Assembly (NCBI GenBank): GCA_964370795.1
Contig: CAYJME010000002.1
Location: forward strand, 9,220-58,309
Source: an uncultured candidatus Brocadiaceae bacterium
GTDB taxonomy: Bacteria; Planctomycetota; Brocadiia; Brocadiales; Brocadiaceae
Reading direction: 5' to 3'
Length of the DNA stretch: 49,090 bases
Shown: positions 1-49,090 of the stretch, piece by piece
How the letters are laid out: each line of letters starts with the position of its first letter
How positions within the stretch are numbered: the first letter of the stretch is position 1
The notes under the pieces: model-generated
Seen by the model: the letters and a program-made list of their open reading frames with translations, nothing else
Told to the model about the DNA's origin: nothing
The model's database searches: none
Translations under genes and position numbers: made by a program

Positions 1-100
1 TTTTTGATTTATAACTCTTTGAGTAATTTTAATAACCAGATACGTCGCGAACAAACTCGTTTGTCCGTGATTTGTATATATTTTTTAGGTGGATAATCAC

Positions 101-925
101 ATGAGTTTACTTTTAGGCGCAGCAATTACGTTAGGTATATTAGGTATGGTCTTTGGTATTGGCCTGGCCATAGCCTCCGACAAATTCGCAGTTAAAGTCG
201 ACCCTCGCATAGATAGTATCAACGAAGTACTACCGGGCGCAAATTGTGGCGCATGCGGTCAGCCTGGCTGTAGTGGTTTTGCACAGGCGGTTGTAGAAGG
301 CAAGGCGCCCGTAAGCGGATGTACGGTAGGTCAGGATGCCGTGGCCAAACTGGTAGCAAATATCATGGGCGTCAAAGTTGAAGACAAGGAACGTTCTGTC
401 GCCGTGGTCATGTGCCATGCGCGGGGCGTTAAAAACAAATTCACTTACAATGGGGTAAAAGATTGTCGTGCCGCGCATCTTGTTGGAGGCGGTTTTCTGG
501 GCTGCGATTACGGCTGTCTTGGTTTGGGTACCTGTGTGGAGGCATGTAAGTTTGAAGCGATGTACATGGGCAAAGATGGCCTTCCCAAAGTTATTGAGGA
601 ACGGTGCACAGCATGTGGAAAATGCGCAGCAGTATGTCCCCGGAAACTTATCAGTATAGTGCCCGTATCAAAAATGGTGCACGTTCGCTGCAAGTCTCTC
701 GATAAAGGAGCTGTTGCAAAAAAAATCTGTCAAGATTCCTGTATTGCCTGCAAGCGGTGCGAAAAGATATGTCCCTATGATGCTATCCACGTGCAGAACA
801 ACCTTGCCGTAATTGATTATAACAAATGCACATCCTGCGGAAAGTGCGTGGAGGTCTGTCCGAATCACACCATTATTAATTATGCGCACGAACGAAGCCG
901 CGACAAACAAGCCGTATTAACCTAG
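101..925 (+). CDS. rnfB: RnfB/RsxB-type electron-transport complex Fe-S subunit
   Basis: From ORF 89..925. It has an N-terminal hydrophobic helix (LLLGAAITLGILGMVFGIGLAIA) and a CGACGQPGC cluster motif. Three CxxCxxCxxxCP ferredoxin motifs follow (CTACGKCAAVCP, CIACKRCEKICP, CTSCGKCVEVCP). ATG 101 lies 8 nt after AGGTGG (87-92). GTG 89 is the longest-ORF alternative start. Confidence 0.8.
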   Translation: MSLLLGAAITLGILGMVFGIGLAIASDKFAVKVDPRIDSINEVLPGANCGACGQPGCSGFAQAVVEGKAPVSGCTVGQDAVAKLVANIMGVKVEDKERSVAVVMCHARGVKNKFTYNGVKDCRAAHLVGGGFLGCDYGCLGLGTCVEACKFEAMYMGKDGLPKVIEERCTACGKCAAVCPRKLISIVPVSKMVHVRCKSLDKGAVAKKICQDSCIACKRCEKICPYDAIHVQNNLAVIDYNKCTSCGKCVEVCPNHTIINYAHERSRDKQAVLT

Positions 926-1003
926 ATGTCATTATTGGTAACTCTTTAGCCAACTGAAGTATGCCAGGCTTTAGAAATCAAACTTCAGTATTAACTCTCA
1001 TAC

Positions 1004-1738
1004 ATGCATCAAAACCGCTTTTATATTCCCTGTACGCCAACAACGCAGGAAGTCTGGATCGATGGTAACGAGGCACACCATATCATCCGTGTTAAACGGG
1101 CAAAAGAGGGCGAGAAAATTACCCTCTTCAATGGAAAGGGATATGAGTACTTTGGACATATTCAAGAAATATTAAAAGATAAATTAAAAGTATTTATTGA
1201 ACAAACCCGCCTCGTCGATAGAGAAGCGCTCATTGAAATTACCATCGCCTTTTCCGTCCCCAAGGGAAAACACTCCACATTCTTAATCCAGAAATGCGCA
1301 GAATTGGGCGTAAAGACATTGATTCCCCTTTCCTGCGAACGAAGCGTCGTAGATATCGGCGGGAAATCCACAGAGAAGATTGAACGATGGGATAAGATCG
1401 TAATTGAGGCGTCCAAACAGTGCAAACGAAACCTGTTGACTCAGATAGAAGCGGCAATGCCATTCGCCGATTTCATAAAAACAGTGGGGTGTTATGACCT
1501 GGCGCTTATTGCATGTACAGAAACAGATACCATAACCCTAAAAAAGGCACTCCACGAACACCAGCAGGCAAAAATGATACTTTGCCTTGTTGGACCGGAA
1601 GGCGGATTTACCCATAACGAAGTAATTATGGCAAAGGAGCGTGGATGTATTCCCGTCAGCATAGGCCATTCGACGTTAAGAATTGAGACTGCAGCCATTG
1701 CAATTTCCTCGATGCTTCTCTATGCTTATTCTGAGTAA
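1004..1738 (+). CDS. rsmE: 16S rRNA (uracil1498-N3)-methyltransferase RsmE
   Basis: 244 aa. The N-terminus is PUA-like (RFYIP...EAHHIIRVKR). The C-terminal SPOUT region carries GPEGGF and a LRIETAA ending typical of RsmE. Confidence 0.85.
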   Translation: MHQNRFYIPCTPTTQEVWIDGNEAHHIIRVKRAKEGEKITLFNGKGYEYFGHIQEILKDKLKVFIEQTRLVDREALIEITIAFSVPKGKHSTFLIQKCAELGVKTLIPLSCERSVVDIGGKSTEKIERWDKIVIEASKQCKRNLLTQIEAAMPFADFIKTVGCYDLALIACTETDTITLKKALHEHQQAKMILCLVGPEGGFTHNEVIMAKERGCIPVSIGHSTLRIETAAIAISSMLLYAYSE

Positions 1739-1917
1739 AAGAGGCCTTCGGCGACTTGCAGTTTTAATTGTCCTGTGGTAGGAGCCGTCTCCTGACGGCA
1801 ACTGGCAATATAAGACGGCATGCGCATGTGCCCTGTCGCCAAACAGGAGTTGGCTCCTGCCAAAAACTTTGAAATTCCTATGCAATTAAATTATTTATCG
1901 ACAATAGTGCTTACTAA

Positions 1918-3738
1918 CTATTTTTTGTTTTTTGTCTTTCCTGCAAGATAGATCATAAGTATGGAAATATCCGCAGGGGAAACACCGGAGATGCGGGAGG
2001 CGTGTCCTAAAGAAATGGGCTGTATCCGGGAAAGCTTCTGGCGTGCTTCTTTTCTCAATTCGGGGACGCTATCATAATCAATCCATGATGGAATTTTGTA
2101 ATCTTCCATCTTTTTAAACTTTTCTATCTGCTGCTGCTGCCTTTCTATATACCCTTTGTATTTTACCTCAATCTCTACCTGTTCTTTTACCTCCCTTGAT
2201 ATGTGTTGTTGACGAAGATAATCGTCCATATTGACGATATCTTCAAAGGTTCGATCGGGCCGGCTCAATATTTTTGCTAATGTGTCAGGCCCTGTCATTT
2301 TTTTATTTAAATACGTGAGCATCCCGGAAATCGCGCATTCCTTTTCGACTAATTTTTGCCACTGCTGGTCGGAAATAAGTCCGTAGCGGTATCCGTATTT
2401 CATCAACCGCCTGTCTGCGTTATCCTGCCTCAGGAGTAGCCGGTACTCTGCGCGCGAGGTAAACATGCGATACGGCTCTTGTGTACCTTTGGTAACAAGG
2501 TCATCAACAAGCACGCCAATATACGCCTCGGAACGATCCAGGATAAACGGTTCTTTCCCCTGAATTTTCAACGCCGCATTGATACCCGCCATAATGCCCT
2601 GAGCAGCGGCTTCTTCGTAACCGGACGTCCCGTTAATTTGGCCTGCATGAAAGAGGTTTTCTATTAGTTTCGTTTCTAAAGACGGTTTGAGTTGTATGGG
2701 CGGCACAAAGTCATACTCAATGGCATAGCCATATCGCACAATCTCTGCGGTTTCTAAGCCTTTTATTGAGTGAACGATTTCCTCCTGTACATCATGGGGC
2801 ATGCTCGTGGAAATCCCGTTACAATAAACCTCAAGGGTGTCAAGTCCTTCCGGCTCTAAAAATATCTGGTGTTGTTCCTTTCCTGAAAACCGTACAATTT
2901 TATCTTCCAAAGACGGACAATAGCGAGGCCCAATGGACTTAATCTGACCCGAGTACATTGGCGCACGGTTCAGGTTTGCCGTAATAATCTTGTGGGTGTC
3001 CGGATTCGTGTATGTTATATAGCAGGGAACCTGCAACCGGTCAATTTTTTCCGTGGAAAAGGAAAATGGTTGCGGATTTTCATCGCCATGCTGGGGAGTA
3101 AGTGTTTCATAATGTATTGTCCGGCCATTGAGACGCGGCGGCGTTCCCGTCTTGAGACGCCCTACCTCGAACCCAAGCTTTCGCAAAGAATCCGACAATT
3201 TTTCCGATGAAAGTTCCCCAATCCGTCCACCCGATGTAATATACTCGCCAATATGAATCAATCCCTTTAAAAACGTACCCGTAGTAAGGATGACGGTCTT
3301 TGTTTCGTATTTTAAGCCACTTTGACCTATGATACCCATTACTTTTCCATCACGTACCATAAGGCTATCAACAATTTCCTGTCTTAAAAAAAGATTAGCC
3401 TGGTGTTCCAACCTCTTTTTCATGGATAACTGGTAGGCCTTTATATCGGCCTGGGCACGGGGGGAATGGACAGCGGGGCCTTTTTTGGTGTTGAGCATAC
3501 GGAACTGGATTGATGTTTCATCGGTAACCTTTGCCATCTCGCCGCCGAGGGCGTCAATCTCCCGAACTAACTGGCCCTTTGCAAGACCGCCGATAGCAGG
3601 ATTACACGACATTTGCGCAATAGTATCGAGGTTAATGGTGAGCAGCGCCGTTCTCATTCCCATGCGGGCAGAGGCAAGGGCAGCCTCACAGCCGGCATGT
3701 CCGGCGCCAACCACAATTACATCAAAATCTTTTTGCAT
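1918..3738 (-). CDS. mnmG: tRNA uridine 5-carboxymethylaminomethyl modification enzyme MnmG (GidA)
   Basis: 606 aa. The N-terminal FAD motif is FDVIVVGAGHAGCEAALASARMG. The sequence resembles GidA along its full length (NPAIGGLAKG, TGTFL, GQINGTSGYEEAAAQG). Confidence 0.95.
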   Translation of the reverse strand: MQKDFDVIVVGAGHAGCEAALASARMGMRTALLTINLDTIAQMSCNPAIGGLAKGQLVREIDALGGEMAKVTDETSIQFRMLNTKKGPAVHSPRAQADIKAYQLSMKKRLEHQANLFLRQEIVDSLMVRDGKVMGIIGQSGLKYETKTVILTTGTFLKGLIHIGEYITSGGRIGELSSEKLSDSLRKLGFEVGRLKTGTPPRLNGRTIHYETLTPQHGDENPQPFSFSTEKIDRLQVPCYITYTNPDTHKIITANLNRAPMYSGQIKSIGPRYCPSLEDKIVRFSGKEQHQIFLEPEGLDTLEVYCNGISTSMPHDVQEEIVHSIKGLETAEIVRYGYAIEYDFVPPIQLKPSLETKLIENLFHAGQINGTSGYEEAAAQGIMAGINAALKIQGKEPFILDRSEAYIGVLVDDLVTKGTQEPYRMFTSRAEYRLLLRQDNADRRLMKYGYRYGLISDQQWQKLVEKECAISGMLTYLNKKMTGPDTLAKILSRPDRTFEDIVNMDDYLRQQHISREVKEQVEIEVKYKGYIERQQQQIEKFKKMEDYKIPSWIDYDSVPELRKEARQKLSRIQPISLGHASRISGVSPADISILMIYLAGKTKNKK

Positions 3739-3741
3739 ACA

Positions 3742-5298
3742 CTACTTGGCGTGTTCAACGAAGCGGGTCTCCCGGATAACGGTAACAACAACTTCTCCTG
3801 GATATTCCAGTTGTTCTTCGACTTCCCTCGCTATGTCATAGCACATCTTGGCGGCAACCTTGTCATTTACCTTTTCAGGACACACCAGGACTCGTATCTC
3901 TCTTCCCGCCTGAATGGCATAGGCACCCTCAACCCCGCTGAAAGCGGTGGCAATACTTTCGAGTTTCTCGAGGCGTTTGATATACTTCTCAAGGGTTTCT
4001 CTTCTCGCTCCCGGCCTGCCGGCAGAAATAGCGTCTGCGGCGCTCGTCAGCACAGTATAAACAGACTCGACAGGTTTTTCCTCATGATGCCCGCCAATTG
4101 CATTCACGACTTCCGGTCTTTCGTCATAGCGTTTCGCAAGGTCGGCGCCTGCTATCGCATGCGTGCCTTCCATCTCAGGGCCGATTGCCTTACCAATATC
4201 ATGCAACAAGCCGCATCGCTTGGCCAATGCAACATCAAGCTTCAGTTCACCGGCAAGAATACCCATGAGGTTGCTCACTTCGATGGAATGCTGCAACTGA
4301 TTTTGCCCATAACTTGTCCGGTATTTAAGCCGGCCAAGAAGTTTTATTATTTCCGGGTGTATATTATGAATCCCTAATTCAAAGCATGTTTGTTTACCCG
4401 TTTCCTGGATAATTTGTTCAATTTCCTTTTCCGTTTCTTTCACAACCTCTTCGATATGTGCCGGGTGAATTCTGCCATCAATAATCAATTTTTCCATAGA
4501 TTGCCGGGCTATTTCACGGCGGACACTATCAAAACCGGAAAGTACGATTACGCCGGGGGTATCATCTACAATAACGTCTATACCTGTCGCCTTTTCAAAT
4601 GCACGAATATTCCTGCCCTCACGCCCGATAATGCGCCCCTTCATTTCATTATTCGGAAGCTCAATGGCGCTGACAATGTTTTCTGCCGTATGGGTCGCAG
4701 CGCATCGCTGGATTGCGGTACTAATTAATGATACGGCCGTTTGTTCCGCATTTTCCTTTGCCTCGTTAATTTTGTGCACAATCAATTCGGAACATTTTAT
4801 TTCCAGCTCCTTTTCTAGCCGGCCCAATAAAAGTTTTTCGGCCTCCGTTTTTGATAAATCGGCCATTTTAAGAAGCGCCTTATTTTGCTCATCTATAGCC
4901 TTTTCCAGTTCCTGTTTCTTTTCGTCAAGCTTTTTTTCCTTCAGTGCAAAATTAGCCGTGAGGGTATCGATGTACCTTTCCTTCTTGGTGAGTAATTCCA
5001 TCTTACGCTCAAGGTTATCTTCCCTTTTGCTAAGCCTTTTTTCCTGTAACCGCAACTCCATCTTGGTTTCCTGAGTTTCCTTTTCAAATGACTCCCTGCG
5101 TTGATACAACTCGGCTTTCGTGGCAAGTTCTGCCTCCTTCTTGATCCTTTCGGCCTCACGTTGGGATTCTTCTAAAAGTTCCTTAATCCTCCTTTCGCTG
5201 GCTAATTGTTTTTTCTTGGAAACAACAATACAAATGAAGTAGCCAATACCAACGCCTACCGGAAGAAGGATGTACATCAATATTTGGAACAGCAGCAT
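3742..5298 (-). CDS. rny: Ribonuclease Y
   Basis: 518 aa. It has an N-terminal TM helix, a long charged coiled coil, a KH motif (GRIIGREGRNIRAFE) and an HD domain (LLHDIGKA). Its stop is 3 nt upstream of the mnmG start, so the two are probably co-transcribed. Confidence 0.95.
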   Translation of the reverse strand: MLLFQILMYILLPVGVGIGYFICIVVSKKKQLASERRIKELLEESQREAERIKKEAELATKAELYQRRESFEKETQETKMELRLQEKRLSKREDNLERKMELLTKKERYIDTLTANFALKEKKLDEKKQELEKAIDEQNKALLKMADLSKTEAEKLLLGRLEKELEIKCSELIVHKINEAKENAEQTAVSLISTAIQRCAATHTAENIVSAIELPNNEMKGRIIGREGRNIRAFEKATGIDVIVDDTPGVIVLSGFDSVRREIARQSMEKLIIDGRIHPAHIEEVVKETEKEIEQIIQETGKQTCFELGIHNIHPEIIKLLGRLKYRTSYGQNQLQHSIEVSNLMGILAGELKLDVALAKRCGLLHDIGKAIGPEMEGTHAIAGADLAKRYDERPEVVNAIGGHHEEKPVESVYTVLTSAADAISAGRPGARRETLEKYIKRLEKLESIATAFSGVEGAYAIQAGREIRVLVCPEKVNDKVAAKMCYDIAREVEEQLEYPGEVVVTVIRETRFVEHAK

Positions 5299-6009
5299 TT
5301 TATGATTATGAACCGATTTGTCGGGATCATCCTCCAGAAATGAATAAAAAATAACCGTTTTCTATTAAATGGGAAAGGTCGAGAAAATACAACAAATTGA
5401 TACTTTGGATGAGGTGAAACCTAATCGAAATGTCGGGTTGAACAGAACAGGGGTTGAACAGACGGGATCCGGGGAAGATTTCTTTTTAAAAAAAAGTACT
5501 TACATACGGCATCACAGTAATGATTAATATACCTGAGGAGCGTAACAGCAGTGTACCAGTTAAACCACCATTTTAATACCTTGCATCCCAAAGTAACCAT
5601 ACAGTACCTACGCAAGAATCTTTCTTCGAAGTCCACAAGAATTGTCCGGAAACGACCGTCAGCAAAACGTAAAACAACACATCGTATATGAAAAAAAACA
5701 AATCTTACAAGAAAACTATAGAAATCCATATGATATGCTGTTTTTTGTTCATTTTTCCAACTGTTCTGAATTGAAAAATTACTTACCATGAATGACATTT
5801 TCTTAGATTAAACCTTCTCAACCTTTTACAAAACCTGAAATAAATAACCCAGGCTGAACACTATCGAGCTTTAAATTTCCCGAAATTTTATCCTATATTT
5901 TTCATCAAGTCAAGTTATTTTATATCTTTATTAGTAAACGGTTTAAGAACGTGTTAATCACAAATAAAAACCCCCCGTTTTCGATATTTTATTGATATTT
6001 GCTTGATGC

Positions 6010-6038
6010 TTGACAAGCAAATTATCGTTAAGTATAAT
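6010..6038 (+). promoter_or_regulatory. Consensus sigma70-type promoter (TTGACA-17 nt-TATAAT)
   Basis: TTGACA lies at 6010-6015 and TATAAT at 6033-6038, with an exact 17-nt spacer. It sits about 70 nt upstream of the AAGGAG/ATG of ORF 6111..6428. Confidence 0.5.
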
Positions 6039-6110
6039 TCAACTCCTTTAATTTTAAAGGAATTTGTGTAATTTGCGGTGCAATTGCTTTGATAATTAAG
6101 GAGAAACTAT

Positions 6111-6428
6111 ATGAGAGTTGAAGTAGAATTCCCAGACGTGGAGGGAAATAACGGAGACGAGGCAACGGTTTCGTTTTGGTACGTAGAAGAAGACGAAGAG
6201 GTTGAAGAAGGGGAAGACCTTGTCGAGATGATCACGGAAAAAACAACATTCAACGTTTCGGCGCCAGTATCTGGTAGATTGGTTGAAATACTTGCACAGG
6301 AGGGCGATGTGGTAAAGGTGGGCGACATCATAGCATATGTTGAAACAGAAGAGGACGAAGAAGACGAGGATTACGAAGAGGAGGAAGAAGATGCTGAGGA
6401 AGAAGAAGATGAGGATGATGAGGATTAA
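6111..6428 (+). CDS. Stand-alone biotinyl/lipoyl-attachment-like domain protein with poly-Asp/Glu C-terminal tail
   Basis: 105 aa with an AAGGAG Shine-Dalgarno site upstream. The pattern EATVSFWYVEEDEEVEEGEDLVEMITEKTTFNVSAPVSGRLVEILAQEGDVVKVGDIIAYVE fits the lipoyl/biotinyl hairpin fold, with a candidate acceptor Lys in TEKT. The last ~35 residues are almost entirely D/E. Confidence 0.7.
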   Translation: MRVEVEFPDVEGNNGDEATVSFWYVEEDEEVEEGEDLVEMITEKTTFNVSAPVSGRLVEILAQEGDVVKVGDIIAYVETEEDEEDEDYEEEEEDAEEEEDEDDED

Positions 6429-6469
6429 ATTTCCTCTCCATTCCAGAATATTTCTTTAATTCAATTACA

Positions 6470-6598
6470 GGGCTGTCCAAAAAGTAAAATTTCATTCAGT
6501 TTTTTTGTCGAATATTTTCGTATTTATACCAGGATATATTTTCATTCTCCTTTAAATAAATTCATACGTTCATGAGCGATATGGCTTTTGGACAGCCT
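6470..6598. repeat. Inverted-repeat-flanked intergenic element (GGCTGTCCAAAAG arms), copy A
   Basis: GGGCTGTCCAAAAAG at 6470-6484 and GGCTTTTGGACAGCCT at 6583-6598 are reverse complements over about 13 nt. They enclose about 100 bp of AT-rich DNA. The arm motif recurs at 20380-20394. Confidence 0.4.
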
Positions 6599-6620
6599 CA
6601 TTATACATGAAATTTAATGC

Positions 6621-7649
6621 ATGTCTTTTAAAAACATTTCCTGTCAAAACCGCATTGTAGAATTATTTAGAAACGTAATCACCAAGAGCCGTTTATCTCA
6701 TGCCTATATTTTTACCGGTCAGGAAGGCGTTGGAAAGACCCTATTCTCCAGAGAATTGGCAAAGGCGGTTTTTTGTCAGCGCCCTGATCCGGATGCGTGC
6801 GATACTTGCAATATATGTCAGCGAATTGACAATAACAATTACTCCGATTTATTTCTGATATCGCCGGAAAAAAATAGCCGGGTAATAAAAATAGAACAAC
6901 TTAAATATCTCCAGGAGGTCTTAAACGTCAAACCCCTGGAATCAAAACATAAAATGGTAATCATCCAGTCGGCAGACAGGATGAATGAGGCATCATCCAA
7001 TTGTTTGCTCAAAACCCTGGAAGAACCGCCTGCCTACGCCCTCATCATCCTCATTGCAACCTCCCTGGAATCTGTTAAAGATACGATACGGTCACGCTGT
7101 CAAATAATCCGGTTTTCACCTTTATCGATACAGGTAGTAAAAGACATCCTCATAAACAATTTACACCTGGAGCATAAACAAGCAGAGCGACTGGCATTCA
7201 TATCAAATGGCAGCGTGGAAAGAGCCGCACTACTTTCAGACTCAGGCGCCCTTGAAAAGAAAAACTGGCTTGTCGACCACCTTCTTACCTTAAAACCCGA
7301 TGATAATTTGACGTTTTCAAAAGAATTAATCAGTGAATGGCATATCCAGGATTTAGATGTTTTAGAAGAAAAACGCGCCTTTGTCAAAGAACTTCTATTT
7401 TCATTCCTTCTCTATTATCGGGATTTGCTCGTGTGTAAAATTGGCGGGCGCAATTTGCCTGTCTATCATACGGATTGGCGGGATACATTATTATCAAAGA
7501 GCGCTTCGTTTTCAGAGGATATGCTCTTCCAAATTATCCATATAATAAAGACATCCCTGGAATATCTTGATGCAAATGCCAACATTAATTTGATGCTGGA
7601 AAATATGATAACAAAAATATTACAACTTCAATCCGGGAAATTTGTATAA
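6621..7649 (+). CDS. holB: DNA polymerase III subunit delta-prime
   Basis: 342 aa. It has the SHAYIFTGQEGVGKT P-loop-like motif, a Cys zinc module (CQRPDPDACDTCNICQRI) and the SRCQIIRF sensor motif of clamp-loader subunits. Confidence 0.85.
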   Translation: MSFKNISCQNRIVELFRNVITKSRLSHAYIFTGQEGVGKTLFSRELAKAVFCQRPDPDACDTCNICQRIDNNNYSDLFLISPEKNSRVIKIEQLKYLQEVLNVKPLESKHKMVIIQSADRMNEASSNCLLKTLEEPPAYALIILIATSLESVKDTIRSRCQIIRFSPLSIQVVKDILINNLHLEHKQAERLAFISNGSVERAALLSDSGALEKKNWLVDHLLTLKPDDNLTFSKELISEWHIQDLDVLEEKRAFVKELLFSFLLYYRDLLVCKIGGRNLPVYHTDWRDTLLSKSASFSEDMLFQIIHIIKTSLEYLDANANINLMLENMITKILQLQSGKFV

Positions 7650-7793
7650 TGTAAATAAAGCCAAAATATGTTGCAGGACATAAGGAATTCATCGTACAAG
7701 ATAATTCCTAACCCAAACGAACCGGGATGCGAAGTGCGGGTGGTTCATTCCCCGCCCAAATGCAAACCACAAAACATACAGGAGGAGGAGAAA

Positions 7794-8960
7794 ATGGATA
7801 AACCAAAACGAATCCTTGTTGTAGATGACGATGAGCAAAACCGGGATCTCTTGGTGGCAATGCTGGAAGCCTTGGGTTATGAAACCGAAGTTGCCATAGA
7901 TGGGTTTGACGCACTGGGCAAACTGAGTTTGGATATCGACCTGGTGTTATTAGACGCGATGATGCCTGGTATGGATGGATTTGAAGTAACACGCAAGATT
8001 CGAAGCACCTCCCCCTATAGCGACTTACCTGTCGTTATGGTGACCGCCCTGACGAGCAAAGAAGATCGGATAAAGGCCGTTGAAGTTGGCGCCAATGATT
8101 TCATTTCAAAACCTATTGATAAAACAGAACTCACAGTGCGTACAATATCACTCCTCAAGATGAAGGAGCACCAGGACACTGTAAAACAGTATCAGAAAGA
8201 ATTGGAAGACAAGGTTGAAAAAAGAACTGCAGATTTACGCACTGTCATTTCAGAAAAAATAGAGGCTCACCGCAAAATCTATCAGGCACATCTGGACACA
8301 ATCAATCGGCTTGTAATAGCTGCTGAATACAAAGACGAGGATACCGCTGACCACATTAAGCGTATGAGCGGTTACTGTGCACTCCTGGCAAAGGCGCTCA
8401 AACTAACCCCACAGGAGACCGAGGTTGTTTATTATGCCAGTTCAATGCATGACGTCGGCAAGATAGGCATACCGGATCACATCCTTCTGAAACCCGGCAA
8501 ACACAACCCTGAAGAATGGGAAATAATGAAGCAGCATACCACTATTGGAGGCTATATTCTTGATAACTCCCCCTCTGAATTACTGCAGCCAGGCGAAATT
8601 ATTGCCCTGTCGCACCATGAAAAGTGGGATGGCAGCGGGTACCCGAAAGGGCTGGCGGGAGAAAATATTCCACTTCCAGGACGCATTTGCGCTGTTGCCG
8701 ATGTCTATGATGCATTGACAAGTAAGCGTCCATATAAAGAGGCATTTTCGAATGAAAAATCCCTGGAGATTATGAAGGAAGGAAGTGGCAAACATTTTGA
8801 CCCAAACCTTATCGATCTATTTTTCAAGAATCTTGATAGTATCTTTGCGATACAGAAAAAATTTAAAATGGGTGATACCCTTCAAAAAAACAAGATTGCC
8901 TCTCACGAGTACCCGGAATTCCTTCGGCAGATCATGTATGAGACAAAAACCGTTAAGTGA
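7794..8960 (+). CDS. Response regulator with HD-GYP phosphodiesterase output domain (RpfG-like)
   Basis: The REC domain shows ILVVDDDEQNRDL, LLDAMMPGMDG and SKPI. The HD-GYP domain shows HDVGKIGIP and HHEKWDGSGYPKGL. ATG 7794 follows GGAGGAGGAG (7781-7790). The longer ORF from 7668 has no homology-like N-terminus. Confidence 0.85.
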   Translation: MDKPKRILVVDDDEQNRDLLVAMLEALGYETEVAIDGFDALGKLSLDIDLVLLDAMMPGMDGFEVTRKIRSTSPYSDLPVVMVTALTSKEDRIKAVEVGANDFISKPIDKTELTVRTISLLKMKEHQDTVKQYQKELEDKVEKRTADLRTVISEKIEAHRKIYQAHLDTINRLVIAAEYKDEDTADHIKRMSGYCALLAKALKLTPQETEVVYYASSMHDVGKIGIPDHILLKPGKHNPEEWEIMKQHTTIGGYILDNSPSELLQPGEIIALSHHEKWDGSGYPKGLAGENIPLPGRICAVADVYDALTSKRPYKEAFSNEKSLEIMKEGSGKHFDPNLIDLFFKNLDSIFAIQKKFKMGDTLQKNKIASHEYPEFLRQIMYETKTVK

Positions 8961-8961
8961 T

Positions 8962-9795
8962 ATGAAAAGTGACAACGATGGATTAAGGCAGCTCCTGACG
9001 AAAATATATGAAGAAAGAGGGGTCGATTTCAGACAGTATAATACCGATATGCTGAGACGCCGATTAGCCAGGAGATTGTCCACGACCGGGGCTAAAACAT
9101 ATCTGGAGTATACAAGAACTCTGGATGTTGATGCGAATGAATACGAGAAACTCTTCGACGACCTCTTCATAAATGTAAGTCATTTTTTCAGAGACCCATT
9201 GGCCTTTGAACTCCTTTATAAAGTTGTTTTGCCTGAAATGATCGCCTATAAAGCGCAGCACGGCGAAACGTATATAAGGACATGGAGCGCCGGATGCGCT
9301 CAGGGCGAGGAACCTTACTCCGTTGCCATTCTGCTGTCCGAACTACTGGGAGAGCAATTAAAAGATTATCGTGTAACCATATATGCAACCGATATTGATC
9401 GCAATGCCCTGAATAAGGCAAAGATTGGGGAATACCAGGAGTCCAGTGTTTTAGAGGTAAAGAAAAGGTTCATGGACAAGTATTTCTCTCATAATGGGAA
9501 TTACAAGATCAGGGAATCTATTAAAGAATTGGTTGATTTTAGTTTTCACGATCTGACATCTGAAAAGTTTATAGCCCCACCAAGGAGTGTCTTTGCTAAT
9601 TTTGATCTTATTTTATGCAGGAATGCGCTTATCTATTTTTCCAGAGAACTTCAGAGAAAGGTACTCAGTCATCTTGAAACCGTGCTAAATAAAAGAGGTT
9701 ATCTGGTGCTAGGAGAAGCGGAAACATTACCTATAGATATGCAAAAAGATTTTACCTGCAGAGAGTGCATGTGCAAGATTTATCAAAAATTATAA
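8962..9795 (+). CDS. cheR: CheR-type protein-glutamate O-methyltransferase
   Basis: The N-terminal helical domain shows GVDFRQYNTDMLRRRLARRL. The SAM-binding motifs are IRTWSAGCAQGEEPYSVAILL and FDLILCRNALIYF. ATG 8962 lies just after the stop of the HD-GYP gene. The 8785 start would overlap that gene by 176 nt. Confidence 0.8.
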   Translation: MKSDNDGLRQLLTKIYEERGVDFRQYNTDMLRRRLARRLSTTGAKTYLEYTRTLDVDANEYEKLFDDLFINVSHFFRDPLAFELLYKVVLPEMIAYKAQHGETYIRTWSAGCAQGEEPYSVAILLSELLGEQLKDYRVTIYATDIDRNALNKAKIGEYQESSVLEVKKRFMDKYFSHNGNYKIRESIKELVDFSFHDLTSEKFIAPPRSVFANFDLILCRNALIYFSRELQRKVLSHLETVLNKRGYLVLGEAETLPIDMQKDFTCRECMCKIYQKL

Positions 9796-9831
9796 AAGTC
9801 ATAAGAGAACAAAATGTGAGGAATATATGCC

Positions 9832-12800
9832 ATGAACACGAAAGAATTGGTAGGGGGCGCTCTATGGAAGAAACTGATGATGCTATTTTTGGCCACTTCA
9901 ATAGTGCCGATTGGTATTATCAGTTATTTGACTTATCGTTCAGCTAAAATAGACCTGCAACGGAAGATTTACAGCGAACTTACTGCACTAGCCACTGCCA
10001 AAAAAGACCATATCACACAACTCTTAAAACTACGCCAGGAACAGTTACTGTTGATTGCCCATAATCATCTCTACATCAAGGCTTTGGAGAAAATAAATCA
10101 GAAATACCCTGATACATATCAACTTAAAGCAGATATGAAAAAAGCCTTAAGACATCAATCGGAAATCGTTGGATCATTTTATAGAGTCTCCATTATCGAT
10201 GCAAATGGAAAAATTGTTGCATCTACACATGATAAGAATTTAGGGAAAGACCTTTCTAAGAACGATGTCTTCATGAATGGGATGAAAGGCCTTTACCTGA
10301 AGGATTTTCATTTTGAACCGGATACAAAAGAAAAGAAACCTGTATATACGATTGCAGCGCCCATAATTGATGAAACAAATAATACACCACAAGGGGTAGT
10401 GGTTGTTACTATAAAGGCGGTTGTCATTACTGAAATTTTAACGGATTATTCAGGGCTAGGCAAGACAGGCGAGATACTTTTGGGAAAGAGAATCGGTGAT
10501 GATGTGGTTTTTTTAAATAGTCTGAGGTTTGACCCCGATGCGGCGCTTAAGCTTAAACTATCGATACATTCTGAACACGGGTTGCCAATACTTTTAGGCA
10601 CAAGCGGGCAGGATGGTATTATAGAAACAAATGACTACCGTGGGGTAGCGGTGCTAGCGGCATATCGCCATATTGCCGCTGGCAATTGGGGTTTGGTGTC
10701 CAAGATTGATGCCAGTGAGGCATTTTTACCACTCACTGGTCTAAGAAACCGGGTATTGTACCTGGGTATCGCCACGATACTGGGCGTTGCGGCAATTGCC
10801 TATTTCAGTGGTATCAGAATTACAAAGCCACTCGTGAAACTCGCCCTTGCTTCTGAAAAAATAAGCACAGGTGATCTGAAGGTAAAATTGGACGTCGAAA
10901 ATACCCGTGGTGAAATAGGTATTTTGTCGAGGTCTTTTTCTGTGATGACGGTGAAACTCAGGGAATTATATGAAAGCTTGGAAAGAAAGGTCGAAGAGCG
11001 CACCTATGCACTGGAGGCAACTAATAAGGATTTGAAAAAGCAACAGGAATTCGAACTGGCGTATAATGAGATTGTGACAATAATTAATACCTCAATGGGA
11101 ACAGAGAAATTGTTATCAGAGAGTCTGAATAAGATATCCTCCTTTACCGACTCGCAGGCAGGGATTATATATCTATACGATGAGAAAGAACGTATGCTCA
11201 AAATGGGTAGCGGCTACTCGATTTATGATAACGATGTAAAATCGAAAATATTTGGACTAGGCATAGGCATTCCCGGACAGGTTGCACAGGAAAAGAAGTA
11301 TATACTAATCAGGGATATTCCTGCAGATACTCTCTTTAAAATAAGAAGTGGCATAGGAGATGCTGTACCCCGCAGCATAGGCTGCTTTCCTATTATTCTT
11401 CAGGAAAGGTTACTGGGGGTTTTGGTATTAGCGAGTCTAAAAGATTATCCTGACGAGGTGATTGAATTTGTAAATATCGTAAGTCAGCAATTGGCAGTAG
11501 CCATAAGTAACTTGCAAGCATATCAGCTTATCCAAAGGCAAACGGAAGAACTTCAACAAAAGAACGAAGAATTGGCTTCACAAAATGAGGAGTTGCATAG
11601 TCAGGCAGAAGAATTGCGCGTACAGCAGATGGCGCTTGAAGAAAAGAATCGGGAAGTTGATATGGCAAATCGTGCAAAATCAGAGTTTCTCGCAAATATG
11701 TCTCATGAGCTGAGAACACCGCTCAATTCCATAATTGGTTTCTCTGAAGTGCTTGAGGACCAGTCGTTTGGCACACTGAATGAAAAACAGAAGAAATATG
11801 CTCAAAATATTCATACCAGCGGAATGCACCTTTTACAATTGATTAACGACATCCTTGATTTATCCAAGGTAGAAGCCGGAAAAATGCAATTGCAGTATGA
11901 GGAATTTTCTCTGCCTGAGATATTACAGGATGTCAAGTCCCTTATAAAGACGCAAGCAGACAAAAAGAATCTTCTCTTTAGCATAGAAACAGATGAACGG
12001 GTAATTTCTCTTGGCGCTGACAAGCAGAAATTCAAACAAATTTTGCTTAATCTCCTGAGCAACGCGGTAAAATTTACCTCAAAAGGAGGCAAAATTACTG
12101 TGGGTATACGGAGTGTAAATGGATATGCGCAAATATCGGTTTCCGACACGGGCATCGGAATAAAGCAGGAAAACATAGGTCGCATCTTTGAAAAATTCCA
12201 GCAAATCGATAGTAAAACAGCCCGCGAGTATGGTGGAACCGGACTGGGACTTGCGCTATCCAGGAAGTTTGTGGAAATGCACGGCGGGAAAATATGGGTC
12301 AAAAGCGAATATGGAAAAGGAAGCACCTTTACCTTTACCATCCCTTTGAAACCCATAAGCAAGACACCTGCCGAAGAGATAATCCTATTAAAAGAACGGG
12401 AACAAGAGGGGAAAAATTCTCTCATTTTAGTGGTAGAAGACGACCCCAAATCCAGTGAATTATTAAAAATTTTTCTTACCCAGAAAGGATACAAAGTTGA
12501 AACGGCTTTTAATGGAGACGAAGCTATTACAAAAGCGAAAGAACTAAGACCCATGGCAATAACTCTGGATATTATCCTCCCCCAAAAGAGCGGCTGGGAC
12601 GTTTTAAAGAAATTAAAAGAAATACCGGAAACTCAAAACGTACCGGTTATTATCGTTTCAATTCTTGACGAAAAGGAACATGGGTTTAGCCTTGGAGCCA
12701 TTGATTATCTTATGAAGCCGGTCAATAGAGAAGAACTTCTCAGGAAATTAGAATACTATGGTTTAACGATAAAACCAGAAGGCAGGCCAATGGACATTTT

Positions 12801-13188
12801 GGTTATTGACGATGAGCGCGTAACGGTAGATATGGTATCCACCATTTTAGAAAGCCGGGGTTATCGCGTTGGGAAGGCTTTTAGCGGACGCGAGGGGATT
12901 AACCTTGCCGTTAAGAAAAATTTTGACCTGATCATTCTCGACCTCATGATGCCGGAAATAGACGGTTTTGATGTCGTTGATGAATTAAAAAAACATGACA
13001 TATCGAAGAACGTACCTATCATCATCTTTACGGCTAAAGACCTTGTAGAGGAGGATTATTTTAAATTACGGCAGAAGGTGGAACTCGTTGCACAAAAGGG
13101 TAAATTTTCTAAAGAAGAATTGCTGATGCATATTGAAAAGATTAAAAACATGCAAACAGGAAAAACAAAAGAGAGAGAAAGAATATAA
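9832..13188 (+). CDS. Hybrid sensor histidine kinase (Cache-like periplasmic domain, HAMP, GAF, HisKA, HATPase, two REC)
   Basis: 1118 aa. Two TM helices flank a ~280-aa extracytoplasmic region. HAMP and a GAF-like block follow, then a coiled coil. The H-box is MSHELRTPLNSI. The ATPase boxes are DTGIGI and GGTGLGLALS. The REC domains show VVEDDP...TLDIILP and VIDDER...ILDLMMPEIDG. Confidence 0.9.
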   Translation: MNTKELVGGALWKKLMMLFLATSIVPIGIISYLTYRSAKIDLQRKIYSELTALATAKKDHITQLLKLRQEQLLLIAHNHLYIKALEKINQKYPDTYQLKADMKKALRHQSEIVGSFYRVSIIDANGKIVASTHDKNLGKDLSKNDVFMNGMKGLYLKDFHFEPDTKEKKPVYTIAAPIIDETNNTPQGVVVVTIKAVVITEILTDYSGLGKTGEILLGKRIGDDVVFLNSLRFDPDAALKLKLSIHSEHGLPILLGTSGQDGIIETNDYRGVAVLAAYRHIAAGNWGLVSKIDASEAFLPLTGLRNRVLYLGIATILGVAAIAYFSGIRITKPLVKLALASEKISTGDLKVKLDVENTRGEIGILSRSFSVMTVKLRELYESLERKVEERTYALEATNKDLKKQQEFELAYNEIVTIINTSMGTEKLLSESLNKISSFTDSQAGIIYLYDEKERMLKMGSGYSIYDNDVKSKIFGLGIGIPGQVAQEKKYILIRDIPADTLFKIRSGIGDAVPRSIGCFPIILQERLLGVLVLASLKDYPDEVIEFVNIVSQQLAVAISNLQAYQLIQRQTEELQQKNEELASQNEELHSQAEELRVQQMALEEKNREVDMANRAKSEFLANMSHELRTPLNSIIGFSEVLEDQSFGTLNEKQKKYAQNIHTSGMHLLQLINDILDLSKVEAGKMQLQYEEFSLPEILQDVKSLIKTQADKKNLLFSIETDERVISLGADKQKFKQILLNLLSNAVKFTSKGGKITVGIRSVNGYAQISVSDTGIGIKQENIGRIFEKFQQIDSKTAREYGGTGLGLALSRKFVEMHGGKIWVKSEYGKGSTFTFTIPLKPISKTPAEEIILLKEREQEGKNSLILVVEDDPKSSELLKIFLTQKGYKVETAFNGDEAITKAKELRPMAITLDIILPQKSGWDVLKKLKEIPETQNVPVIIVSILDEKEHGFSLGAIDYLMKPVNREELLRKLEYYGLTIKPEGRPMDILVIDDERVTVDMVSTILESRGYRVGKAFSGREGINLAVKKNFDLIILDLMMPEIDGFDVVDELKKHDISKNVPIIIFTAKDLVEEDYFKLRQKVELVAQKGKFSKEELLMHIEKIKNMQTGKTKERERI

Positions 13189-13201
13189 AGAAGGAGAAGA
13201 A

Positions 13202-13579
13202 ATGTCAGGAAAAAAAATTCTTATAATAGATGATAATCCAATGAATCTGGAACTTGTATCTGACCTCCTGGAATTACATGGATTTCTCACACTAAAGGCA
13301 GAAGACTCCCAAATGGGGATTGAACTTGCAAACACGATGAAACCAGACTTAATCCTTATGGATATTCAACTGCCGGGAATAGATGGAATGGATGCTACAA
13401 GAATATTGAAAAAAGATACAATTACTGCCGATATCCCTATCGTTGCGCTCACGGCTCATGCAATGAAGGGAGACGAAGAAAAAATACTAAGAGCGGGCTG
13501 TACGGGATATATTTCAAAACCAATAAATACCAGAGAGTTTCCTAAAATAGTAATGAGTTATCTAAAGAAAATGTCTTGA
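13202..13579 (+). CDS. Single-domain CheY-like response regulator
   Basis: The motifs are KILIIDDNPMN, LILMDIQLPGIDG, ALTAHAMKGDE and GYISKPI. ATG 13202 follows AAGGAGAAG. The 13133 start overlaps the end of the kinase gene. Confidence 0.85.
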   Translation: MSGKKILIIDDNPMNLELVSDLLELHGFLTLKAEDSQMGIELANTMKPDLILMDIQLPGIDGMDATRILKKDTITADIPIVALTAHAMKGDEEKILRAGCTGYISKPINTREFPKIVMSYLKKMS

Positions 13580-13705
13580 ATTGATTTGAAAAAAGAAGGC
13601 GGAGGGGTCAAATCTTTCCAGGCTTTCCGTGAATGAGAAATTGCTAAAATTCTGATATTGCTTTGTAAGGACTTATGACATGAGAATTCACGAAAAAGTC
13701 AATTC

Positions 13706-13993
13706 TCAGACAACCTGTTTCATTCGGTCGTCCAGAAGTTCTACAGGCTTTTGCCCCCGACCGTGTTCCCACATAAGGGAAAAGAACCAGAGGCCACTTT
13801 CGCCTATGCAAAAATCGGCAGGCGTAAAGGTCATTTTAGAATCAAGCGGGGGTTCCGGACGCTGAGGGGTATACTCAGCAGACCACCCAAAGGCTTCCCC
13901 TTTCCAGGCTTTGCCTTCGGCATGAAGTTTGTTTGCCAGTTCTCTTACTTCGCCAAGGTATTGAGTTTTACAAATTTTTTGATCAGTGCTCAA
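13706..13993 (-). CDS. Hypothetical small protein (uncertain)
   Basis: 95-aa ORF with a TTG start 17 nt downstream of the ileS stop. Its composition looks protein-like, but there is no Shine-Dalgarno site and no recognisable motif. Overlapping plus-strand ORFs look less protein-like. Confidence 0.3.
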   Translation of the reverse strand: MSTDQKICKTQYLGEVRELANKLHAEGKAWKGEAFGWSAEYTPQRPEPPLDSKMTFTPADFCIGESGLWFFSLMWEHGRGQKPVELLDDRMKQVV

Positions 13994-14012
13994 TGTATTT
14001 TAATTATCAAAA

Positions 14013-16823
14013 TTATTGAACCGCCGTTACACACCTTTCACATATTGTGGAATATTCTTTGTTCAAGCCGACATCCTCTCTAAAATTCCAGCACCTTTCA
14101 CACTTCTGATGTTGCGATACGCCGCACTCAATCCAGAGATCGGGGTTGAGTTCACCTTTTACTGCTTTGGATGATATATTTCTCCCCAGCTTTGTTTCAG
14201 AGACAATGAATATCATCGACAGGTCGGTTTCATAGCCTTTGAGGAATTGATAGAGGGTATCGCTTTCCGTGTAAAGATATACAGACGCCTCCAGCGAATT
14301 GCCAATCAGTTTGGCAGCACGCATCTTCTCGAGCTCCCGCGACACATCAACTCTTATATTAATCAACTTTTCCCATTTTTCATTCAATGAATCATCTACC
14401 CATTGAGGAGTAACCTGTGGGAATGTTGTTAAATGAATACTCCCGACATGCTCATCTTTAAAAAGAACTGCATTCCATACCTCTTCTGCCGTATGGACGA
14501 TAATAGGGGCGGACAATTTAACCAGATTCAACAGGATTTGATACAATACTGTTTGAGCAGCACGCCGTTCACGGGAATTTTTAGGGAATGTGTACAATCT
14601 GTCTTTCAGGATATCTAAGTAAAATGCACTCATTTCCACTGAACAAAAATTGTAAATATAGTGAAAAACCTTGTGGAACTGCACCGACTCATAAGCCGAG
14701 GTGACATTTTTTATTAATTCCTGCGTTTTATGCAACGCCCATCGGTCTATTTCAAGCAACTCATTATATGACTTTGTATTTACACCGGGATCAAAATCAT
14801 AAAGATTACTTAACAAATATCTGAAGGTATTGCGGACACGGCGATAGGCGTCTGCGCATCTCTCAATTAAGGCACGGGAGACACTCATATCGTTTTGATA
14901 ATCCATTGATGACGTCCACAGCCTCAGCACATCCGCTCCAAATTCTTTCAAGGCGTCTTCAACCGATATGAAATTGCCGAGGGATTTTGACATCTTTTCG
15001 CCCTTCTCATCAACAACAAATCCGTGGGTTAAAACGGATTTGAAGGGCGCTCTCTTCCATGCTCCGACCGATGGAACCAGTGAGAGCTGAAACCATCCAC
15101 GATGCTGGTCTGTCCCTTCTAAATAGAGATCTGCCGGGTATGCTAATTCATTACGCTTATGTAAAACGGCATGATGACTCGATCCCGACTCGAACCAGAC
15201 GTCAAAGATGTCCATTTCCTTTTCCAGCTTTTTCCCACCACAGCGGGAACATTGAGTTTCGGGGGGCAAAAAGTGTGATGCCTCCTTATAAAACCATGCA
15301 TCAGCGCCTTCTTTCTCAAATTTATCCCTTACAAAATCTACGGTGGTAGTATTTACTAGTTCCTGGCGGCAATCTACACAATAAAAGGCAGGAATAGGCA
15401 CTCCCCACGAACGTTGCCGGGAGATGCACCAATCAGGGCGGTCAGCTATCATCTTTGCCATACGGCTCTCGCCCCAGGAAGGGATCCATTTTGTCTGTTT
15501 TATCTCTTCCAGCAATTTTTGACGCAAATTGTTATGATCAAGACTGACAAACCATTGTTCCGTTGCCCGGAAAATAACGGGCGACTTACAACGCCAGCAA
15601 TGGGGATAAGAATGGGTATAATCCGTTTTATACAGCAACGCCCCATTCGCTTCTAATCTGTTTGTTATAAAGACATTTCCTTCTTTGATATTTTTTCCGG
15701 CAAATTCCCCTGCATCATCCGTGAATATGCCTGTTGCATCCACAGGACTTAATATGGGAAGATGATATTTTATACCGGTAATATAGTCTTCCTGTCCATG
15801 GCCTGGCGCAGTATGCACACAACCCGTTCCATCCGATAAGGTCACATACTCCGCCAGCACAACAGAACCGGTTCTATGCATAAAAGCATGATGATATTTT
15901 ATACCTTCTAACGAACGTCCTTGTACATTCCCCAGACATTCATAATTTTTGATACCTAATGTTGACATAACGAGGTCGGCGCGTTTATCAGCAATGATAG
16001 TAATTTCCTGCTTTTGTGTCTTTGGATTTATATAACGGACGGCGACATATTCATGATCAGGGTGAACCGCTATAGCAAGATTTGCAGGAAGTGTCCACGG
16101 GGTGGTTGTCCAGATCATGACGTATGCATCTTTACTATCAGCGCCTTTGAAGAAACGGCCAATATTATCCTGGAGTTTGAAATTTACATAGATAGATGGG
16201 CTTGATTCATTATTATATTCAAGCTCTGCCTCGGCAAGAGCAGTCTGACACTTCATGCACCAATGAATAGGTTTTTTGCTCCGATAGATGTACCCATGCT
16301 CCACCAGTTTCCCGAAAACCTCAATAATACCCGCTTCATATTTAGGATCAAATGTCAGGTATGGATTATCCCAATCGCCACTGACACCCAACGCCTTAAA
16401 CTGTGTCTTTTGAAGTTTTACAAATTTTTCTGCGTATTTTTTACACCGTTTTCTTATTTCCGGTTTTGTCAGGTTTTTGATTTCTTCTCCAATTTCCTGC
16501 ATCACACGATGTTCGATGGGCAGTCCATGACAATCCCAGCCAGGCACATAAGGCGCATCATATCCCTTCATTGTGTAAAAACGAACGATAAAATCTTTGA
16601 TTATCTTATTTAAACCAGTGCCGATGTGCAATTCACCGGTCGGATAGGGAGGTCCATCGTGAAGGATATATTTTTCCCTTCCGGAGCGGGCATTACGCAC
16701 CTGCTCGTAGAGTTTATCTTTTTCCCATTTTTTTTGAATATCAGGTTCTTTCCTGATCAGGTCTGCCTTCATGGGAAATGATGTAGTGGGCAAGTTAAGT
16801 GTTTTTTTGTAATCCATTGACAT
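14013..16823 (-). CDS. ileS: Isoleucine--tRNA ligase
   Basis: 936 aa. It has the class I signatures PYPTGELHIGT (HIGH variant) and KMSKS, an editing-domain insertion, and a C-terminal zinc knuckle (CERCWNF...CERC). Confidence 0.97.
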   Translation of the reverse strand: MSMDYKKTLNLPTTSFPMKADLIRKEPDIQKKWEKDKLYEQVRNARSGREKYILHDGPPYPTGELHIGTGLNKIIKDFIVRFYTMKGYDAPYVPGWDCHGLPIEHRVMQEIGEEIKNLTKPEIRKRCKKYAEKFVKLQKTQFKALGVSGDWDNPYLTFDPKYEAGIIEVFGKLVEHGYIYRSKKPIHWCMKCQTALAEAELEYNNESSPSIYVNFKLQDNIGRFFKGADSKDAYVMIWTTTPWTLPANLAIAVHPDHEYVAVRYINPKTQKQEITIIADKRADLVMSTLGIKNYECLGNVQGRSLEGIKYHHAFMHRTGSVVLAEYVTLSDGTGCVHTAPGHGQEDYITGIKYHLPILSPVDATGIFTDDAGEFAGKNIKEGNVFITNRLEANGALLYKTDYTHSYPHCWRCKSPVIFRATEQWFVSLDHNNLRQKLLEEIKQTKWIPSWGESRMAKMIADRPDWCISRQRSWGVPIPAFYCVDCRQELVNTTTVDFVRDKFEKEGADAWFYKEASHFLPPETQCSRCGGKKLEKEMDIFDVWFESGSSHHAVLHKRNELAYPADLYLEGTDQHRGWFQLSLVPSVGAWKRAPFKSVLTHGFVVDEKGEKMSKSLGNFISVEDALKEFGADVLRLWTSSMDYQNDMSVSRALIERCADAYRRVRNTFRYLLSNLYDFDPGVNTKSYNELLEIDRWALHKTQELIKNVTSAYESVQFHKVFHYIYNFCSVEMSAFYLDILKDRLYTFPKNSRERRAAQTVLYQILLNLVKLSAPIIVHTAEEVWNAVLFKDEHVGSIHLTTFPQVTPQWVDDSLNEKWEKLINIRVDVSRELEKMRAAKLIGNSLEASVYLYTESDTLYQFLKGYETDLSMIFIVSETKLGRNISSKAVKGELNPDLWIECGVSQHQKCERCWNFREDVGLNKEYSTICERCVTAVQ

Positions 16824-16847
16824 GATAATTTCCTTTTGAGGTATTGA

Positions 16848-17135
16848 TTAAGGATTCAGCAACGATTGTATATCCAGAGAAGATAATCCTTCAATCATGA
16901 ATCTCTTATCCCGCGATGATTCGCCTGAAATGATATGGATTGAAGATTCAGGAATGTGGAGCGTGTCGGCAAGCAATTCAATGACCGCCTTATTTGCCTT
17001 CCCCTTTTCCGGCGCCGCAGTAACAGCCAGTTTTAAACGCCCCCCGTATTCGCCAACAATACGGTTTCTGCTAGCGCCAGGTTGTGTTTTGATGGATACA
17101 ATAATACCTGAATTCGTAGTAACCACATCAAGCAT
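16848..17135 (-). CDS. DUF167 (YggU) family protein
   Basis: 95 aa. The pattern PGASRNRIVGEYGGRLKLAVTAAPEKGKANKAVIELLADTL is typical of YggU. Its start overlaps the acyP stop by 8 nt. Confidence 0.8.
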   Translation of the reverse strand: MLDVVTTNSGIIVSIKTQPGASRNRIVGEYGGRLKLAVTAAPEKGKANKAVIELLADTLHIPESSIHIISGESSRDKRFMIEGLSSLDIQSLLNP

Positions 17136-17415
17136 ATTCGTACGCTATGGAAAATTCTTTAAATTCTCCGGTATATGATTCACTGTATACATCAAGTTTT
17201 TTAACGAGCGCACCCGGCGGTCCGCTTTTACACCAGGTTACTATTTTATCAACGGCGTCTTTTTCACCTTCAAAGACGGCTTCTACGCCGCCATCCATAC
17301 AATTTTTCACCCATCCCCTGATTCCCAGCATAAGCGCCTTATCTCGCGTAGAAGCACGGAAATACACACTCTGCACCTTTCCAGAGACATAAACATGCGC
17401 CCTTGACATTGACAT
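17128..17415 (-). CDS. acyP: Acylphosphatase
   Basis: 95 aa. It carries VSGKVQSVYFRASTRDKALMLGIRGWVKNCMDGGVEAVFEG, the acylphosphatase signature pair. Confidence 0.85.
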   Translation of the reverse strand: MSMSRAHVYVSGKVQSVYFRASTRDKALMLGIRGWVKNCMDGGVEAVFEGEKDAVDKIVTWCKSGPPGALVKKLDVYSESYTGEFKEFSIAYEYA

Positions 17416-17448
17416 GCCTATTCTTTCCTGACCATGGTTCTCTATAAA

Positions 17449-18297
17449 CTATTTAGAACCATAAACGTGAGCACTATCTTCTGCCGAAGGTAAATAGCTT
17501 AGTCCCATAAAGGTAAAGTTTACAATACCAAACGCGACGAGCAGCCAAATCGATAACATTACGGACGCCTTCGATTTATTAATGCTCATTTTCGGTAAAA
17601 TAAGCGGCGTGTGCAAGTAAACGAGATATGCAAGCCAGGTAATTAAAGACCAGGTTTCCTTGGGGTCCCATGACCAGTAGTCACCCCATGCCTTTTTTGC
17701 CCACACAGCGCCCGTAATCATACCCAGGGTAAGGAAGGGAAAACCAAAGGCAACAATTTTATAACTCAATTTGTCAAAATTCCGGGGTAATATTTCTTTT
17801 CCTTCCAAACCGGCATCACCCTTTGTCTTTATAACAAAGGGCTTGGTTACCAAAAATATAATACTGGTCACAAATGCAATTCCAAAAGCCGCATAACCGA
17901 GCATATAAGTAACCACGTGGATCAACATCCAGTTACTCTTTAATGCAGGCATAATGGGCCGTATGGTATCATCCTGAAGCGTTGCATAGAACAATATTAA
18001 CATCGACAAAATAGCTGCCAATGCCCCTACGATCCTGAAATTGTAAACAAATTCAAATACAATGTAAACAAAGGCCGTACAACAAGCGTAAAAAACTAAA
18101 GATTCATACAAATTAGAAAAAGGCGGGTGTCCTGCTTCTATAGAGCGCGTTGCCACCATCGCCAGATTAAAACAAAATGCCAAAATGAGTAAACCAAGAG
18201 ACACCCATTTTGTGACGGAAGATCTCCAAATTTCTCTTACTATGTAAGCTACAGAAGCAAATATGTATACAATTAACGCAATATTCATTAAACTCAT
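17449..18297 (-). CDS. ccsA: Cytochrome c biogenesis protein CcsA (System II heme handling)
   Basis: 282 aa and polytopic. The tryptophan-rich WWD motif is WGDYWSWDPKETWSLITW. The gene lies immediately downstream of the resB-like gene. Confidence 0.9.
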   Translation of the reverse strand: MSLMNIALIVYIFASVAYIVREIWRSSVTKWVSLGLLILAFCFNLAMVATRSIEAGHPPFSNLYESLVFYACCTAFVYIVFEFVYNFRIVGALAAILSMLILFYATLQDDTIRPIMPALKSNWMLIHVVTYMLGYAAFGIAFVTSIIFLVTKPFVIKTKGDAGLEGKEILPRNFDKLSYKIVAFGFPFLTLGMITGAVWAKKAWGDYWSWDPKETWSLITWLAYLVYLHTPLILPKMSINKSKASVMLSIWLLVAFGIVNFTFMGLSYLPSAEDSAHVYGSK

Positions 18298-18298
18298 G

Positions 18299-20170
18299 TT
18301 ATTCCTCCACCTCTTTCACTTCTTTTTTCTGTTTTTTCCTGAGAAAAGGCTTAATATAAAATATAAATATGACGCCAAAACACAATGTTCCAAAACCTGA
18401 AAAAACTACGGGAATACCAGGATCTTTAACAATTTGCAATCCAGAAAAAGAGCCAGCCTCCGGATCGTAACTTGATTGATAAATGGCATACCCTTTATAC
18501 TTCAGAGGGTCATTCACTTTAATAGCCTTTTCTGCCACGGTCTGACCATTGTCCACAATATGCAGTTTACTAATAAAATGCTTTATTGTTTCACCCGTTG
18601 GTTCATACACAAGCGCAAGATTATTATCCGGATACCAGGTTGCATACTGGTTGTTTGCAAATAACCAGTCGGTAACTTTTCCGTTTGGTCCGTCCATGGT
18701 AACACAGATAGCGGGAGTTCCCACCTGGTCTGATTTTTTTATCACTTCTTTTTTGAAATCAAAGGACGGAAAATAGCTGGAAACCAATACCTGGAGATCG
18801 GTATCTTTAACGGTATACTTTTTCTCTAATTCCCAGGGTACAGTTTCTACAATCTTTTTATCCTTAATAAATACAATGAGCTGCTTGCCTTCCGGCGCAT
18901 GCAATATTCTCACGGTATTTTTTGCCATAAATGCGCTGGCAATTCCACTACAGGTCAATTTCAACTTTTGATATTTCGCCGGATGCATTTTATCCCAATC
19001 AGGAAATTTTTCAAAAACCCATCGGGTTTCCGTGCCTTCATGACCAGCAATTTCTACCTGAACTGCGGGATTATCTGTCGGTTGTTCCTCAAGCGGCCTC
19101 CTGTCACCATAATTAAGCACATACTGTAACATTCTTATCGTGTAATCGGTTCCTTCAATCTTAAAACTTTTATTAAATTCCAGCGAATAATCGTAAAGCT
19201 GACCCGCTATAGCGGCAGTGACCTTAGCCTGACTGCTTTCAAGAGAATTCAGAGACTTGTCTAATTCCGCCTGTGAAGGAAGCCAGCTATATTCAATGCG
19301 CAGATTTTGCTTTTTATCTTCATACGCGTTGCGTCCATATGCCAGGAGCCATCCCTCTGCAACGACTTTCCCGGAACTTGAAAATTTCACAAAGATGGCA
19401 GGATTATCAGCATTGTCTGATGTATTGACAGGTTCTTGTTTTAATTCAGCGTCCGGGACATAGTCTGTAATAGTCACTTTATAATCAGAACCAGGAACCC
19501 GATACCGCTTTCCGGTCTTGGCCTCAAGTACCTTTTGACGATCCTTACTTTTTACATACGAGACCAACTGGAATTTCGGCTCGTTTTTTTCCAATATAAA
19601 ATCATCTAAAGCAATCTCAAAAGGCAAGTCCTTCTTTATGTAATCAACTTTACCCTGACTCGTGAGCCTCTGTGTAAGAAAGTAATTAACAGATTTACCT
19701 TTATACACATTCACACCACCCTTTACGCCAACCTGTAGTTTTATAACACCACCAACAAGGATCAAAATAATACTCAAGTGGGTAAGTATAAACCCTGCCT
19801 GCAGGATCGTATTTCTCCACCGTTTAATGGTACAACAAATAAGGTTTGCACAGAGCAACACTAAAAGAACTGAAAACCAGTAAGAATGGAAGACATTATT
19901 TAACTGCGTTACCTTGAAAAAGGTTGCCAACCCATACCCATATCGCGCAGTGTATTCATCAATGGTTTTTTCCTGCACAATTACCGTACCCAGAATGCAA
20001 GCCACCACCATTACCAGAATAATCACAACCGCCAGTTTGACAGAACAGAAAAATTGCCAAACCCTGTTAGAATCATCTCTCCCGTACCGTTCCTTATCGC
20101 CCTGATTCATTTGCTTCTTATCTTTTATTTCTGAAACCACACCAGATTGATTTTGCTGTACATTTTTCAT
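18299..20170 (-). CDS. ccsB: Cytochrome c biogenesis protein ResB/CcsB (Ccs1)
   Basis: It has a ResB-type N-terminal helix (FFCSVKLAVVIILVMVVACILGT), further TM helices, a large soluble domain and a C-terminal TM. Only 1 nt separates it from ccsA. I prefer ATG 20170 to the TTG at 20185. Confidence 0.85.
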   Translation of the reverse strand: MKNVQQNQSGVVSEIKDKKQMNQGDKERYGRDDSNRVWQFFCSVKLAVVIILVMVVACILGTVIVQEKTIDEYTARYGYGLATFFKVTQLNNVFHSYWFSVLLVLLCANLICCTIKRWRNTILQAGFILTHLSIILILVGGVIKLQVGVKGGVNVYKGKSVNYFLTQRLTSQGKVDYIKKDLPFEIALDDFILEKNEPKFQLVSYVKSKDRQKVLEAKTGKRYRVPGSDYKVTITDYVPDAELKQEPVNTSDNADNPAIFVKFSSSGKVVAEGWLLAYGRNAYEDKKQNLRIEYSWLPSQAELDKSLNSLESSQAKVTAAIAGQLYDYSLEFNKSFKIEGTDYTIRMLQYVLNYGDRRPLEEQPTDNPAVQVEIAGHEGTETRWVFEKFPDWDKMHPAKYQKLKLTCSGIASAFMAKNTVRILHAPEGKQLIVFIKDKKIVETVPWELEKKYTVKDTDLQVLVSSYFPSFDFKKEVIKKSDQVGTPAICVTMDGPNGKVTDWLFANNQYATWYPDNNLALVYEPTGETIKHFISKLHIVDNGQTVAEKAIKVNDPLKYKGYAIYQSSYDPEAGSFSGLQIVKDPGIPVVFSGFGTLCFGVIFIFYIKPFLRKKQKKEVKEVEE

Positions 20171-20379
20171 AGTATCAAAACACAAAACGAATAAAAATAA
20201 TCAATAAATAAACGACTCTTTTAATTAAAAAAACTCACTACGTTGATTCAACTCTTAGAGTCCGCGAAGTGATGTATCTTTTTAGAAGGGTTGTTCTGAA
20301 ATTTGGTTTGCGCATTTTGGATGCGCAGGTTAGGCGTATCTTCTTGTAATTTTCAAGTAAATACAAATTCTCAACCAAC

Positions 20380-20477
20380 AAGGCTGTCCAAACGTGCACA
20401 CTTCACCGGATTAAATTAAACAATTCACATCCGGTATTCGCCTACAAAACGGATATATGCCAACCTGGACAACCCTT
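20380..20477. repeat. Inverted-repeat-flanked intergenic element (AGGCTGTCCAAA arm), copy B
   Basis: AAGGCTGTCCAAACG lies at 20380-20394, and CTGGACAACCCTT at 20465-20477 is an imperfect reverse complement (11 of 13). There is an internal CCGGAT/ATCCGG hairpin. The 12-mer AGGCTGTCCAAA is shared with copy A. Confidence 0.35.
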
Positions 20478-20493
20478 AATTTTCACAAACAAC

Positions 20494-21258
20494 TTATTTT
20501 TCTTCACTCTCTTCAGTTACAACAGGCGCCGATTCTTCTAATTGTTCCTCAGATGGAGAAGATGCCTCAACCGCTGGCACTGATTCTCCCTCTGTTGCCG
20601 ACACTTCTTTAGGAGGCAGCGAAGTCACCTTCGTTATAATTAAAAACTCAACCCTTCGATTCTGCTTCTTTCCGGCAGAGGTCGTATTGGACGCTATGGG
20701 ACGATTGGGCCCAAAACCGGCAATATGAATCCTGCTTTCTACAACACTTTCCTTCTTTGTTAAGAAGTGAAAGACACTCAACGACCGCGCAGCAGACAGG
20801 TGGTGGTTTGATTCCCACAGGTGCTTTGTCCTCATGATAGGGTCAGTATCCGTGTGACCATCGATTCGTATTGCAATTGCAGGGTTTTCTCCAAGGAACT
20901 TTGCAACCTTGCGGAGCGCTACTTCCCCATTCGGTTTTATGGTAGCCATTCCTGAATCAAACAATACTTTTTCCGGGAAAAGAAGCACCGGTCCTTCAAC
21001 GGTATCCCTGACAGAAACACCTTCACCAATTGACTTCGCAAGCTTTCTAAGCTTGTTCATCTCTTCTTCGTTTGACTTGAGTTTGTCCGACAGAGAAGAA
21101 AGCTGACCCCTAAGCTGGGAAAGTTCTTCGGATTGGTCTCGTATCGTAATTGCCTGCCTTCTATTTAAATCTCTGAGTTCTTTTAATTCAGCACACCCCG
21201 AAGTTCCCAAAAACGCTATCAAAAGGAAAAGCTTTGCATATTTACTAAATTTAGACAT
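20494..21258 (-). CDS. OmpA/MotB-domain lipoprotein
   Basis: The signal peptide ends LGTSGC. A coiled-coil segment follows. The C-terminal OmpA-like peptidoglycan-binding motifs are DGHTDTDPI and NRRVEFLI, followed by an acidic tail. GGAGGG Shine-Dalgarno site. Confidence 0.8.
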   Translation of the reverse strand: MSKFSKYAKLFLLIAFLGTSGCAELKELRDLNRRQAITIRDQSEELSQLRGQLSSLSDKLKSNEEEMNKLRKLAKSIGEGVSVRDTVEGPVLLFPEKVLFDSGMATIKPNGEVALRKVAKFLGENPAIAIRIDGHTDTDPIMRTKHLWESNHHLSAARSLSVFHFLTKKESVVESRIHIAGFGPNRPIASNTTSAGKKQNRRVEFLIITKVTSLPPKEVSATEGESVPAVEASSPSEEQLEESAPVVTEESEEK

Positions 21259-21387
21259 GTTTTTCCCTCCATCGGATGAGGCAAAGTATAAGGATAATAT
21301 CTAAGAAACGGCTAAAAAACTTACCATTAAAGCGTAAATATAACATTCATCACATATGTTTTCAAGTTTTTTCCCATGAATTTTACC

Positions 21388-21774
21388 TCAACTTTTGTAA
21401 ACCTTGTCCGGCTCGAATACCTTCTTCTCTGTTATCTGAATACTGTCTGTCCTGGGAATATATTCCCGGTAATAGCAAGTCTTGTATCCTGCATGGCAGG
21501 CAGCTACATGCTGTTCAACCATAAAAACCAGCGAATTCCCCTCACAATCAAAAAACACCCTCTTTACCAGCTGTATGTGTCCGGAAGTTTCTCCCTTAAT
21601 CATTAATCGGTTCTGCGAACGGCGAAACACATGTATTTTGCCTGTTTCAATTGTTTTTGTCACCGCGTCTTTATTCATATAACACAACGTAAGGACCTTT
21701 CCATCGCCCGCATCCGCAATCACTGATGGAATAAGCCCCTTTTCGTCAAAACGTATTTTTTCCAATAGCTGCAT
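21388..21774 (-). CDS. hisI: Phosphoribosyl-AMP cyclohydrolase
   Basis: 128 aa. The HisI signature reads GLIPSVIADAGDGKVLTLCYMNKDA...FRRSQNRLMIKGETSGH...DCEGNSLVFMVEQ...ACH. Confidence 0.9.
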   Translation of the reverse strand: MQLLEKIRFDEKGLIPSVIADAGDGKVLTLCYMNKDAVTKTIETGKIHVFRRSQNRLMIKGETSGHIQLVKRVFFDCEGNSLVFMVEQHVAACHAGYKTCYYREYIPRTDSIQITEKKVFEPDKVYKS

Positions 21775-21869
21775 ATAGTCTCCTCTTCACTAATCTTTTA
21801 AATCAAACATTTAAATTCAACATTATTGTTTCGTATTTCTATTATTCGAATTTAAGATTTATTTTACGG

Positions 21870-22532
21870 TCAAAGATCTGCCATTTTTGATTTCGACCCA
21901 TACTTTACAATTTTCTCATACAAACGCCGTGCTGCTTCTTCCGGCGCGTTGGCATGCATAATACCTGAAATAACAGCAATGCCATCCGCACCACCTTTTA
22001 AAACGGAGTCAACATTTTTTCCATGAATTCCCCCGAGAGCAATAAGGGGGATATTCAATTCTTTTTTTAACTTTTGAATCTCCCCTGGCCCTGTTGGCTC
22101 AAGAATCCCTGATTTTGAAGGCGTATCAAAGACGGGGCCAAAAGTAATATAATCCGCCCCGTGAAGCTGAGCTTGTAAGGCCTCCTGACGATTATGGGTA
22201 GAGATACCCATAAGTTTTTCGTGACCAATAAGTTTTCTCACGATACCAGGGGGAAGGGATTGCCAGCCCAGATGCACGCCATCTGCATCTACCGCAAGCG
22301 CCACATCAACCCTGTCATTGACAATCAAATTGGCACAAAAATCAGATGTTATCTTCCTCGCCTCATGTGCAAGGGAATACAACTCTTTTGTGGAAAGTCC
22401 CTTTTCCCGTAACTGTACTGTCTTCACTCCGCCTTCCAAGGCAAACCGCATGGTATCAAAAAAAGAGTGTTTGCAAAGATTTCTGTCAGTAATGAGCATG
22501 AAAGAAAGATGCTGGAGCGCCTGCTTATTCAT
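21870..22532 (-). CDS. thiE: Thiamine-phosphate synthase
   Basis: 220 aa TIM-barrel pattern, with VQLREK, NDRVDVALAVDADGVHLG, DYITFGPVFDTPSK and LIALGGI. Confidence 0.9.
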   Translation of the reverse strand: MNKQALQHLSFMLITDRNLCKHSFFDTMRFALEGGVKTVQLREKGLSTKELYSLAHEARKITSDFCANLIVNDRVDVALAVDADGVHLGWQSLPPGIVRKLIGHEKLMGISTHNRQEALQAQLHGADYITFGPVFDTPSKSGILEPTGPGEIQKLKKELNIPLIALGGIHGKNVDSVLKGGADGIAVISGIMHANAPEEAARRLYEKIVKYGSKSKMADL

Positions 22533-22630
22533 CAGAAAGTATGGACTTTAATCTACCGCCCGTTATCTTGAGGCATGTGTAAATAATCCTGAATGGTGGA
22601 TGCACTTCACCCACCCGCATTAATCCATTG

Positions 22631-24112
22631 TCATACATGCAATGTTGGGATTAATTTTTTGTCAATCAGATGGACATGCCGTTTCAACATGGGGTCTATT
22701 ACACCGCACACAAATTCTTCCACCTGCTGAGGCGCCCTGCCAACTAATTTACCCGGATCGGAAATTTCTTTGAGTTTCGTTTTAATGCGGGAGAATGCCG
22801 GGTCTTGTGTAATGCGCTCTAAAAGATCGTTCTTTCCGCCCTCTTCCTTCATCCTGCTGGTGACATCCATCGTATGCCTGCGGATTTTCTCATGGAGTTC
22901 CTGCCGGTCACCGCCTGCATTCACGGCCGCCATAAGAATGTTCTCCGTTATCATAAATGGTAATTCACCTGCAAGGTTGCGGCCGATAACCATGGGATAG
23001 ACGCTTAATTCTGAGACAACATTCAATACTATATTTAATATACTGTCTACAGCCAGGAATGCCTCGGGAATTGCAATTCTCTTGTTGGCGGAATCGTCCA
23101 GCGTCCTTTCAAACCACTGAGCGGCTGCAGTAAAGGCGGGATTCAGACAATTACATAACACATAACGTGCAATAGCCGCGATGCGTTCACATCGCATGGG
23201 ATTCCGTTTATACGCCATTGCGGATGAACCGACTTGCTCCTCTTCGAAAGGTTCTTCTGCTTCTTTTAAGTGCTGGAGCAACCGCATATCATTGGAAAAC
23301 TTGTGGGCCGATTGCGCAATGCCTGCCAGAGAAAACACAATCTGGCTGTCAATCTTGCGTGAATACGTTTGCCCCGTCACGGGATAACACCGATCAAATC
23401 CCATTTTCTTTGCAACCAGCGCATCGAGCTTTTTTACCTTCTCGTGATCATTCTGAAAAAGGACCATAAAACTCGCCTGTGTACCCGTTGTCCCTTTCAC
23501 ACCATGAAACCGCAATCCCTGAAGTCGTGCTTCTATTTCTTCAACATCAAAAACAAAATCCTGTAACCATAAACACATCCGTTTCCCCAATGTTGTTGGC
23601 TGCGCCGGTTGAAAATGGGTAAAACTCAGGGTTGCAAGGTCTTTATATTTCAGCGCCTGATGGGAAAGTACACTGACAATATTAACCAATTTTGCAAGGA
23701 TAATCCGCAACCCTTCCTTCATCTGGATGAGTTCGGTATTGTCCTGCACGTAAGCGCTCGTCGCGCCGAGATGGATAATCGGTTTAGCCTTTGGACACTG
23801 CTCGCCATAGGCATGGATGTGTGACATCACATCGTGTCTGAGTTTTTTCTCATACTCTCGTGCCACATCAAAATTAATCGTCTCCTGAAAACGGCGCATT
23901 TCCTCAATCTGCTCCTGGGTAATCGCTTTCAGCCCAAGCTCCATTTCCGCCTCTGCAAGGGAAATCCAGAGTTTTCTCCAGGCGCTAAATTTGTATTGAT
24001 CGGAAAAAATAAAGCACATCTCCTTGCTGGCGTATCGCTCGGAAAATGGGGATTGATATTTTTCCCTGGATGCCTTGAATAAAGTTTGTTGTTGATTATT
24101 GGTTTGTGTCAT
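22631..24112 (-). CDS. purB: Adenylosuccinate lyase
   Basis: 493 aa of the fumarase/lyase superfamily, with the SSAMAYKRNPMRCE signature loop. Confidence 0.95.
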   Translation of the reverse strand: MTQTNNQQQTLFKASREKYQSPFSERYASKEMCFIFSDQYKFSAWRKLWISLAEAEMELGLKAITQEQIEEMRRFQETINFDVAREYEKKLRHDVMSHIHAYGEQCPKAKPIIHLGATSAYVQDNTELIQMKEGLRIILAKLVNIVSVLSHQALKYKDLATLSFTHFQPAQPTTLGKRMCLWLQDFVFDVEEIEARLQGLRFHGVKGTTGTQASFMVLFQNDHEKVKKLDALVAKKMGFDRCYPVTGQTYSRKIDSQIVFSLAGIAQSAHKFSNDMRLLQHLKEAEEPFEEEQVGSSAMAYKRNPMRCERIAAIARYVLCNCLNPAFTAAAQWFERTLDDSANKRIAIPEAFLAVDSILNIVLNVVSELSVYPMVIGRNLAGELPFMITENILMAAVNAGGDRQELHEKIRRHTMDVTSRMKEEGGKNDLLERITQDPAFSRIKTKLKEISDPGKLVGRAPQQVEEFVCGVIDPMLKRHVHLIDKKLIPTLHV

Positions 24113-24307
24113 AGTTATATTTTTAAACTTTTTGCAAATTCTTTAAAAACCCACGTCCCCCATTATTCTCATAACTCTTAACTCTCAAAAATCCTTTTAC
24201 ACTATTGTGTAAATCAAACAAAAATCAAGAATGCATGTCAAGGGAAAACGACTGGATATTATCACAAAATCCTGATTTTATAAAAAAGATGGCGGTGAAA
24301 CAAAAAA

Positions 24308-24338
24308 GGCGTTGAACTCGAAAACTCAACGCCTTTTT
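24308..24338 (-). terminator. Rho-independent terminator downstream of groEL (bidirectional shape)
   Basis: Stem GGCGTTGA (24308-24315) pairs with TCAACGCC (24326-24333). A-runs and T-runs flank it on both sides. It lies about 80 nt after the groEL stop. Confidence 0.7.
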
Positions 24339-24416
24339 AATATCTGAACTTTGTGTAAAAAAACACAAATGACCTTTATCTACTTCTTTCTATAAAAACC
24401 TTTGGTTCGTTTATAG

Positions 24417-26036
24417 TTAATGTTTGTGTCCACACGGCGCTGCGCCGGGTTTTTCCTTCTCCTCAGGAATTTCACCAATAACGGCATTGGTTGTCAACAA
24501 TAATGACGCAATGCTCGCGCCATTTTGTAACGCCACCTTTACCACCTTTGCAGCGTCAACAATACCAGCCTCAACCATGTCGGTAAACCTTGCCCCGAAG
24601 GCGTCATAACCAAAATTACCCACACCTTCCTTTACCTTCTGCATAATGACAGCGCCTTCCAATCCGGCGTTATCGGCAATCTGCTGGATGGGCTTTTCAA
24701 TGGACATTCTGACAATATTCACCCCGGTTTTTTCATCACCTCTGGTAGTCACCGCATCCAATGCCTTTGACGCCCGAATCAACGCAACACCACCACCTGG
24801 CAATATACCTTCTTCCACCGCAGCCCTGGTTGCATGCACGGCATCCTCAACACGCGACTTTCTCTCCTTCATTTCAGCCTCCGTTGCAGCGCCAACGTTG
24901 ATGCGTGCAATTCCACCAGAGAGTTTTGCCAGCCGTTCCTGCAACTTTTCACGATCATAATCAGAAGTGGTTAAGCCCATCTCTGTCTTGATCTGCGCTA
25001 TTCTTCCCTGGATTTCTTTTGGATCGCCAGCGCCCTGGATAACAGTTGTCGTATCTTTATTAATAACCACTTTCTTTGCAGTACCGAGATCGGCAAGTTG
25101 TACCTGCGTAAGTTGTATCCCTAAATCTTCAAACAACGCCTTAGCGCCTGTGAGCGCCGCAATATCGCCCAACATCGCCTTCATTCTTTCACCAAATCCG
25201 GGCGCCTTGACAGCAGCGCATTGAAAGGTGCCACGGAGCTTGTTTACCACAAGTGTGCTGAGCGCCTCGCCTTCCACATCCTCAGCGATCACCAGCAATG
25301 CCTTCCCAGACTTGGCGATTTTTTCCAGCAGGGGCACAAGGTCTTTAATGACAGATACCTTTTTTTCATGGACTAAAATGTAGGGATTTTCGAACACGAC
25401 CTCCATAGTCTCGGCAGAGGTAATAAAATAAGGGGACAGATACCCCCTGTCGAACTGCATACCCTCTACTAATTCAACGGTAGTTTTCAAACTCTTTCCC
25501 TCTTCAACCGTAATAACGCCATCCTTGCCCACCTTTTCCATGGCATCTGCTATCTGGTTGCCAATCTCCTCATCATTGTTTGCAGCAATCGTGGCAATCT
25601 GGGCAATCTCCTTCTTCCCTGATATTTTAATACTCATACGGGTAAGCTCTTTTATCAGCGCATCTACGGCCTTATCAATACCGTGCTTAATATCCACAGG
25701 GTTGGCTCCGGCCGTGATATTCTTAAGCCCTTCCTCAAATATTGCTTCTGCCAGGAGTGTTGCTGTTGAGGTGCCGTCACCCACAATATCATTTGTTTTG
25801 GAAGCAACCTCCCGGACCATCTTGGCTCCTATATCTTCATAAGGGTCTTCAAGCTCAATCTCTTTAGCAACCGTAACACCATCATTAATTACCACGGGAG
25901 CGCCAAAGCTTTTTTCGATAACAACATTTCGCCCCTTTGGTCCTAACGTCACTTTTACAGCACGGGCCAATTTCTTAATGCCTTTCCTCATTGCCTCACT
26001 GGCATCATACCCATAGATAATCTTTTTCGCAGCCAT
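24417..26036 (-). CDS. groL: Chaperonin GroEL (copy 1, in groES-groEL operon)
   Basis: 539 aa with canonical GroEL sequence throughout ([29 protein letters not shown]). The C-terminus is [10 protein letters not shown] rather than a GGM repeat. Confidence 0.97.
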
Positions 26037-26053
26037 TACAACCTCCTAAAATA

Positions 26054-26341
26054 TTATTCAATTACCGCAAGAATATCCTCTTCGGACATCAAGAGATATT
26101 CCTCGCCGTCGATCTTTACCTCTGTCCCGCCATACGAAGCAAATATTACCCTGTCTCCCTTTTTCACCTGGAACTTTGCCCGTTCCCCGTTCTTTAATAA
26201 CTTGCCGTCACCCAGGGCAAAAATCTTACCCTCCTTTGGCTTTTCCTTCGCTGAATCAGGTAACACAATACCACCCGAACTCTTCGCTTCTGCTTCAACC
26301 CTCTTTATTAATATCTTCTCACCTATTGGTTTTACATTCAT
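26054..26341 (-). CDS. groS: Co-chaperonin GroES
   Basis: 95 aa with KPIGEKILIKRVEAEAKSSGGIVLPDSAKEKP. AAGGAG Shine-Dalgarno site. It lies 17 nt upstream of groEL. Confidence 0.95.
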   Translation of the reverse strand: MNVKPIGEKILIKRVEAEAKSSGGIVLPDSAKEKPKEGKIFALGDGKLLKNGERAKFQVKKGDRVIFASYGGTEVKIDGEEYLLMSEEDILAVIE

Positions 26342-26410
26342 GATCTGAACTACTCCTTTCTTTACAAAACGAGATGAAAAACGTCTATTCGCACGCTGTT
26401 TTCCTACGGA

Positions 26411-26815
26411 TTATTTCCAATAGTACTTGGCGATAACCTGTTCAACAGAATCTTGCAATATATTCACATTAATAGGTTTCGGGATCAGGGTGTATGCGTT
26501 TGCGCTAATGAGGTCGATTTGGAGTTCTTTGGTTATTTCACCTGAAATAAAGATACCCGGAATCGGTACACTGATCTCATTTCTGATAATTTTAAACGTC
26601 TCAAGACCGCTGTAGTCCGGCAAATGCACATCAAGAATCAAGAGGTGTACTTCTACACACCGTGCTATTTTCACGGCCTCACGACCACAACTGGCAAGGT
26701 GCGTGGTATACCCTTTTGTCTCAAATACATCCCGCAAACTATCACGACAGGCGTCATCGTCATCTGTTATAAGAAGCGAATAACGGCCTGCGCGTGGATC
26801 AAATAATGCCATCAT
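26411..26815 (-). CDS. Stand-alone response-regulator receiver protein upstream of groES
   Basis: 134 aa. All REC key positions are present: the acidic pocket ITDDDD, the acceptor LLILDVHLPD, S in FISGE and K in LIPKP. There is no output domain. Confidence 0.8.
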   Translation of the reverse strand: MMALFDPRAGRYSLLITDDDDACRDSLRDVFETKGYTTHLASCGREAVKIARCVEVHLLILDVHLPDYSGLETFKIIRNEISVPIPGIFISGEITKELQIDLISANAYTLIPKPINVNILQDSVEQVIAKYYWK

Positions 26816-27213
26816 AATTCTAATCCTTTAAAAACAGACTTTATACAAACTGAAGAATTTAGCAAACAATATACCAACAAAATTCCCAACTCTTTTAAAA
26901 ATAAATATTTTCAAAATAACCCTTGAAATATTTGTGTGATTATTATTTCACAAAAAGTCGCATTACCAGGTAAATCAACTGTTTAGATACAAATTAATAT
27001 TATTTTGCCCATTTCTTTTCTCCACATCAACAACATGAATAATTAGAGACTTTCTTTATACATGAATAATAATTATACCCATTTTTTGCCGCCATAATGG
27101 CAGGCTTTATCTTATTTCAGATACGTCCTTGAATAATAATGGGCAGATTATTATAATTTTCTCACATTTTTTATTTTTCTCCTATGTTATAATTTAGAGT
27201 ACAGTTTTCAGGC

Positions 27214-28068
27214 ATGCTCAAAAAAATATCTTCAATACTCGATTTAATTAAATTCCCGCACACCATCTTTTCATTCCCTTTTGCGATCATAAGCGCATTT
27301 CTTGCGGCCGGTGGTATGCCAGGAATGGCACAATTGCTGTTAATCCTTGGCGCCCTGGTAACAGCCCGCAGCGCTGCTATGTCCTTTAATCGGCTGGTAG
27401 ATACTGCCTACGATATCCATAACCCCCGCACAGCTTATCGTGTCACGCTGATTGAAAAAATTGGCAGAAAGAATGTCGTATTATTTACTTTTGTATGCGT
27501 TGCTCTTTTTGTAGTCTGCGCATGGTTGCTCAATTGGCTTGCGTTCTATCTGTCGCCTTTAGTAATCGTTATTATCTTTGGCTATTCATACACAAAGCGG
27601 TTCACCCATTTCTCTCACTTTGTCCTGGGAACCGCATTGGCGCTCTCGCCCATTGGCGCATGGATTGGCATCCGGGGTTCATTTACCATTACACCCTTTT
27701 TGCTGGCTCTTGCTGTTGTGTTGTGGACGGCGGGTTTTGATATTATTTACGCGTGTCAGGACCTGGAACACGATATGAGGCTCAGTTTGTATTCCATCCC
27801 TAAAAAACTGGGCATTCAAGGCGCATTAATAGTTTCCGGCGTACTGCACTTGCTTATGGTTCTGGTACTCGCACTTTTACCCCACTATACGGATTTGAGT
27901 ATTATTTATTTCATGGGGGTATTCATTGTGGCAGGATTGCTCTTTTATGAGCATTCCCTCGTAAAACCCGGAGACCTTTCCAAAATCAATACCGCATTTT
28001 TTACTATAAATGGGATTATCAGCATGGGATTTATGGTAGTAACCATAATAGATATATTTGTGAAATGA
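27214..28068 (+). CDS. UbiA-family aromatic prenyltransferase (4-hydroxybenzoate polyprenyltransferase / MqnP-like)
   Basis: 284 aa with about 8-9 TM helices. The first Asp-rich motif is NRLVDTAYDIHNPRT and the second is in YACQDLEHD. Confidence 0.85.
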   Translation: MLKKISSILDLIKFPHTIFSFPFAIISAFLAAGGMPGMAQLLLILGALVTARSAAMSFNRLVDTAYDIHNPRTAYRVTLIEKIGRKNVVLFTFVCVALFVVCAWLLNWLAFYLSPLVIVIIFGYSYTKRFTHFSHFVLGTALALSPIGAWIGIRGSFTITPFLLALAVVLWTAGFDIIYACQDLEHDMRLSLYSIPKKLGIQGALIVSGVLHLLMVLVLALLPHYTDLSIIYFMGVFIVAGLLFYEHSLVKPGDLSKINTAFFTINGIISMGFMVVTIIDIFVK

Positions 28069-28137
28069 TAAAGATGTCTGGATATTCGCAATTTGCGATT
28101 TTAATCCCAAATCTAAAATCCAAAATCTAGAATTGTA

Positions 28138-28362
28138 CTATTTCCTGCCAAACAACCACATGATGAAAGAAAGAATAATACTCACAATAATGCACGTGGT
28201 AATGGGAAAATAAAAGCTGAAGTTCTTCTTCTCAACGGCAATATCGCCGGGGAGCCTTCCCAGAAAAGGTATCTTGCTGCCCAACATAAATAATCCACCC
28301 ACAATTACCATGATAATTCCAAAGATTATTAAAATCTTGCCAAAAGAACCAAATTCGCCCAT
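28138..28362 (-). CDS. DUF2905 family small membrane protein
   Basis: 74 aa with two TM helices flanking the GRLPGDI motif characteristic of DUF2905. Confidence 0.7.
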   Translation of the reverse strand: MGEFGSFGKILIIFGIIMVIVGGLFMLGSKIPFLGRLPGDIAVEKKNFSFYFPITTCIIVSIILSFIMWLFGRK

Positions 28363-28498
28363 CGGATACGCCTTTCAAGTTTGTAGTGGCGACTTCAGTC
28401 GCTTCCAGAAAACTCACATAAATAAAACAAAATCCTATGCAATAAATTACGACTTCGACAACTTTTCATTATAGCACAGATCTCTTGTGGTCGGCAAT

Positions 28499-28551
28499 AA
28501 ACGGTTTAAACGGTTTAATCTGTGCAAACCGTTCAAACTGTGCAAGCGGTT
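28499..28551. repeat. Array of AAC[C/G]GTT-core direct/inverted repeats in divergent intergenic region
   Basis: AAACGGTTT occurs twice in tandem (28499-28507, 28508-28516). CTGTGCAAACCGTT (28520-28533) and CTGTGCAAGCGGTT (28538-28551) then follow with an 18-nt period. The array lies between the DUF2905 start (28362) and the groEL2 start (28875). Confidence 0.35.
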
Positions 28552-28874
28552 ATAGGGATAAACTACCCGCGCTACAATTTGTATTGAAATTTCTAAAATG
28601 TTAAACAAATCATTTCCTGCCATATTGACACTTAACATGTAAACATTCAGGAAGGGATACTGTCATAGTGACATATTCAGGATTTACCCAAATACTTTCT
28701 ATTAATAATTTTGTTATAATATTTTCTATTTCATTGAGAATTAAAGGCTTAAATTTATAGAAACCACCCATGATCTCATGCTATAAAAGAACATATCGGC
28801 ATCAAGTTTGCTCAACAGACTCTCTTATCAGCATTTCTATCAAAGCAAAGAAATATTTTGGAGGAAACTTAGAT

Positions 28875-30512
28875 ATGTCAGCAAAAAAGATTATTTATGA
28901 TCATGACGCACTGGAAACTATTAAACAGGGCGTCAAACAATTGGCAGATGCAGTTAAGATTACCCTGGGACCCCGGGGGCGCAACGTCGTCATCCAGAAA
29001 AGCTTTGGTTCTCCACTTATCACCAAGGACGGCGTCACTGTTGCTAAAGAAATCGACCTTGAAGACCATATGCAAAATATTGGCGCACAAATGGTAAAAA
29101 CCGTGGCGTCAAAAACCAGTGATGTTGCAGGCGACGGCACGACAACGGCCACAGTACTCGCCGAGGCCATATTTGTTGAGGGCTTGAAGAATGTAACTGC
29201 AGGCGCTAATGCAATGGCATTAAAACGCGGTATCGATAAAGCAGTAGAAGCGGTCGTTAAAAAACTCAAAGAAATGTCCATTCCTGTTAAAGGACGTAAA
29301 GAGATTGAACAGGTAGCCACGGTTGCATCAAACTACGATACTGAGGTGGGAAAAATTATTGCAGATGCGATGGAAAAGGTTGGTAAAGATGGTGTTATAA
29401 CGGTCGAAGAGGGAAAGAGCCTGCAAACTGACGCAAAATGGATAGAAGGATTGCAGTTCGATAAGGGATATTTGTCACCCTATTTTATTACGAATCCCAA
29501 TACCATGCAATGCGTTCTTGACGATCCCTATATTTTAATTCATGAGAAAAAAATTACTGCCGCCAAGGGGTTAATACCTATTCTGGAAAAGGTTTCTCAG
29601 ACGGGCAAACCTCTCTTGATTATCGCCGAAGAAATTGAAGGCGAGGCGCTGACCCTTCTCGTTGTAAACAAACTCCGCGGCGCATTAAAATGCGCTGCCG
29701 TCAAAGCACCCGGATTCGGAGATAAACGCAAGGCCATGCTGGAGGATATTGCAATCCTTACCGGTGGACAGGCAGTTTTTGAAGACCTCGGCATTAACCT
29801 GGAAGCCATGCAATTAAAGGACATGGGACGTGCAAAGAAGATAGAAATTGATAAGGAAAATACCATCCTTATTGAAGGCGCTGGGGATAGCAAGAAGATT
29901 AAGGGACGTATTGAGCAAATAAAGAAGGAAATTTCTATCACCACATCAGATTATGATCGTGAGAAACTCCAGGAAAGACTGGCCAAACTGGCCGGCGGTG
30001 TAGCGCAGGTTAACGTGGGCGCGGCAACCGAGAGTGAAATGAAGGAAAAGAAGGCGCGTGTAGAAGACGCCCTTCATGCCACCCGTGCAGCCGTTGAAGA
30101 AGGCATCCTCCCCGGTGGCGGCGTTGCGCTTTTAAGGGCGCTTCCAGCTCTTGACTCATTAAAACTTACCGGTGATGAGGCCGTGGGTGTGGACATCGTC
30201 AAAAGGGCATTAAGGGCGCCTTTACGACAAATTGCTACGAACGCCGGTGTAAACGCCTCGATTGTTGTCCAAAAAGTAGAATCATCAAAAAACAGCGAAG
30301 GTTACGACGCCAGTGCGGACAGGTATTGCAACATGGTTGCAGAAGGAATCATAGACCCAACAAAGGTGGTCAGAACAGCCTTACAAAATGCAGCAAGCAT
30401 ATCGACGTTACTCCTTACAACCGATGCGATTGTGGGCAAGATACCGGAAAAGAAGAAGACGCCTCCCATGCCGCCCGGCGGTGGTTACGGTGGATATGGC
30501 GATATGTACTAA
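28875..30512 (+). CDS. groL: Chaperonin GroEL (copy 2, no adjacent groES)
   Basis: ATG 28875 follows GGAGGA (28859-28864). From there the sequence is canonical GroEL ([14 protein letters not shown]...). The Gly-rich tail is [13 protein letters not shown]. The 35-aa extension from 28770 has no GroEL counterpart. Confidence 0.95.
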
Positions 30513-30569
30513 TCGTACCGGTAAACAATCAGGTTTATACCATTTAAGTTGCTTTATTTATTTCCTTGC

Positions 30570-30600
30570 AAAAGACCCCGCTTTCTCTGCGGGGTCTTTT
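30570..30600 (+). terminator. Rho-independent terminator after groEL2
   Basis: AAAAGACCCCGC (30570-30581) pairs with GCGGGGTCTTTT (30589-30600) around the loop TTTCTCT, followed by a T-rich stretch. Confidence 0.8.
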
Positions 30601-30758
30601 GTTCCGGCTTATTCCCAAACAGATGTTTTTTATCATCCATAGCTGCCGGGAAAACGGCAACTGCCATACAAAGCCCTTGCGCTCAAAAATAAAAATTGCT
30701 ATAGTAATTCCGTTTTGTACAATATAGCACAAAGAATATTAGAGGGGTTCCTTTTCAA

Positions 30759-31220
30759 ATGTCAATCAATAGCATTCATTACAAAATAAATTATAAAACC
30801 GATGCGAAACAGAATAAACCAGAAAAGATATTTAAAGAATTTTTTCTCTTTGATAAAAATATCCCAACAAACTCATCAACGCCGTGGCAACCGTTTACCG
30901 ATGTTTATGAAACTCCCGATGAAATCGTTGTAAAAATGTCACTCTCCGGAACAAGGCCGGAAGATATCAGGGTCGTCTTTTCAGGTGAAACGCTTACCAT
31001 TACTGGTTTCCGGTCCGACACATCGTCCCACGAAAAAATCTGTTTCTATCAGGTAGAAATTCCTTATGGACATTTTGAACGAAGCATTTATATCCCAAAA
31101 CCCATTGATACTGACAATATTCAAGCCACATATAAGGACGGTTTTCTCGATGTCCTTTTACCCAAGACACAGCAGCAACCATCCAAAACATTTTCAATAA
31201 AGATTAATTTTCACCAATAA
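30759..31220 (+). CDS. Hsp20/alpha-crystallin family small heat-shock protein
   Basis: 153 aa. The alpha-crystallin core runs PFTDVYETPDEIVVKMSLSGTRPEDIRV...YGHFERSIYIPKPIDTDNIQATYKDGFLDVLLPK. Confidence 0.9.
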   Translation: MSINSIHYKINYKTDAKQNKPEKIFKEFFLFDKNIPTNSSTPWQPFTDVYETPDEIVVKMSLSGTRPEDIRVVFSGETLTITGFRSDTSSHEKICFYQVEIPYGHFERSIYIPKPIDTDNIQATYKDGFLDVLLPKTQQQPSKTFSIKINFHQ

Positions 31221-31256
31221 AAAAACATAATAATTTTTTACCAAGAATGACAGCTT

Positions 31257-33686
31257 ATGAAAGACAGAGAAGAATTACCCGATAAAGAACCGTTAACCGC
31301 ACAGTCAGAGGCGGACGACACTGTCAAATCAGAGAGGGTTAAAATCCCCAGAGAACTGCCTATCCTGCCGGTCAAGGACACGGTAGTTTTCCCCAGTATG
31401 GTGGCAGCGTTAAGCGTTTATACCGAACGGGATATTAAACTCCTGAACCATGTCCTTGCTGGTAACCGATTCCTTGCACTTGTTGCACAAAAAGAAAAGG
31501 ACATGAAGATTGTAAAACAATCTGATCTCTATGAGTATGCCACTGCCGCTGTCGTGCTTCAGATGTTACGTATGCCTGACAATTCTGCCAAGATGCTCGT
31601 GCAGGGAATAAGCAGAATCAAGATCAACGAATATACACAAACAGAGCCTTATTTTTCGGCAAAAATCTCCGTACTCGACGACATCATCGAAAACGACCGT
31701 GAGACAGAGGCGCTGGCAAGAAATGCCGCCGACCAGTTTGTCCGCATGATCTCCCTGGCGCCTTCTCTTCCGGAAGAATTAAAGATAGCCATTGTCAACA
31801 TTGACAGCCCAAGCCGTCTGGCTGACATGATCGCCTCCCACCTCAATATCAGCGTCGCTGAAAAACAACAGGTACTTGAGTCTATCAATGTAAAGGCACG
31901 ATTACAGAAGGTGACCGCCCTGATTACCGGTGAAATGGAAGTACTGGAGATGGCTACCAAGATACAGTCCCAGGTAAAAAGCGAGATGGAAAAGGGGCAG
32001 CGGGAATACTATCTGAGGCAGCAACTAAAGGCAATCCAGGATGAATTAGGCGAGGGAGACGAGCGCTCTATGGAAATAAAGGAACTCACCAAGAAAATCG
32101 AAGATGCAAAAATGCCATCAGAAGCCAAAAAAGAGGCAGAGCGAGAATTAGGCAGGCTCTCTAAAATGCCATCAGCATCCGCAGAATATACTGTTTCCCG
32201 GACGTATCTCGATCTCCTGGTTGCCCTTCCGTGGTCAGTCACCACCACGGACAGTCTGGACATTCCAGCCGCTCGTAAGATATTGGACGAAGATCATTAC
32301 GACCTCGAAAAAGTTAAAGAGAGGATTTTGGAATACCTCGCCGTCCGTAAATTAAAACAGGACATGAAAGGCCCTATCCTGTGCTTTGTCGGCCCGCCAG
32401 GCACAGGAAAGACATCCGTAGGTATGTCAATTGCCCGTGCTATCGGTCGAAAATTTGTCCGCATGTCACTCGGTGGCGTGCGTGACGAGGCAGAAATCAG
32501 AGGTCATCGTCGTACCTATATCGGCGCTCTGCCAGGTCGGATTATACAGGGTTTGCGAAAGGCTGGATCAAATAACCCTGTATTCATGCTTGATGAAATC
32601 GATAAACTGGGCGCCGATTTCAGGGGTGACCCTTCCGCAGCGCTTTTAGAGGTTCTTGATCCAGAACAAAACCACTCATTCGAAGACCATTATCTGGACG
32701 TACCCTTTGATCTGCGAAATGTAATGTTTATTACGACAGCAAACCTATTAGACACCGTTCCACCGGCGCTGAGAGACCGGATGGAAGTCCTGGAACTCCC
32801 CGGATACACGGCAGAAGAAAAGATATTTATCGCAAGGCAGTTTACCATACCAAAACAACTCAAAGAACACGGCCTCACCCATGAGCAGGTGACTCTTGAC
32901 GATGATGTTATTCAGTCAATCATCACCGATTATACCCGCGAGGCAGGGATCCGGAATCTGGAACGTGAAATCGCAACCATTTTCAGAAAGGTTGCTAAAG
33001 ATATTGCCTCCGGTGAAAAACAGTCTGTCCACGTACCAGCAGACCAGTTACACCATTATTTGGGGCCTATTAAATTTTTCTCAGAGGTTGCAGAACGGAC
33101 TACGGAGGCGGGCGTCGCCACGGGTCTTGCCTGGACACAGGCCGGCGGTGACATCCTCTTTATCGAGGCCACCAGCATGCCCGGCACAGGAAAACTTATG
33201 CTCACGGGGCAGCTCGGCGATGTCATGAAGGAATCGGCCCAGGCGGCAATGAGTTACATTCGGGCGAAATTAGACAAACTGGAGATCACCTTCAAGGACT
33301 TCAATAAATACGACTTCCATATCCACATCCCCGCGGGCGCCATCCCCAAGGACGGCCCGTCTGCCGGAGTTACTATGGCCATGTCACTTATCTCATTACT
33401 GAAAAACAAACCTGTTCTCTCCCATGTCGCCATGACGGGCGAGATCACCCTGCGTGGACGTGTACTCCCCGTTGGCGGTATCAAGGAAAAGGTTTTGGCT
33501 GCAAAACGGGCAGGAATTACCACCATTCTTTTGCCCAGGCGGAACGAAAAAGACCTCATAGAAGTCCCGGAAAATGCAAAAAAGGACATAAATTTCGTTT
33601 TCGTAGAAAAGGTAGACGAAATGTTACCCGTCGTTTTTGGCGCCAAAGAACCCGAGAAGAAGAAAAAGAAGGGGATTTTTTCGTAA
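31257..33686 (+). CDS. lon: ATP-dependent protease Lon
   Basis: 809 aa. It has the LON N-terminal domain, AAA+ Walker A (GPPGTGKTS), Walker B (FMLDEIDK), and a protease domain with DGPSAGVTM and GGIKEKVLAAKRAG. Confidence 0.97.
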   Translation: MKDREELPDKEPLTAQSEADDTVKSERVKIPRELPILPVKDTVVFPSMVAALSVYTERDIKLLNHVLAGNRFLALVAQKEKDMKIVKQSDLYEYATAAVVLQMLRMPDNSAKMLVQGISRIKINEYTQTEPYFSAKISVLDDIIENDRETEALARNAADQFVRMISLAPSLPEELKIAIVNIDSPSRLADMIASHLNISVAEKQQVLESINVKARLQKVTALITGEMEVLEMATKIQSQVKSEMEKGQREYYLRQQLKAIQDELGEGDERSMEIKELTKKIEDAKMPSEAKKEAERELGRLSKMPSASAEYTVSRTYLDLLVALPWSVTTTDSLDIPAARKILDEDHYDLEKVKERILEYLAVRKLKQDMKGPILCFVGPPGTGKTSVGMSIARAIGRKFVRMSLGGVRDEAEIRGHRRTYIGALPGRIIQGLRKAGSNNPVFMLDEIDKLGADFRGDPSAALLEVLDPEQNHSFEDHYLDVPFDLRNVMFITTANLLDTVPPALRDRMEVLELPGYTAEEKIFIARQFTIPKQLKEHGLTHEQVTLDDDVIQSIITDYTREAGIRNLEREIATIFRKVAKDIASGEKQSVHVPADQLHHYLGPIKFFSEVAERTTEAGVATGLAWTQAGGDILFIEATSMPGTGKLMLTGQLGDVMKESAQAAMSYIRAKLDKLEITFKDFNKYDFHIHIPAGAIPKDGPSAGVTMAMSLISLLKNKPVLSHVAMTGEITLRGRVLPVGGIKEKVLAAKRAGITTILLPRRNEKDLIEVPENAKKDINFVFVEKVDEMLPVVFGAKEPEKKKKKGIFS

Positions 33687-33948
33687 GCAGGACAAACATT
33701 CTACAAAAGTTTACAAACAGTTTTCCTCTGTACCTCAGTTTCTCAGGATTGAGTGTGCGCGGATTGTGGTTACCTCTTTTGAAAACCCATAAACCCCTTT
33801 TCTTCTTTTAATTCTCATTTTTTTGATAAAATTCACTCACTATAAGCTGCGTATTGAAAAGCATTTTATCAAATCGTGTATAAACTCCGTGACCAAAAAG
33901 TGTTTCAAAACAATTAGGCCACAACGTACTGTTGTCCTTATAGTCTAC

Positions 33949-34604
33949 TCAAATGGTTCTTCCATAATGAGGAGCTCTCATCCTTACCTTCATCTTCTCG
34001 AACAACACATTCATATCTGCGCCTTTACCCAGGATTCCATCTAGCCGCTTATTTAATATTTGCTCATTACCGGTTTTAGCAAACGCATCTGATCCGGCAA
34101 TCGCCGATTGTTGCACATAATCGCCATCTTTCGTGACAAAAAACATTGTATCTATAACCCCAGCCAGAAACTCATCTCCACGGTGGTTAATAATATTCAA
34201 CAAATGATACTTCCCCTCTCCCCATCCATAGCGAGGGGGTGTTCCAAAGGTAACAATGTCCAACTGCACCCGCCGAATTTTTTGTAAGTACGCATCAAAT
34301 TTTGAAATATCTATTCCACCCTCACTGGCAATAGTCAAAAGCCTGTCAACTCCTGGTGATTGACCTAAAAAGTTTGTCATGAGCGCAAATACCTGACCGG
34401 CATGGCTATGCCCTAATAATAACACCCGTTCTCCCAATGAGTATAAGAAGTCGTGGGTCGGGAGCTAATATATTCCTGAGGAGTAAGATCAGCTTTGACT
34501 GTACATTTAATACAAGACAAGATAATAAAAAAAACACAAAAAGAACTGTAATAATATCTCCACATATTATTTCCTTTAAACTCCATTTTAGAAATATTAT
34601 TCAT
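33949..34604 (-). pseudogene. Possible frameshifted or truncated lipoprotein alpha/beta-hydrolase (lipase-like) remnant
   Basis: ORF 34413..34604 encodes only a hydrophobic leader ending ILSC. ORF 33949..34437 is in another frame and starts at TTG, right at a nucleophile-elbow-like VLLLGHSHAGQV, followed by FGTPPRYGW. The 60-100 aa that normally precede the elbow in alpha/beta-hydrolases are missing. Confidence 0.35.
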
Positions 34605-35014
34605 GAGTTTCTGAGTTCCGGATTTAAAAAGAACGAAAAATGTCTTTACCTACAACTCCTGGCGCTCTTCCGACTTGTTCGGGTCAGGTGTTCAGCCAAA
34701 CGATTAGGACACGTGTCATTTTACAATGAAATTATTACTTTTTTTCTTTTTCATCCTCTGGCTTTTTACCAACCCCTCTCAGGTTAACGAATTTGTTTAG
34801 CAAATCAAACCAAAAAGGAGCGCCCTGGGATATTGCCAGCGAAGTAAATATTATTCCTATACTTTATACGCCCAGCCCCTTGCATCGTCTGGAAACGTTC
34901 CTGGGTCGTCCTTTAAAGCTTTAGGGTTACATCCTCCATATCAATAGAAATTTTCAAAATACATTTTAAAAAATTGTAGTATGTTGATACTTTCAGAGTT
35001 TGAGGATTCTGCCA

Positions 35015-35461
35015 CTAGCCGCTCTTTTTCTCTCTGCTAATTTTTATATGAGCCTGGTCACGTTCGAAAACTCCGGTTTCTATTAAAACAAACGTCAGCT
35101 TATACTTATATTCTTCATCTTCAAATTTTATTATTTCATTCTCAGATATTCTTCCAGTTTGCTCATAGAGTACTTGCCTTTCACCGTCATTTAGATATTT
35201 TGTTACTTTCAAACCTGTAATTTTTGTCACATTCCAAAAACGAGGCCAGAATCGCATATCGCCTACTTCTATGGTCAAATTAAAATAATCTACTTTTAAA
35301 GGTGATTTTTCCCTTATTTTCAGATGCTGGTAACTCACTAAATCATTTAATGTTTTTTCCAAAGTCTTTTTACTTGCATTAAGTTCTTTTTCCCCCAATG
35401 CAGATAATTTTTTTTCACTCTTTTCCACCTCTTCTGTTGCTTTTACAGTAGCACTGCCCAT
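35015..35461 (-). CDS. Hypothetical protein (charged helical N-terminus, beta-rich C-terminal half)
   Basis: 148-aa ORF with protein-like composition, no signal peptide and no recognisable motif. The Shine-Dalgarno site is weak. It is the last ORF of the island direction-wise. Confidence 0.5.
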   Translation of the reverse strand: MGSATVKATEEVEKSEKKLSALGEKELNASKKTLEKTLNDLVSYQHLKIREKSPLKVDYFNLTIEVGDMRFWPRFWNVTKITGLKVTKYLNDGERQVLYEQTGRISENEIIKFEDEEYKYKLTFVLIETGVFERDQAHIKISREKKSG

Positions 35462-35631
35462 AACTATTAATGATTTTTCAAGTTCGTAAGTACTCTTTAT
35501 GAGAATTTTTTCTTGCTGACAGAAAGCCTTTTTGGTTTAACATTATTCCCATTCATGTTTTTCATTAAAGAATGTATCTATCTGGTCTTGCTAAACTCAT
35601 GGTTGCCATGCGTTTGTGCATTCAAAACTTA

Positions 35632-35656
35632 GGGAGCAGGTTGTAAACCTGCTCCC
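35632..35656 (-). terminator. Terminator-like hairpin, family copy 1
   Basis: GGGAGCAGG-TTGTAAA-CCTGCTCCC forms a perfect 9-bp GC-rich stem. It lies about 60 nt after the stop of ORF 35715..36890. On the minus strand it is followed by TAAGTTTTG. It is 22/25 identical to 42615-42639. Confidence 0.5.
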
Positions 35657-35714
35657 CACAAGAGTAATTTAAAATAAACACACAAACCTTTTTTCAAAGA
35701 ATAATCATATACTA

Positions 35715-36890
35715 TCATTGCTTTTCCGGAAATTTAAAACCAATATAGGTACCTGAACTGATTCCCATAAGCGCCAATAATTCTTTTGGAAATTCTGGCA
35801 TTGTAAGGACATTTAATACTGACGAAATAAAAATAATCCCAAGGACAACAGTCCAAGCTGCTATCTGGAAGCGGTAAAAGCTAATCCCATTTGCATCACT
35901 AAGTATATCTGTAAAAAATCCTTCCGAAGGCACGGAATTTACCGTAGAACTAAATCCCTGAATCTCACTCTGAACTTGATTAAGCCGAACGGTTTTTTCT
36001 GATAATTCTTTTTTAAGGTCACTTAGATTTGCAGGGGGTGGATTCGCGTTGATAGCATTATTAAGATTGGTAACTTCCGCTTGCAATTTTGCCTCTTCCA
36101 CCTGATGAGTTTTAAGCTGACCGTCTGAATCATTTCGTTTACTGAAATCAATAATCGTAGCCCCCAACATGGTGCTCGCACTAATGCCTATAAGCATAAG
36201 CACTGACGACGTAAGCGTACCATAAGCAGTCGTGACCATCCAAATAAAGACATAAGAAGCGATTACCAGGAAAAACCAGAATGCCATTTGTGTACGGGCA
36301 AGGCTAAAGGGTCTCCTGTTCTGTTTTCCCTTTCGATTATTTCCTGCGGGCTGCGTGCCAGCGTCACGCAACATATCGCTGTAAATGGCGAACATAACAA
36401 ACAGCCCAATTGAGAGACCCAAAATAACTATATAAGTCCAAAACCAATTACTAAGTATAACAGTAAGTCTGTGTTTTTTAATATCCGTCTCTAATGGTTT
36501 ATTCTCAAGCCCTACTGTAATAGCAATGTCTTTCGAGAAACCTTTTGGTTTTCCAAGTAAACTATCCCATGATTTCTCAGATTCGGGAGTACGCTTAAGG
36601 TCAAAAATAATCTGTTCATTTTTACCACCTACAAGCCTTGAAGGGATGCCTTTTATTGGATATCCATCCAGGTATAGTATAATTTTTGAAAGTTCATTTT
36701 TGGCTTCAGTTAATAATCCTGAAAGATTCTTTACCGTAATGGTAATGGAATTAGAAAGTTCACACTCCCCCACAACTTCAGTGACTCGGGGTTCAGATAT
36801 ATCCTGAGCATATACGCTATGTATAGCTATGATCCCTATTCCAAAAAACATCAGAAAATTTAAGATAAACGTGAGTTTATTCTTGTACAT
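35715..36890 (-). CDS. Polytopic membrane protein with extracytoplasmic beta-rich domain and an internal coiled-coil loop
   Basis: 391 aa with a GGAGGGA Shine-Dalgarno site. The signal or anchor helix ends VYAQD, followed by a ~120-aa domain. Three TM helices come next, then a ~75-aa heptad-like segment (QVEEAKLQAEVTNLNNAI...LSEKTVRLNQVQSEIQ), then two more TM helices. I cannot name a family. Confidence 0.75.
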   Translation of the reverse strand: MYKNKLTFILNFLMFFGIGIIAIHSVYAQDISEPRVTEVVGECELSNSITITVKNLSGLLTEAKNELSKIILYLDGYPIKGIPSRLVGGKNEQIIFDLKRTPESEKSWDSLLGKPKGFSKDIAITVGLENKPLETDIKKHRLTVILSNWFWTYIVILGLSIGLFVMFAIYSDMLRDAGTQPAGNNRKGKQNRRPFSLARTQMAFWFFLVIASYVFIWMVTTAYGTLTSSVLMLIGISASTMLGATIIDFSKRNDSDGQLKTHQVEEAKLQAEVTNLNNAINANPPPANLSDLKKELSEKTVRLNQVQSEIQGFSSTVNSVPSEGFFTDILSDANGISFYRFQIAAWTVVLGIIFISSVLNVLTMPEFPKELLALMGISSGTYIGFKFPEKQ

Positions 36891-36974
36891 TATAATTCCC
36901 TCCCTGAGCTTTACACCCTGTCATCAGCGGTGTGTAGCTTCATGTAAATTTTACTATAAATTTAGTTTTTTGAA

Positions 36975-36998
36975 AAAACCCTGTAAAAATAGGGTTTT
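36975..36998 (-). terminator. Terminator-like hairpin after trypsin-like protease gene
   Basis: AAAACCCT (36975-36982) pairs with AGGGTTTT (36991-36998) around an 8-nt loop. On the minus-strand transcript the stem runs into UUUUUU. Confidence 0.45.
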
Positions 36999-37118
36999 AA
37001 AGTTGTGGGTAGGAACGAAGGATTTGCCCGCATCAAACACACCCCTAAAGCCCTTATTAGAGGGGACCTTTGCTGTTTTGGCAAAATAGTTGTCATTTCC
37101 GTATTTTATAGTTACATA

Positions 37119-38300
37119 CTATCCAATATCCTCAAAACCTTTAAAATTAAAATTCCGTCCGGGAATATACGATAATCGCAAAAAAAATGACTTCGCATCA
37201 ACGGCATACCCGTGTTGCAAATCCAGGTTATGGAGAAAATGAAAGCCCAGTAAACGGACTCCATTCCCTTTTGAAGAATTAATAAATACGGGAGAGCCAC
37301 TATCGCCTTCGACAGTTTCGACATCACCCGTATACCTATATTTCCAAACAAATCCATAATCCATTCTTGCACCACCCAAGATAGGCGGTGAAAAGAAATC
37401 CACGCCGTCCATTAAATCAATATCCAGGCACTGAGCACCATCATTACGTTCAACCCATAGTAATCCGTTGGTATTTGTATCACGAATAGCAGCGTGAATA
37501 TCTTCGCTTGTGGCAATCTTGCCATCAAACCCACGAGGCCATAAGGTTTTCTCTGAAACAAATTCTTTTGGTATTTTAAAAAGCATGGCATCAGTAATGT
37601 GACTGTTTTTCATTATGTTTGTAGGGAGAAAACTATCCGAATAAATTTTAAACCATTGTCTCCCATGAAAACCTAAGGCACGATCACCATCGGGAGATCT
37701 ATAATTACCATTGGATACATCAATAAACACGTGGCCTGCGCTCGTTGCCCAATGGGTTCTGCCATTGTCCATAACAAGAAGTGATCCAACAGTGCCGATC
37801 ATTACCTTTTCTCCATCCTTAAAAGTCCCTGTATTTTCAGACACAGTTGAACGTCCAAAACCAAACCTTCTTCCTACATCGATGCGTTCAGCCGTAGGCC
37901 AATTTTGTTTCAATGTAGTCGAAAGGCTCGGTTGACCAACTTCCACGACATCAAGCAAAACACGTATTTTACCCTCACCAGGAATACATATAACCAGATA
38001 TTTGGGGATTCTCTCTCTTCTGGACAAATTATCAGGACGACGTTTTTTGTCGACAAAAACTTTGATACAAAGTCCACCTGCAGATTTTGATAGTGGCGCA
38101 TAGCGTCTTTCTTTTTCCTTAAACTTACGACCAATTCCAAGCCCACACACTCCAGGTAATTGTGCAAACCTATGAGAAGCTGTCTGATAAGCTATTTTTA
38201 AGTCAGGATATCTCCTCAACCACATATTTATCTGCCTACCAGGACGATAGTAATTCCTTTCATCAGATTGCTTCAATGAACGTTTTTTTACTGCACACAT
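37119..38300 (-). CDS. Trypsin-fold (S1/PA clan) serine peptidase with ~160-aa N-terminal extension, no signal peptide
   Basis: 393 aa. The ordered triad contexts are TSAGH190VF, ITD237AMLFKIP and EGDS334GSPVF. The H-D and D-S spacings are 47 and 97 residues, close to chymotrypsin numbering. Its start is 13 nt after the upstream lipoprotein stop. Confidence 0.8.
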   Translation of the reverse strand: MCAVKKRSLKQSDERNYYRPGRQINMWLRRYPDLKIAYQTASHRFAQLPGVCGLGIGRKFKEKERRYAPLSKSAGGLCIKVFVDKKRRPDNLSRRERIPKYLVICIPGEGKIRVLLDVVEVGQPSLSTTLKQNWPTAERIDVGRRFGFGRSTVSENTGTFKDGEKVMIGTVGSLLVMDNGRTHWATSAGHVFIDVSNGNYRSPDGDRALGFHGRQWFKIYSDSFLPTNIMKNSHITDAMLFKIPKEFVSEKTLWPRGFDGKIATSEDIHAAIRDTNTNGLLWVERNDGAQCLDIDLMDGVDFFSPPILGGARMDYGFVWKYRYTGDVETVEGDSGSPVFINSSKGNGVRLLGFHFLHNLDLQHGYAVDAKSFFLRLSYIPGRNFNFKGFEDIG

Positions 38301-38313
38301 GCCACTTCTCGCA

Positions 38314-39810
38314 TTAGTAAAGATCGCTAATAGGTAACTGAATGATTATTACAACACCTTTGTCGGGAAATTCTACTTGTATTATTTCTTTGTTGGTAAT
38401 TTTATCCTTACCGAGCGAATTCTGTATCCACTCTTTGAATTTATCCTCTTTTTTTTCGTCTGGAGTAAGGTCGCGCGGAAGATTACCAATAGTAATTGTA
38501 GTTGTGTTTGTCTTCTTATCAGCCTTTATCCTCTCTTTAAAGACATTAGTCAATTCAGGGCTAAAATATTTATCAAGACCCGTTCTTAAAGTTTCTTCTA
38601 TCTTACCTTTTGCTTGCTCTATCGGATCTTTTCCACCATCTCCACCTGTAGTTTGTGAACCTTCAAATTCTGCAAGCCTCACTGTTGCTGGCAGGATAAA
38701 TACATCCGTCGTGGCATTAAAAGCAATCATCGTAAATGGTGGGCATGGTATAAACGCCATATCCTGACGAATCCACGGTGCTTGTGACTGCAATAGGAAT
38801 GAACTGAATGCTACATCTTCATCTGGTCCGGCAACTATACCACTATATTTTAGCCATTGTTTTATTTCGCGCGGTTTTAGAACAGGATACAAACCCGGCT
38901 GTGCAATTTTTACTTCTGCAATCTTAAAAACAAGCATATTACCCAAATAATCCTTTATTTCTTCCGGCTTAGATACACCAATTTCTCTGGCTTCCGCTCT
39001 AAAACCGGCCGGCTTTAACATCTTTGAAATTGAAGGCACAGGAGGCAAACCGGCCACGAGCGGAGCCCATGTTGTAACAATACCCGATGCAACTTCAGAG
39101 GCCTTTTCAAACTGATTTATTACATAGGGCACTAGGTTTGAATTGTCCACCTTATTAGAAAATACCTCTGCTGCCCAGCCGTTGCGGAGTTTCGTTTCTA
39201 TCTCCGCGCTACCCAATCCCGTATGCGGTTGAATAATATATTGCTCTTCGAAATCTGGCAAATATACCACATCCATACGGTCTCCAAGGCGTGTCACAGG
39301 ATCGGTGGTATTAATAAAACCTGTCTGTGCATGCAACTCGCTTGGTGGTTTCGCTTCCGGTTGTGGTTGTGGTTGTTCCTTTGGTTTTTCTCCAGTTTCT
39401 GCCCCACCGGCTGTTCCTTTTTCTTCCTTTACCCCTGCAGCAGCTTTTTGTTCATGTTCTCTGCCGGACAATGTTAAAGCAAGTGCCTGGGTAACCGATA
39501 ACTTTTCAGGTAACGCTTTTTTCAACCAAGTCGGTGCATTTTCCGGTTTATCTACCACATATCCCTTTGTACTTTCGTCATAGTGAAAACTTATGAGTGC
39601 AACCCTTTGAGCAACTGGTACTGATTGTTTTAAATGGAGAAACGGGCGCGGGAGATAATAGCGGACACCTTTCATCGAGTCAGCCTTTTTTTGCTGTTCA
39701 TCGGTCCAATTCGAGTATTGCGTTGGTGTCGGTACCTTCACGTAATCGAGACGTGCACAACCAAACATTACTAACACAAACAGTAAAAGCACAGACAAAA
39801 ACATTCGCAT
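38314..39810 (-). CDS. Large lipoprotein of unknown function with Pro/Gln/Glu/Lys-rich linker
   Basis: ATG 39810 is preceded by GAGGAGG. The leader MRMFLSVLLLFVLVMFGC is a lipoprotein-type signal ending G-C. A low-complexity KPKEQPQPQPEAKPP segment is present. About 498 aa, with no motif I can name. Confidence 0.75.
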   Translation of the reverse strand: MRMFLSVLLLFVLVMFGCARLDYVKVPTPTQYSNWTDEQQKKADSMKGVRYYLPRPFLHLKQSVPVAQRVALISFHYDESTKGYVVDKPENAPTWLKKALPEKLSVTQALALTLSGREHEQKAAAGVKEEKGTAGGAETGEKPKEQPQPQPEAKPPSELHAQTGFINTTDPVTRLGDRMDVVYLPDFEEQYIIQPHTGLGSAEIETKLRNGWAAEVFSNKVDNSNLVPYVINQFEKASEVASGIVTTWAPLVAGLPPVPSISKMLKPAGFRAEAREIGVSKPEEIKDYLGNMLVFKIAEVKIAQPGLYPVLKPREIKQWLKYSGIVAGPDEDVAFSSFLLQSQAPWIRQDMAFIPCPPFTMIAFNATTDVFILPATVRLAEFEGSQTTGGDGGKDPIEQAKGKIEETLRTGLDKYFSPELTNVFKERIKADKKTNTTTITIGNLPRDLTPDEKKEDKFKEWIQNSLGKDKITNKEIIQVEFPDKGVVIIIQLPISDLY

Positions 39811-40064
39811 AATATATACCCTCCTCACCCAAACAAGTCGGAAAAAATATCAATACCCACAAACCATTCTTTAACGTTTCAACAGCTACCATTTCTTACG
39901 ATCATGTTAATTGCTTTAAGTACAGTATCATAAATACCCTAGCACTGCAAAGCCGCAATTAAATTCTTCAGGCAAAAGAAACAACCCTCAAAGTCCTTCC
40001 CGGTCTAAAGGAGATTTCCCGTATCAAAGGGAGTGAAGGAGTATAAAACAAATGGCAAACACCG

Positions 40065-40114
40065 GCGATTACATTTTCAGGCGTTCTTTTCTTGCACCTG
40101 TCAGCGCCTATCGC
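40065..40114 (-). terminator. Possible terminator (nested GC stems) after C11 peptidase gene
   Basis: GCGAT (40065-40069) pairs with ATCGC (40110-40114), and AGGCG (40079-40083) pairs with CGCCT (40105-40109). On the minus strand this is followed by T-rich GTTTGCCATTTGTTTTAT. Confidence 0.3.
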
Positions 40115-40156
40115 GCAAGGTTCGCTGATTACCATATGTGTGGACTTAAGCATCTC

Positions 40157-41362
40157 CTATGCTTCGAATTGAGCTTCTAAGAACACTTTCCACCGTCCGT
40201 TCTTGCTGAAGGATAGATCGCTGTAATCCGGCGCATAGTCCTCCTTACGCGGAAAATAAATCGAGACTCCTTTTGCCCTCGCGACATTATTCCCGCACGT
40301 GGCATTTCGAACTACAAGACTATCCCTGTTTGCAGGATCCAGAGCATTCGTAATCTTGTTAGCGACATCCCTTACTGCTGCATTTTGAGGTATACGCTGA
40401 ATGATTTGCTTTGCGAAATCACCAAGATCAATATACTCCGGCATCTCGAATTTCTGAGCACGATCGCGTGCCAGACTAACGGCGCCAGCCACATTGCTGA
40501 GGTCAGCAAGAAGGGCATCGGCCAACTCGCTCACCAATGCTGACACAGCTTGAATTTGACTAAGATCCAAGGCAGATTGTGTGGCCGTTTCCCCCGTCTT
40601 TTGATAGTATTTCTGATATTCATCAACGATCGTCTTTGTCAAATCAGAAGGACTCATAGTTGGTTTAGCCACCAACAACTTTAAAATTGCCGCGTATGGC
40701 CAACCTGCATTAGGCTCAGTCTCCTCGGAACCAACCATGAAGTTTGCTGTTTCCTTTAACTCGTATGCAATCTCCATCATATTCATCAGACAAGCGTCAC
40801 AACCGAGGATATCGAGTTTTTGGCCGTTCGGTAGCGCATTGAGTATTCCATTACGTAGTTCCTGATTGTCAAGGTAATCGTGCGATCCGCAATCTATAGC
40901 AATAGCACGTGCTTCAGCAGGGCGGTTGTGAACCTTCAGCACGGTGGTACGGAACAGCGCACGTTTGATTCTGTTTAGCTTGGCCGCTGCTTGCGGTTTG
41001 ACTAAGCGAATGTTGGCATAATTGTAATCAGAAGGCAGATTTTCCCAACCACCGCCATGGTTCCACACATCGAGCAAGTACCGCTGTGCCGGATAATTTT
41101 TTATTCCCCACTGGATAAACTCTGTTAAAATTTTGGGATCACCGCAATTTACACCGGGTAATTTCTGAGCTACCATTAACTTCCCTTTCTCAACCCGGTA
41201 GCGGGTAGTCTCGTTTTCCTCTGTATCGAACTGGACGATAACATTCACGTCGGCTGTCGAACCAACCTGCTTCATTTCTTCCAAATCATCCTTGCCGGCA
41301 CCTTCCAAGTTGTTATCTCCTGCCATGTAAACCAGCCATGTCCATTGTGCAATTTTATTCAT
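40157..41362 (-). CDS. Clostripain-family (C11) cysteine peptidase, no signal peptide
   Basis: ATG 41362 is preceded by AAGGAG with 8-nt spacing. The C11 hallmarks are WTWLVYMAGDNNLEG, catalytic His context LLDVWNH102GGGW and Cys context LGCDAC191LMNM. Confidence 0.85.
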   Translation of the reverse strand: MNKIAQWTWLVYMAGDNNLEGAGKDDLEEMKQVGSTADVNVIVQFDTEENETTRYRVEKGKLMVAQKLPGVNCGDPKILTEFIQWGIKNYPAQRYLLDVWNHGGGWENLPSDYNYANIRLVKPQAAAKLNRIKRALFRTTVLKVHNRPAEARAIAIDCGSHDYLDNQELRNGILNALPNGQKLDILGCDACLMNMMEIAYELKETANFMVGSEETEPNAGWPYAAILKLLVAKPTMSPSDLTKTIVDEYQKYYQKTGETATQSALDLSQIQAVSALVSELADALLADLSNVAGAVSLARDRAQKFEMPEYIDLGDFAKQIIQRIPQNAAVRDVANKITNALDPANRDSLVVRNATCGNNVARAKGVSIYFPRKEDYAPDYSDLSFSKNGRWKVFLEAQFEA

Positions 41363-41428
41363 AGTAAAATTCTCCTTTTTCTGTTGAATAGGATTTAACC
41401 AAAAATGAAACATATTAAATTTAGAGGG

Positions 41429-41689
41429 TCATTGCGCCATACCACAGGTTGCTTTATACAGGGCGGTAAAATTATATATGCCGGATATTATATACAAAAC
41501 TGCTCCGATAAAAACTAACGATGCAGCTACTTTAAACCATTTTTTCCAGTTAATGATTTTTCCTAATTCTTTATCAGCTAAAAGATATTTGGGGAGCCAA
41601 TACATAACTGCACCAGACGCAAAAATGAAAAACAGAAAACCAACCCATTGTCCAATCAATAGTTCATTTGTTTTATTTTCGGCATACAA
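41429..41689 (-). CDS. Small two-TM membrane protein
   Basis: 86 aa with a TTG start 9 nt after the upstream stop. Two clear hydrophobic helices are present (WVGFLFFIFASGAVMYWL and VAASLVFIGAVLYIISGIY). No Shine-Dalgarno site, so the call is moderate. Confidence 0.5.
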   Translation of the reverse strand: MYAENKTNELLIGQWVGFLFFIFASGAVMYWLPKYLLADKELGKIINWKKWFKVAASLVFIGAVLYIISGIYNFTALYKATCGMAQ

Positions 41690-41698
41690 AGCTTGCTA

Positions 41699-42439
41699 TT
41701 AAAGTTCCTGCACATACACCTTGCCTTCTTTATACTTCTGACAGCCAATACTTTTATGCCTGCATTCAAGAACCTCTTTCATTCCTTTTAAATTTTCAAG
41801 CATATGTTCACGCAATCCTGGCTCAACGAGACCTAAAAAGTTACCTATTACAACACCACCGCCTGACGGTTCACTGTATAATTCATAAATTACTTTAACT
41901 TCATTTGTCGTGATCGGAATAAGCTCCCATTTACCATATAACTTCTCAATCCTATTATACTCAGGATCTTTCGGGACAAGATCATATGCGCTTGTGATGC
42001 TGATTGTTACCACCTTTGTTGTAATATCTTGCAATCTCGTATCACGCACAACAGAATCATATTTGCTTGTAATAAAAACCCCCTTTTTTTCTGTTTTAAA
42101 TTGTTTGACACTCTCATTTTTAGTATCATCTTCAGAAACTTTCCTTCCTTCAACACAATTATGCATCCATAAATGACTCACTTCTGTGTCTTCCAATAAT
42201 CGAATGATGCTATTTAAAGTTGTTTTAATGGTAACAACACCTTTACAATCTTGAAATTTAGCGCCTTCTACGATGCTTTTTCTGTTAAACATTTCAACTC
42301 CATTGCTATTTTCCATCGGAACTTTTTCCCACCCTGTATCTGGTTTGATCAAAAAAGGATTTTGAATTCCCTGCGCATGTGCATTTGCAGGAATAGCCAA
42401 TAAAAAAACTGCTAGTATTAAAGACCACCTTATATTCAT
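41699..42439 (-). CDS. Secreted START/SRPBCC-like (lipid-binding fold) protein
   Basis: The internal ATG at 42439 gives a Sec-type signal peptide, MNIRWSLILAVFLLAIPANAHA. The mature part resembles START domains (GWEKVPMENSNGVEMFNRK..., LLEDTEVSHLWMHNC, YGKWELIPITTNEVKVIYELYSEPSGG). The longer ORF to 42643 would read through a terminator-like hairpin. Confidence 0.55.
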   Translation of the reverse strand: MNIRWSLILAVFLLAIPANAHAQGIQNPFLIKPDTGWEKVPMENSNGVEMFNRKSIVEGAKFQDCKGVVTIKTTLNSIIRLLEDTEVSHLWMHNCVEGRKVSEDDTKNESVKQFKTEKKGVFITSKYDSVVRDTRLQDITTKVVTISITSAYDLVPKDPEYNRIEKLYGKWELIPITTNEVKVIYELYSEPSGGGVVIGNFLGLVEPGLREHMLENLKGMKEVLECRHKSIGCQKYKEGKVYVQEL

Positions 42440-42612
42440 GGACACCTTCACAAGAAAATTCCCTCCATAATTTATAGTGAATAGGTAAATTTTCACCAAA
42501 TTAGCACAATTTTTATTTTTCAAAATAGCGCGATGCATTCTAGCCACTATAAGACGAGTAATATCACTATTGCCATAAGCAACTTTTATCATATCTATGA
42601 CAGCATTAAAAT

Positions 42613-42641
42613 GCGGGAACAGGTTGCAAACCCGCTCCCGC
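42613..42641 (-). terminator. Terminator-like hairpin, family copy 2
   Basis: GCGGGAACAGG-TTGCAAA-CCCGCTCCCGC. The two mismatches are A-C on the plus strand but become G-U wobbles in a minus-strand transcript. It lies about 35 nt after the stop at 42674 and is followed on the minus strand by ATTTTAAT. Confidence 0.5.
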
Positions 42642-42673
42642 ATTGGAGCTGTACCCTTAAATATAGTTAACGT

Positions 42674-43186
42674 TTAAGCAGCAACCTTTATGGCGATATT
42701 TGCAGCAGTAATTGCAACATTAATAACTGTATCCAGAATATCTTTTGCCAGTTGACGTTGAGCAATTTCCTGATCAGCACCCTTCAGAAAATTCGATATT
42801 TGGGAAATTTCATCATCAGGAAGTAATTGAGGAATATTTTCAAATACTTCGTTTTCTGTTATTAACCCTAACGCATCTCCTAATGCAGTTCTTTGATCCT
42901 CAATATTCAATGCAGTCGCTTTAGACAATGGATGAGTACTAGATGCTGCATTAACCATTAACTCCGTAAGCGCATTATCCATTGATACAATGGCATTTCT
43001 CTTTTCTTTATTATTTGTTAAAGTTTTTGAATTAGCTTCCGAAACAAACTTTTTTAAAAGCTCAATCACAGCATTTTCATCACTTTTATCAGCTTTATTT
43101 TTATTATCTTTAATCAGTTCAAACAAATTTACAAAAATAGGTACAAGGTCTTTGCCTATTTTTATTAAGTCATTTAAATTTGACAT
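42674..43186 (-). CDS. Hypothetical all-helical protein with hydrophobic C-terminal segment
   Basis: 170 aa with an AGGAGG Shine-Dalgarno site at 7-nt spacing and no signal peptide. The C-terminus is ILDTVINVAITAANIAIKVAA. The coding sequence is very AT-rich. Confidence 0.6.
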   Translation of the reverse strand: MSNLNDLIKIGKDLVPIFVNLFELIKDNKNKADKSDENAVIELLKKFVSEANSKTLTNNKEKRNAIVSMDNALTELMVNAASSTHPLSKATALNIEDQRTALGDALGLITENEVFENIPQLLPDDEISQISNFLKGADQEIAQRQLAKDILDTVINVAITAANIAIKVAA

Positions 43187-43206
43187 GATAGTAGCCTCCT
43201 GTCTTA

Positions 43207-43866
43207 TTAGCTAACTTTTTTATATACTTTTATTAATATATCACGGGACCGTTCAATCGTTTTCTGAATCCTCTCATTTTCCTTTCTTCTTTCTTCTTCT
43301 GACCTCTTGTCAATTTGTCCAAGTTCTTCTTGTAGACTGCGGATGGCAGAAACAGTCATAACAACGCCATCAATATCAAAACTCCTAAGGACAAATTCAG
43401 CATCAGAACTACTTAAATACTTTACAATTATGTCATTGTTTTCTTTTAACGTTTTTACTGCATCTATGAGTGCTTTGTATGATTTCAATATTATTTCTTT
43501 TCTCGCTTCGTTTATTTGAATATCTGAAAGGTTTATTACCTCCTCAAGGTTGATTTCTGCTAATTTCATGGAGAGCAATCTTTGATTTCCAGTTACATTT
43601 GCATCAACTTGAAGTAAGACCTCAGCCTTCTTTAAATCACGCTCCCATGTTAGCAAATCAAGTTCACGTTTTTTGTCAGCCTTAAGCTGATCATTTAAAG
43701 AAATTTCTATATCATTTTTATTTTCCTCTAATAAATTTTTTAATTTACTGTAATATTCATCTTGCTTTTTACTTAATTCAGTCACATTTGATCTGCTCAT
43801 AGCACAACCTGTTGTCAAACTTAAGGACAGAAAAATACAGAAAATTATTATTTGTTTGACATTCAT
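43207..43866 (-). CDS. Coiled-coil lipoprotein of unknown function
   Basis: 219 aa. The leader IIIFCIFLSLSLTTGC ends G-C, and the rest is charged and heptad-like. Its ATG overlaps the upstream stop (ATGA at 43863-43866). Confidence 0.7.
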   Translation of the reverse strand: MNVKQIIIFCIFLSLSLTTGCAMSRSNVTELSKKQDEYYSKLKNLLEENKNDIEISLNDQLKADKKRELDLLTWERDLKKAEVLLQVDANVTGNQRLLSMKLAEINLEEVINLSDIQINEARKEIILKSYKALIDAVKTLKENNDIIVKYLSSSDAEFVLRSFDIDGVVMTVSAIRSLQEELGQIDKRSEEERRKENERIQKTIERSRDILIKVYKKVS

Positions 43867-44576
43867 TTTTTATTCTCCTTATCAATTTCATCGATAGCAT
43901 CAGTAATATTTTTTTGGAGTGCATTTACCTGGTCTTGTGTAGGTGACACATCAATAGCTAACCACGAATCTACTTTTCCGTGCATTACTTTCATCAAAGC
44001 TACTTGTTTTCTGAGAATTTCAAGCATAAGATGTGTCCTTTCAGCAGTATTAGCCTCATTCTCAAAAGCTGCTTTGTATATAGACTCTGTTTTTTCAACT
44101 TCTAGAGGTTTAGGAGGCAATGTAGACTTAATGGTTTTTAAATCATTGCGGCAGTGTATTAATGATGCTTTTAATTTTTCATTATCAGTAGAATTTATTT
44201 TTTCTTCCAGTCTTTTGATTTCTGCATCAAAATCTATAAATGCATAATCTATCCATGGTTGAATGTTCTTATCATAACTTAGGAATAGATTGTCAGCATT
44301 GACAGTAGTACTCGTCCCAGGAATAGCAGCCTCTATAGCTTTTTGCGCAATGCGCATCCTTCCCGTTTCAATAATACGATCCTGTTTTTGTTTGTGAAAC
44401 TGATCAAAAGATGTTTGTAGGTTAACAACTGCGTCATCAACAGCCTTAATCAGCTCTATCTGTGCCTTTGACGCATTTTTTACTTCAATAGGCGTAGCAC
44501 ATCCTTGCATCAACATCGCAGTAGCTAGCAAGCTTGGCAATGCAATGCATGAAACGTGTTGTTTTCGTCTTACCAT
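43863..44576 (-). CDS. Coiled-coil lipoprotein of unknown function
   Basis: ATG 44576 is preceded by AAGGAG at 9-nt spacing. The leader is MVRRKQHVSCIALPSLLATAMLMQGC, and the remainder is helical and charged. The ORF-track start at 44603 is a TTG. Confidence 0.7.
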   Translation of the reverse strand: MVRRKQHVSCIALPSLLATAMLMQGCATPIEVKNASKAQIELIKAVDDAVVNLQTSFDQFHKQKQDRIIETGRMRIAQKAIEAAIPGTSTTVNADNLFLSYDKNIQPWIDYAFIDFDAEIKRLEEKINSTDNEKLKASLIHCRNDLKTIKSTLPPKPLEVEKTESIYKAAFENEANTAERTHLMLEILRKQVALMKVMHGKVDSWLAIDVSPTQDQVNALQKNITDAIDEIDKENKK

Positions 44577-44663
44577 AACGTTTCTCTCCTTTAATTTATT
44601 CAAACTTGTATGAGTCCATCTATCGGTTTTGGTAGAGTTGAAAGGTTACAACTATTTCACCAT

Positions 44664-45503
44664 CTAAATAGTAAATGGCACTTGTTTCTCAAATGTACGG
44701 TTAATCTCCCCTACGCGGAAATAATTGGGCGACTGATAGGGAGGCATACGACGACCTATGGCACGCCAGAAGGCGCGATATCCCTTTCTTTTATATTTGC
44801 CTTCATTCCAAACATTCAAGAGCTTTGAGGTAAACAAACCATTAAACGTACCATCAGCAGAATATTGGTTATCCTGACAACCCGATATGAGAAGCACAGA
44901 TGCCTTTACTGCATCACTCGACTCCTTTAATTTTGCATCTTTCAATATAGGGTCATAAAACTTTTTATTATCCCTGTATACCCGTGGTGCAATTTCCAAT
45001 GGCATACACCGATATCGGGTTTCCGGGGAAGTCCCTGTCATACCGAGAGAGTTCATTATCGATCGAAAATGCACATCCTTTGTTACCGTACCGCTGTGAC
45101 AACTATCGGAAAACACTACAACGCGCACACCCTGTGCAAATTTCCCCAGTAAGGCGTAAATCTCATCGTCTACAAGTTCGCCATCGTACAAACACCACGT
45201 CTCATCCTGGGCATCGTCCTCATCGTCGTTTAAATCAGGAAGTTGACCGCCATGACCGGAATAGCTCAGCATAAAGATATCACCGGATGTTAACGTACTT
45301 GTCGCCTTATTAACCGAATCAAACATGTTTGCCCTTGTGGCTGCTTTCGTAAGGAGGGTTTTTACATCAAAACCTTTCGATTTTACAATCTCCGCCATAT
45401 CATTTGCATCATTTTCGCATGCATTCAGTTCCCCCGACCATCCACTATATTTTGCGGGATCAACTGCGTTTAAACCGATTGTTAACGCCATGCCTTTTGC
45501 CAT
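44664..45503 (-). CDS. Caspase-like (C14, orthocaspase/metacaspase-type) cysteine peptidase, single domain
   Basis: 279 aa with an AGGAGG Shine-Dalgarno site. The His context is FMLSYSGH84GG and the Cys context VVVFSDSC135HSGT. An acidic insert (LNDDEDDAQDETW) lies between them. No signal peptide. Confidence 0.9.
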   Translation of the reverse strand: MAKGMALTIGLNAVDPAKYSGWSGELNACENDANDMAEIVKSKGFDVKTLLTKAATRANMFDSVNKATSTLTSGDIFMLSYSGHGGQLPDLNDDEDDAQDETWCLYDGELVDDEIYALLGKFAQGVRVVVFSDSCHSGTVTKDVHFRSIMNSLGMTGTSPETRYRCMPLEIAPRVYRDNKKFYDPILKDAKLKESSDAVKASVLLISGCQDNQYSADGTFNGLFTSKLLNVWNEGKYKRKGYRAFWRAIGRRMPPYQSPNYFRVGEINRTFEKQVPFTI

Positions 45504-45787
45504 GTTACACCTCCTGTATTATTTTTCATGAATTTTAAGTAAAGTTTAGTATTGTTTTGTAAATACTTACTTTTTACAATTTTTTAACAACCCCTTTTAT
45601 GGTAATTTATTTACAGCTTGTTGCGTTATGCATTTTAATACTTTTTTTTAATAAAATGCAAACTATAAAACATTTGTTCGTATTATTTTTATTCCTCCTT
45701 TCCAGTACAATCTGTATTGTTTTTGATTTTTTTATTAAACAAGCTTTTTGTTACTAATTTTATAGTTACCTCTAGCAGATATCACAA

Positions 45788-48379
45788 TTAAACTATTTCT
45801 TCCAACAACTTTTCAGAAACACATTCTTTTATAATTTCACTCAAATTTACGCCAAACACCTCCGAAAATTTTCTATAAGTTTCTGCCTGTGCAAAGTAAT
45901 TGAGATGATAGACATGTTGATTTGGATCGAACGTAAAGTTGTTTCCACTATTAACGCCTCTTGGCCACGGAACTACCATTTTGTCTGTATCGACTATGAG
46001 ATCATTGGGATCGCCAAAAAAGGCATCGGCAATTCTATCAATGATATCGTCTTTGATACCGCCCTGGAGAGCACCCGTCGGCTCATAGTTTGATCCAATG
46101 GTATTGTAGGTAACCGCCCCATTCAAGATCTCGCTGCTTTGGTTCAATTTTTTAATAAAATCTGAACACGGATTCATTGCCCAAACACCAGGCACTGCAT
46201 GCGGGTCTTCTAATTTTGAAGCGGCAAACTTCACCAGCCCTCCTACAATACTAAAGAATATCTTAAACGCAATATTGGGCGTTAAAAAAAAGACATTTGT
46301 CAAAAGGTTTATCATCCGGGAAAGTGAAGTCCATTTCCCTGGATTTGCCAAATTGGTTCCCCCGGCAGGACATGCAACCATGAGCACCTTATCAACATAA
46401 CTGCAACCACCAACAATCTCCACAAAAGACCTTAATACAAGCCCACCACGGCTGTGCGTTATACAGTCGAATTTCAATCCGGTATCTAAAAGACCTTGAT
46501 TCTTTAGTTCCTCCAACATGTTATTGGCATTCTCTTCGGGAGTCTTGGATAAGGTAAAGTGGTCGTATCCCAAAATAAGGGGATAGCGATTTGTTAACGT
46601 TTCCAGGATTTTCGGCTGCACATATTCATACCCACCTGCAAGCGAACTAGCCGTACCATGAATAAAAAGAAGCGCCCTTTTGTTATCTTTCACCAAATCT
46701 TTGATACTACCCCAATCTGAGATGGGGCTGGACTGTGTAAGACTTTCGACAAAGCCTTTACGTGGGTCAATTCGTTTAAAACCTTCATTCATCACGTTTT
46801 TTTCATATGCATTTAACATGGCACAGATAGCAGCAGAACTACCATCCTGTATCCAATCTTTTGCGAATTTAAAGACGTACACCACATTACTCCACAGACC
46901 TCTTGTCGTTGTATCCTGCACCTTAAATGGAACAGTAAATGATCTAATATCTTCTTTATCACTGATTATTAAATCTTTACCATGTGGATTCTCTACATCT
47001 TTAAAGTGCCAAGTCCATACTCCATCTTCGTACGATAAGAGCACAGCCTCTTCGTCTGGATTACATCTGATCGCAAGCTGAATTGGTTTCACAGCCTCTT
47101 CAACTCCAAGCGAGCGCTGTTCATTTGGGCAAAATTCGATGGCGTGGGTCATTTGGAAATCTTTGTTTTCCAGGAAATCCAGGCATCCTGGTTGGTAAGT
47201 GTCACCCAGTGCATCACGACGCCCTTCCGAATCTTTTGATTTCGCCAATTCCGTGAAGTCTCTTACCGTCCCGACAAATTCAGACGTAGAAGGCAGGACA
47301 ATATCCCGGGAAATGGCACATTTCGAGCGTTTTGTGGAAACGAATATGCGTTTTGCGGCCTTAGAGAATATGGCAGGAGAACCTTCCTTCTTTTTCAAGT
47401 CTTGATCAGAATCGGCGGCTGGTTTCTCAGTGACAGCACAACCTTTTGCCGGATGTCCTTCTTTGTATACGAGAAGATGGCCATACTCACAGGTTGGCTC
47501 ATCCTTTAATGAAGCGGAAAGAAACCTCATAGCCCTTAATTCCTTGTTACCATTTAACTGAGGAATCTGGCTGAAAGAGTTAAACGCAAGACTATTTCTC
47601 ACTTTTGTTATAAGGTCTTGACAGGTTATCAACCCTCTCGTATCCCGTATCGTTTTACACAGGTTATACGTAAAGGCGCCGTTGTAATCATTATTGATAT
47701 TCGCGTCAACTGAGGTTTGGTCATCCATACAACCGGCTAATAATACGTGCTTCGCTTCGGCATTATTCCCGCCATCTCCGGTTTTTTTGTCCTCCTTGAT
47801 TTTAGAACCAAGACGATTAACCTTTACTGATTTACTATAACTCCTCAATGCAATATCGGCTGGCGGCTCTATAAAGCGGGGCTGCAGTTTTCTCTCCCCC
47901 ATTGGGATTCCTAATTCAGACGTTAGGAATTCAAGGTCACGGGTTGCGGTACCCGAATGGCACGAATCAAGACAAACGGTGAGATAAACCCCCTTGGGCA
48001 AGCGGTCAATGATATCGTTAAAGTCATCGTCAAGCAGGTAGGAATCCGGGTTCCTGAAATCCATATCGTATAAACACAAGATTTCGTCCATACCGTCATC
48101 CAGTTCATCGCCATTGCGGTCTTGAATCTGTGAACCATGTCCTGAAAAGTGAAATAACAGTAAATCTCCAGCCTGTACGCCGTCTAAAAGCCAATCGAAC
48201 CGATTCATCAGGTTATTCCGGGTAACCGCCTCGTCCGTAAGGGAGCGAATTTCTTCAGAGGAAAATCCATAGAAACTGGTGAGTATATCTGCCATATTGC
48301 GGACGTCATTAATACACCCATTGAGGGGCCTGACATTTTTGTATTTATTAACCCCAACTAATAATGCCTTTTTTGCCAT
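45788..48379 (-). CDS. Caspase-like (C14) domain fused to a C-terminal alpha/beta-hydrolase (lipase/esterase-like) domain
   Basis: ATG 48379 is preceded by AAGGAG at 8-nt spacing, and the TTG at 48403 is the longest ORF. The N-terminus shows LLLFHFSGHG and VCLDSCHSGT. The C-terminus shows ALLFIHGTASS and the elbow CITHSRGG (Ser codon at 46451-46453). VACPAGGT, NDLIVDTD and HVYHLNYF are further candidate hydrolase residues. Confidence 0.9.
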   Translation of the reverse strand: MAKKALLVGVNKYKNVRPLNGCINDVRNMADILTSFYGFSSEEIRSLTDEAVTRNNLMNRFDWLLDGVQAGDLLLFHFSGHGSQIQDRNGDELDDGMDEILCLYDMDFRNPDSYLLDDDFNDIIDRLPKGVYLTVCLDSCHSGTATRDLEFLTSELGIPMGERKLQPRFIEPPADIALRSYSKSVKVNRLGSKIKEDKKTGDGGNNAEAKHVLLAGCMDDQTSVDANINNDYNGAFTYNLCKTIRDTRGLITCQDLITKVRNSLAFNSFSQIPQLNGNKELRAMRFLSASLKDEPTCEYGHLLVYKEGHPAKGCAVTEKPAADSDQDLKKKEGSPAIFSKAAKRIFVSTKRSKCAISRDIVLPSTSEFVGTVRDFTELAKSKDSEGRRDALGDTYQPGCLDFLENKDFQMTHAIEFCPNEQRSLGVEEAVKPIQLAIRCNPDEEAVLLSYEDGVWTWHFKDVENPHGKDLIISDKEDIRSFTVPFKVQDTTTRGLWSNVVYVFKFAKDWIQDGSSAAICAMLNAYEKNVMNEGFKRIDPRKGFVESLTQSSPISDWGSIKDLVKDNKRALLFIHGTASSLAGGYEYVQPKILETLTNRYPLILGYDHFTLSKTPEENANNMLEELKNQGLLDTGLKFDCITHSRGGLVLRSFVEIVGGCSYVDKVLMVACPAGGTNLANPGKWTSLSRMINLLTNVFFLTPNIAFKIFFSIVGGLVKFAASKLEDPHAVPGVWAMNPCSDFIKKLNQSSEILNGAVTYNTIGSNYEPTGALQGGIKDDIIDRIADAFFGDPNDLIVDTDKMVVPWPRGVNSGNNFTFDPNQHVYHLNYFAQAETYRKFSEVFGVNLSEIIKECVSEKLLEEIV

Positions 48380-48419
48380 AGTCCTTTCTCCTTTTTTAGT
48401 CAAAAAATAGTGGATAGCT

Positions 48420-48530
48420 TCACTTACAATGACGCTTGAAATATCATTGGAAGGACAACAGTTCGAAGCAAACTCGCCTTTTCATACTTCTTGGTAACCA
48501 GTATGTTCGTAAGAGTTAAAATGTAAGTGA
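48420..48530. promoter_or_regulatory. Candidate operator dyad between wHTH-like gene and caspase-hydrolase gene
   Basis: TCACTTACA (48420-48428) and TGTAAGTGA (48522-48530) are exact reverse complements. They bracket most of the 133-bp intergenic spacer. An inner CATACT/AGTATG hairpin lies around GGTAACC (48484-48506). Confidence 0.3.
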
Positions 48531-48536
48531 CATTTT

Positions 48537-48830
48537 TTACAAATTTTTCTTTACGAACGACTTTATCTTCTCATACTCATCCCGGTTGATCTGATAATAG
48601 GTATGAACATTTTTGCCTTGCTGTTCCACCAGAAGACCTTTATCAACAAGGTCTTCAAGCGCTTCTTTTACCACATTTACCTGGTGTTTAATTTTTTGTT
48701 CCAACAACCACCATTCTATAATTCCATCAATGCTATCCCTGGCATCCGGATGTTCAACCAGGTATGACAGGATTTCATTGCAAATGTGTGACTTTTCATT
48801 ATTGTTGAGATTGTCAGGGGTGGTTTTCAC
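48537..48830 (-). CDS. Small winged-helix-like protein (putative regulator or adaptor)
   Basis: 97 aa with a GTG start after GAGAGGA. The helical N-terminal half (ICNEILSYLVEHPDARDSIDGIIEWW) and the C-terminal EALEDLVDKGLLVEQQGKNVHTYYQIN resemble the recognition helix plus wing of MarR/DUF-type wHTH proteins. Confidence 0.55.
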   Translation of the reverse strand: MKTTPDNLNNNEKSHICNEILSYLVEHPDARDSIDGIIEWWLLEQKIKHQVNVVKEALEDLVDKGLLVEQQGKNVHTYYQINRDEYEKIKSFVKKNL

Positions 48831-49090
48831 TCATTATTCCTCTCTCGTATTATCGCATGAAAACTTTTATTGATAATTTCGTATACCTTCAGAAAGATAT
48901 ATTTCAGGTCGCTCCTCCGGAGCTTTCTTTATATTTGCTTTTTATTTCTACAAACAGATCGCCCCGCCTGGGGCTTATTCGCTATTTTCTTTTATTATTC
49001 CATGATATTCTATCGGTTTGGATACTTGACGATTGACTGATAATCCATAGCGCAGCAAGCCGCAACCAATTCTCCTTTATGGAAGCGGGG

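Follow-up and report, generated by a model that had tools for sequence, protein, structure and literature searches.

A protease-rich array of 13 genes in a Brocadiaceae (anammox) genome is probably a composite of independently inherited units

The locus is an array of 13 co-directional minus-strand ORFs (O1 to O13, numbered by ascending coordinate) that occupies positions 35015-48830 (~14 kb) of the window, the whole 49,090-nt stretch of DNA analyzed. The host belongs to the Brocadiaceae (anammox planctomycetes), and the whole cluster is known from just two assemblies of one study (L001 and L002). On this Brocadiaceae-like chromosome, the island is flanked on one side by the heat-shock genes for GroEL, HSP20 and Lon and on the other by a locus encoding a sigma-54 activator and LysRS. 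The original prediction described 13 consecutive ORFs on this strand, and each was found where it had been placed, with short gaps of -4, 9, 13, 15, 20, 30 and 60 nt and long gaps of 157, 284, 328, 228 and 253 nt; the predicted ATGA overlap of the O9 start with the O10 stop (43863-43866) can be read directly in the sequence. Such a layout would allow co-transcription. However, a strong terminator-like hairpin (35630-35658, minus strand, 13-bp stem) follows O2 and divides O1 from the rest, and together with the long, AT-rich gaps it argues for several transcription units. As had been noted, no ATPase, nuclease, integrase or transposase is encoded within 35015-48830.

Four of the 13 products are peptidases: two of the caspase type (C14; O12 and O11), one C11 (O5) and one trypsin-fold serine protease (O3). 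Catalytic residues are kept in all four, and the motifs on which the assignments had been based (SGHG, DSCHSG, YMAGDNNLE, WNHGGGW, CDAC and GDSGSP) were all located in the translations. Judged by hydropathy only, none has an N-terminal hydrophobic segment, in agreement with the original view that they lack signal peptides, and the prediction for each is an active, intracellular enzyme. Four peptidases among 13 genes would be unlikely under random gene placement, which weighs against a merely composite origin. The envelope-directed character of their neighbors was also borne out, as these include three lipoproteins (O10, O9 and O4), an exported START-domain protein (O7) and membrane proteins. 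Two details needed amendment: the Sec-like leader of O7 (MNIRWSLILAVFLLAIPANAHA) is present only if translation begins at M69, and of the two proposed membrane proteins, O2 stands (5 hydrophobic segments) but O6 is doubtful as a gene.

The first gene of the array, O13 (48537-48830, minus strand, like all features described here), encodes a 97-aa soluble protein with no hydrophobic segment and with weak winged-helix-like matches (Pfam GntR and HTH_Cmi2_C, all sub-threshold). O12 (45788-48379) starts at the ATG at 48379, as in the public record, and its 863 aa comprise a C14 domain (~3-280; Peptidase_C14, PF00656, 122.8 bits against a cut-off of 21.4, E 2e-35), a sub-threshold DUF7362 match (24.3 bits, cut-off 27.6) and a DUF7379 alpha/beta-hydrolase domain (~570-746; PF24096, 160 bits, E 8e-47). 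Its PDB matches are yeast Mca1 (E 1e-35) and a putative lipase (7x2p, E 0.0016). Across 10 diverse homologs, the caspase dyad H81/C140 is invariant, as are HG574-575, S643 (in H-S643-R-G-G), D793 and H825 of the hydrolase part. The C-terminus is a putative enzyme, an alpha/beta-hydrolase with a nucleophile elbow and a conserved Ser-Asp-His triad, and it shows likeness to lipases and thioesterases. O11 (44664-45503) is a 279-aa stand-alone orthocaspase (PF00656, 100.2 bits against 21.4, E 2e-28) that carries both SGHG and DSCHSG, as O12 does. It matches the orthocaspase GSU0716 of Geobacter sulfurreducens (PDB 3bij) over its full length (E 4e-107), which gives its family and not its role. The proposed C14 assignment thus holds for O12 and O11 by Pfam score above the gathering threshold, His-Cys motifs and matches to solved metacaspases.

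O10 (43863-44603) and O9 (43207-43866) encode helical lipoproteins, and O8 (42674-43186) a 170-aa helical protein with no signal peptide. The lipobox residues of the first two (Cys35 of O10, G20-C21 of O9) are invariant in their families, and the hydrophobic C-terminal helix of O8 is conserved in an alignment of its homologs. The O10 family comprises 58 representative clusters among 1.84 billion proteins; the AlphaFold model of O10 (pLDDT 87) consists of long antiparallel helices and gave no specific match in a fold comparison, and O8 has no match in PDB or Pfam. O7 (41699-42643; likely true start M69 at 42439) is a START-domain protein (a lipid-binding fold), as shown by significant similarity to a STAR-related lipid transfer protein (PDB 3qsz, E 4.4e-7), although Pfam Polyketide_cyc stays under its cut-off (19.5 against 23.4 bits). 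O7 has no relatives among GTDB species genomes. O6 (41429-41689) would be an 86-aa two-TM protein with a TTG start and two hydrophobic segments; it is absent from the gene calls of the public record. O5 (40157-41362; the ORF is also given as 40157-41413) is a widespread 401-aa cytoplasmic cysteine peptidase of the clostripain family. Its C11 assignment was confirmed by Pfam (Peptidase_C11, PF03415, 187 bits against 25.8, E 8e-55) and by the His and Cys motifs WNHGGGW and GCDAC. While these features resemble clostripain and PmC11-type enzymes, clostripain is secreted, and O5 was rejected as clostripain proper (TIGR02806 equivalog, 50.5 bits against a cut-off of 550). We found 1809 homologs of O5, at least 120 of them at least 57% identical.

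O4 (38314-39828) is a 504-aa lipoprotein (MFGC) with no match in Pfam, NCBIfam or PDB, and is the constant partner of O3 (37119-38300), a 393-aa protein with an N-terminal alpha/beta domain. O3 has no Pfam or NCBIfam match at E <= 0.1, and neither phmmer nor a family profile finds a protease for it among PDB sequences. Its family is very rare (10 proteins found among 5.8 billion), with H190, D237 and S334 invariant in 10/10 homologs. The AlphaFold model (pLDDT 80.5) has 285 Foldseek matches in PDB at E <= 0.001, led by NAL1, the Lysobacter L5 protease and 3C proteases; the classes that rank after NAL1 are PA proteases of bacteria and viruses. The claim of a trypsin fold therefore survives at the level of the model, a double beta-barrel with conserved His-Asp-Ser, and finds no counterpart among sequence-family models; going by its predicted structure, O3 is a PA-clan serine protease. 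The best match is rice NARROW LEAF 1 (NAL1; PDB 8pmg, 7y77; E 2e-12, ~400 columns, TM ~0.52), and the alignment with it takes in the N-terminal alpha/beta domain as well as the two-barrel protease domain. The catalytic triads are similarly spaced (H190/D237/S334 in O3, H234/D291/S385 in NAL1) and both proteins are signal-less, but identity is ~15% and O3 has a lipoprotein partner gene in the window, L003 and L004. Membership of O3 in the NAL1 family by sequence was rejected, as a profile of the 10 O3 homologs finds no NAL1 chain, and the modeled resemblance is one of fold only. Farther along, O2 (35715-36890) is a 391-aa membrane protein with a signal/anchor, an ectodomain, four TM segments and a coiled coil, its TM module being duplicated internally. 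O1 (35015-35461) is a 148-aa soluble protein with no family matches.

We compared the island with 30 related loci, excluding two of the window's own population. The full gene set recurs in 0/30, so that the treatment of the 13 genes as one module was not borne out: the original prediction had named synteny in no other genome as an outcome that would count against it, and this is what we observed in a sample of a few dozen loci. Individual parts do recur. The genes O10-O9-O8 are co-linear in 13/14 loci, and O8 follows O9 in all loci of sufficient length. In 13 loci the trio occurs without the island's peptidases, frequently with housekeeping genes on both sides; its flanking genes encode a P-type ATPase, an amino-acid kinase, S15, PNPase and an M16 peptidase. 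In Candidatus Brocadia carolinensis (L014) the trio is followed by an O1 homolog (60% identical), from which we read O7-O2 as an insertion or deletion. A homolog of O4 lies directly upstream of a homolog of O3 in L003 (37% identity, E 7e-105) and L004 (44%, E 2e-63), in both cases without other island genes. Orthologs of O12 (L005-L012, 53-70% identity) have none of O1-O11 or O13 nearby at six independent loci, and no counterpart of O13 stands beside them. At two of these loci (L010 and L012) the LysRS neighbor is the one also present on the window contig, which makes the position orthologous and leaves the downstream content as the variable part. Composition is mosaic as well: GC3 is 0.41-0.47 for O13, O12, O11 and O5 (0.39-0.53 in the rest of the window), 0.20-0.31 for O10-O6 and 0.28-0.34 for O4-O1.

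We consider the island to be, with reasonable probability, a composite accessory region of at least five independently inherited units, whose most likely core is a pairing of the clan-CD peptidases O12 (possibly with O11) and O5. The units would be O13-O12 (A), O11 (B), O10-O9-O8 (C), O7(-O6)-O5 (D) and O4-O3 (E), with O2 and O1 as additions, in a region that would accumulate protease and lipase-type cassettes.

The core pairing is suggested by gene neighborhoods in other phyla. In L027 and L029-L031 (Acidobacteriia), a gene for a ~600-aa C14 protein directly precedes an O5-type C11 gene, with an overlap of 4 nt in L029-L031. The two C14 partners share 72% identity and are members of O12's caspase subfamily: the O12 profile matches their caspase domain at E 1e-32, including a common R-x-I/L-x-PP-x-DI insert. 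Their N-terminal domain shows only HG and G-x-S-x-G-type motifs and no significant similarity to DUF7379. The adjacency amounts to two independent lineages, as a third locus (L032) ends 281 nt upstream of its C11 gene. O12 and O5 themselves are non-adjacent in the window, with 4.4 kb between them. Pure juxtaposition in a recombination-permissive spot, with no functional relation even between O12 and O5, would account for the independent distribution of modules and the GC3 mosaic, and for the six other loci where O12 orthologs have no C11 neighbor. We nevertheless regard it as highly improbable, given that a C14-C11 operon with the same caspase subfamily occurs in two other lineages and that a theme of proteases, lipases and lipoproteins recurs around O12 orthologs.

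Metacaspases and C11 enzymes, both of clan CD, cut on the C-terminal side of basic residues and become active through proteolytic processing. Under the composite reading, one of the O12 and O5 enzymes would process the other, and cleavage would release or activate the lipase/esterase-like alpha/beta-hydrolase of O12 as a membrane-directed effector, as has been proposed for N-terminal-caspase fusions in bacterial conflict systems; O4-O3 and the lipoprotein trio would be separate cassettes in the same variable region. In those systems, N-terminal caspases are proposed to deploy C-terminal effectors via autoproteolysis, and one caspase type is always accompanied by an alpha/beta-hydrolase (Kaur, Burroughs, Iyer and Aravind, 2020; PMC7159879). 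O12 resembles their vWA-MoxR (VMAP) ternary systems, which are enriched in aggregate-forming bacteria, planctomycetes included (PMC7159879), in that a peptidase of the caspase superfamily comes obligatorily with an alpha/beta-hydrolase. In O12, by contrast, the two domains form one fused protein, and no vWA, MoxR or VMAP component lies within ~10 kb of the island; we see the fusion as a new variant of this known theme. O12 also recalls the EACC1-caspase of System 4, with its constant N-terminal caspase and variable C-terminal effector domain, a two-gene membrane-associated system whose 5' gene encodes a single-TM EACC1 domain (PMC7159879). The 5' gene here, O13, has neither a TM helix nor an EACC1 match, and O12 itself, with only a weak match, was rejected as an EACC1-associated caspase (caspase_w_EACC1, NF047832, 46.2 bits against 140). 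Similarly, O4-O3 is reminiscent of Trypco-trypsin pairs, which combine a trypsin-fold peptidase with a constant neighboring partner (PMC7159879), but unlike that partner O4 is a 504-aa lipoprotein with no Pfam match at all.

Multi-peptidase cascades have been proposed for conflict systems (PMC7159879), and the whole array could be one co-functional, sigma-54-controlled death or defense system, in which an envelope-sensed signal would feed a four-peptidase cascade ending in lipase-mediated lysis. Consistent with this are the 13 co-directional genes with their short gaps and a sigma-54 enhancer-binding protein (an ATPase) directly upstream on the same strand, whose stop is followed after 182 nt by a TGGCAG-N5-TTGCT site (L001 9080-9095, roughly 49285-49300 in window coordinates). 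O12 orthologs elsewhere are also ringed by lipoproteins unrelated in sequence to those of the island and by patatin, Tle1-like, Lipase_3 and metallophosphoesterase genes, and the C-terminal membrane module of O2 matches an ORF of 119 aa situated two genes downstream of the L007 ortholog (pairwise E 1e-5). However, chance alone would be expected to produce roughly one sigma-54-like site this good in a locus so large (an estimate), and matches with up to two mismatches are at chance level. The ATPase past the right edge, where it had been suggested that a sensor NTPase could lie, is the transcriptional activator; PADLOC's RtcR models cover just its AAA+/HTH part, and a CARF domain is absent. The only AAA+ proteins in the window and the 10 kb past its right edge are Lon, DNA polymerase III delta' and this activator, and that span contains no vWA-MoxR pair with a third NTPase/VMAP component. 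Neither vWA, MoxR, STAND nor gasdermin was found within ~10 kb on either side, and no island protein has a Pfam or PADLOC match to gasdermin. The suggested PADLOC check (PADLOC-DB 2.0) returned only the generic 'caspase' model, for O11 and O12, and no system-specific component or defense system. With 0/30 syntenic loci, the trio and O4-O3 occurring elsewhere without peptidases or caspases, the GC3 mosaic and a strong terminator inside the array, a single system is unlikely. The original peptidase assignments and envelope-directed neighbors hold, and the C14-C11 pairing in other lineages lends the proteolysis-driven interpretation some support; the single 13-gene system is not supported. The main result is corrective: this striking cluster of proteases is not conserved as a system and should not be cataloged as a candidate defense operon.

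The same region could instead be an envelope/lipid-homeostasis and proteostasis cluster with no conflict role, in which the START protein, lipoproteins and esterase domain would act in remodeling of membrane lipids or of lipoproteins and the cytoplasmic proteases would serve regulated turnover beside the heat-shock genes. The signal-bearing O7 and three lipoproteins, the lipase- and thioesterase-like hydrolase of O12, the adjoining GroEL, HSP20 and Lon, and the trio's position among housekeeping genes in L016 and L018 are all in keeping with it, as is the conservation of O5 at 60-77% identity across phyla, expected of a cellular function. NAL1, the best solved-structure match of the O3 model, is a cage-forming serine protease whose hexameric cage is needed for an active triad, and it is regulatory rather than lytic (PMC12012508). 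On the other hand, the island varies even between close relatives, the patatin, Tle1-like, Lipase_3 and metallophosphoesterase genes that abound around O12 orthologs are typical of effector sets, the L004 O4-O3 pair lies near TIR and TPR-S fragments, and the island lacks any known component of lipid transport or of Lol/Mla. We consider this reading improbable.

A more specific speculation, which we rate as distinctly unlikely, is NTPase-independent lysis or altruistic death of anammox bacteria: a sigma-54-gated O12-O11-O5 cascade with the trio and O4 plus O3 as envelope sensors and release of a lipase-type effector. That the cassettes are found apart in other genomes would in that case point to a modular toolkit and not to independence. 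Given the dense aggregates in which anammox bacteria grow and their importance to industry, self-destruction by regulated proteolysis or lipolysis, if true, would matter for reactor stability. Several parts merit attention in their own right. The recurrent pair of a C14 protein (with putative hydrolase) and a C11 peptidase across phyla could be a simple bacterial two-protease cascade. The O10-O9-O8 trio is a compact lipoprotein cassette conserved from Brocadiaceae to soil metagenome bacteria, and the O3 family, with its NAL1-like predicted two-domain fold, may bear on the origin of the NAL1 architecture.

Thirteen ORFs, all on the minus strand and numbered from O1 (35015-35461) to O13 (48537-48830), make up the island at 35015-48830, and its measured gaps bear out the tight spacing described in the original prediction: O10 and O9 share an ATGA overlap at 43863-43866, short intergenic gaps run from 9 to 60 nt, and the long ones are 157, 284, 328, 228 and 253 nt. 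O6 (86 aa, TTG start) is absent from the public annotation and is doubtful as a gene, and the public record starts O12 at the ATG at 48379. The window has a G+C content of 41.6% and is chromosomal, given the core genes that it carries outside the island (MnmG, RNase Y, IleRS, ResB/CcsA, adenylosuccinate lyase, two GroEL paralogues, HSP20 and Lon). The closest named relatives of the island proteins belong to Candidatus Brocadia and Brocadiaceae, which makes the host an anammox planctomycete, as had been guessed from the sequence.

The codon composition of the island is a mosaic. GC3 is 0.41-0.47 in O13, O12, O11 and O5, the level of the surrounding core genes, and 0.20-0.34 in O10-O6 and O4-O1. 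No direct or inverted repeats were seen flanking the island as a sign of a mobile element, its DNA had no match in plasmid and phage collections, and O5 had none in IMG/VR. A terminator with a 13-bp stem lies 3' of O2. Between Lon and O1, a 1.3-kb AT-rich stretch (33687-35014) contains no more than two ORFs (33949-34437, minus strand; 34437-34787, plus strand), both unsupported and with no family matches, and is probably the left boundary of the island. The two GroEL (Cpn60) paralogues on this side are divergent and lie within 5 kb of each other (24417-26036, minus strand; 28770-30512, plus strand); the second clusters with HSP20 and Lon, and this cluster abuts the island.

Conservation was assessed by running all 13 proteins by tblastn on 30 related loci, not counting L001 and L002, which represent the window's own population. 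Island gene order is identical in L001 and L002, which come from two assemblies of the same study, while the set as a whole is syntenic in none of the 30 related loci, so that a single conserved 13-gene module is not upheld; the lack of synteny in other genomes was among the outcomes that the original prediction had named as refuting it. Orthologues of O12, with 53-70% identity, occur in six independent contexts (L005-L012), never with O1-O11 or O13. Two of these loci (L010, L012) keep the LysRS neighbour found on the window's contig, with different genes beyond, and the position of O12 there is orthologous to that in the window. Elsewhere, O12 orthologues neighbour patatin, metallophosphoesterase, DUF900 and assorted lipoprotein genes. 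The best-supported reading is a variable accessory island, in which independent cassettes gather beside a positionally conserved O12 gene. The observations of the original prediction stand, and its interpretation as one proteolysis-driven module is only partly supported. As a mosaic the island is ordinary; what it exposes are three under-described conserved cassettes, namely a C14-C11 peptidase pair, O4 with the NAL1-like O3, and the O10-O9-O8 triad. As a separate observation, the O12 orthologue of L012 (10001-17119) is split into ORFs of 756 and 108 aa; after it come three small lipoproteins and then the fragments of a group II intron reverse transcriptase, the latter signalling a recombination-active spot.

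It had also been proposed that a sensor NTPase could lie just past the right edge. The extended sequence (contig ERZ13693045 NODE_728, 140 kb) instead encodes, on the minus strand, a sigma-54 enhancer-binding protein of 485 aa at about window position 49482-50939 (outside the window; Sigma54_activat, 7.5e-65), and no STAND, MoxR, vWA or other sensor NTPase. As this AAA+ protein is an NtrC-type activator with a weak receiver domain, it was ruled out as a defence sensor. A TGGCAG-N5-TTGCT site is found 182 nt after the activator stop and ~455 nt before O13 (activator and site together, L001 7441-9095, about window 49285-50939). We treat the site as a lead only, since about one site of such quality is expected per locus by chance; scanning the island itself for sigma-54 promoters gave none in the intergenic gaps, with overall counts at chance level. 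In Brocadia CP091279 (L005), the O12 orthologue likewise has a sigma-54 activator (PocR type), ~3.5 kb away. Beyond the activator, the extended contig encodes a Dabb protein, LysRS, a large radical-SAM protein, a PD-(D/E)xK protein and an N6/N4 DNA methyltransferase. In the long leader region preceding O13 there is also an inverted-repeat element, ttgcttcgctttgctcgcaatgac ... gtcattgcgagggtc (L001 9190-9300, about window 49080-49190, mostly past the right edge), which has an 'LRFARNDN' motif in translation and looks like a dispersed REP-like repeat.

All four peptidase calls (O11, O12, O5 and O3) were correct according to family, motif and fold evidence, and place C14, C11 and PA-clan members on the island; none of the four (0/4) has an N-terminal hydrophobic segment, in keeping with the predicted absence of signal peptides. 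O11 and O12 are C14 peptidases (Pfam E 2e-28 and 2e-35). O11 is homologous over its full length to Geobacter GSU0716 (PDB 3bij, E 4e-107), while the N-terminus of O12 resembles the yeast metacaspase Mca1 (E 1e-35) and its C-terminus is DUF7379 (Pfam E 8e-47). Across ten homologues of O12 (down to 31% identity), the caspase residues H81 and C140 are invariant, as are an HG pair, an H-S643-R-G-G elbow, D793 and H825. As the motifs of both domains are invariant, O12 is a metacaspase fused to a Ser-Asp-His alpha/beta-hydrolase, the hydrolase part having weak similarity to lipases and thioesterases. O5 is a C11 peptidase (Pfam E 8e-55); clostripain itself was rejected, at 50 bits against a cut-off of 550 bits. 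A literature search on DUF7379/DUF7362, anammox metacaspases and C11+C14 neighbourhoods found nothing relevant.

One functional relation among the peptidases survives testing: O5-type C11 peptidases are found repeatedly with an O12-subfamily caspase that carries a putative alpha/beta-hydrolase-type domain. The O5 family (401 aa) is widespread and highly conserved, with 1809 matches, at least 120 of them at 57% identity or more. In two unrelated loci (L027, and L029-L031 from Acidobacteriia), an O5-type gene lies directly 3' of a gene for a C14 protein of ~600 aa; in L029-L031 the two genes overlap by 4 nt. The C14 partners share 72% identity with each other, and the O12 profile picks up their caspase domain (E 1e-32), which has the same PP-x-DI insert. 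VHGIGHG and AHSLGS, motifs characteristic of alpha/beta-hydrolases, occur in the first 260 residues of these partners, a region with no significant similarity to hydrolase families. With hhalign, this N-terminal domain aligned with the DUF7379 region over 11 columns only, around the nucleophile elbow, which does not establish a common hydrolase ancestry. Distant C11 homologues (Ammonifex plasmid; Nonomuraea) had no caspase neighbour.

Kaur et al. reported that conflict-system caspases in bacteria are always accompanied by an alpha/beta-hydrolase, and that autoproteolysis by N-terminal caspases may release C-terminal effectors (PMC7159879). This effector pairing is the closest mode of working to that of the island, where the two domains are fused, stand alone and are possibly coupled to C11. 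Clan-CD enzymes cut on the C-terminal side of basic residues and become active through processing. Considering these properties, the caspase/hydrolase reports of Kaur et al. and the recurrent C14-C11 relation, we infer that O12, O11 and O5 might process one another in a short cascade, which would free the O12 hydrolase as a membrane-directed effector. Several known systems were compared with the arrangement, and it lacks the hallmarks of each: PADLOC returned only a generic caspase model, with the activator matching RtcR models over AAA+/HTH only, and no system-specific components. In contrast to EACC1-caspase systems, the island lacks a transmembrane EACC1 gene (the NCBIfam score was sub-threshold); the vWA-MoxR pair of the VMAP, iSTAND and FtsH ternary systems and the gasdermin of gasdermin systems are likewise absent.

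O3, the trypsin-fold serine protease, had no match in Pfam, NCBIfam, PADLOC or PDB sequences, and its family is very rare (10 proteins among 5.8 billion searched), with H190, D237 and S334 invariant; a homologue from Brocadiaceae is 82% identical to O3. Its AlphaFold model (pLDDT 80.5, pTM 0.84) matches PA-clan proteases, and the top matches are structures of rice NAL1 (E ~2e-12, ~400 aligned columns, TM ~0.52), ahead of the next by five orders of magnitude. The alignment takes in the protease barrels as well as the alpha/beta domain at the N-terminus; judged from the predicted structure, the resemblance is at the level of the fold only. NAL1 itself is a regulatory protease that lacks a signal peptide and forms cages; its triad is H234/D291/S385 (PMC12012508). 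The pair of O3 and its lipoprotein partner O4 was found again in L003 and L004, both of which lack the other island genes. In L003 (3042-7990) it adjoins a cNMP-signalling cluster (FecR, cNMP-binding, metallo-beta-lactamase-fold phosphodiesterase and CHASE2-cyclase), whose phosphodiesterase matches Lactamase_B, PDEase_II and anti-Pycsar Apyc1 in Pfam; in L004 (7901-9075) it lies ~3 kb from TPR-S, MAP3K_TRAF_bd and TIR-domain fragments. These neighbours hint at signalling or conflict contexts. The cassette resembles the 'trypsin plus constant partner' theme of conflict systems (PMC7159879), except that O4 had no match to a known family; its profile found nothing among PDB sequences. As a lipoprotein, O4 would occupy a different compartment from the signal-less O3.

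Lipoboxes are present in O10, O9 and O4, and all members of the O10 and O9 families keep the lipobox Cys. The O10 family comprises 58 representative clusters. Of the alignments tried in locus scans, A2 and A3 were too divergent and the four-sequence A4 worked. O10 is followed by O9 in 13/14 loci, and then by O8 wherever the contig is long enough. The triad is flanked by P-type ATPase, amino-acid kinase, S15, PNPase, M16 peptidase, pentapeptide-repeat protein and DinB genes, and no caspase, C11 peptidase or O7 is present in triad loci elsewhere. In Ca. Brocadia carolinensis (L014), an O1 homologue follows the triad, and then genes for Lipase_3, a metallophosphoesterase and a T6SS Tle1-like phospholipase; the O10 and O9 homologues there (1311-2718, AYTS01000157.1) are each frameshift-split, and are either pseudogenes or assembly errors. 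The sole O10 homologue without O9 and O8 is in an uncultured deltaproteobacterium (L013 6098-9871), with two paralogous ~220-aa proteins (no Pfam match for the one copy searched), a metallophosphoesterase and a small lipoprotein 5' of it. Although predicted with confidence (pLDDT 87), the O10 structure offers no functional lead, being a generic long helical bundle whose best PDB match has E 0.04, and the O10, O9 and O8 profiles gave only coiled-coil noise among PDB sequences. With hhalign, no homology was found between O10 and O9, nor between the triad proteins and the lipoproteins adjoining the O12 orthologue in L010.

O8, O1 and O13 are soluble proteins without family assignment. O7 is a START protein (PDB 3qsz, E 4e-7) that has a Sec-type leader if it starts at M69, and no relative was found in GTDB species genomes. 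O2 (35715-36890) contains five hydrophobic segments. It is also internally repetitive, with two copies of a membrane module (S-x-x-R-x-Q, TM, L-x-G-I-S), one spanning residues ~196-250 and the other ~337-391. The latter copy matches an ORF of 119 aa with two TM segments (within L007:12621-13344; pairwise E 1e-5) two genes downstream of an O12 orthologue in another Brocadiaceae genome, and this type of module may recur as a partner of O12-type proteins.

Follow-up and report, generated by a model that had tools for sequence, protein, structure and literature searches.

In protease-effector modules, caspase or trypsin-like proteases switch on the effectors encoded beside them (MBL, alpha/beta-hydrolase, Pepco or EACC1; Kaur et al. 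2020, PMC7159879; Evans et al. 2025, bioRxiv 10.1101/2025.11.14.688446), and a caspase and a hydrolase encoded as a separate pair have been shown by experiment to constitute a death-effector module. The locus analysed here lies on the minus strand of a 49,090-nt stretch of DNA (the window) from a Candidatus Brocadiaceae (anammox) host, the housekeeping genes of the window falling in 90% clusters so named; a relative is present in Ca. Brocadia carolinensis. Its genes, confirmed by an ORF check, follow the order casp279, lipoA, lipoB, tail170 (Table 1), with 87 nt between casp279 and lipoA, a 4-nt overlap (ATGA) of the lipoB start with the lipoA stop, which constitutes translational coupling, and 20 nt between lipoB and tail170. 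As in the described modules, a gene for a caspase-like protease stands beside small non-enzymatic proteins; casp871 combines a caspase with an alpha/beta-hydrolase, here fused, whose DUF7379 domain (160 bits, THSRGG elbow) places it in one of the effector families; and the neighbours of the triad lipoA-lipoB-tail170 across its loci (caspase, CHAT, patatin, metallophosphoesterase, alpha/beta-hydrolase) resemble the effector repertoire of those modules. Unlike them, the triad falls outside the effector families described for them (MBL, alpha/beta-hydrolase, Pepco, EACC1, gasdermin, CATASP, MPE), two of its proteins are predicted to be lipoproteins and exported, neither a sensor NTPase nor any other sensor domain is present, and adjacency to a protease is not conserved. 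The locus also departs from the EACC1-caspase system: the caspase_w_EACC1 model (NF047832) gave 29.7 bits against casp279, with a cut-off of 140, and no minus-strand ORF of at least 20 aa lies within 45504-45787, hence no EACC1-like ORF 5' of the caspase gene. The sequences point to a predicted orthocaspase placed beside a triad that is rare but conserved, and that often lies near other putative proteases and phospholipases.

Table 1 Features of the orthocaspase-triad locus, in positions of the 49,090-nt window.
Feature	Position	Strand	Description
Terminator-like hairpin	42603..42644	-	16-bp stem, 3-nt loop, then UUUUAAU; ends the triad transcription unit
tail170	42674..43186	-	170-aa acidic helical protein without signal peptide
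lipoB	43207..43866	-	219-aa predicted lipoprotein (LTTGC21); all-helical
lipoA	43863..44576	-	237-aa predicted lipoprotein; signal peptide, then GC26-ATPIEVK; all-helical
casp279-lipoA spacer	44577..44663	-	No stable hairpin (fold z-score +0.55); ends in RBS AAGGAGAGAAA
casp279	44664-45503	-	279-aa stand-alone orthocaspase, Peptidase C14; His85 in YSGHGG, Cys135 in DSCHSG
casp871/casp279 spacer	45504..45787	-	AT-rich, GC 0.236; presumed casp279 promoter region
casp871	45788..48403	-	Context, directly upstream of casp279; C14 caspase, DUF7362 and DUF7379 fusion
p97	48537..48830	-	Context; small winged-helix-like protein

By sequence, casp279 is an ordinary member of the known family of stand-alone orthocaspases and a predicted protease. 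The Peptidase_C14 profile (PF00656) matched it with 100.2 bits (cut-off 21.4, E = 1.9e-28), and over its full length it is 59% identical to Geobacter sulfurreducens GSU0716 (279 vs 277 aa; PDB 3BIJ), with which it shares the single-domain architecture and the aligned His-Cys dyad in the SGHG and D(S/A)CHSG motifs; the two proteins differ in nothing notable. It has no signal peptide, and an SD-like aggagg lies 6 nt 5' of its ATG. Their neighbourhoods differ: in a pattern-based scan, only three of 185,579 species genomes contained lipoB, and Geobacter was not among them, suggesting that the triad is absent from the surroundings of GSU0716. The near-identical starts of casp279 and casp871 had been taken as a sign of paralogy; a recent paralogy is not sustained by the 34% identity over the caspase domain, and the N-termini are alike because the first beta-strand of the caspase fold is conserved.

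The ORFs, spacings, His/Cys motifs, terminator hairpin and GC drop reported in the earlier note on this DNA are all real. The GC of the triad is 0.334, compared with a window mean of 0.415 (sd 0.033, same-size windows), and all the lowest-GC 1.9-kb windows of the 49 kb begin at 42.0-42.5 kb; the low-GC block extends past the triad as far as about 41.4 kb, taking in a START-like gene and an 86-aa ORF. Synonymous sites show the discontinuity as well, with a GC3 of 0.20-0.27 in the triad (tail170 0.199, lipoB 0.264, lipoA 0.269) vs 0.41-0.42 in the caspases (casp279 0.414, casp871 0.417), and the break coincides exactly with the boundary between casp279 and the triad. The GC of about 52% given earlier for the caspase gene is correct for the sampled segment (45001-45060, 0.517), but this is a local maximum, and the whole casp279 gene has 0.438. 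One RNA-seq contig carries a 146-nt indel variant of the spacer between the two caspase genes.

With such a low GC and no database annotation, the three triad frames might be spurious, stop-free frames being expected in biased DNA. This reading has practically no chance of being right, given the full-length homologues, the invariant lipobox cysteines, the conserved order and spacing, the dN/dS values of 0.13-0.30 indicating purifying selection (lipoB 0.13, lipoA 0.18, tail170 0.30), and the RNA-derived contigs in a related strain; a metatranscriptome contig of depth 18 covers positions 42659-43061 at the tail170 gene. The start of lipoA is backed by the alignment of homologues and by independent gene calls. 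Both lipoprotein leaders recognised earlier fit the pattern of Lgt/LspA substrates (positive N-terminus, hydrophobic core, lipobox with an invariant Cys): Cys26 of lipoA is invariant in 26 homologues, preceded by a hydrophobic stretch and, in 25 of the 26, by Gly; Cys21 of lipoB is invariant in 27 homologues, as is the motif KAEVLLQ, with Gly or Ala before the Cys in all 27. The -3/-2 positions of both lipoboxes are relaxed relative to the E. coli consensus. LipoA and lipoB are thus predicted to be exported, lipid-anchored and facing the periplasm. Both had been called coiled-coil proteins; they are all-helical, but their hydrophobic periodicity peaks at 3.7-3.75 rather than 3.5. Comparison of the lipoA, lipoB and tail170 families by hhalign revealed no relationship (probabilities of 8% or less), so lipoA and lipoB are not detectable paralogues.

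The hydrophobic tail previously ascribed to tail170 exists as a C-terminal helix (residues ~149-170), but this is a conserved Ala/Ile/Thr-rich amphipathic helix in the alignment of 11 homologues, too polar for a classical transmembrane anchor: the best 19-residue Kyte-Doolittle window of this copy, 1.59, is borderline for transmembrane hydrophobicity, and the mean over the last 23 residues is 0.45-1.27 across the family. R144 and K148 are invariant, and the conserved residues around R144 are spaced by 3-4, as is typical of a helix-packing face. The AF2 model (five helices, pLDDT 51) is of low confidence and too poor for a structure search. Tail170 would lie on the cytoplasmic side, where its amphipathic helix could attach it peripherally to the inner membrane. 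A tail-anchored tail170 would show the periplasm almost nothing, which leaves a physical coupling with the lipoproteins unexplained.

The three proteins gave only sub-threshold noise in Pfam, NCBIfam, PADLOC and PHROG, and the NGK_0946 and Lpp/OprI matches are almost confined to the signal peptide and lipobox. Nothing meaningful came from profile searches of the PDB with the alignments of the three families. The lipoA family comprises only 101 representative clusters in an exhaustive profile search of 1.84 billion proteins, the remote matches of which share no common Pfam family. The AF2 model of lipoB (long helices, pLDDT 74) retrieved only generic helical bundles, none significant, from the PDB and BFVD (predicted viral protein structures) with Foldseek. 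Among the top matches were all-alpha membrane-active proteins (ClyA-type alpha-pore-forming toxins, PspA/IM30/ESCRT-III, BAR domains, Borrelia helical surface lipoproteins), which resemble the query in their all-alpha, long-helix architecture of about 170-240 residues; all these matches are insignificant (E >= 0.07, TM <= 0.40; for ClyA E = 0.24 and TM = 0.23, for PspA/IM30 E = 0.15, with the lipoB model only), no Pfam match accompanies them, and the resemblance is generic to helical bundles. A spanin or other phage lysis lipoprotein was considered and rejected, there being no PHROG match and no tblastn match of lipoB in 50,697 phage records; 72,556 plasmids likewise gave none, and IMG/VR contained no relative. 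No match in sequence or fold pointed to a mechanism for the triad, and no description of it was found in the literature on orthocaspases and anammox, on DUF7379, or on lipoprotein/patatin/CHAT neighbourhoods.

The triad occurs in about 17 non-redundant contexts (Brocadiaceae, Gammaproteobacteria and unassigned metagenome contigs) and is strictly collinear, with the same gene order in every locus long enough to display all three genes and with conserved spacing, which suggests a self-contained, autonomous unit of three genes. The co-conservation of caspase and cassette that the earlier note envisaged was not observed: tblastn with casp279 over the ~17 other triad loci gave no match in any, and none has a C14 caspase beside the triad. 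Full-length homologues are found in hosts of 0.30-0.68 GC, and in other phyla the GC of the triad equals that of the host; in this host its composition is foreign, and the triad would have been transferred horizontally as a block. The mosaic origin proposed earlier is supported by the GC3 discontinuity and by the loci without a caspase, and the three genes are real, but the direction of recruitment (an AT-rich cassette placed next to a caspase) is not supported. A homologue of p97 lies directly upstream of lipoA in locus L013, p391 adjoins tail170 in L010 and p148 follows the triad in L007; all three are small ORFs of the accessory island here, and this synteny suggests that caspases of host-like GC3 were inserted beside an existing p97-triad-p391/p148 backbone. 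We favour, with about even confidence, the reading that the orthocaspase and the autonomous triad are two separate modules, adjacent to each other in a Ca. Brocadiaceae accessory island.

The transcriptional evidence bears on the dedicated caspase-led operon that had been proposed. The hairpin after tail170 folds with -35.1 kcal/mol (z-score -5.15 vs shuffles, 0 of 200 shuffles as stable). No terminator was found in the 87-nt gap between casp279 and lipoA, so local co-expression of the caspase and the triad may well occur; among the RNA-derived contigs of the related strain, however, no transcript spans this gap. Only the RBS is conserved in the alignment upstream of lipoA across loci, so a promoter cannot be inferred there, and matches to a sigma-54 promoter pattern were no more frequent than expected by chance. 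A simple sigma-70/terminator consensus scan missed the hairpin at 42603-42644 and was uninformative. The casp279-triad junction occurs only in this lineage and in a ~94%-identical strain, where it is kept even in the absence of casp871, and would be a lineage-specific mosaic within the accessory island, because no C14 caspase stands beside the triad elsewhere.

In such an operon the co-transcribed caspase would activate the triad by cleavage, the only reachable substrate being the cytoplasmic tail170: a cut near R144/K148 would free the amphipathic helix to permeabilise the membrane, by analogy with caspase-activated EACC1 and protease-activated gasdermin, with the lipoproteins as envelope partners. 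The shared strand, the short gap without a hairpin, the good ribosome-binding sites, the single terminator after the last gene and the retention of the junction in the strain lacking casp871 all agree with this, as do the independent occurrence of CHAT (L033) and C1 peptidases (L018, L035) next to the triad and the experimental precedent for caspase-activated small membrane effectors and for the pairing of one effector type with several protease classes. We nevertheless consider it rather unlikely: the GC3 break falls exactly between casp279 and the triad, two of the three triad proteins are predicted to be exported, the region of R144 fits a helix-packing face and is equally invariant in loci without a caspase, at least nine usable contexts lack a nearby cysteine peptidase, the CHAT gene of L033 is 1.8 kb distant behind a 273-nt spacer, and there is no PADLOC match. 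Since the triad occurs without a caspase in every other locus examined, casp279 would not be a dedicated triad-processing enzyme, nor would it process the lipoproteins, because it cannot reach exported proteins.

Degradative enzymes adjoin the triad in seven of the about 13 contexts with usable flanks, and include CHAT, C1 (twice), C11, patatin (twice), phospholipase C, lipases and EEP; enzymes that hydrolyse lipids are the most frequent neighbours, and CHAT or C1 cysteine peptidases account for three of the 13. The CHAT (clan CD) protease of L033 lies upstream on the same strand, in a locus with tight same-strand spacings of 23 and 54 nt; other loci encode a phospholipase C and a papain-like C1 peptidase (L018), a C1 peptidase, a patatin, a PLC-like DUF6765 protein and an EEP (L035, where four of the five called neighbours carry a degradative-enzyme domain), a 1630-aa patatin protein at tight same-strand spacing (L020 and L022), a Lipase_3, a Metallophos and a Tle1-like protein (L007), an EEP (L019) and an M14 (L032). 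The Tle1-like protein in the Ca. B. carolinensis locus is a DUF2235 enzyme. Contexts without such enzymes carry housekeeping genes (L025), IS elements (L016/17) or a histidine kinase (L038). Two further assignments, suggested by eye, were dropped: a partial gene upstream of lipoA in L010 as an alpha/beta-hydrolase C-terminus (no Pfam match, no similarity to casp871), and a 136-aa protein of L032 as PLAT-like, which Pfam does not support.

These neighbouring enzymes are not mutual orthologues, so common descent does not account for their recurrence. Their origin from many unrelated families, the contexts with housekeeping, IS or signalling genes, the patchy distribution of the triad and its foreign composition in Brocadiaceae would all be expected from pure juxtaposition, that is, from an envelope structural or stress protein set residing in fast-turnover islands and unrelated to proteases or lipases. 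This alternative is improbable, though worth keeping in mind: uncommon families recur independently (patatin, C1 and EEP twice each, clan-CD peptidases in two lineages), single loci can hold several of these genes (L035), and the same-strand spacing is tight in L033 and in L020/L022. The association nevertheless comprises about 13 usable contexts only, and hitch-hiking in variable islands could mimic it. A looser functional link of the triad to degradative enzymes stays plausible from these neighbourhoods, and a link to proteases may yet exist, with CHAT upstream on the same strand in L033 and C1 peptidases in two loci.

The prevalence of lipid-hydrolysing neighbours, including the Tle1-like DUF2235 protein, also recalls Tle/Tli systems, in which the immunity proteins against periplasm-acting lipases are typically lipoproteins. 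By analogy, the predicted periplasm-facing lipoproteins of the triad might shield the producer's own membranes from nearby phospholipases or proteases, as Tli neutralise Tle; we judge this highly improbable. The immunity proteins known so far each serve against a single effector family, whereas one constant triad would need to fit enzymes as different as patatin, PLC, alpha/beta-hydrolases and proteases; most of the neighbouring enzymes have no signal peptide, type VI or other secretion-system genes were not seen in any triad locus, the triad shows no sequence similarity to known Tli families, and the role of the cytoplasmic tail170 would be left unexplained. It is doubtful, too, that the triad is the constant core of a hitherto undescribed conflict or cell-death system coupled to interchangeable cytoplasmic C14/CHAT/C1/C11 proteases and patatin/PLC/alpha-beta-hydrolase phospholipases, in which it could license the enzymes on sensing damage to the envelope, or in which a protease could release tail170 as a membrane-permeabilising effector.

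Under the favoured reading of two adjacent modules, the first would be a cytoplasmic GSU0716-family orthocaspase of host-like codon composition, encoded behind a caspase/alpha-beta-hydrolase fusion gene. In the second, lipoA and lipoB would be lipid-anchored towards the periplasm and most likely assembled into a helical heteromeric complex, and tail170 would stay cytoplasmic, possibly in peripheral association with the inner membrane. We infer that the triad may act as a constant envelope-associated partner of interchangeable lytic effectors, the caspases being one of several swappable sets; its role could be to sense or buffer damage to the envelope or a membrane, or to assist in targeting cysteine proteases and phospholipases.

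The module is uncharacterised and moderately interesting, and is not a demonstrated caspase-substrate operon; annotation as a caspase plus its substrates is unsafe. Of the interpretation given earlier, the mosaic origin and the reality of the genes stand, and the direction of recruitment, the dedicated operon and a recent paralogy are unsupported or weaker than proposed. Three conserved families without counterpart in Pfam, NCBIfam, PADLOC, PHROG or the PDB are now defined by their boundaries, invariant residues and phyletic spread. To our knowledge, the components hitherto described for protease-gated death or defence modules are proteins of the cytoplasm or integral to the membrane; should the triad indeed work with exchangeable proteases and lipases, such modules would be extended by a lipoprotein component anchored in the envelope. 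Anammox bacteria have neither a pure culture nor genetics, and would, if this is true, gain a candidate programmed-lysis or defence island.

The genes casp279 (a stand-alone C14 orthocaspase), lipoA and lipoB (two predicted lipoproteins) and tail170 (a 170-aa helical protein) follow one another at 87 nt, a 4-nt ATGA overlap and 20 nt; the last three are called the triad here. The four-gene layout of the earlier note, with these spacings, the caspase motifs YSGHGG and DSCHSG and the terminator-like hairpin, was reproduced by ORF calls, Pfam score (100 bits against Peptidase_C14) and folding: the hairpin reaches -35 kcal/mol, 5 sd better than shuffles, and the 87-nt casp279-lipoA spacer has no comparable structure (fold z = +0.55). 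A mechanical ORF list offered a TTG at 44603 as the lipoA start; the ATG at 44576 has AAGGAGAGAAA just 5' and agrees with homologue N-termini and with the 237-aa protein of independent gene calls. As called, the START/SRPBCC-like ORF starts within the triad's hairpin; translation probably begins at Met69 (about 42439) instead, ahead of a signal peptide (MNIRWSLILAVFLLAIPANAHA). The 146-nt skip 5' of casp279 represents an indel polymorphism where the promoter of this gene is presumed to lie.

Coordinates of the features in the window and in the loci fetched for comparison (L numbers).
Feature	Sequence	Position	Strand	Remarks
p97	window	48537-48830	minus	small winged-helix-like protein, weak HTH-type matches only
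casp871	window	45788-48403	minus	871 aa, C14 + DUF7362 + DUF7379 (alpha/beta-hydrolase, THSRGG elbow)
Indel in AT-rich spacer 5' of casp279	window	45520-45667		146 nt absent from one RNA-seq-derived contig of a related strain
casp279	window	44664-45503	minus	
lipoA	window	43863-44576	minus	ATG start, 237 aa
lipoB	window	43207-43866	minus	
tail170	window	42674-43186	minus	
Terminator-like hairpin	window	42603-42644		3' of tail170; 16-bp stem then UUUUAAU
START/SRPBCC-like ORF	window	41699-42643	minus	314 aa as called
C11 protein	window	40157-41413	minus	clostripain-like, no signal peptide
p504 (504-aa lipoprotein)	window	38314-39828	minus	PQPQPE low-complexity linker; between C11 and GDSGSP genes
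393-aa protein	window	37119-38300	minus	GDSGSP serine-protease motif, no Pfam match
lipoA and lipoB	L007	1338-2735		each frameshifted
Relic caspase N-terminus	L007	9046-9126		27 codons then stop
p97 homologue	L013	1079-1345		39% identical; contig GC 0.55
lipoA homologue	L015	10001-10693		50% identical; 65-kb contig
3-TM protein	L018	2314-3216		300-344 aa in the four loci, three predicted TM segments, no Pfam match
3-TM protein	L020	9169-10155		
3-TM protein	L022	9182-10216		
3-TM protein	L036	4914-5909		
CHAT-domain protease	L033	3-1676		clan CD, caspase-like; PF12770, E = 1e-64
136-aa gene, 350-aa gene, triad	L033	1949-5420		same strand as CHAT, 3' of it
DUF6765 protein	L035	4738-5697		beside triad

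The triad is rare, horizontally spread and strictly collinear, with two members carrying lipoprotein leaders, translational coupling and purifying selection; in this genome it has a foreign composition and its own terminator at the end. Homologue clusters in a collection of 5.8 billion proteins numbered 5 for tail170, 44 for lipoB and 30 for lipoA, none with a Pfam domain or an informative name. An exhaustive lipoA profile search of 1.84 billion representatives gave 101 matches at E <= 1e-3 (46 reaching E <= 1e-30), indicating a rare family, and a pattern-based scan found lipoB in 3 of 185,579 species genomes: Ca. Brocadia carolinensis (where a relative of the triad occurs), an uncultured proteobacterium and a Woeseiaceae MAG. 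Identical proteins are encoded on metagenome contigs in ENA, reaching 167 kb, and the DNA runs containing the region derive from metagenomes of sediment, sludge and biofilm. The Lon protease and adenylosuccinate lyase encoded in the window belong to 90% clusters that bear the name Candidatus Brocadiaceae; together with the relative in Ca. B. carolinensis, this makes the host an anammox planctomycete. Three family HMMs recovered the order lipoA, lipoB, tail170 in every fetched locus of sufficient reach (about 17 non-redundant contexts); the sole exception to the triad is the lipoA homologue of L015, whose contig carries neither lipoB nor tail170. In L007 (Ca. B. carolinensis AYTS01000157), the frameshifts of lipoA and lipoB reflect pseudogenisation or assembly error. 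Cys26 of lipoA, within G-C-A-T-P-I-E-V-K, and Cys21 of lipoB, together with a KAEVLLQ motif, are invariant; tail170 has no signal peptide. The dN/dS values against the closest relative (L010) were 0.18 for lipoA, 0.13 for lipoB and 0.30 for tail170. Two wastewater runs yielded RNA-derived contigs (92-95% identical) that cover tail170 (depth 18), lipoB, lipoA and the caspase, modest evidence of expression; none of them crosses the casp279-lipoA gap. Homologues, collinearity, dN/dS and these contigs together establish the helical ORFs as coding genes, as the earlier note had taken them to be.

The three families showed no detectable relation to one another or to any PDB sequence. AF2, given a 27-sequence alignment, models lipoB as all-helical with long helices (pLDDT 74, pTM 0.55), and Foldseek searches with this model against PDB and viral models returned generic helical bundles only (best E = 0.07, TM <= 0.40); the tail170 model is poor (pLDDT 51), yet consistently has five helices. 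Hydrophobic periodicity peaks at 3.7-3.75 residues and not at 3.5, so the label 'coiled coil' was not sustained and 'amphipathic helical bundle' is the safer name. The hydrophobic tail described for tail170 does exist as a conserved Ala/Ile/Thr-rich C-terminal helix; however, judged by hydropathy, it appears to be an amphipathic helix and not a classical tail anchor (best 19-residue Kyte-Doolittle window 1.59 in the window copy; mean over the last 23 residues 0.45-1.27 across the family, with conserved Lys, Asn and Asp at 3-4 spacing).

Sliding GC and GC3 profiles confirmed the change of composition inside the operon. The triad has a GC of 0.334 against a mean of 0.415 (sd 0.033) for same-size windows over the 49 kb, whose lowest-GC windows all start at 42.0-42.5 kb. 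GC3 is 0.199 in tail170, 0.264 in lipoB and 0.269 in lipoA, and 0.414 in casp279, 0.417 in casp871 (the upstream caspase/alpha-beta-hydrolase fusion), 0.465 in the C11 gene and 0.40-0.53 in housekeeping genes; the break is real and not an amino-acid artefact. The value of about 52% GC for the caspase gene was accurate for the sample (45001-45060), but this is a local peak and the full gene is at 0.438. The low-GC block extends through the START-like gene (GC3 0.29) and on through a membrane ORF of 86 aa, and low GC returns at p391 (GC3 0.34) and p148 (GC3 0.28), which, like p97, are small island ORFs. Homologues of the triad match the local GC of hosts at 0.30-0.68 GC, so AT-richness is not inherent to the family but confined to its Brocadiaceae-type copies (window, L010, L007).

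By sequence, casp279 belongs to a known family: it is 59% identical over the full length to GSU0716 of Geobacter sulfurreducens (PDB 3BIJ), likewise a stand-alone metacaspase-like protein. Geobacter was not among the three lipoB-positive genomes, so the GSU0716 family would, going by the pattern-based scan, exist without the triad. The paralogy proposed for the two caspases holds as homology, but at 34% identity casp279 and the casp871 caspase domain do not appear to be recent duplicates, and the similar N-termini (MAK..AL..G.N) correspond to the first strand of the fold, which is conserved. Casp871 represents a known type of module that has been characterised by experiment: a caspase/alpha-beta-hydrolase pair of this type, encoded separately, was recently shown to be a death effector activated by proteolysis (Evans et al., bioRxiv 10.1101/2025.11.14.688446), whereas casp871 is a fusion. 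In the metagenome assembly L001, the casp871 gene is in two pieces (633 + 211 aa). The relic in L007 (MGKRALLVGINKYKYVTSLNGCVNEVG*), 69% identical to the casp871 start, lies just upstream of a Tle1-like DUF2235 hydrolase.

The caspase is mostly not tied to the triad: neither casp279 nor casp871, used as tblastn queries, revealed a caspase gene adjoining it in any other locus. A strain from a sludge metagenome, about 94% identical, retains casp279 and the triad but diverges directly 5' of the caspase start and has no casp871; the junction therefore persists over short evolutionary distances only. A p97 homologue adjoins lipoA, immediately 5' of it, in L013, a p391 homologue adjoins tail170 in L010, and a p148 homologue lies 3' of the triad in Ca. 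B. carolinensis, which suggests, from gene order, an older backbone of p97, p391 and p148 around the triad; p97 may be a regulator belonging with it. In the window, the two caspase genes, with host-like GC3, sit between p97 and lipoA, and the START-like, C11, p504 and trypsin-like genes between tail170 and p391. Of the mosaic origin put forward in the earlier note, the GC3 break stands, but the synteny suggests the reverse direction: the simplest reading is that caspases were inserted beside a pre-existing triad, not the triad beside caspases. Pure juxtaposition in a variable island is a serious rival to the partner role proposed for the triad below. A sharper one, by analogy with EACC1, is that casp279 would cleave tail170 and free its amphipathic C-terminal helix; the arrangement of the genes here, and the CHAT and C1 neighbours at other loci, leave room for it, but the pairing is not conserved, and the GC3 break also speaks against it.

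Degradative enzymes lie within a few kb of the triad in 7 of the approximately 13 contexts with usable flanks: the window (C14 twice, alpha/beta-hydrolase, C11, GDSGSP serine-protease-like protein); L007 (Lipase_3, Metallophos, Tle1-like DUF2235 protein, relic caspase N-terminus); L018 (phospholipase C, C1 peptidase, chagasin-type inhibitor); L019 (EEP); L020 and L022 (1630-aa patatin protein behind the conserved 3-TM protein); L032/L033 (CHAT protease, then a 136-aa gene, a 350-aa gene and the triad at 273, 54 and 23-nt spacings, later M14); and L035 (C1, patatin, DUF6765, EEP). These enzymes are not orthologous to each other and most lack a signal peptide. In the remaining contexts the flanks are very short or hold housekeeping genes (L025), IS elements (L016/17) or a histidine kinase (L038). 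Given the small number of contexts and the lack of a matched background, the enrichment is suggestive only. The CHAT protease adds to the triad's neighbours a second member of the caspase superfamily, independent of the first. The DUF6765 protein is weakly similar to zinc-dependent phospholipase C (E = 0.019), which hints at a possible phospholipase. The 3-TM protein, absent from the window, lies beside the triad in three independent contexts of high GC and may be a fourth component in the high-GC clade.

The triad fell outside EACC1, described protease-associated effectors, phage lysis proteins and, judged on the lipoB model, alpha-pore-forming toxin or PspA-like folds, and no description of it was found in the literature. 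The initial observation was confirmed and its interpretation in part, leaving a moderately interesting uncharacterised module. LipoA and lipoB would form a lipid-anchored periplasmic helical complex, with tail170 cytoplasmic or peripheral to the inner membrane, and the triad would be the constant envelope-associated partner of interchangeable lytic enzymes, the caspases here being one such set.

Follow-up and report, generated by a model that had tools for sequence, protein, structure and literature searches.

A metacaspase and a lipase-like DUF7379 hydrolase joined in one chain of a Brocadiaceae bacterium, a candidate protease-effector module

The window analyzed here is a stretch of 49,090 nucleotides from an uncultured candidatus Brocadiaceae bacterium (GCA_964370795.1, CAYJME010000002.1:9220-58309). 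On its minus strand lies a complete gene (45788..48379; stop codon 45788-45790) that encodes an 863-aa fusion protein composed of a metacaspase, a DUF7362-like domain and a DUF7379 hydrolase. The open reading frame spans 45788..48403 and would encode 871 aa if a TTG start were used. The ATG at 48379 is the likely start codon, since the N-termini of homologues read MAKKALL and an AGGAG ribosome-binding site is located 8 nt upstream. A promoter and terminator scan stayed at chance level. Homologue searches recovered the gene from many Brocadiaceae assemblies at 55-90% identity, and 22 full-length homologues, mostly from Brocadiaceae and 31-90% identical, were aligned (alignment A1). Residues His81, Cys140, His574, Gly575, Ser643, Asp793 and His825 are invariant in this alignment.

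The original prediction described a single polypeptide with one caspase-like domain and one of the alpha/beta-hydrolase type, and this is borne out by Peptidase_C14 and DUF7379 profile matches far beyond chance; in the Pfam scan both exceed their thresholds and the catalytic residues align. The motifs it had quoted were all located, namely LLLFHFSGHG (residues 73-82), VCLDSCHSGT (135-144), ALLFIHGTASS (569-579), CITHSRGG (639-646), VACPAGGT (668-675), NDLIVDTD (792-799) and HVYHLNYF (822-829). No signal peptide is present, since the chain begins directly at the first caspase strand. The accompanying claim that transmembrane helices are absent needs to be qualified: a single helical hairpin, at about residues 680-722, is strongly hydrophobic.

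The metacaspase domain comprises residues 1-283 (47531..48379, minus strand) and has no N-terminal prodomain. It matches Peptidase_C14 (PF00656) over residues 3-277 (E 2.3e-35; 122.8 bits against a cut-off of 21.4) and aligns with the yeast metacaspase Yca1 (4f6o) over residues 3-279 (E 9.7e-36). Both proteins have the GCIND, SGHG and DSCHSGT motifs and an acidic DGDE..DGMD loop in common, the S1-pocket and acidic-loop motifs being identical or nearly so. The predicted His-Cys dyad is thereby confirmed: His81 (HFSGHG; codon 48137..48139) and Cys140 (DSCHSG; codon 47960..47962) occur in 22/22 homologues and align with the catalytic-motif His and the Cys of Yca1, the latter being the residue changed to Ala in 4f6p. 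Also conserved in the homologues and matching Yca1 are GC22xxD25, S79, D138 and the DGDE..DGMDE loop, which we take to correspond to the S1 pocket responsible for Arg/Lys specificity and to the Ca2+-binding loop in the TbMCA2 and Yca1 structures. The domain resembles type I metacaspases (Yca1 4f6o, Arabidopsis MC4 6w8s and Trypanosoma MCA2 4afr) with 35-40% identity across the whole p20-p10 unit, and shares their dyad, presumed S1-pocket motifs and acidic loop. It differs from them in the missing prodomain and in the roughly 580 additional C-terminal residues, which include a further enzyme domain.

This C-terminal enzyme is a DUF7379 alpha/beta-hydrolase resembling family I lipases (residues 561-845; 45845..46699, minus strand), as indicated by Pfam, AlphaFold and Foldseek. 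DUF7379 (PF24096) is matched over residues 570-746 (E 7.8e-47; 160.1 bits against a cut-off of 33). When the family profile was compared with the PDB, it retrieved the lipases 7x2p (4.6e-7) and BlEst2 (3.2e-6) and, weakly, 1qge, 1cvl, 1tah and 1ex9. An AlphaFold prediction of residues 285-863 from the single sequence reached a pLDDT of 31.5, and a model of residues 341-863 based on a 50-sequence alignment (pLDDT 79.9, pTM 0.80) was used instead. In this model the hydrolase block has pLDDT values of mostly 82-97, with lower values of about 60-77 at the lid hairpin and in a single later loop. The best Foldseek matches are all bacterial lipases, with 4hs9 first (E 2.5e-9, TM 0.58), followed by 1ku0, 1ex9, 6wpy and PlaB (6zth); lipases or lipid esterases related to them account for the top 47 of the listed matches and for 49 of the 50.

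The catalytic residues support the same assignment. The oxyanion-hole HG motif (His574-Gly575; codons 46655..46660) is invariant in alignment A1 and in 37 diverse DUF7379 proteins. The nucleophile Ser643 lies in a THSRGG elbow, and its codon is at 46451..46453, as originally given; it is present in 22/22 sequences of A1, and the S, R, G and G of the elbow are each found in 50/50 sequences of alignment A5. The candidate acid is Asp793 (PNDLIVD; codon 46001..46003), which is invariant together with Asn792, and the candidate histidine is the invariant His825 (YHLNYF; codon 45905..45907). The xHSxGG elbow and the NDxxV acid motif resemble those of family I lipases. The hydrophobic hairpin (residues 680-722; 46214..46342) consists of two helices (model positions 340-358 and 363-382) at the position of a lipase lid or cap, and the 19-residue Kyte-Doolittle maximum, 1.69, is found there. 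A Ser-Asp-His hydrolase of the lipase type, as predicted for the C-terminus, thus agrees with the profile match, the invariant residues and the model. Structurally, it is close to the family I lipases of Proteus mirabilis (4hs9), P. aeruginosa (LipA, 1ex9) and Geobacillus (L1, 1ku0) and to BlEst2 (6wpx/6wpy), with Foldseek E-values from 2.5e-9 to 1e-7 and TM-scores to the target of 0.45-0.63. BlEst2, which has been solved in both its propeptide and its mature form, illustrates how a lipase can be restrained by a propeptide. Sequence identity to the family I lipases is 13-17%, and those enzymes are secreted, whereas the hydrolase described here is predicted to be cytoplasmic and is fused to a protease; the lack of a signal peptide argues against its secretion.

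The region between both enzymes had been reported to match nothing recognizable. It can instead be divided into a variable, charged linker of about 60 aa (residues 284-342; 47354..47530, minus strand) and a beta-rich DUF7362-like domain (residues 343-560; 46700..47353, minus strand), which is a putative pro-domain of the hydrolase. The linker is the least conserved stretch of alignment A1 and contains a degenerate Cys/His motif, which reads CEHGHPLVCKEGHPPKG in most homologues and CEYGHLLVYKEGHPAKGC in the 863-aa protein. For the middle domain, the Pfam match to DUF7362 (PF24062) is weak (24.4 bits, under the curated cut-off of 27.6). When the N-terminal domains of 110 other DUF7379 proteins were compared with it by profile-profile alignment (hhalign), the probability was 98.7% and the E-value 3.2e-16 over 132 columns. 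DUF7362 itself was matched in 21 of the 37 DUF7379 proteins of the Pfam scan, a set that overlaps the hhalign comparison set. Based on these profile comparisons, we identify the middle domain as a probable divergent DUF7362. A homologue of it stands ahead of DUF7379 in the other proteins, whatever the place of the peptidase in the chain, and in a split version from Actinomycetota the DUF7362-like domain is retained with the hydrolase and not with the caspase. The AlphaFold model gives it pLDDT values of 57-86, and a Foldseek search with the two-domain model (middle domain plus hydrolase) returned matches to the hydrolase alone. A Wss1p/SprT-like metalloprotease was considered for the middle region and rejected, with E-values of 0.03-0.16 and no HExxH motif.

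Two basic positions stand out in the DUF7362-like domain. Lys468 (codon 46976..46978, minus strand) falls within a predicted loop (model positions 119-137) and is, judging from conservation, the candidate first cleavage site, with a basic residue at P1. Within the fusion subfamily, 14/22 members have R and 4/22 have K at this position, which aligns with an Arg present in 91 of 110 other DUF7379 proteins; in the 863-aa protein the site reads Lys-Asp and not Arg-Gly. The candidate second site, Arg493-Gly494 (TTRG; codons 46898..46903, minus strand), is likewise proposed from conservation and is located in a predicted loop between model strands 138-143 and 158-166. Here, R is found in 20/22 and G in 21/22 subfamily members, as well as in 98/110 and 92/110 other DUF7379 proteins, respectively, which ranks both columns within the top 14 of about 238 for conservation. 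Both Arg-small sites are top-conserved columns in a domain that is otherwise 15% identical, and both lie in model loops of low confidence. This pattern suggests that Lys468 and Arg493-Gly494 may be scissile, although the conserved Arg-Gly could be structural instead.

DUF7379 is a large family of about 2770 clusters at 50% identity, for which a literature search with the term 'DUF7379' found nothing. Among the 150 best cluster representatives, the hydrolase shares its chain with a clan-CD peptidase in 80 (CHAT in 76, C11 in 9 and C14 in 3), and the C14-first form of about 860 aa accounts for just 3 of the 150. Four out of five stand-alone DUF7379 genes examined adjoin a CHAT or C14 gene: a CHAT gene follows at loci L081, L082 and L084, and a C14 gene at L077. 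Plasmid copies were found within proteins annotated as 'CHAT domain-containing' or 'caspase family', and TCAD7 ('ternary complex associated domain 7') occurs in 9 of 37 sampled DUF7379 proteins. The pairing of this hydrolase with clan-CD peptidases is therefore systematic and occurs in several domain orders. Proteins organized as DUF7362-DUF7379-TCAD7-DUF7363-CHAT or C11-CHAT-x-DUF7379 have the same hydrolase family, preceded by the same DUF7362-like domain with an Arg-Gly site, and likewise hold a clan-CD peptidase in one chain with the hydrolase. They differ in that the peptidase is CHAT and/or C11 and usually C-terminal, and in their length of 1100-1580 aa with extra domains.

The gene lies in a low-GC region of mostly uncharacterized, peptidase-rich genes. 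The neighborhood is not conserved among Brocadiaceae genomes and differs in every genome examined, so that the context yields no functional clue. A conserved operon with the second metacaspase, the lipoproteins and the C11 peptidase of the window was considered and discarded, as none of these neighbors is found beside the gene at loci L001-L003. Profile scans detected no sensor domain in the 863-aa protein. Among the scanned gene products of the window (a few small ORFs, e.g. 41429-41689, fall outside the scan), no match was found to vWA, MoxR, VMAP, STAND NTPase or WD40 domains. The PADLOC and NCBIfam libraries returned generic caspase models alone for the protein, all below threshold.

A housekeeping role in anammox bacteria, such as the turnover of membrane lipids or lipoproteins with C14 as a maturation protease, would suit a gene kept at 55-90% identity in many Brocadiaceae assemblies and with lipoprotein genes nearby in the window. 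We consider it highly improbable: the module also turns up on plasmids and in unrelated phyla, where its architectures, with CHAT, TPR-S and TCAD7, are conflict-system-like, and the gene itself sits among non-conserved neighbors in the low-GC, peptidase-rich region described above. Export or injection as an antibacterial toxin, delivered by a contractile injection system or otherwise secreted and not directed at the producing cell, is a second option. Lipases are common interbacterial toxins, the split hydrolase/C14 pair of L077 (Actinomycetota) is followed by a phage-tail-sheath-like gene, and Tle1-like lipase genes are located near the gene of L081. This role is nonetheless very unlikely for the protein described here, which has no signal peptide and no recognizable delivery or immunity gene beside it; the association with injection genes was seen only once, and neighborhoods vary from genome to genome.

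Comparable pairs of peptidase and hydrolase are known. In the vWA-MoxR-VMAP ternary conflict systems, the caspase domain is 'always' accompanied by a neighboring alpha/beta-hydrolase gene and the two are stated to 'operate together' (Kaur, Burroughs, Iyer and Aravind 2020, PMC7159879). The fusion resembles these systems in the genetic linkage of a caspase-superfamily peptidase and an alpha/beta-hydrolase, for which co-occurrence is obligatory there, but consists of a true N-terminal metacaspase fused to the hydrolase and not of neighboring genes. The novelty implied for the architecture in the original prediction was therefore overstated, as the pairing has been published since 2020 (PMC7159879) and the exact C14 plus DUF7379 form is already present in databases, labeled 'caspase family protein' or 'DUF7379 domain-containing protein'. 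The comparison drawn with CBASS patatin-like effectors survives as an analogy only. The concept of a lipid-attacking suicide effector is shared, whereas those effectors have a patatin fold and are activated by cyclic nucleotides, not by proteolysis; no patatin domain, CD-NTase or other CBASS gene was found in the protein or among the scanned window gene products, a set outside which the 86-aa ORF at 41429-41689 falls.

The closest characterized analogue is the protease-effector module of Lysobacter capsici AZ78, in which LcHydrolase is cleaved by LcCaspase at two R|G sites, generating toxic fragments (Evans et al. 2025, preprint, PMC12642450). LcHydrolase is about 297 aa long, with R73 and R117 as the cleaved positions; its substrate was left unknown, and it was likened to 'lipases and oligopeptidases' (PMC12642450). 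Both cases bring together a Cys protease of the caspase type and an alpha/beta-hydrolase resembling lipases, and the two conserved Arg|Gly motifs of LcHydrolase, a latent death effector, have a possible counterpart in the two conserved Arg-small sites of the family studied here. LcCaspase and LcHydrolase are separate proteins, whereas a single 863-aa chain is found here, and the published proteases are fused to sensors (STAND, beta-transducin) that the 863-aa protein does not have. The candidate sites also differ in position: here they belong to a DUF7362-like domain of its own and precede the hydrolase core by about 75-100 residues. Given its length and its cleavage at R73 and R117, the LcHydrolase sites cannot be within an N-terminal domain of about 200 aa as proposed here, and LcHydrolase and DUF7379 may be different families. 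The possibility that LcHydrolase is a core-only DUF7379 protein cut after the nucleophile (HSR|GG) is no more than a tentative lead, as the R-G of the first position occurs in only 12 of 154 family members. The spacing of R598 and R644 (46 residues) resembles that of R73 and R117 in LcHydrolase (44 residues).

The best reading of the fusion is a one-chain version of this bacterial protease-activated death-effector pair and not a new kind of system. Two readings had originally been put forward, a self-contained protease-plus-lipase effector and a lipase held inactive until caspase-type cleavage. Judged by sequence and by analogy, the second appears to fit better, because of the recurrent clan-CD pairing, the two near-invariant Arg-Gly/small sites in DUF7362 and the doubly cleaved zymogen of L. 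capsici (PMC12642450). Under the first, protease and lipase would be two independent effectors that strike targets of the cell or of foreign origin side by side once the protein is switched on, with the hydrolase left uncleaved. Both enzymes retain complete, invariant active sites, a fusion of metacaspase, GDSL lipase and amidase has been termed a combined 'destructive weapon' (PMC3501461), and effector-less caspase-like proteases are able to defend alone (PMC12642450, discussion). Such parallel action leaves unexplained, however, why DUF7362 with its two Arg-small sites is nearly always joined to DUF7379 and why the hydrolase co-occurs so consistently with clan-CD peptidases in several domain orders; with a characterized analogue that works by cleavage, we regard it as unlikely. 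A reversed order of events, in which DUF7362-DUF7379 acts first, as sensor or processor of a lipid, ester or peptide signal, and activates the metacaspase as the real effector on other proteins, is quite improbable. It would account for the absence of any other sensor domain, Kaur et al. state just that the partners 'operate together', and the pTM of 0.80 suggests that the middle and hydrolase domains may form one rigid unit. The only pair tested so far has toxic hydrolase fragments and a protease acting on the hydrolase, though, and the conserved basic sites are found within the hydrolase's own pro-domain.

We therefore slightly favor a cytoplasmic protease-effector module that consists of a single chain, has no sensor and relies on the metacaspase to license the lipase through the DUF7362-like pro-domain. 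The pro-domain would keep the lipase latent until the metacaspase (His81/Cys140), of presumed Arg/Lys specificity, is switched on, for which Ca2+ is the obvious candidate trigger, as for type I metacaspases. The active metacaspase would then cut the two presumably exposed basic sites, Lys468 and Arg493|Gly494, probably in trans between protomers. Cleavage would free or remodel the hydrolase with its hydrophobic lid hairpin, and the hydrolase would attack an ester substrate, most likely a membrane lipid, killing or arresting the cell according to an abortive-infection or programmed-death logic.

A more far-reaching version, which we put forward tentatively and hold to be somewhat less than an even prospect, combines a self-contained, sensor-less death switch in one chain with a role of DUF7362 as general caspase-cleavable pro-domain of DUF7379 lipases. 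The metacaspase would be triggered directly, for example by Ca2+ influx after envelope damage, and a segment of about 25 residues (469-493) would be excised from the DUF7362 pro-domain, unleashing a membrane lipase, so that initiator, cleavage sites and executioner would all reside in one chain. DUF7362 would by extension gate DUF7379 lipases in their thousands, with CHAT, C11 or C14 peptidases as partners; this group would be distinct from the family investigated to date and would exceed it in size.

Brocadiaceae anammox bacteria are slow-growing, aggregate-forming and of engineering importance, and a literature search for anammox metacaspases yielded nothing specific. If the proposed mechanism is true, the caspase-activated-effector logic of one small hydrolase would extend to the very large, unstudied DUF7379 family. 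The fusion would represent a minimal one-protein system, with one construct sufficing to mutate protease, cleavage sites and lipase alike. It would thereby be convenient for studying the triggering of a bacterial metacaspase and the target of the hydrolase. For the anammox bacteria of the Brocadiaceae, it would provide a candidate programmed-death or abortive-infection factor.

The fusion gene forms a single long ORF, which extends over 45788..48403 (-) when counted from a TTG. The ATG at 48379 (-) is the likely start, judging from the homologue N-termini (MAKKALL) and an AGGAG 8 nt upstream, and yields a protein of 863 aa. Pfam assigns residues 3-277 to Peptidase_C14 (E 2.3e-35) and residues 570-746 to DUF7379 (E 7.8e-47), with a sub-threshold DUF7362 match at residues 399-488. 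Compared with solved structures, the N-terminal third matches the yeast metacaspase Yca1 (E 9.7e-36) as well as further metacaspases, and shares with Yca1 the GCIND, SGHG and DSCHSGT motifs and an acidic DGDE..DGMD loop. The original prediction that a caspase-like domain is joined to an alpha/beta-hydrolase is thereby confirmed, including all motifs it quoted and the position of the Ser643 codon (46451-46453). No sensor domain was found in the fusion protein.

The full C14 and DUF7379 architecture occurs in about 37 sequence clusters (29-90% identity), mostly from Candidatus Brocadia and other Brocadiaceae, with a few named Desulfobacula or Rhizobacter/Chlorobiales. These homologues are named only ‘caspase family protein’ or ‘DUF7379 domain-containing protein’. 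As H81, C140, H574, G575, S643, D793 and H825 are invariant in 22 of them, both the metacaspase and the hydrolase look active.

A family profile also matches lipases among solved structures (7x2p, E 4.6e-7; BlEst2, E 3.2e-6), with Burkholderia and Pseudomonas lipases near E 1e-2. Residues 341-863 were modeled with AlphaFold from a 50-sequence alignment (mean pLDDT 79.9, pTM 0.80); the block pLDDT of the hydrolase core is mostly 82-97 and drops over the lid hairpin. At this lid position (about 680-722) lies a long hydrophobic two-helix hairpin that coincides with the hydropathy maximum of the fusion protein. In a Foldseek search against the PDB, the top 47 listed matches, and 49 of 50 overall, were lipases and related lipid esterases, among them Proteus mirabilis lipase 4hs9 (E 2.5e-9, TM 0.58 to target), Geobacillus L1, P. 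aeruginosa LipA, the Legionella phospholipase PlaB and BlEst2 in its propeptide and mature forms. Since the modeled fold retrieves essentially only such enzymes, the earlier ‘lipase-like’ assignment holds at the fold level. Right behind the nucleophile (HS-R-GG), Arg644 (46448-46450 (-)) is an Arg in 50/50 and 22/22 DUF7379 sequences, and it forms a third invariant Arg-Gly in the sequences examined. The corresponding residue varies in family I lipases.

The middle region, which had initially matched nothing recognisable, resolves into a variable linker of ~60 residues followed by a beta-rich, DUF7362-like domain. The profile of this domain matches the domain at the N-terminus of 110 other DUF7379 proteins (probability 98.7%, E 3e-16), and 21 of the 37 such proteins scanned have a DUF7362 Pfam match. 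A like domain also precedes DUF7379 where peptidases are N-terminal (probability 92.9%). In a split version from an Actinomycetota MAG (locus L077, 4455-8295), a 499-aa DUF7362-like and DUF7379 gene overlaps the start of a 300-aa C14 gene, which is followed by a phage-tail-sheath-like gene. Because the domain precedes DUF7379 wherever the peptidase sits and stays with the hydrolase in the split version, the middle region is the hydrolase's own N-terminal module and not a spacer. The linker (residues 284-342, 47354-47530 (-)) carries a Cys/His motif, CEHGHPLVCKEGHPPKG, that is kept in most fusion homologues and may form a small knuckle that binds metal; in the window protein the motif is degenerate (CEYGHLLVYKEGHPAKGC).

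An exhaustive search (inclusion at E<=1e-3) returned 2770 DUF7379 representatives at 50% identity. Among the best 150, 80 have a clan-CD peptidase on the same polypeptide: 76 have CHAT, 9 have C11 (8 of these with both) and 3 have C14. The architectures include DUF7362-DUF7379-TCAD7-DUF7363-CHAT, C11-CHAT-x-DUF7379, CHAT-x-DUF7379 and DUF7379-C11. A CHAT or C14 gene follows the DUF7379 gene in four of five stand-alone cases examined, and plasmid copies lie within proteins annotated as ‘CHAT domain-containing’ or as ~1150-aa ‘caspase family’ proteins. The pairing of DUF7379 hydrolases with clan-CD peptidases is systematic. In a Burkholderiales MAG (L071, 5786-12599), a 383-aa C14 gene overlaps a 1933-aa ORF that combines DUF7379 with an LCAT-like region, CHAT and sensor repeats (TPR-S). 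A literature search for DUF7379 found no mention of it.

For the 110 non-fusion DUF7379 proteins, candidate cleavage sites were counted within the DUF7362 domain. At site 1, 91/110 have an Arg, and the next residue is G (57), S (16), T (10) or A (6). Site 2, with Arg in 98/110 and then Gly in 92/110, comes about 69 residues ahead of the HG strand and, at the median, 29 residues past site 1. Both rank among the 14 columns with the highest conservation out of about 238; the rest of these 14 are mostly core hydrophobics. The conserved Arg-Gly might be structural in role. In the AlphaFold model both sites fall in lower-confidence loops between strands. From established knowledge of the family, a metacaspase should cleave behind Arg or Lys, and the S1-pocket motifs match Yca1. 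The window protein has Lys468 at site 1 (Lys-Asp rather than Arg-Gly) and Arg493-Gly494 at site 2; sequences of the fusion subfamily carry R (14/22) or K (4/22) at site 1 and R (20/22) at site 2. To our knowledge, this conserved double-Arg pro-domain has no earlier description.

Kaur et al. 2020 (PMC7159879) had already pointed out, on computational grounds, that caspase domains come with an alpha/beta-hydrolase gene as neighbour. In the Lysobacter capsici pair, LcCaspase cleaves LcHydrolase behind Arg73 and Arg117, each time before a Gly; the fragments are toxic, and 161 homologues retain these R|G motifs (Evans et al. 2025, preprint, PMC12642450). LcHydrolase differs from the fusion hydrolase in size, and its cut positions differ from the candidate sites, so this mechanism serves as an analogy and not as proof. 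One metacaspase that carries a GDSL lipase and an amidase in fusion has also been described (Asplund-Samuelsson et al. 2012, PMC3501461).

Gene context is no help to the interpretation. Window positions 1-34 kb are ordinary chromosome (MnmG, RNase Y, IleRS, two GroEL genes, Hsp20, Lon). The stretch at ~34000-49090, after this housekeeping region with Lon, Hsp20 and the two GroEL paralogues, looks like an acquired island, with lower GC (0.31-0.39 from 42 to 46 kb) and genes that are for the most part uncharacterised. It encodes three lipoprotein-like products (lipoboxes LTTGC, LMQGC and MFGC). None of the fusion gene's neighbours, among them another metacaspase gene, two lipoprotein genes and a C11 peptidase gene, accompanies it in three other Brocadiaceae genomes. 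The stand-alone metacaspase (279 aa, 44664-45503 (-), Peptidase_C14 E 1.9e-28) lies 285 bp downstream, shares 34% identity with the C14 domain of the fusion and is likewise not beside the fusion gene in other Brocadiaceae loci. A stand-alone clostripain-like C11 peptidase (40157-41413 (-), E 8e-55) shares 33% identity over 423 aa with the C11 domain of P0214, a DUF7379 and C11 fusion protein. This brings the clan-CD peptidase genes of the island to three within 8 kb. A 393-aa protein (37119-38300 (-)) without Pfam matches even at E<=1 contains ‘GDSGSPVF’, a motif that typifies trypsin-like serine peptidases, and may be a fourth peptidase of the island. A 162-aa ORF (33949-34437 (-)) with ‘LLLGHSHAGQ...VTFGTPPRYG’, like the nucleophile-elbow part of a lipase-type alpha/beta-hydrolase, has no N-terminal hydrolase part and no Pfam match and may be a gene remnant.

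Contexts differ in other genomes. Calcineurin-like metallophosphoesterase genes lie directly upstream of the fusion gene in two Brocadia genomes (L001, 1661-2908, abutting it; L003, 8675-9868; 56% identical to each other), and a 1175-aa patatin-like protein and a DUF900 hydrolase are encoded downstream in L001. The protease-associated effectors listed by Evans et al. (PMC12642450) include metallophosphoesterase-like enzymes. An apparent frameshift divides a Brocadia-type copy at L085 (6524-9116) into a C14 part of 503 aa and a DUF7379 part of 371 aa; the copy adjoins ResIII helicase, HEPN and nucleotidyltransferase, and N6_N4 methyltransferase genes, a defence-island-like context.

The best-supported reading is that the fusion protein would be a protease-effector module on a single chain: its metacaspase would cut the pro-domain of a latent lipase and thereby license it. 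Confidence is moderate, because the LcHydrolase mechanism is an analogy, no sensor domain is present, site 1 is Lys-Asp and the Arg-Gly is possibly structural. Ca2+ as the trigger would be a guess borrowed from type I metacaspases. The original interpretation holds in part: of its options, a protease-plus-lipase effector or a lipase latent until cleavage, the zymogen option is favoured, and the novelty was overstated; the departure from a known kind of system is that the protein is C14-first, compact, sensor-less and fused. The fusion protein points to a large uncharacterised family with a conserved double-Arg pro-domain.
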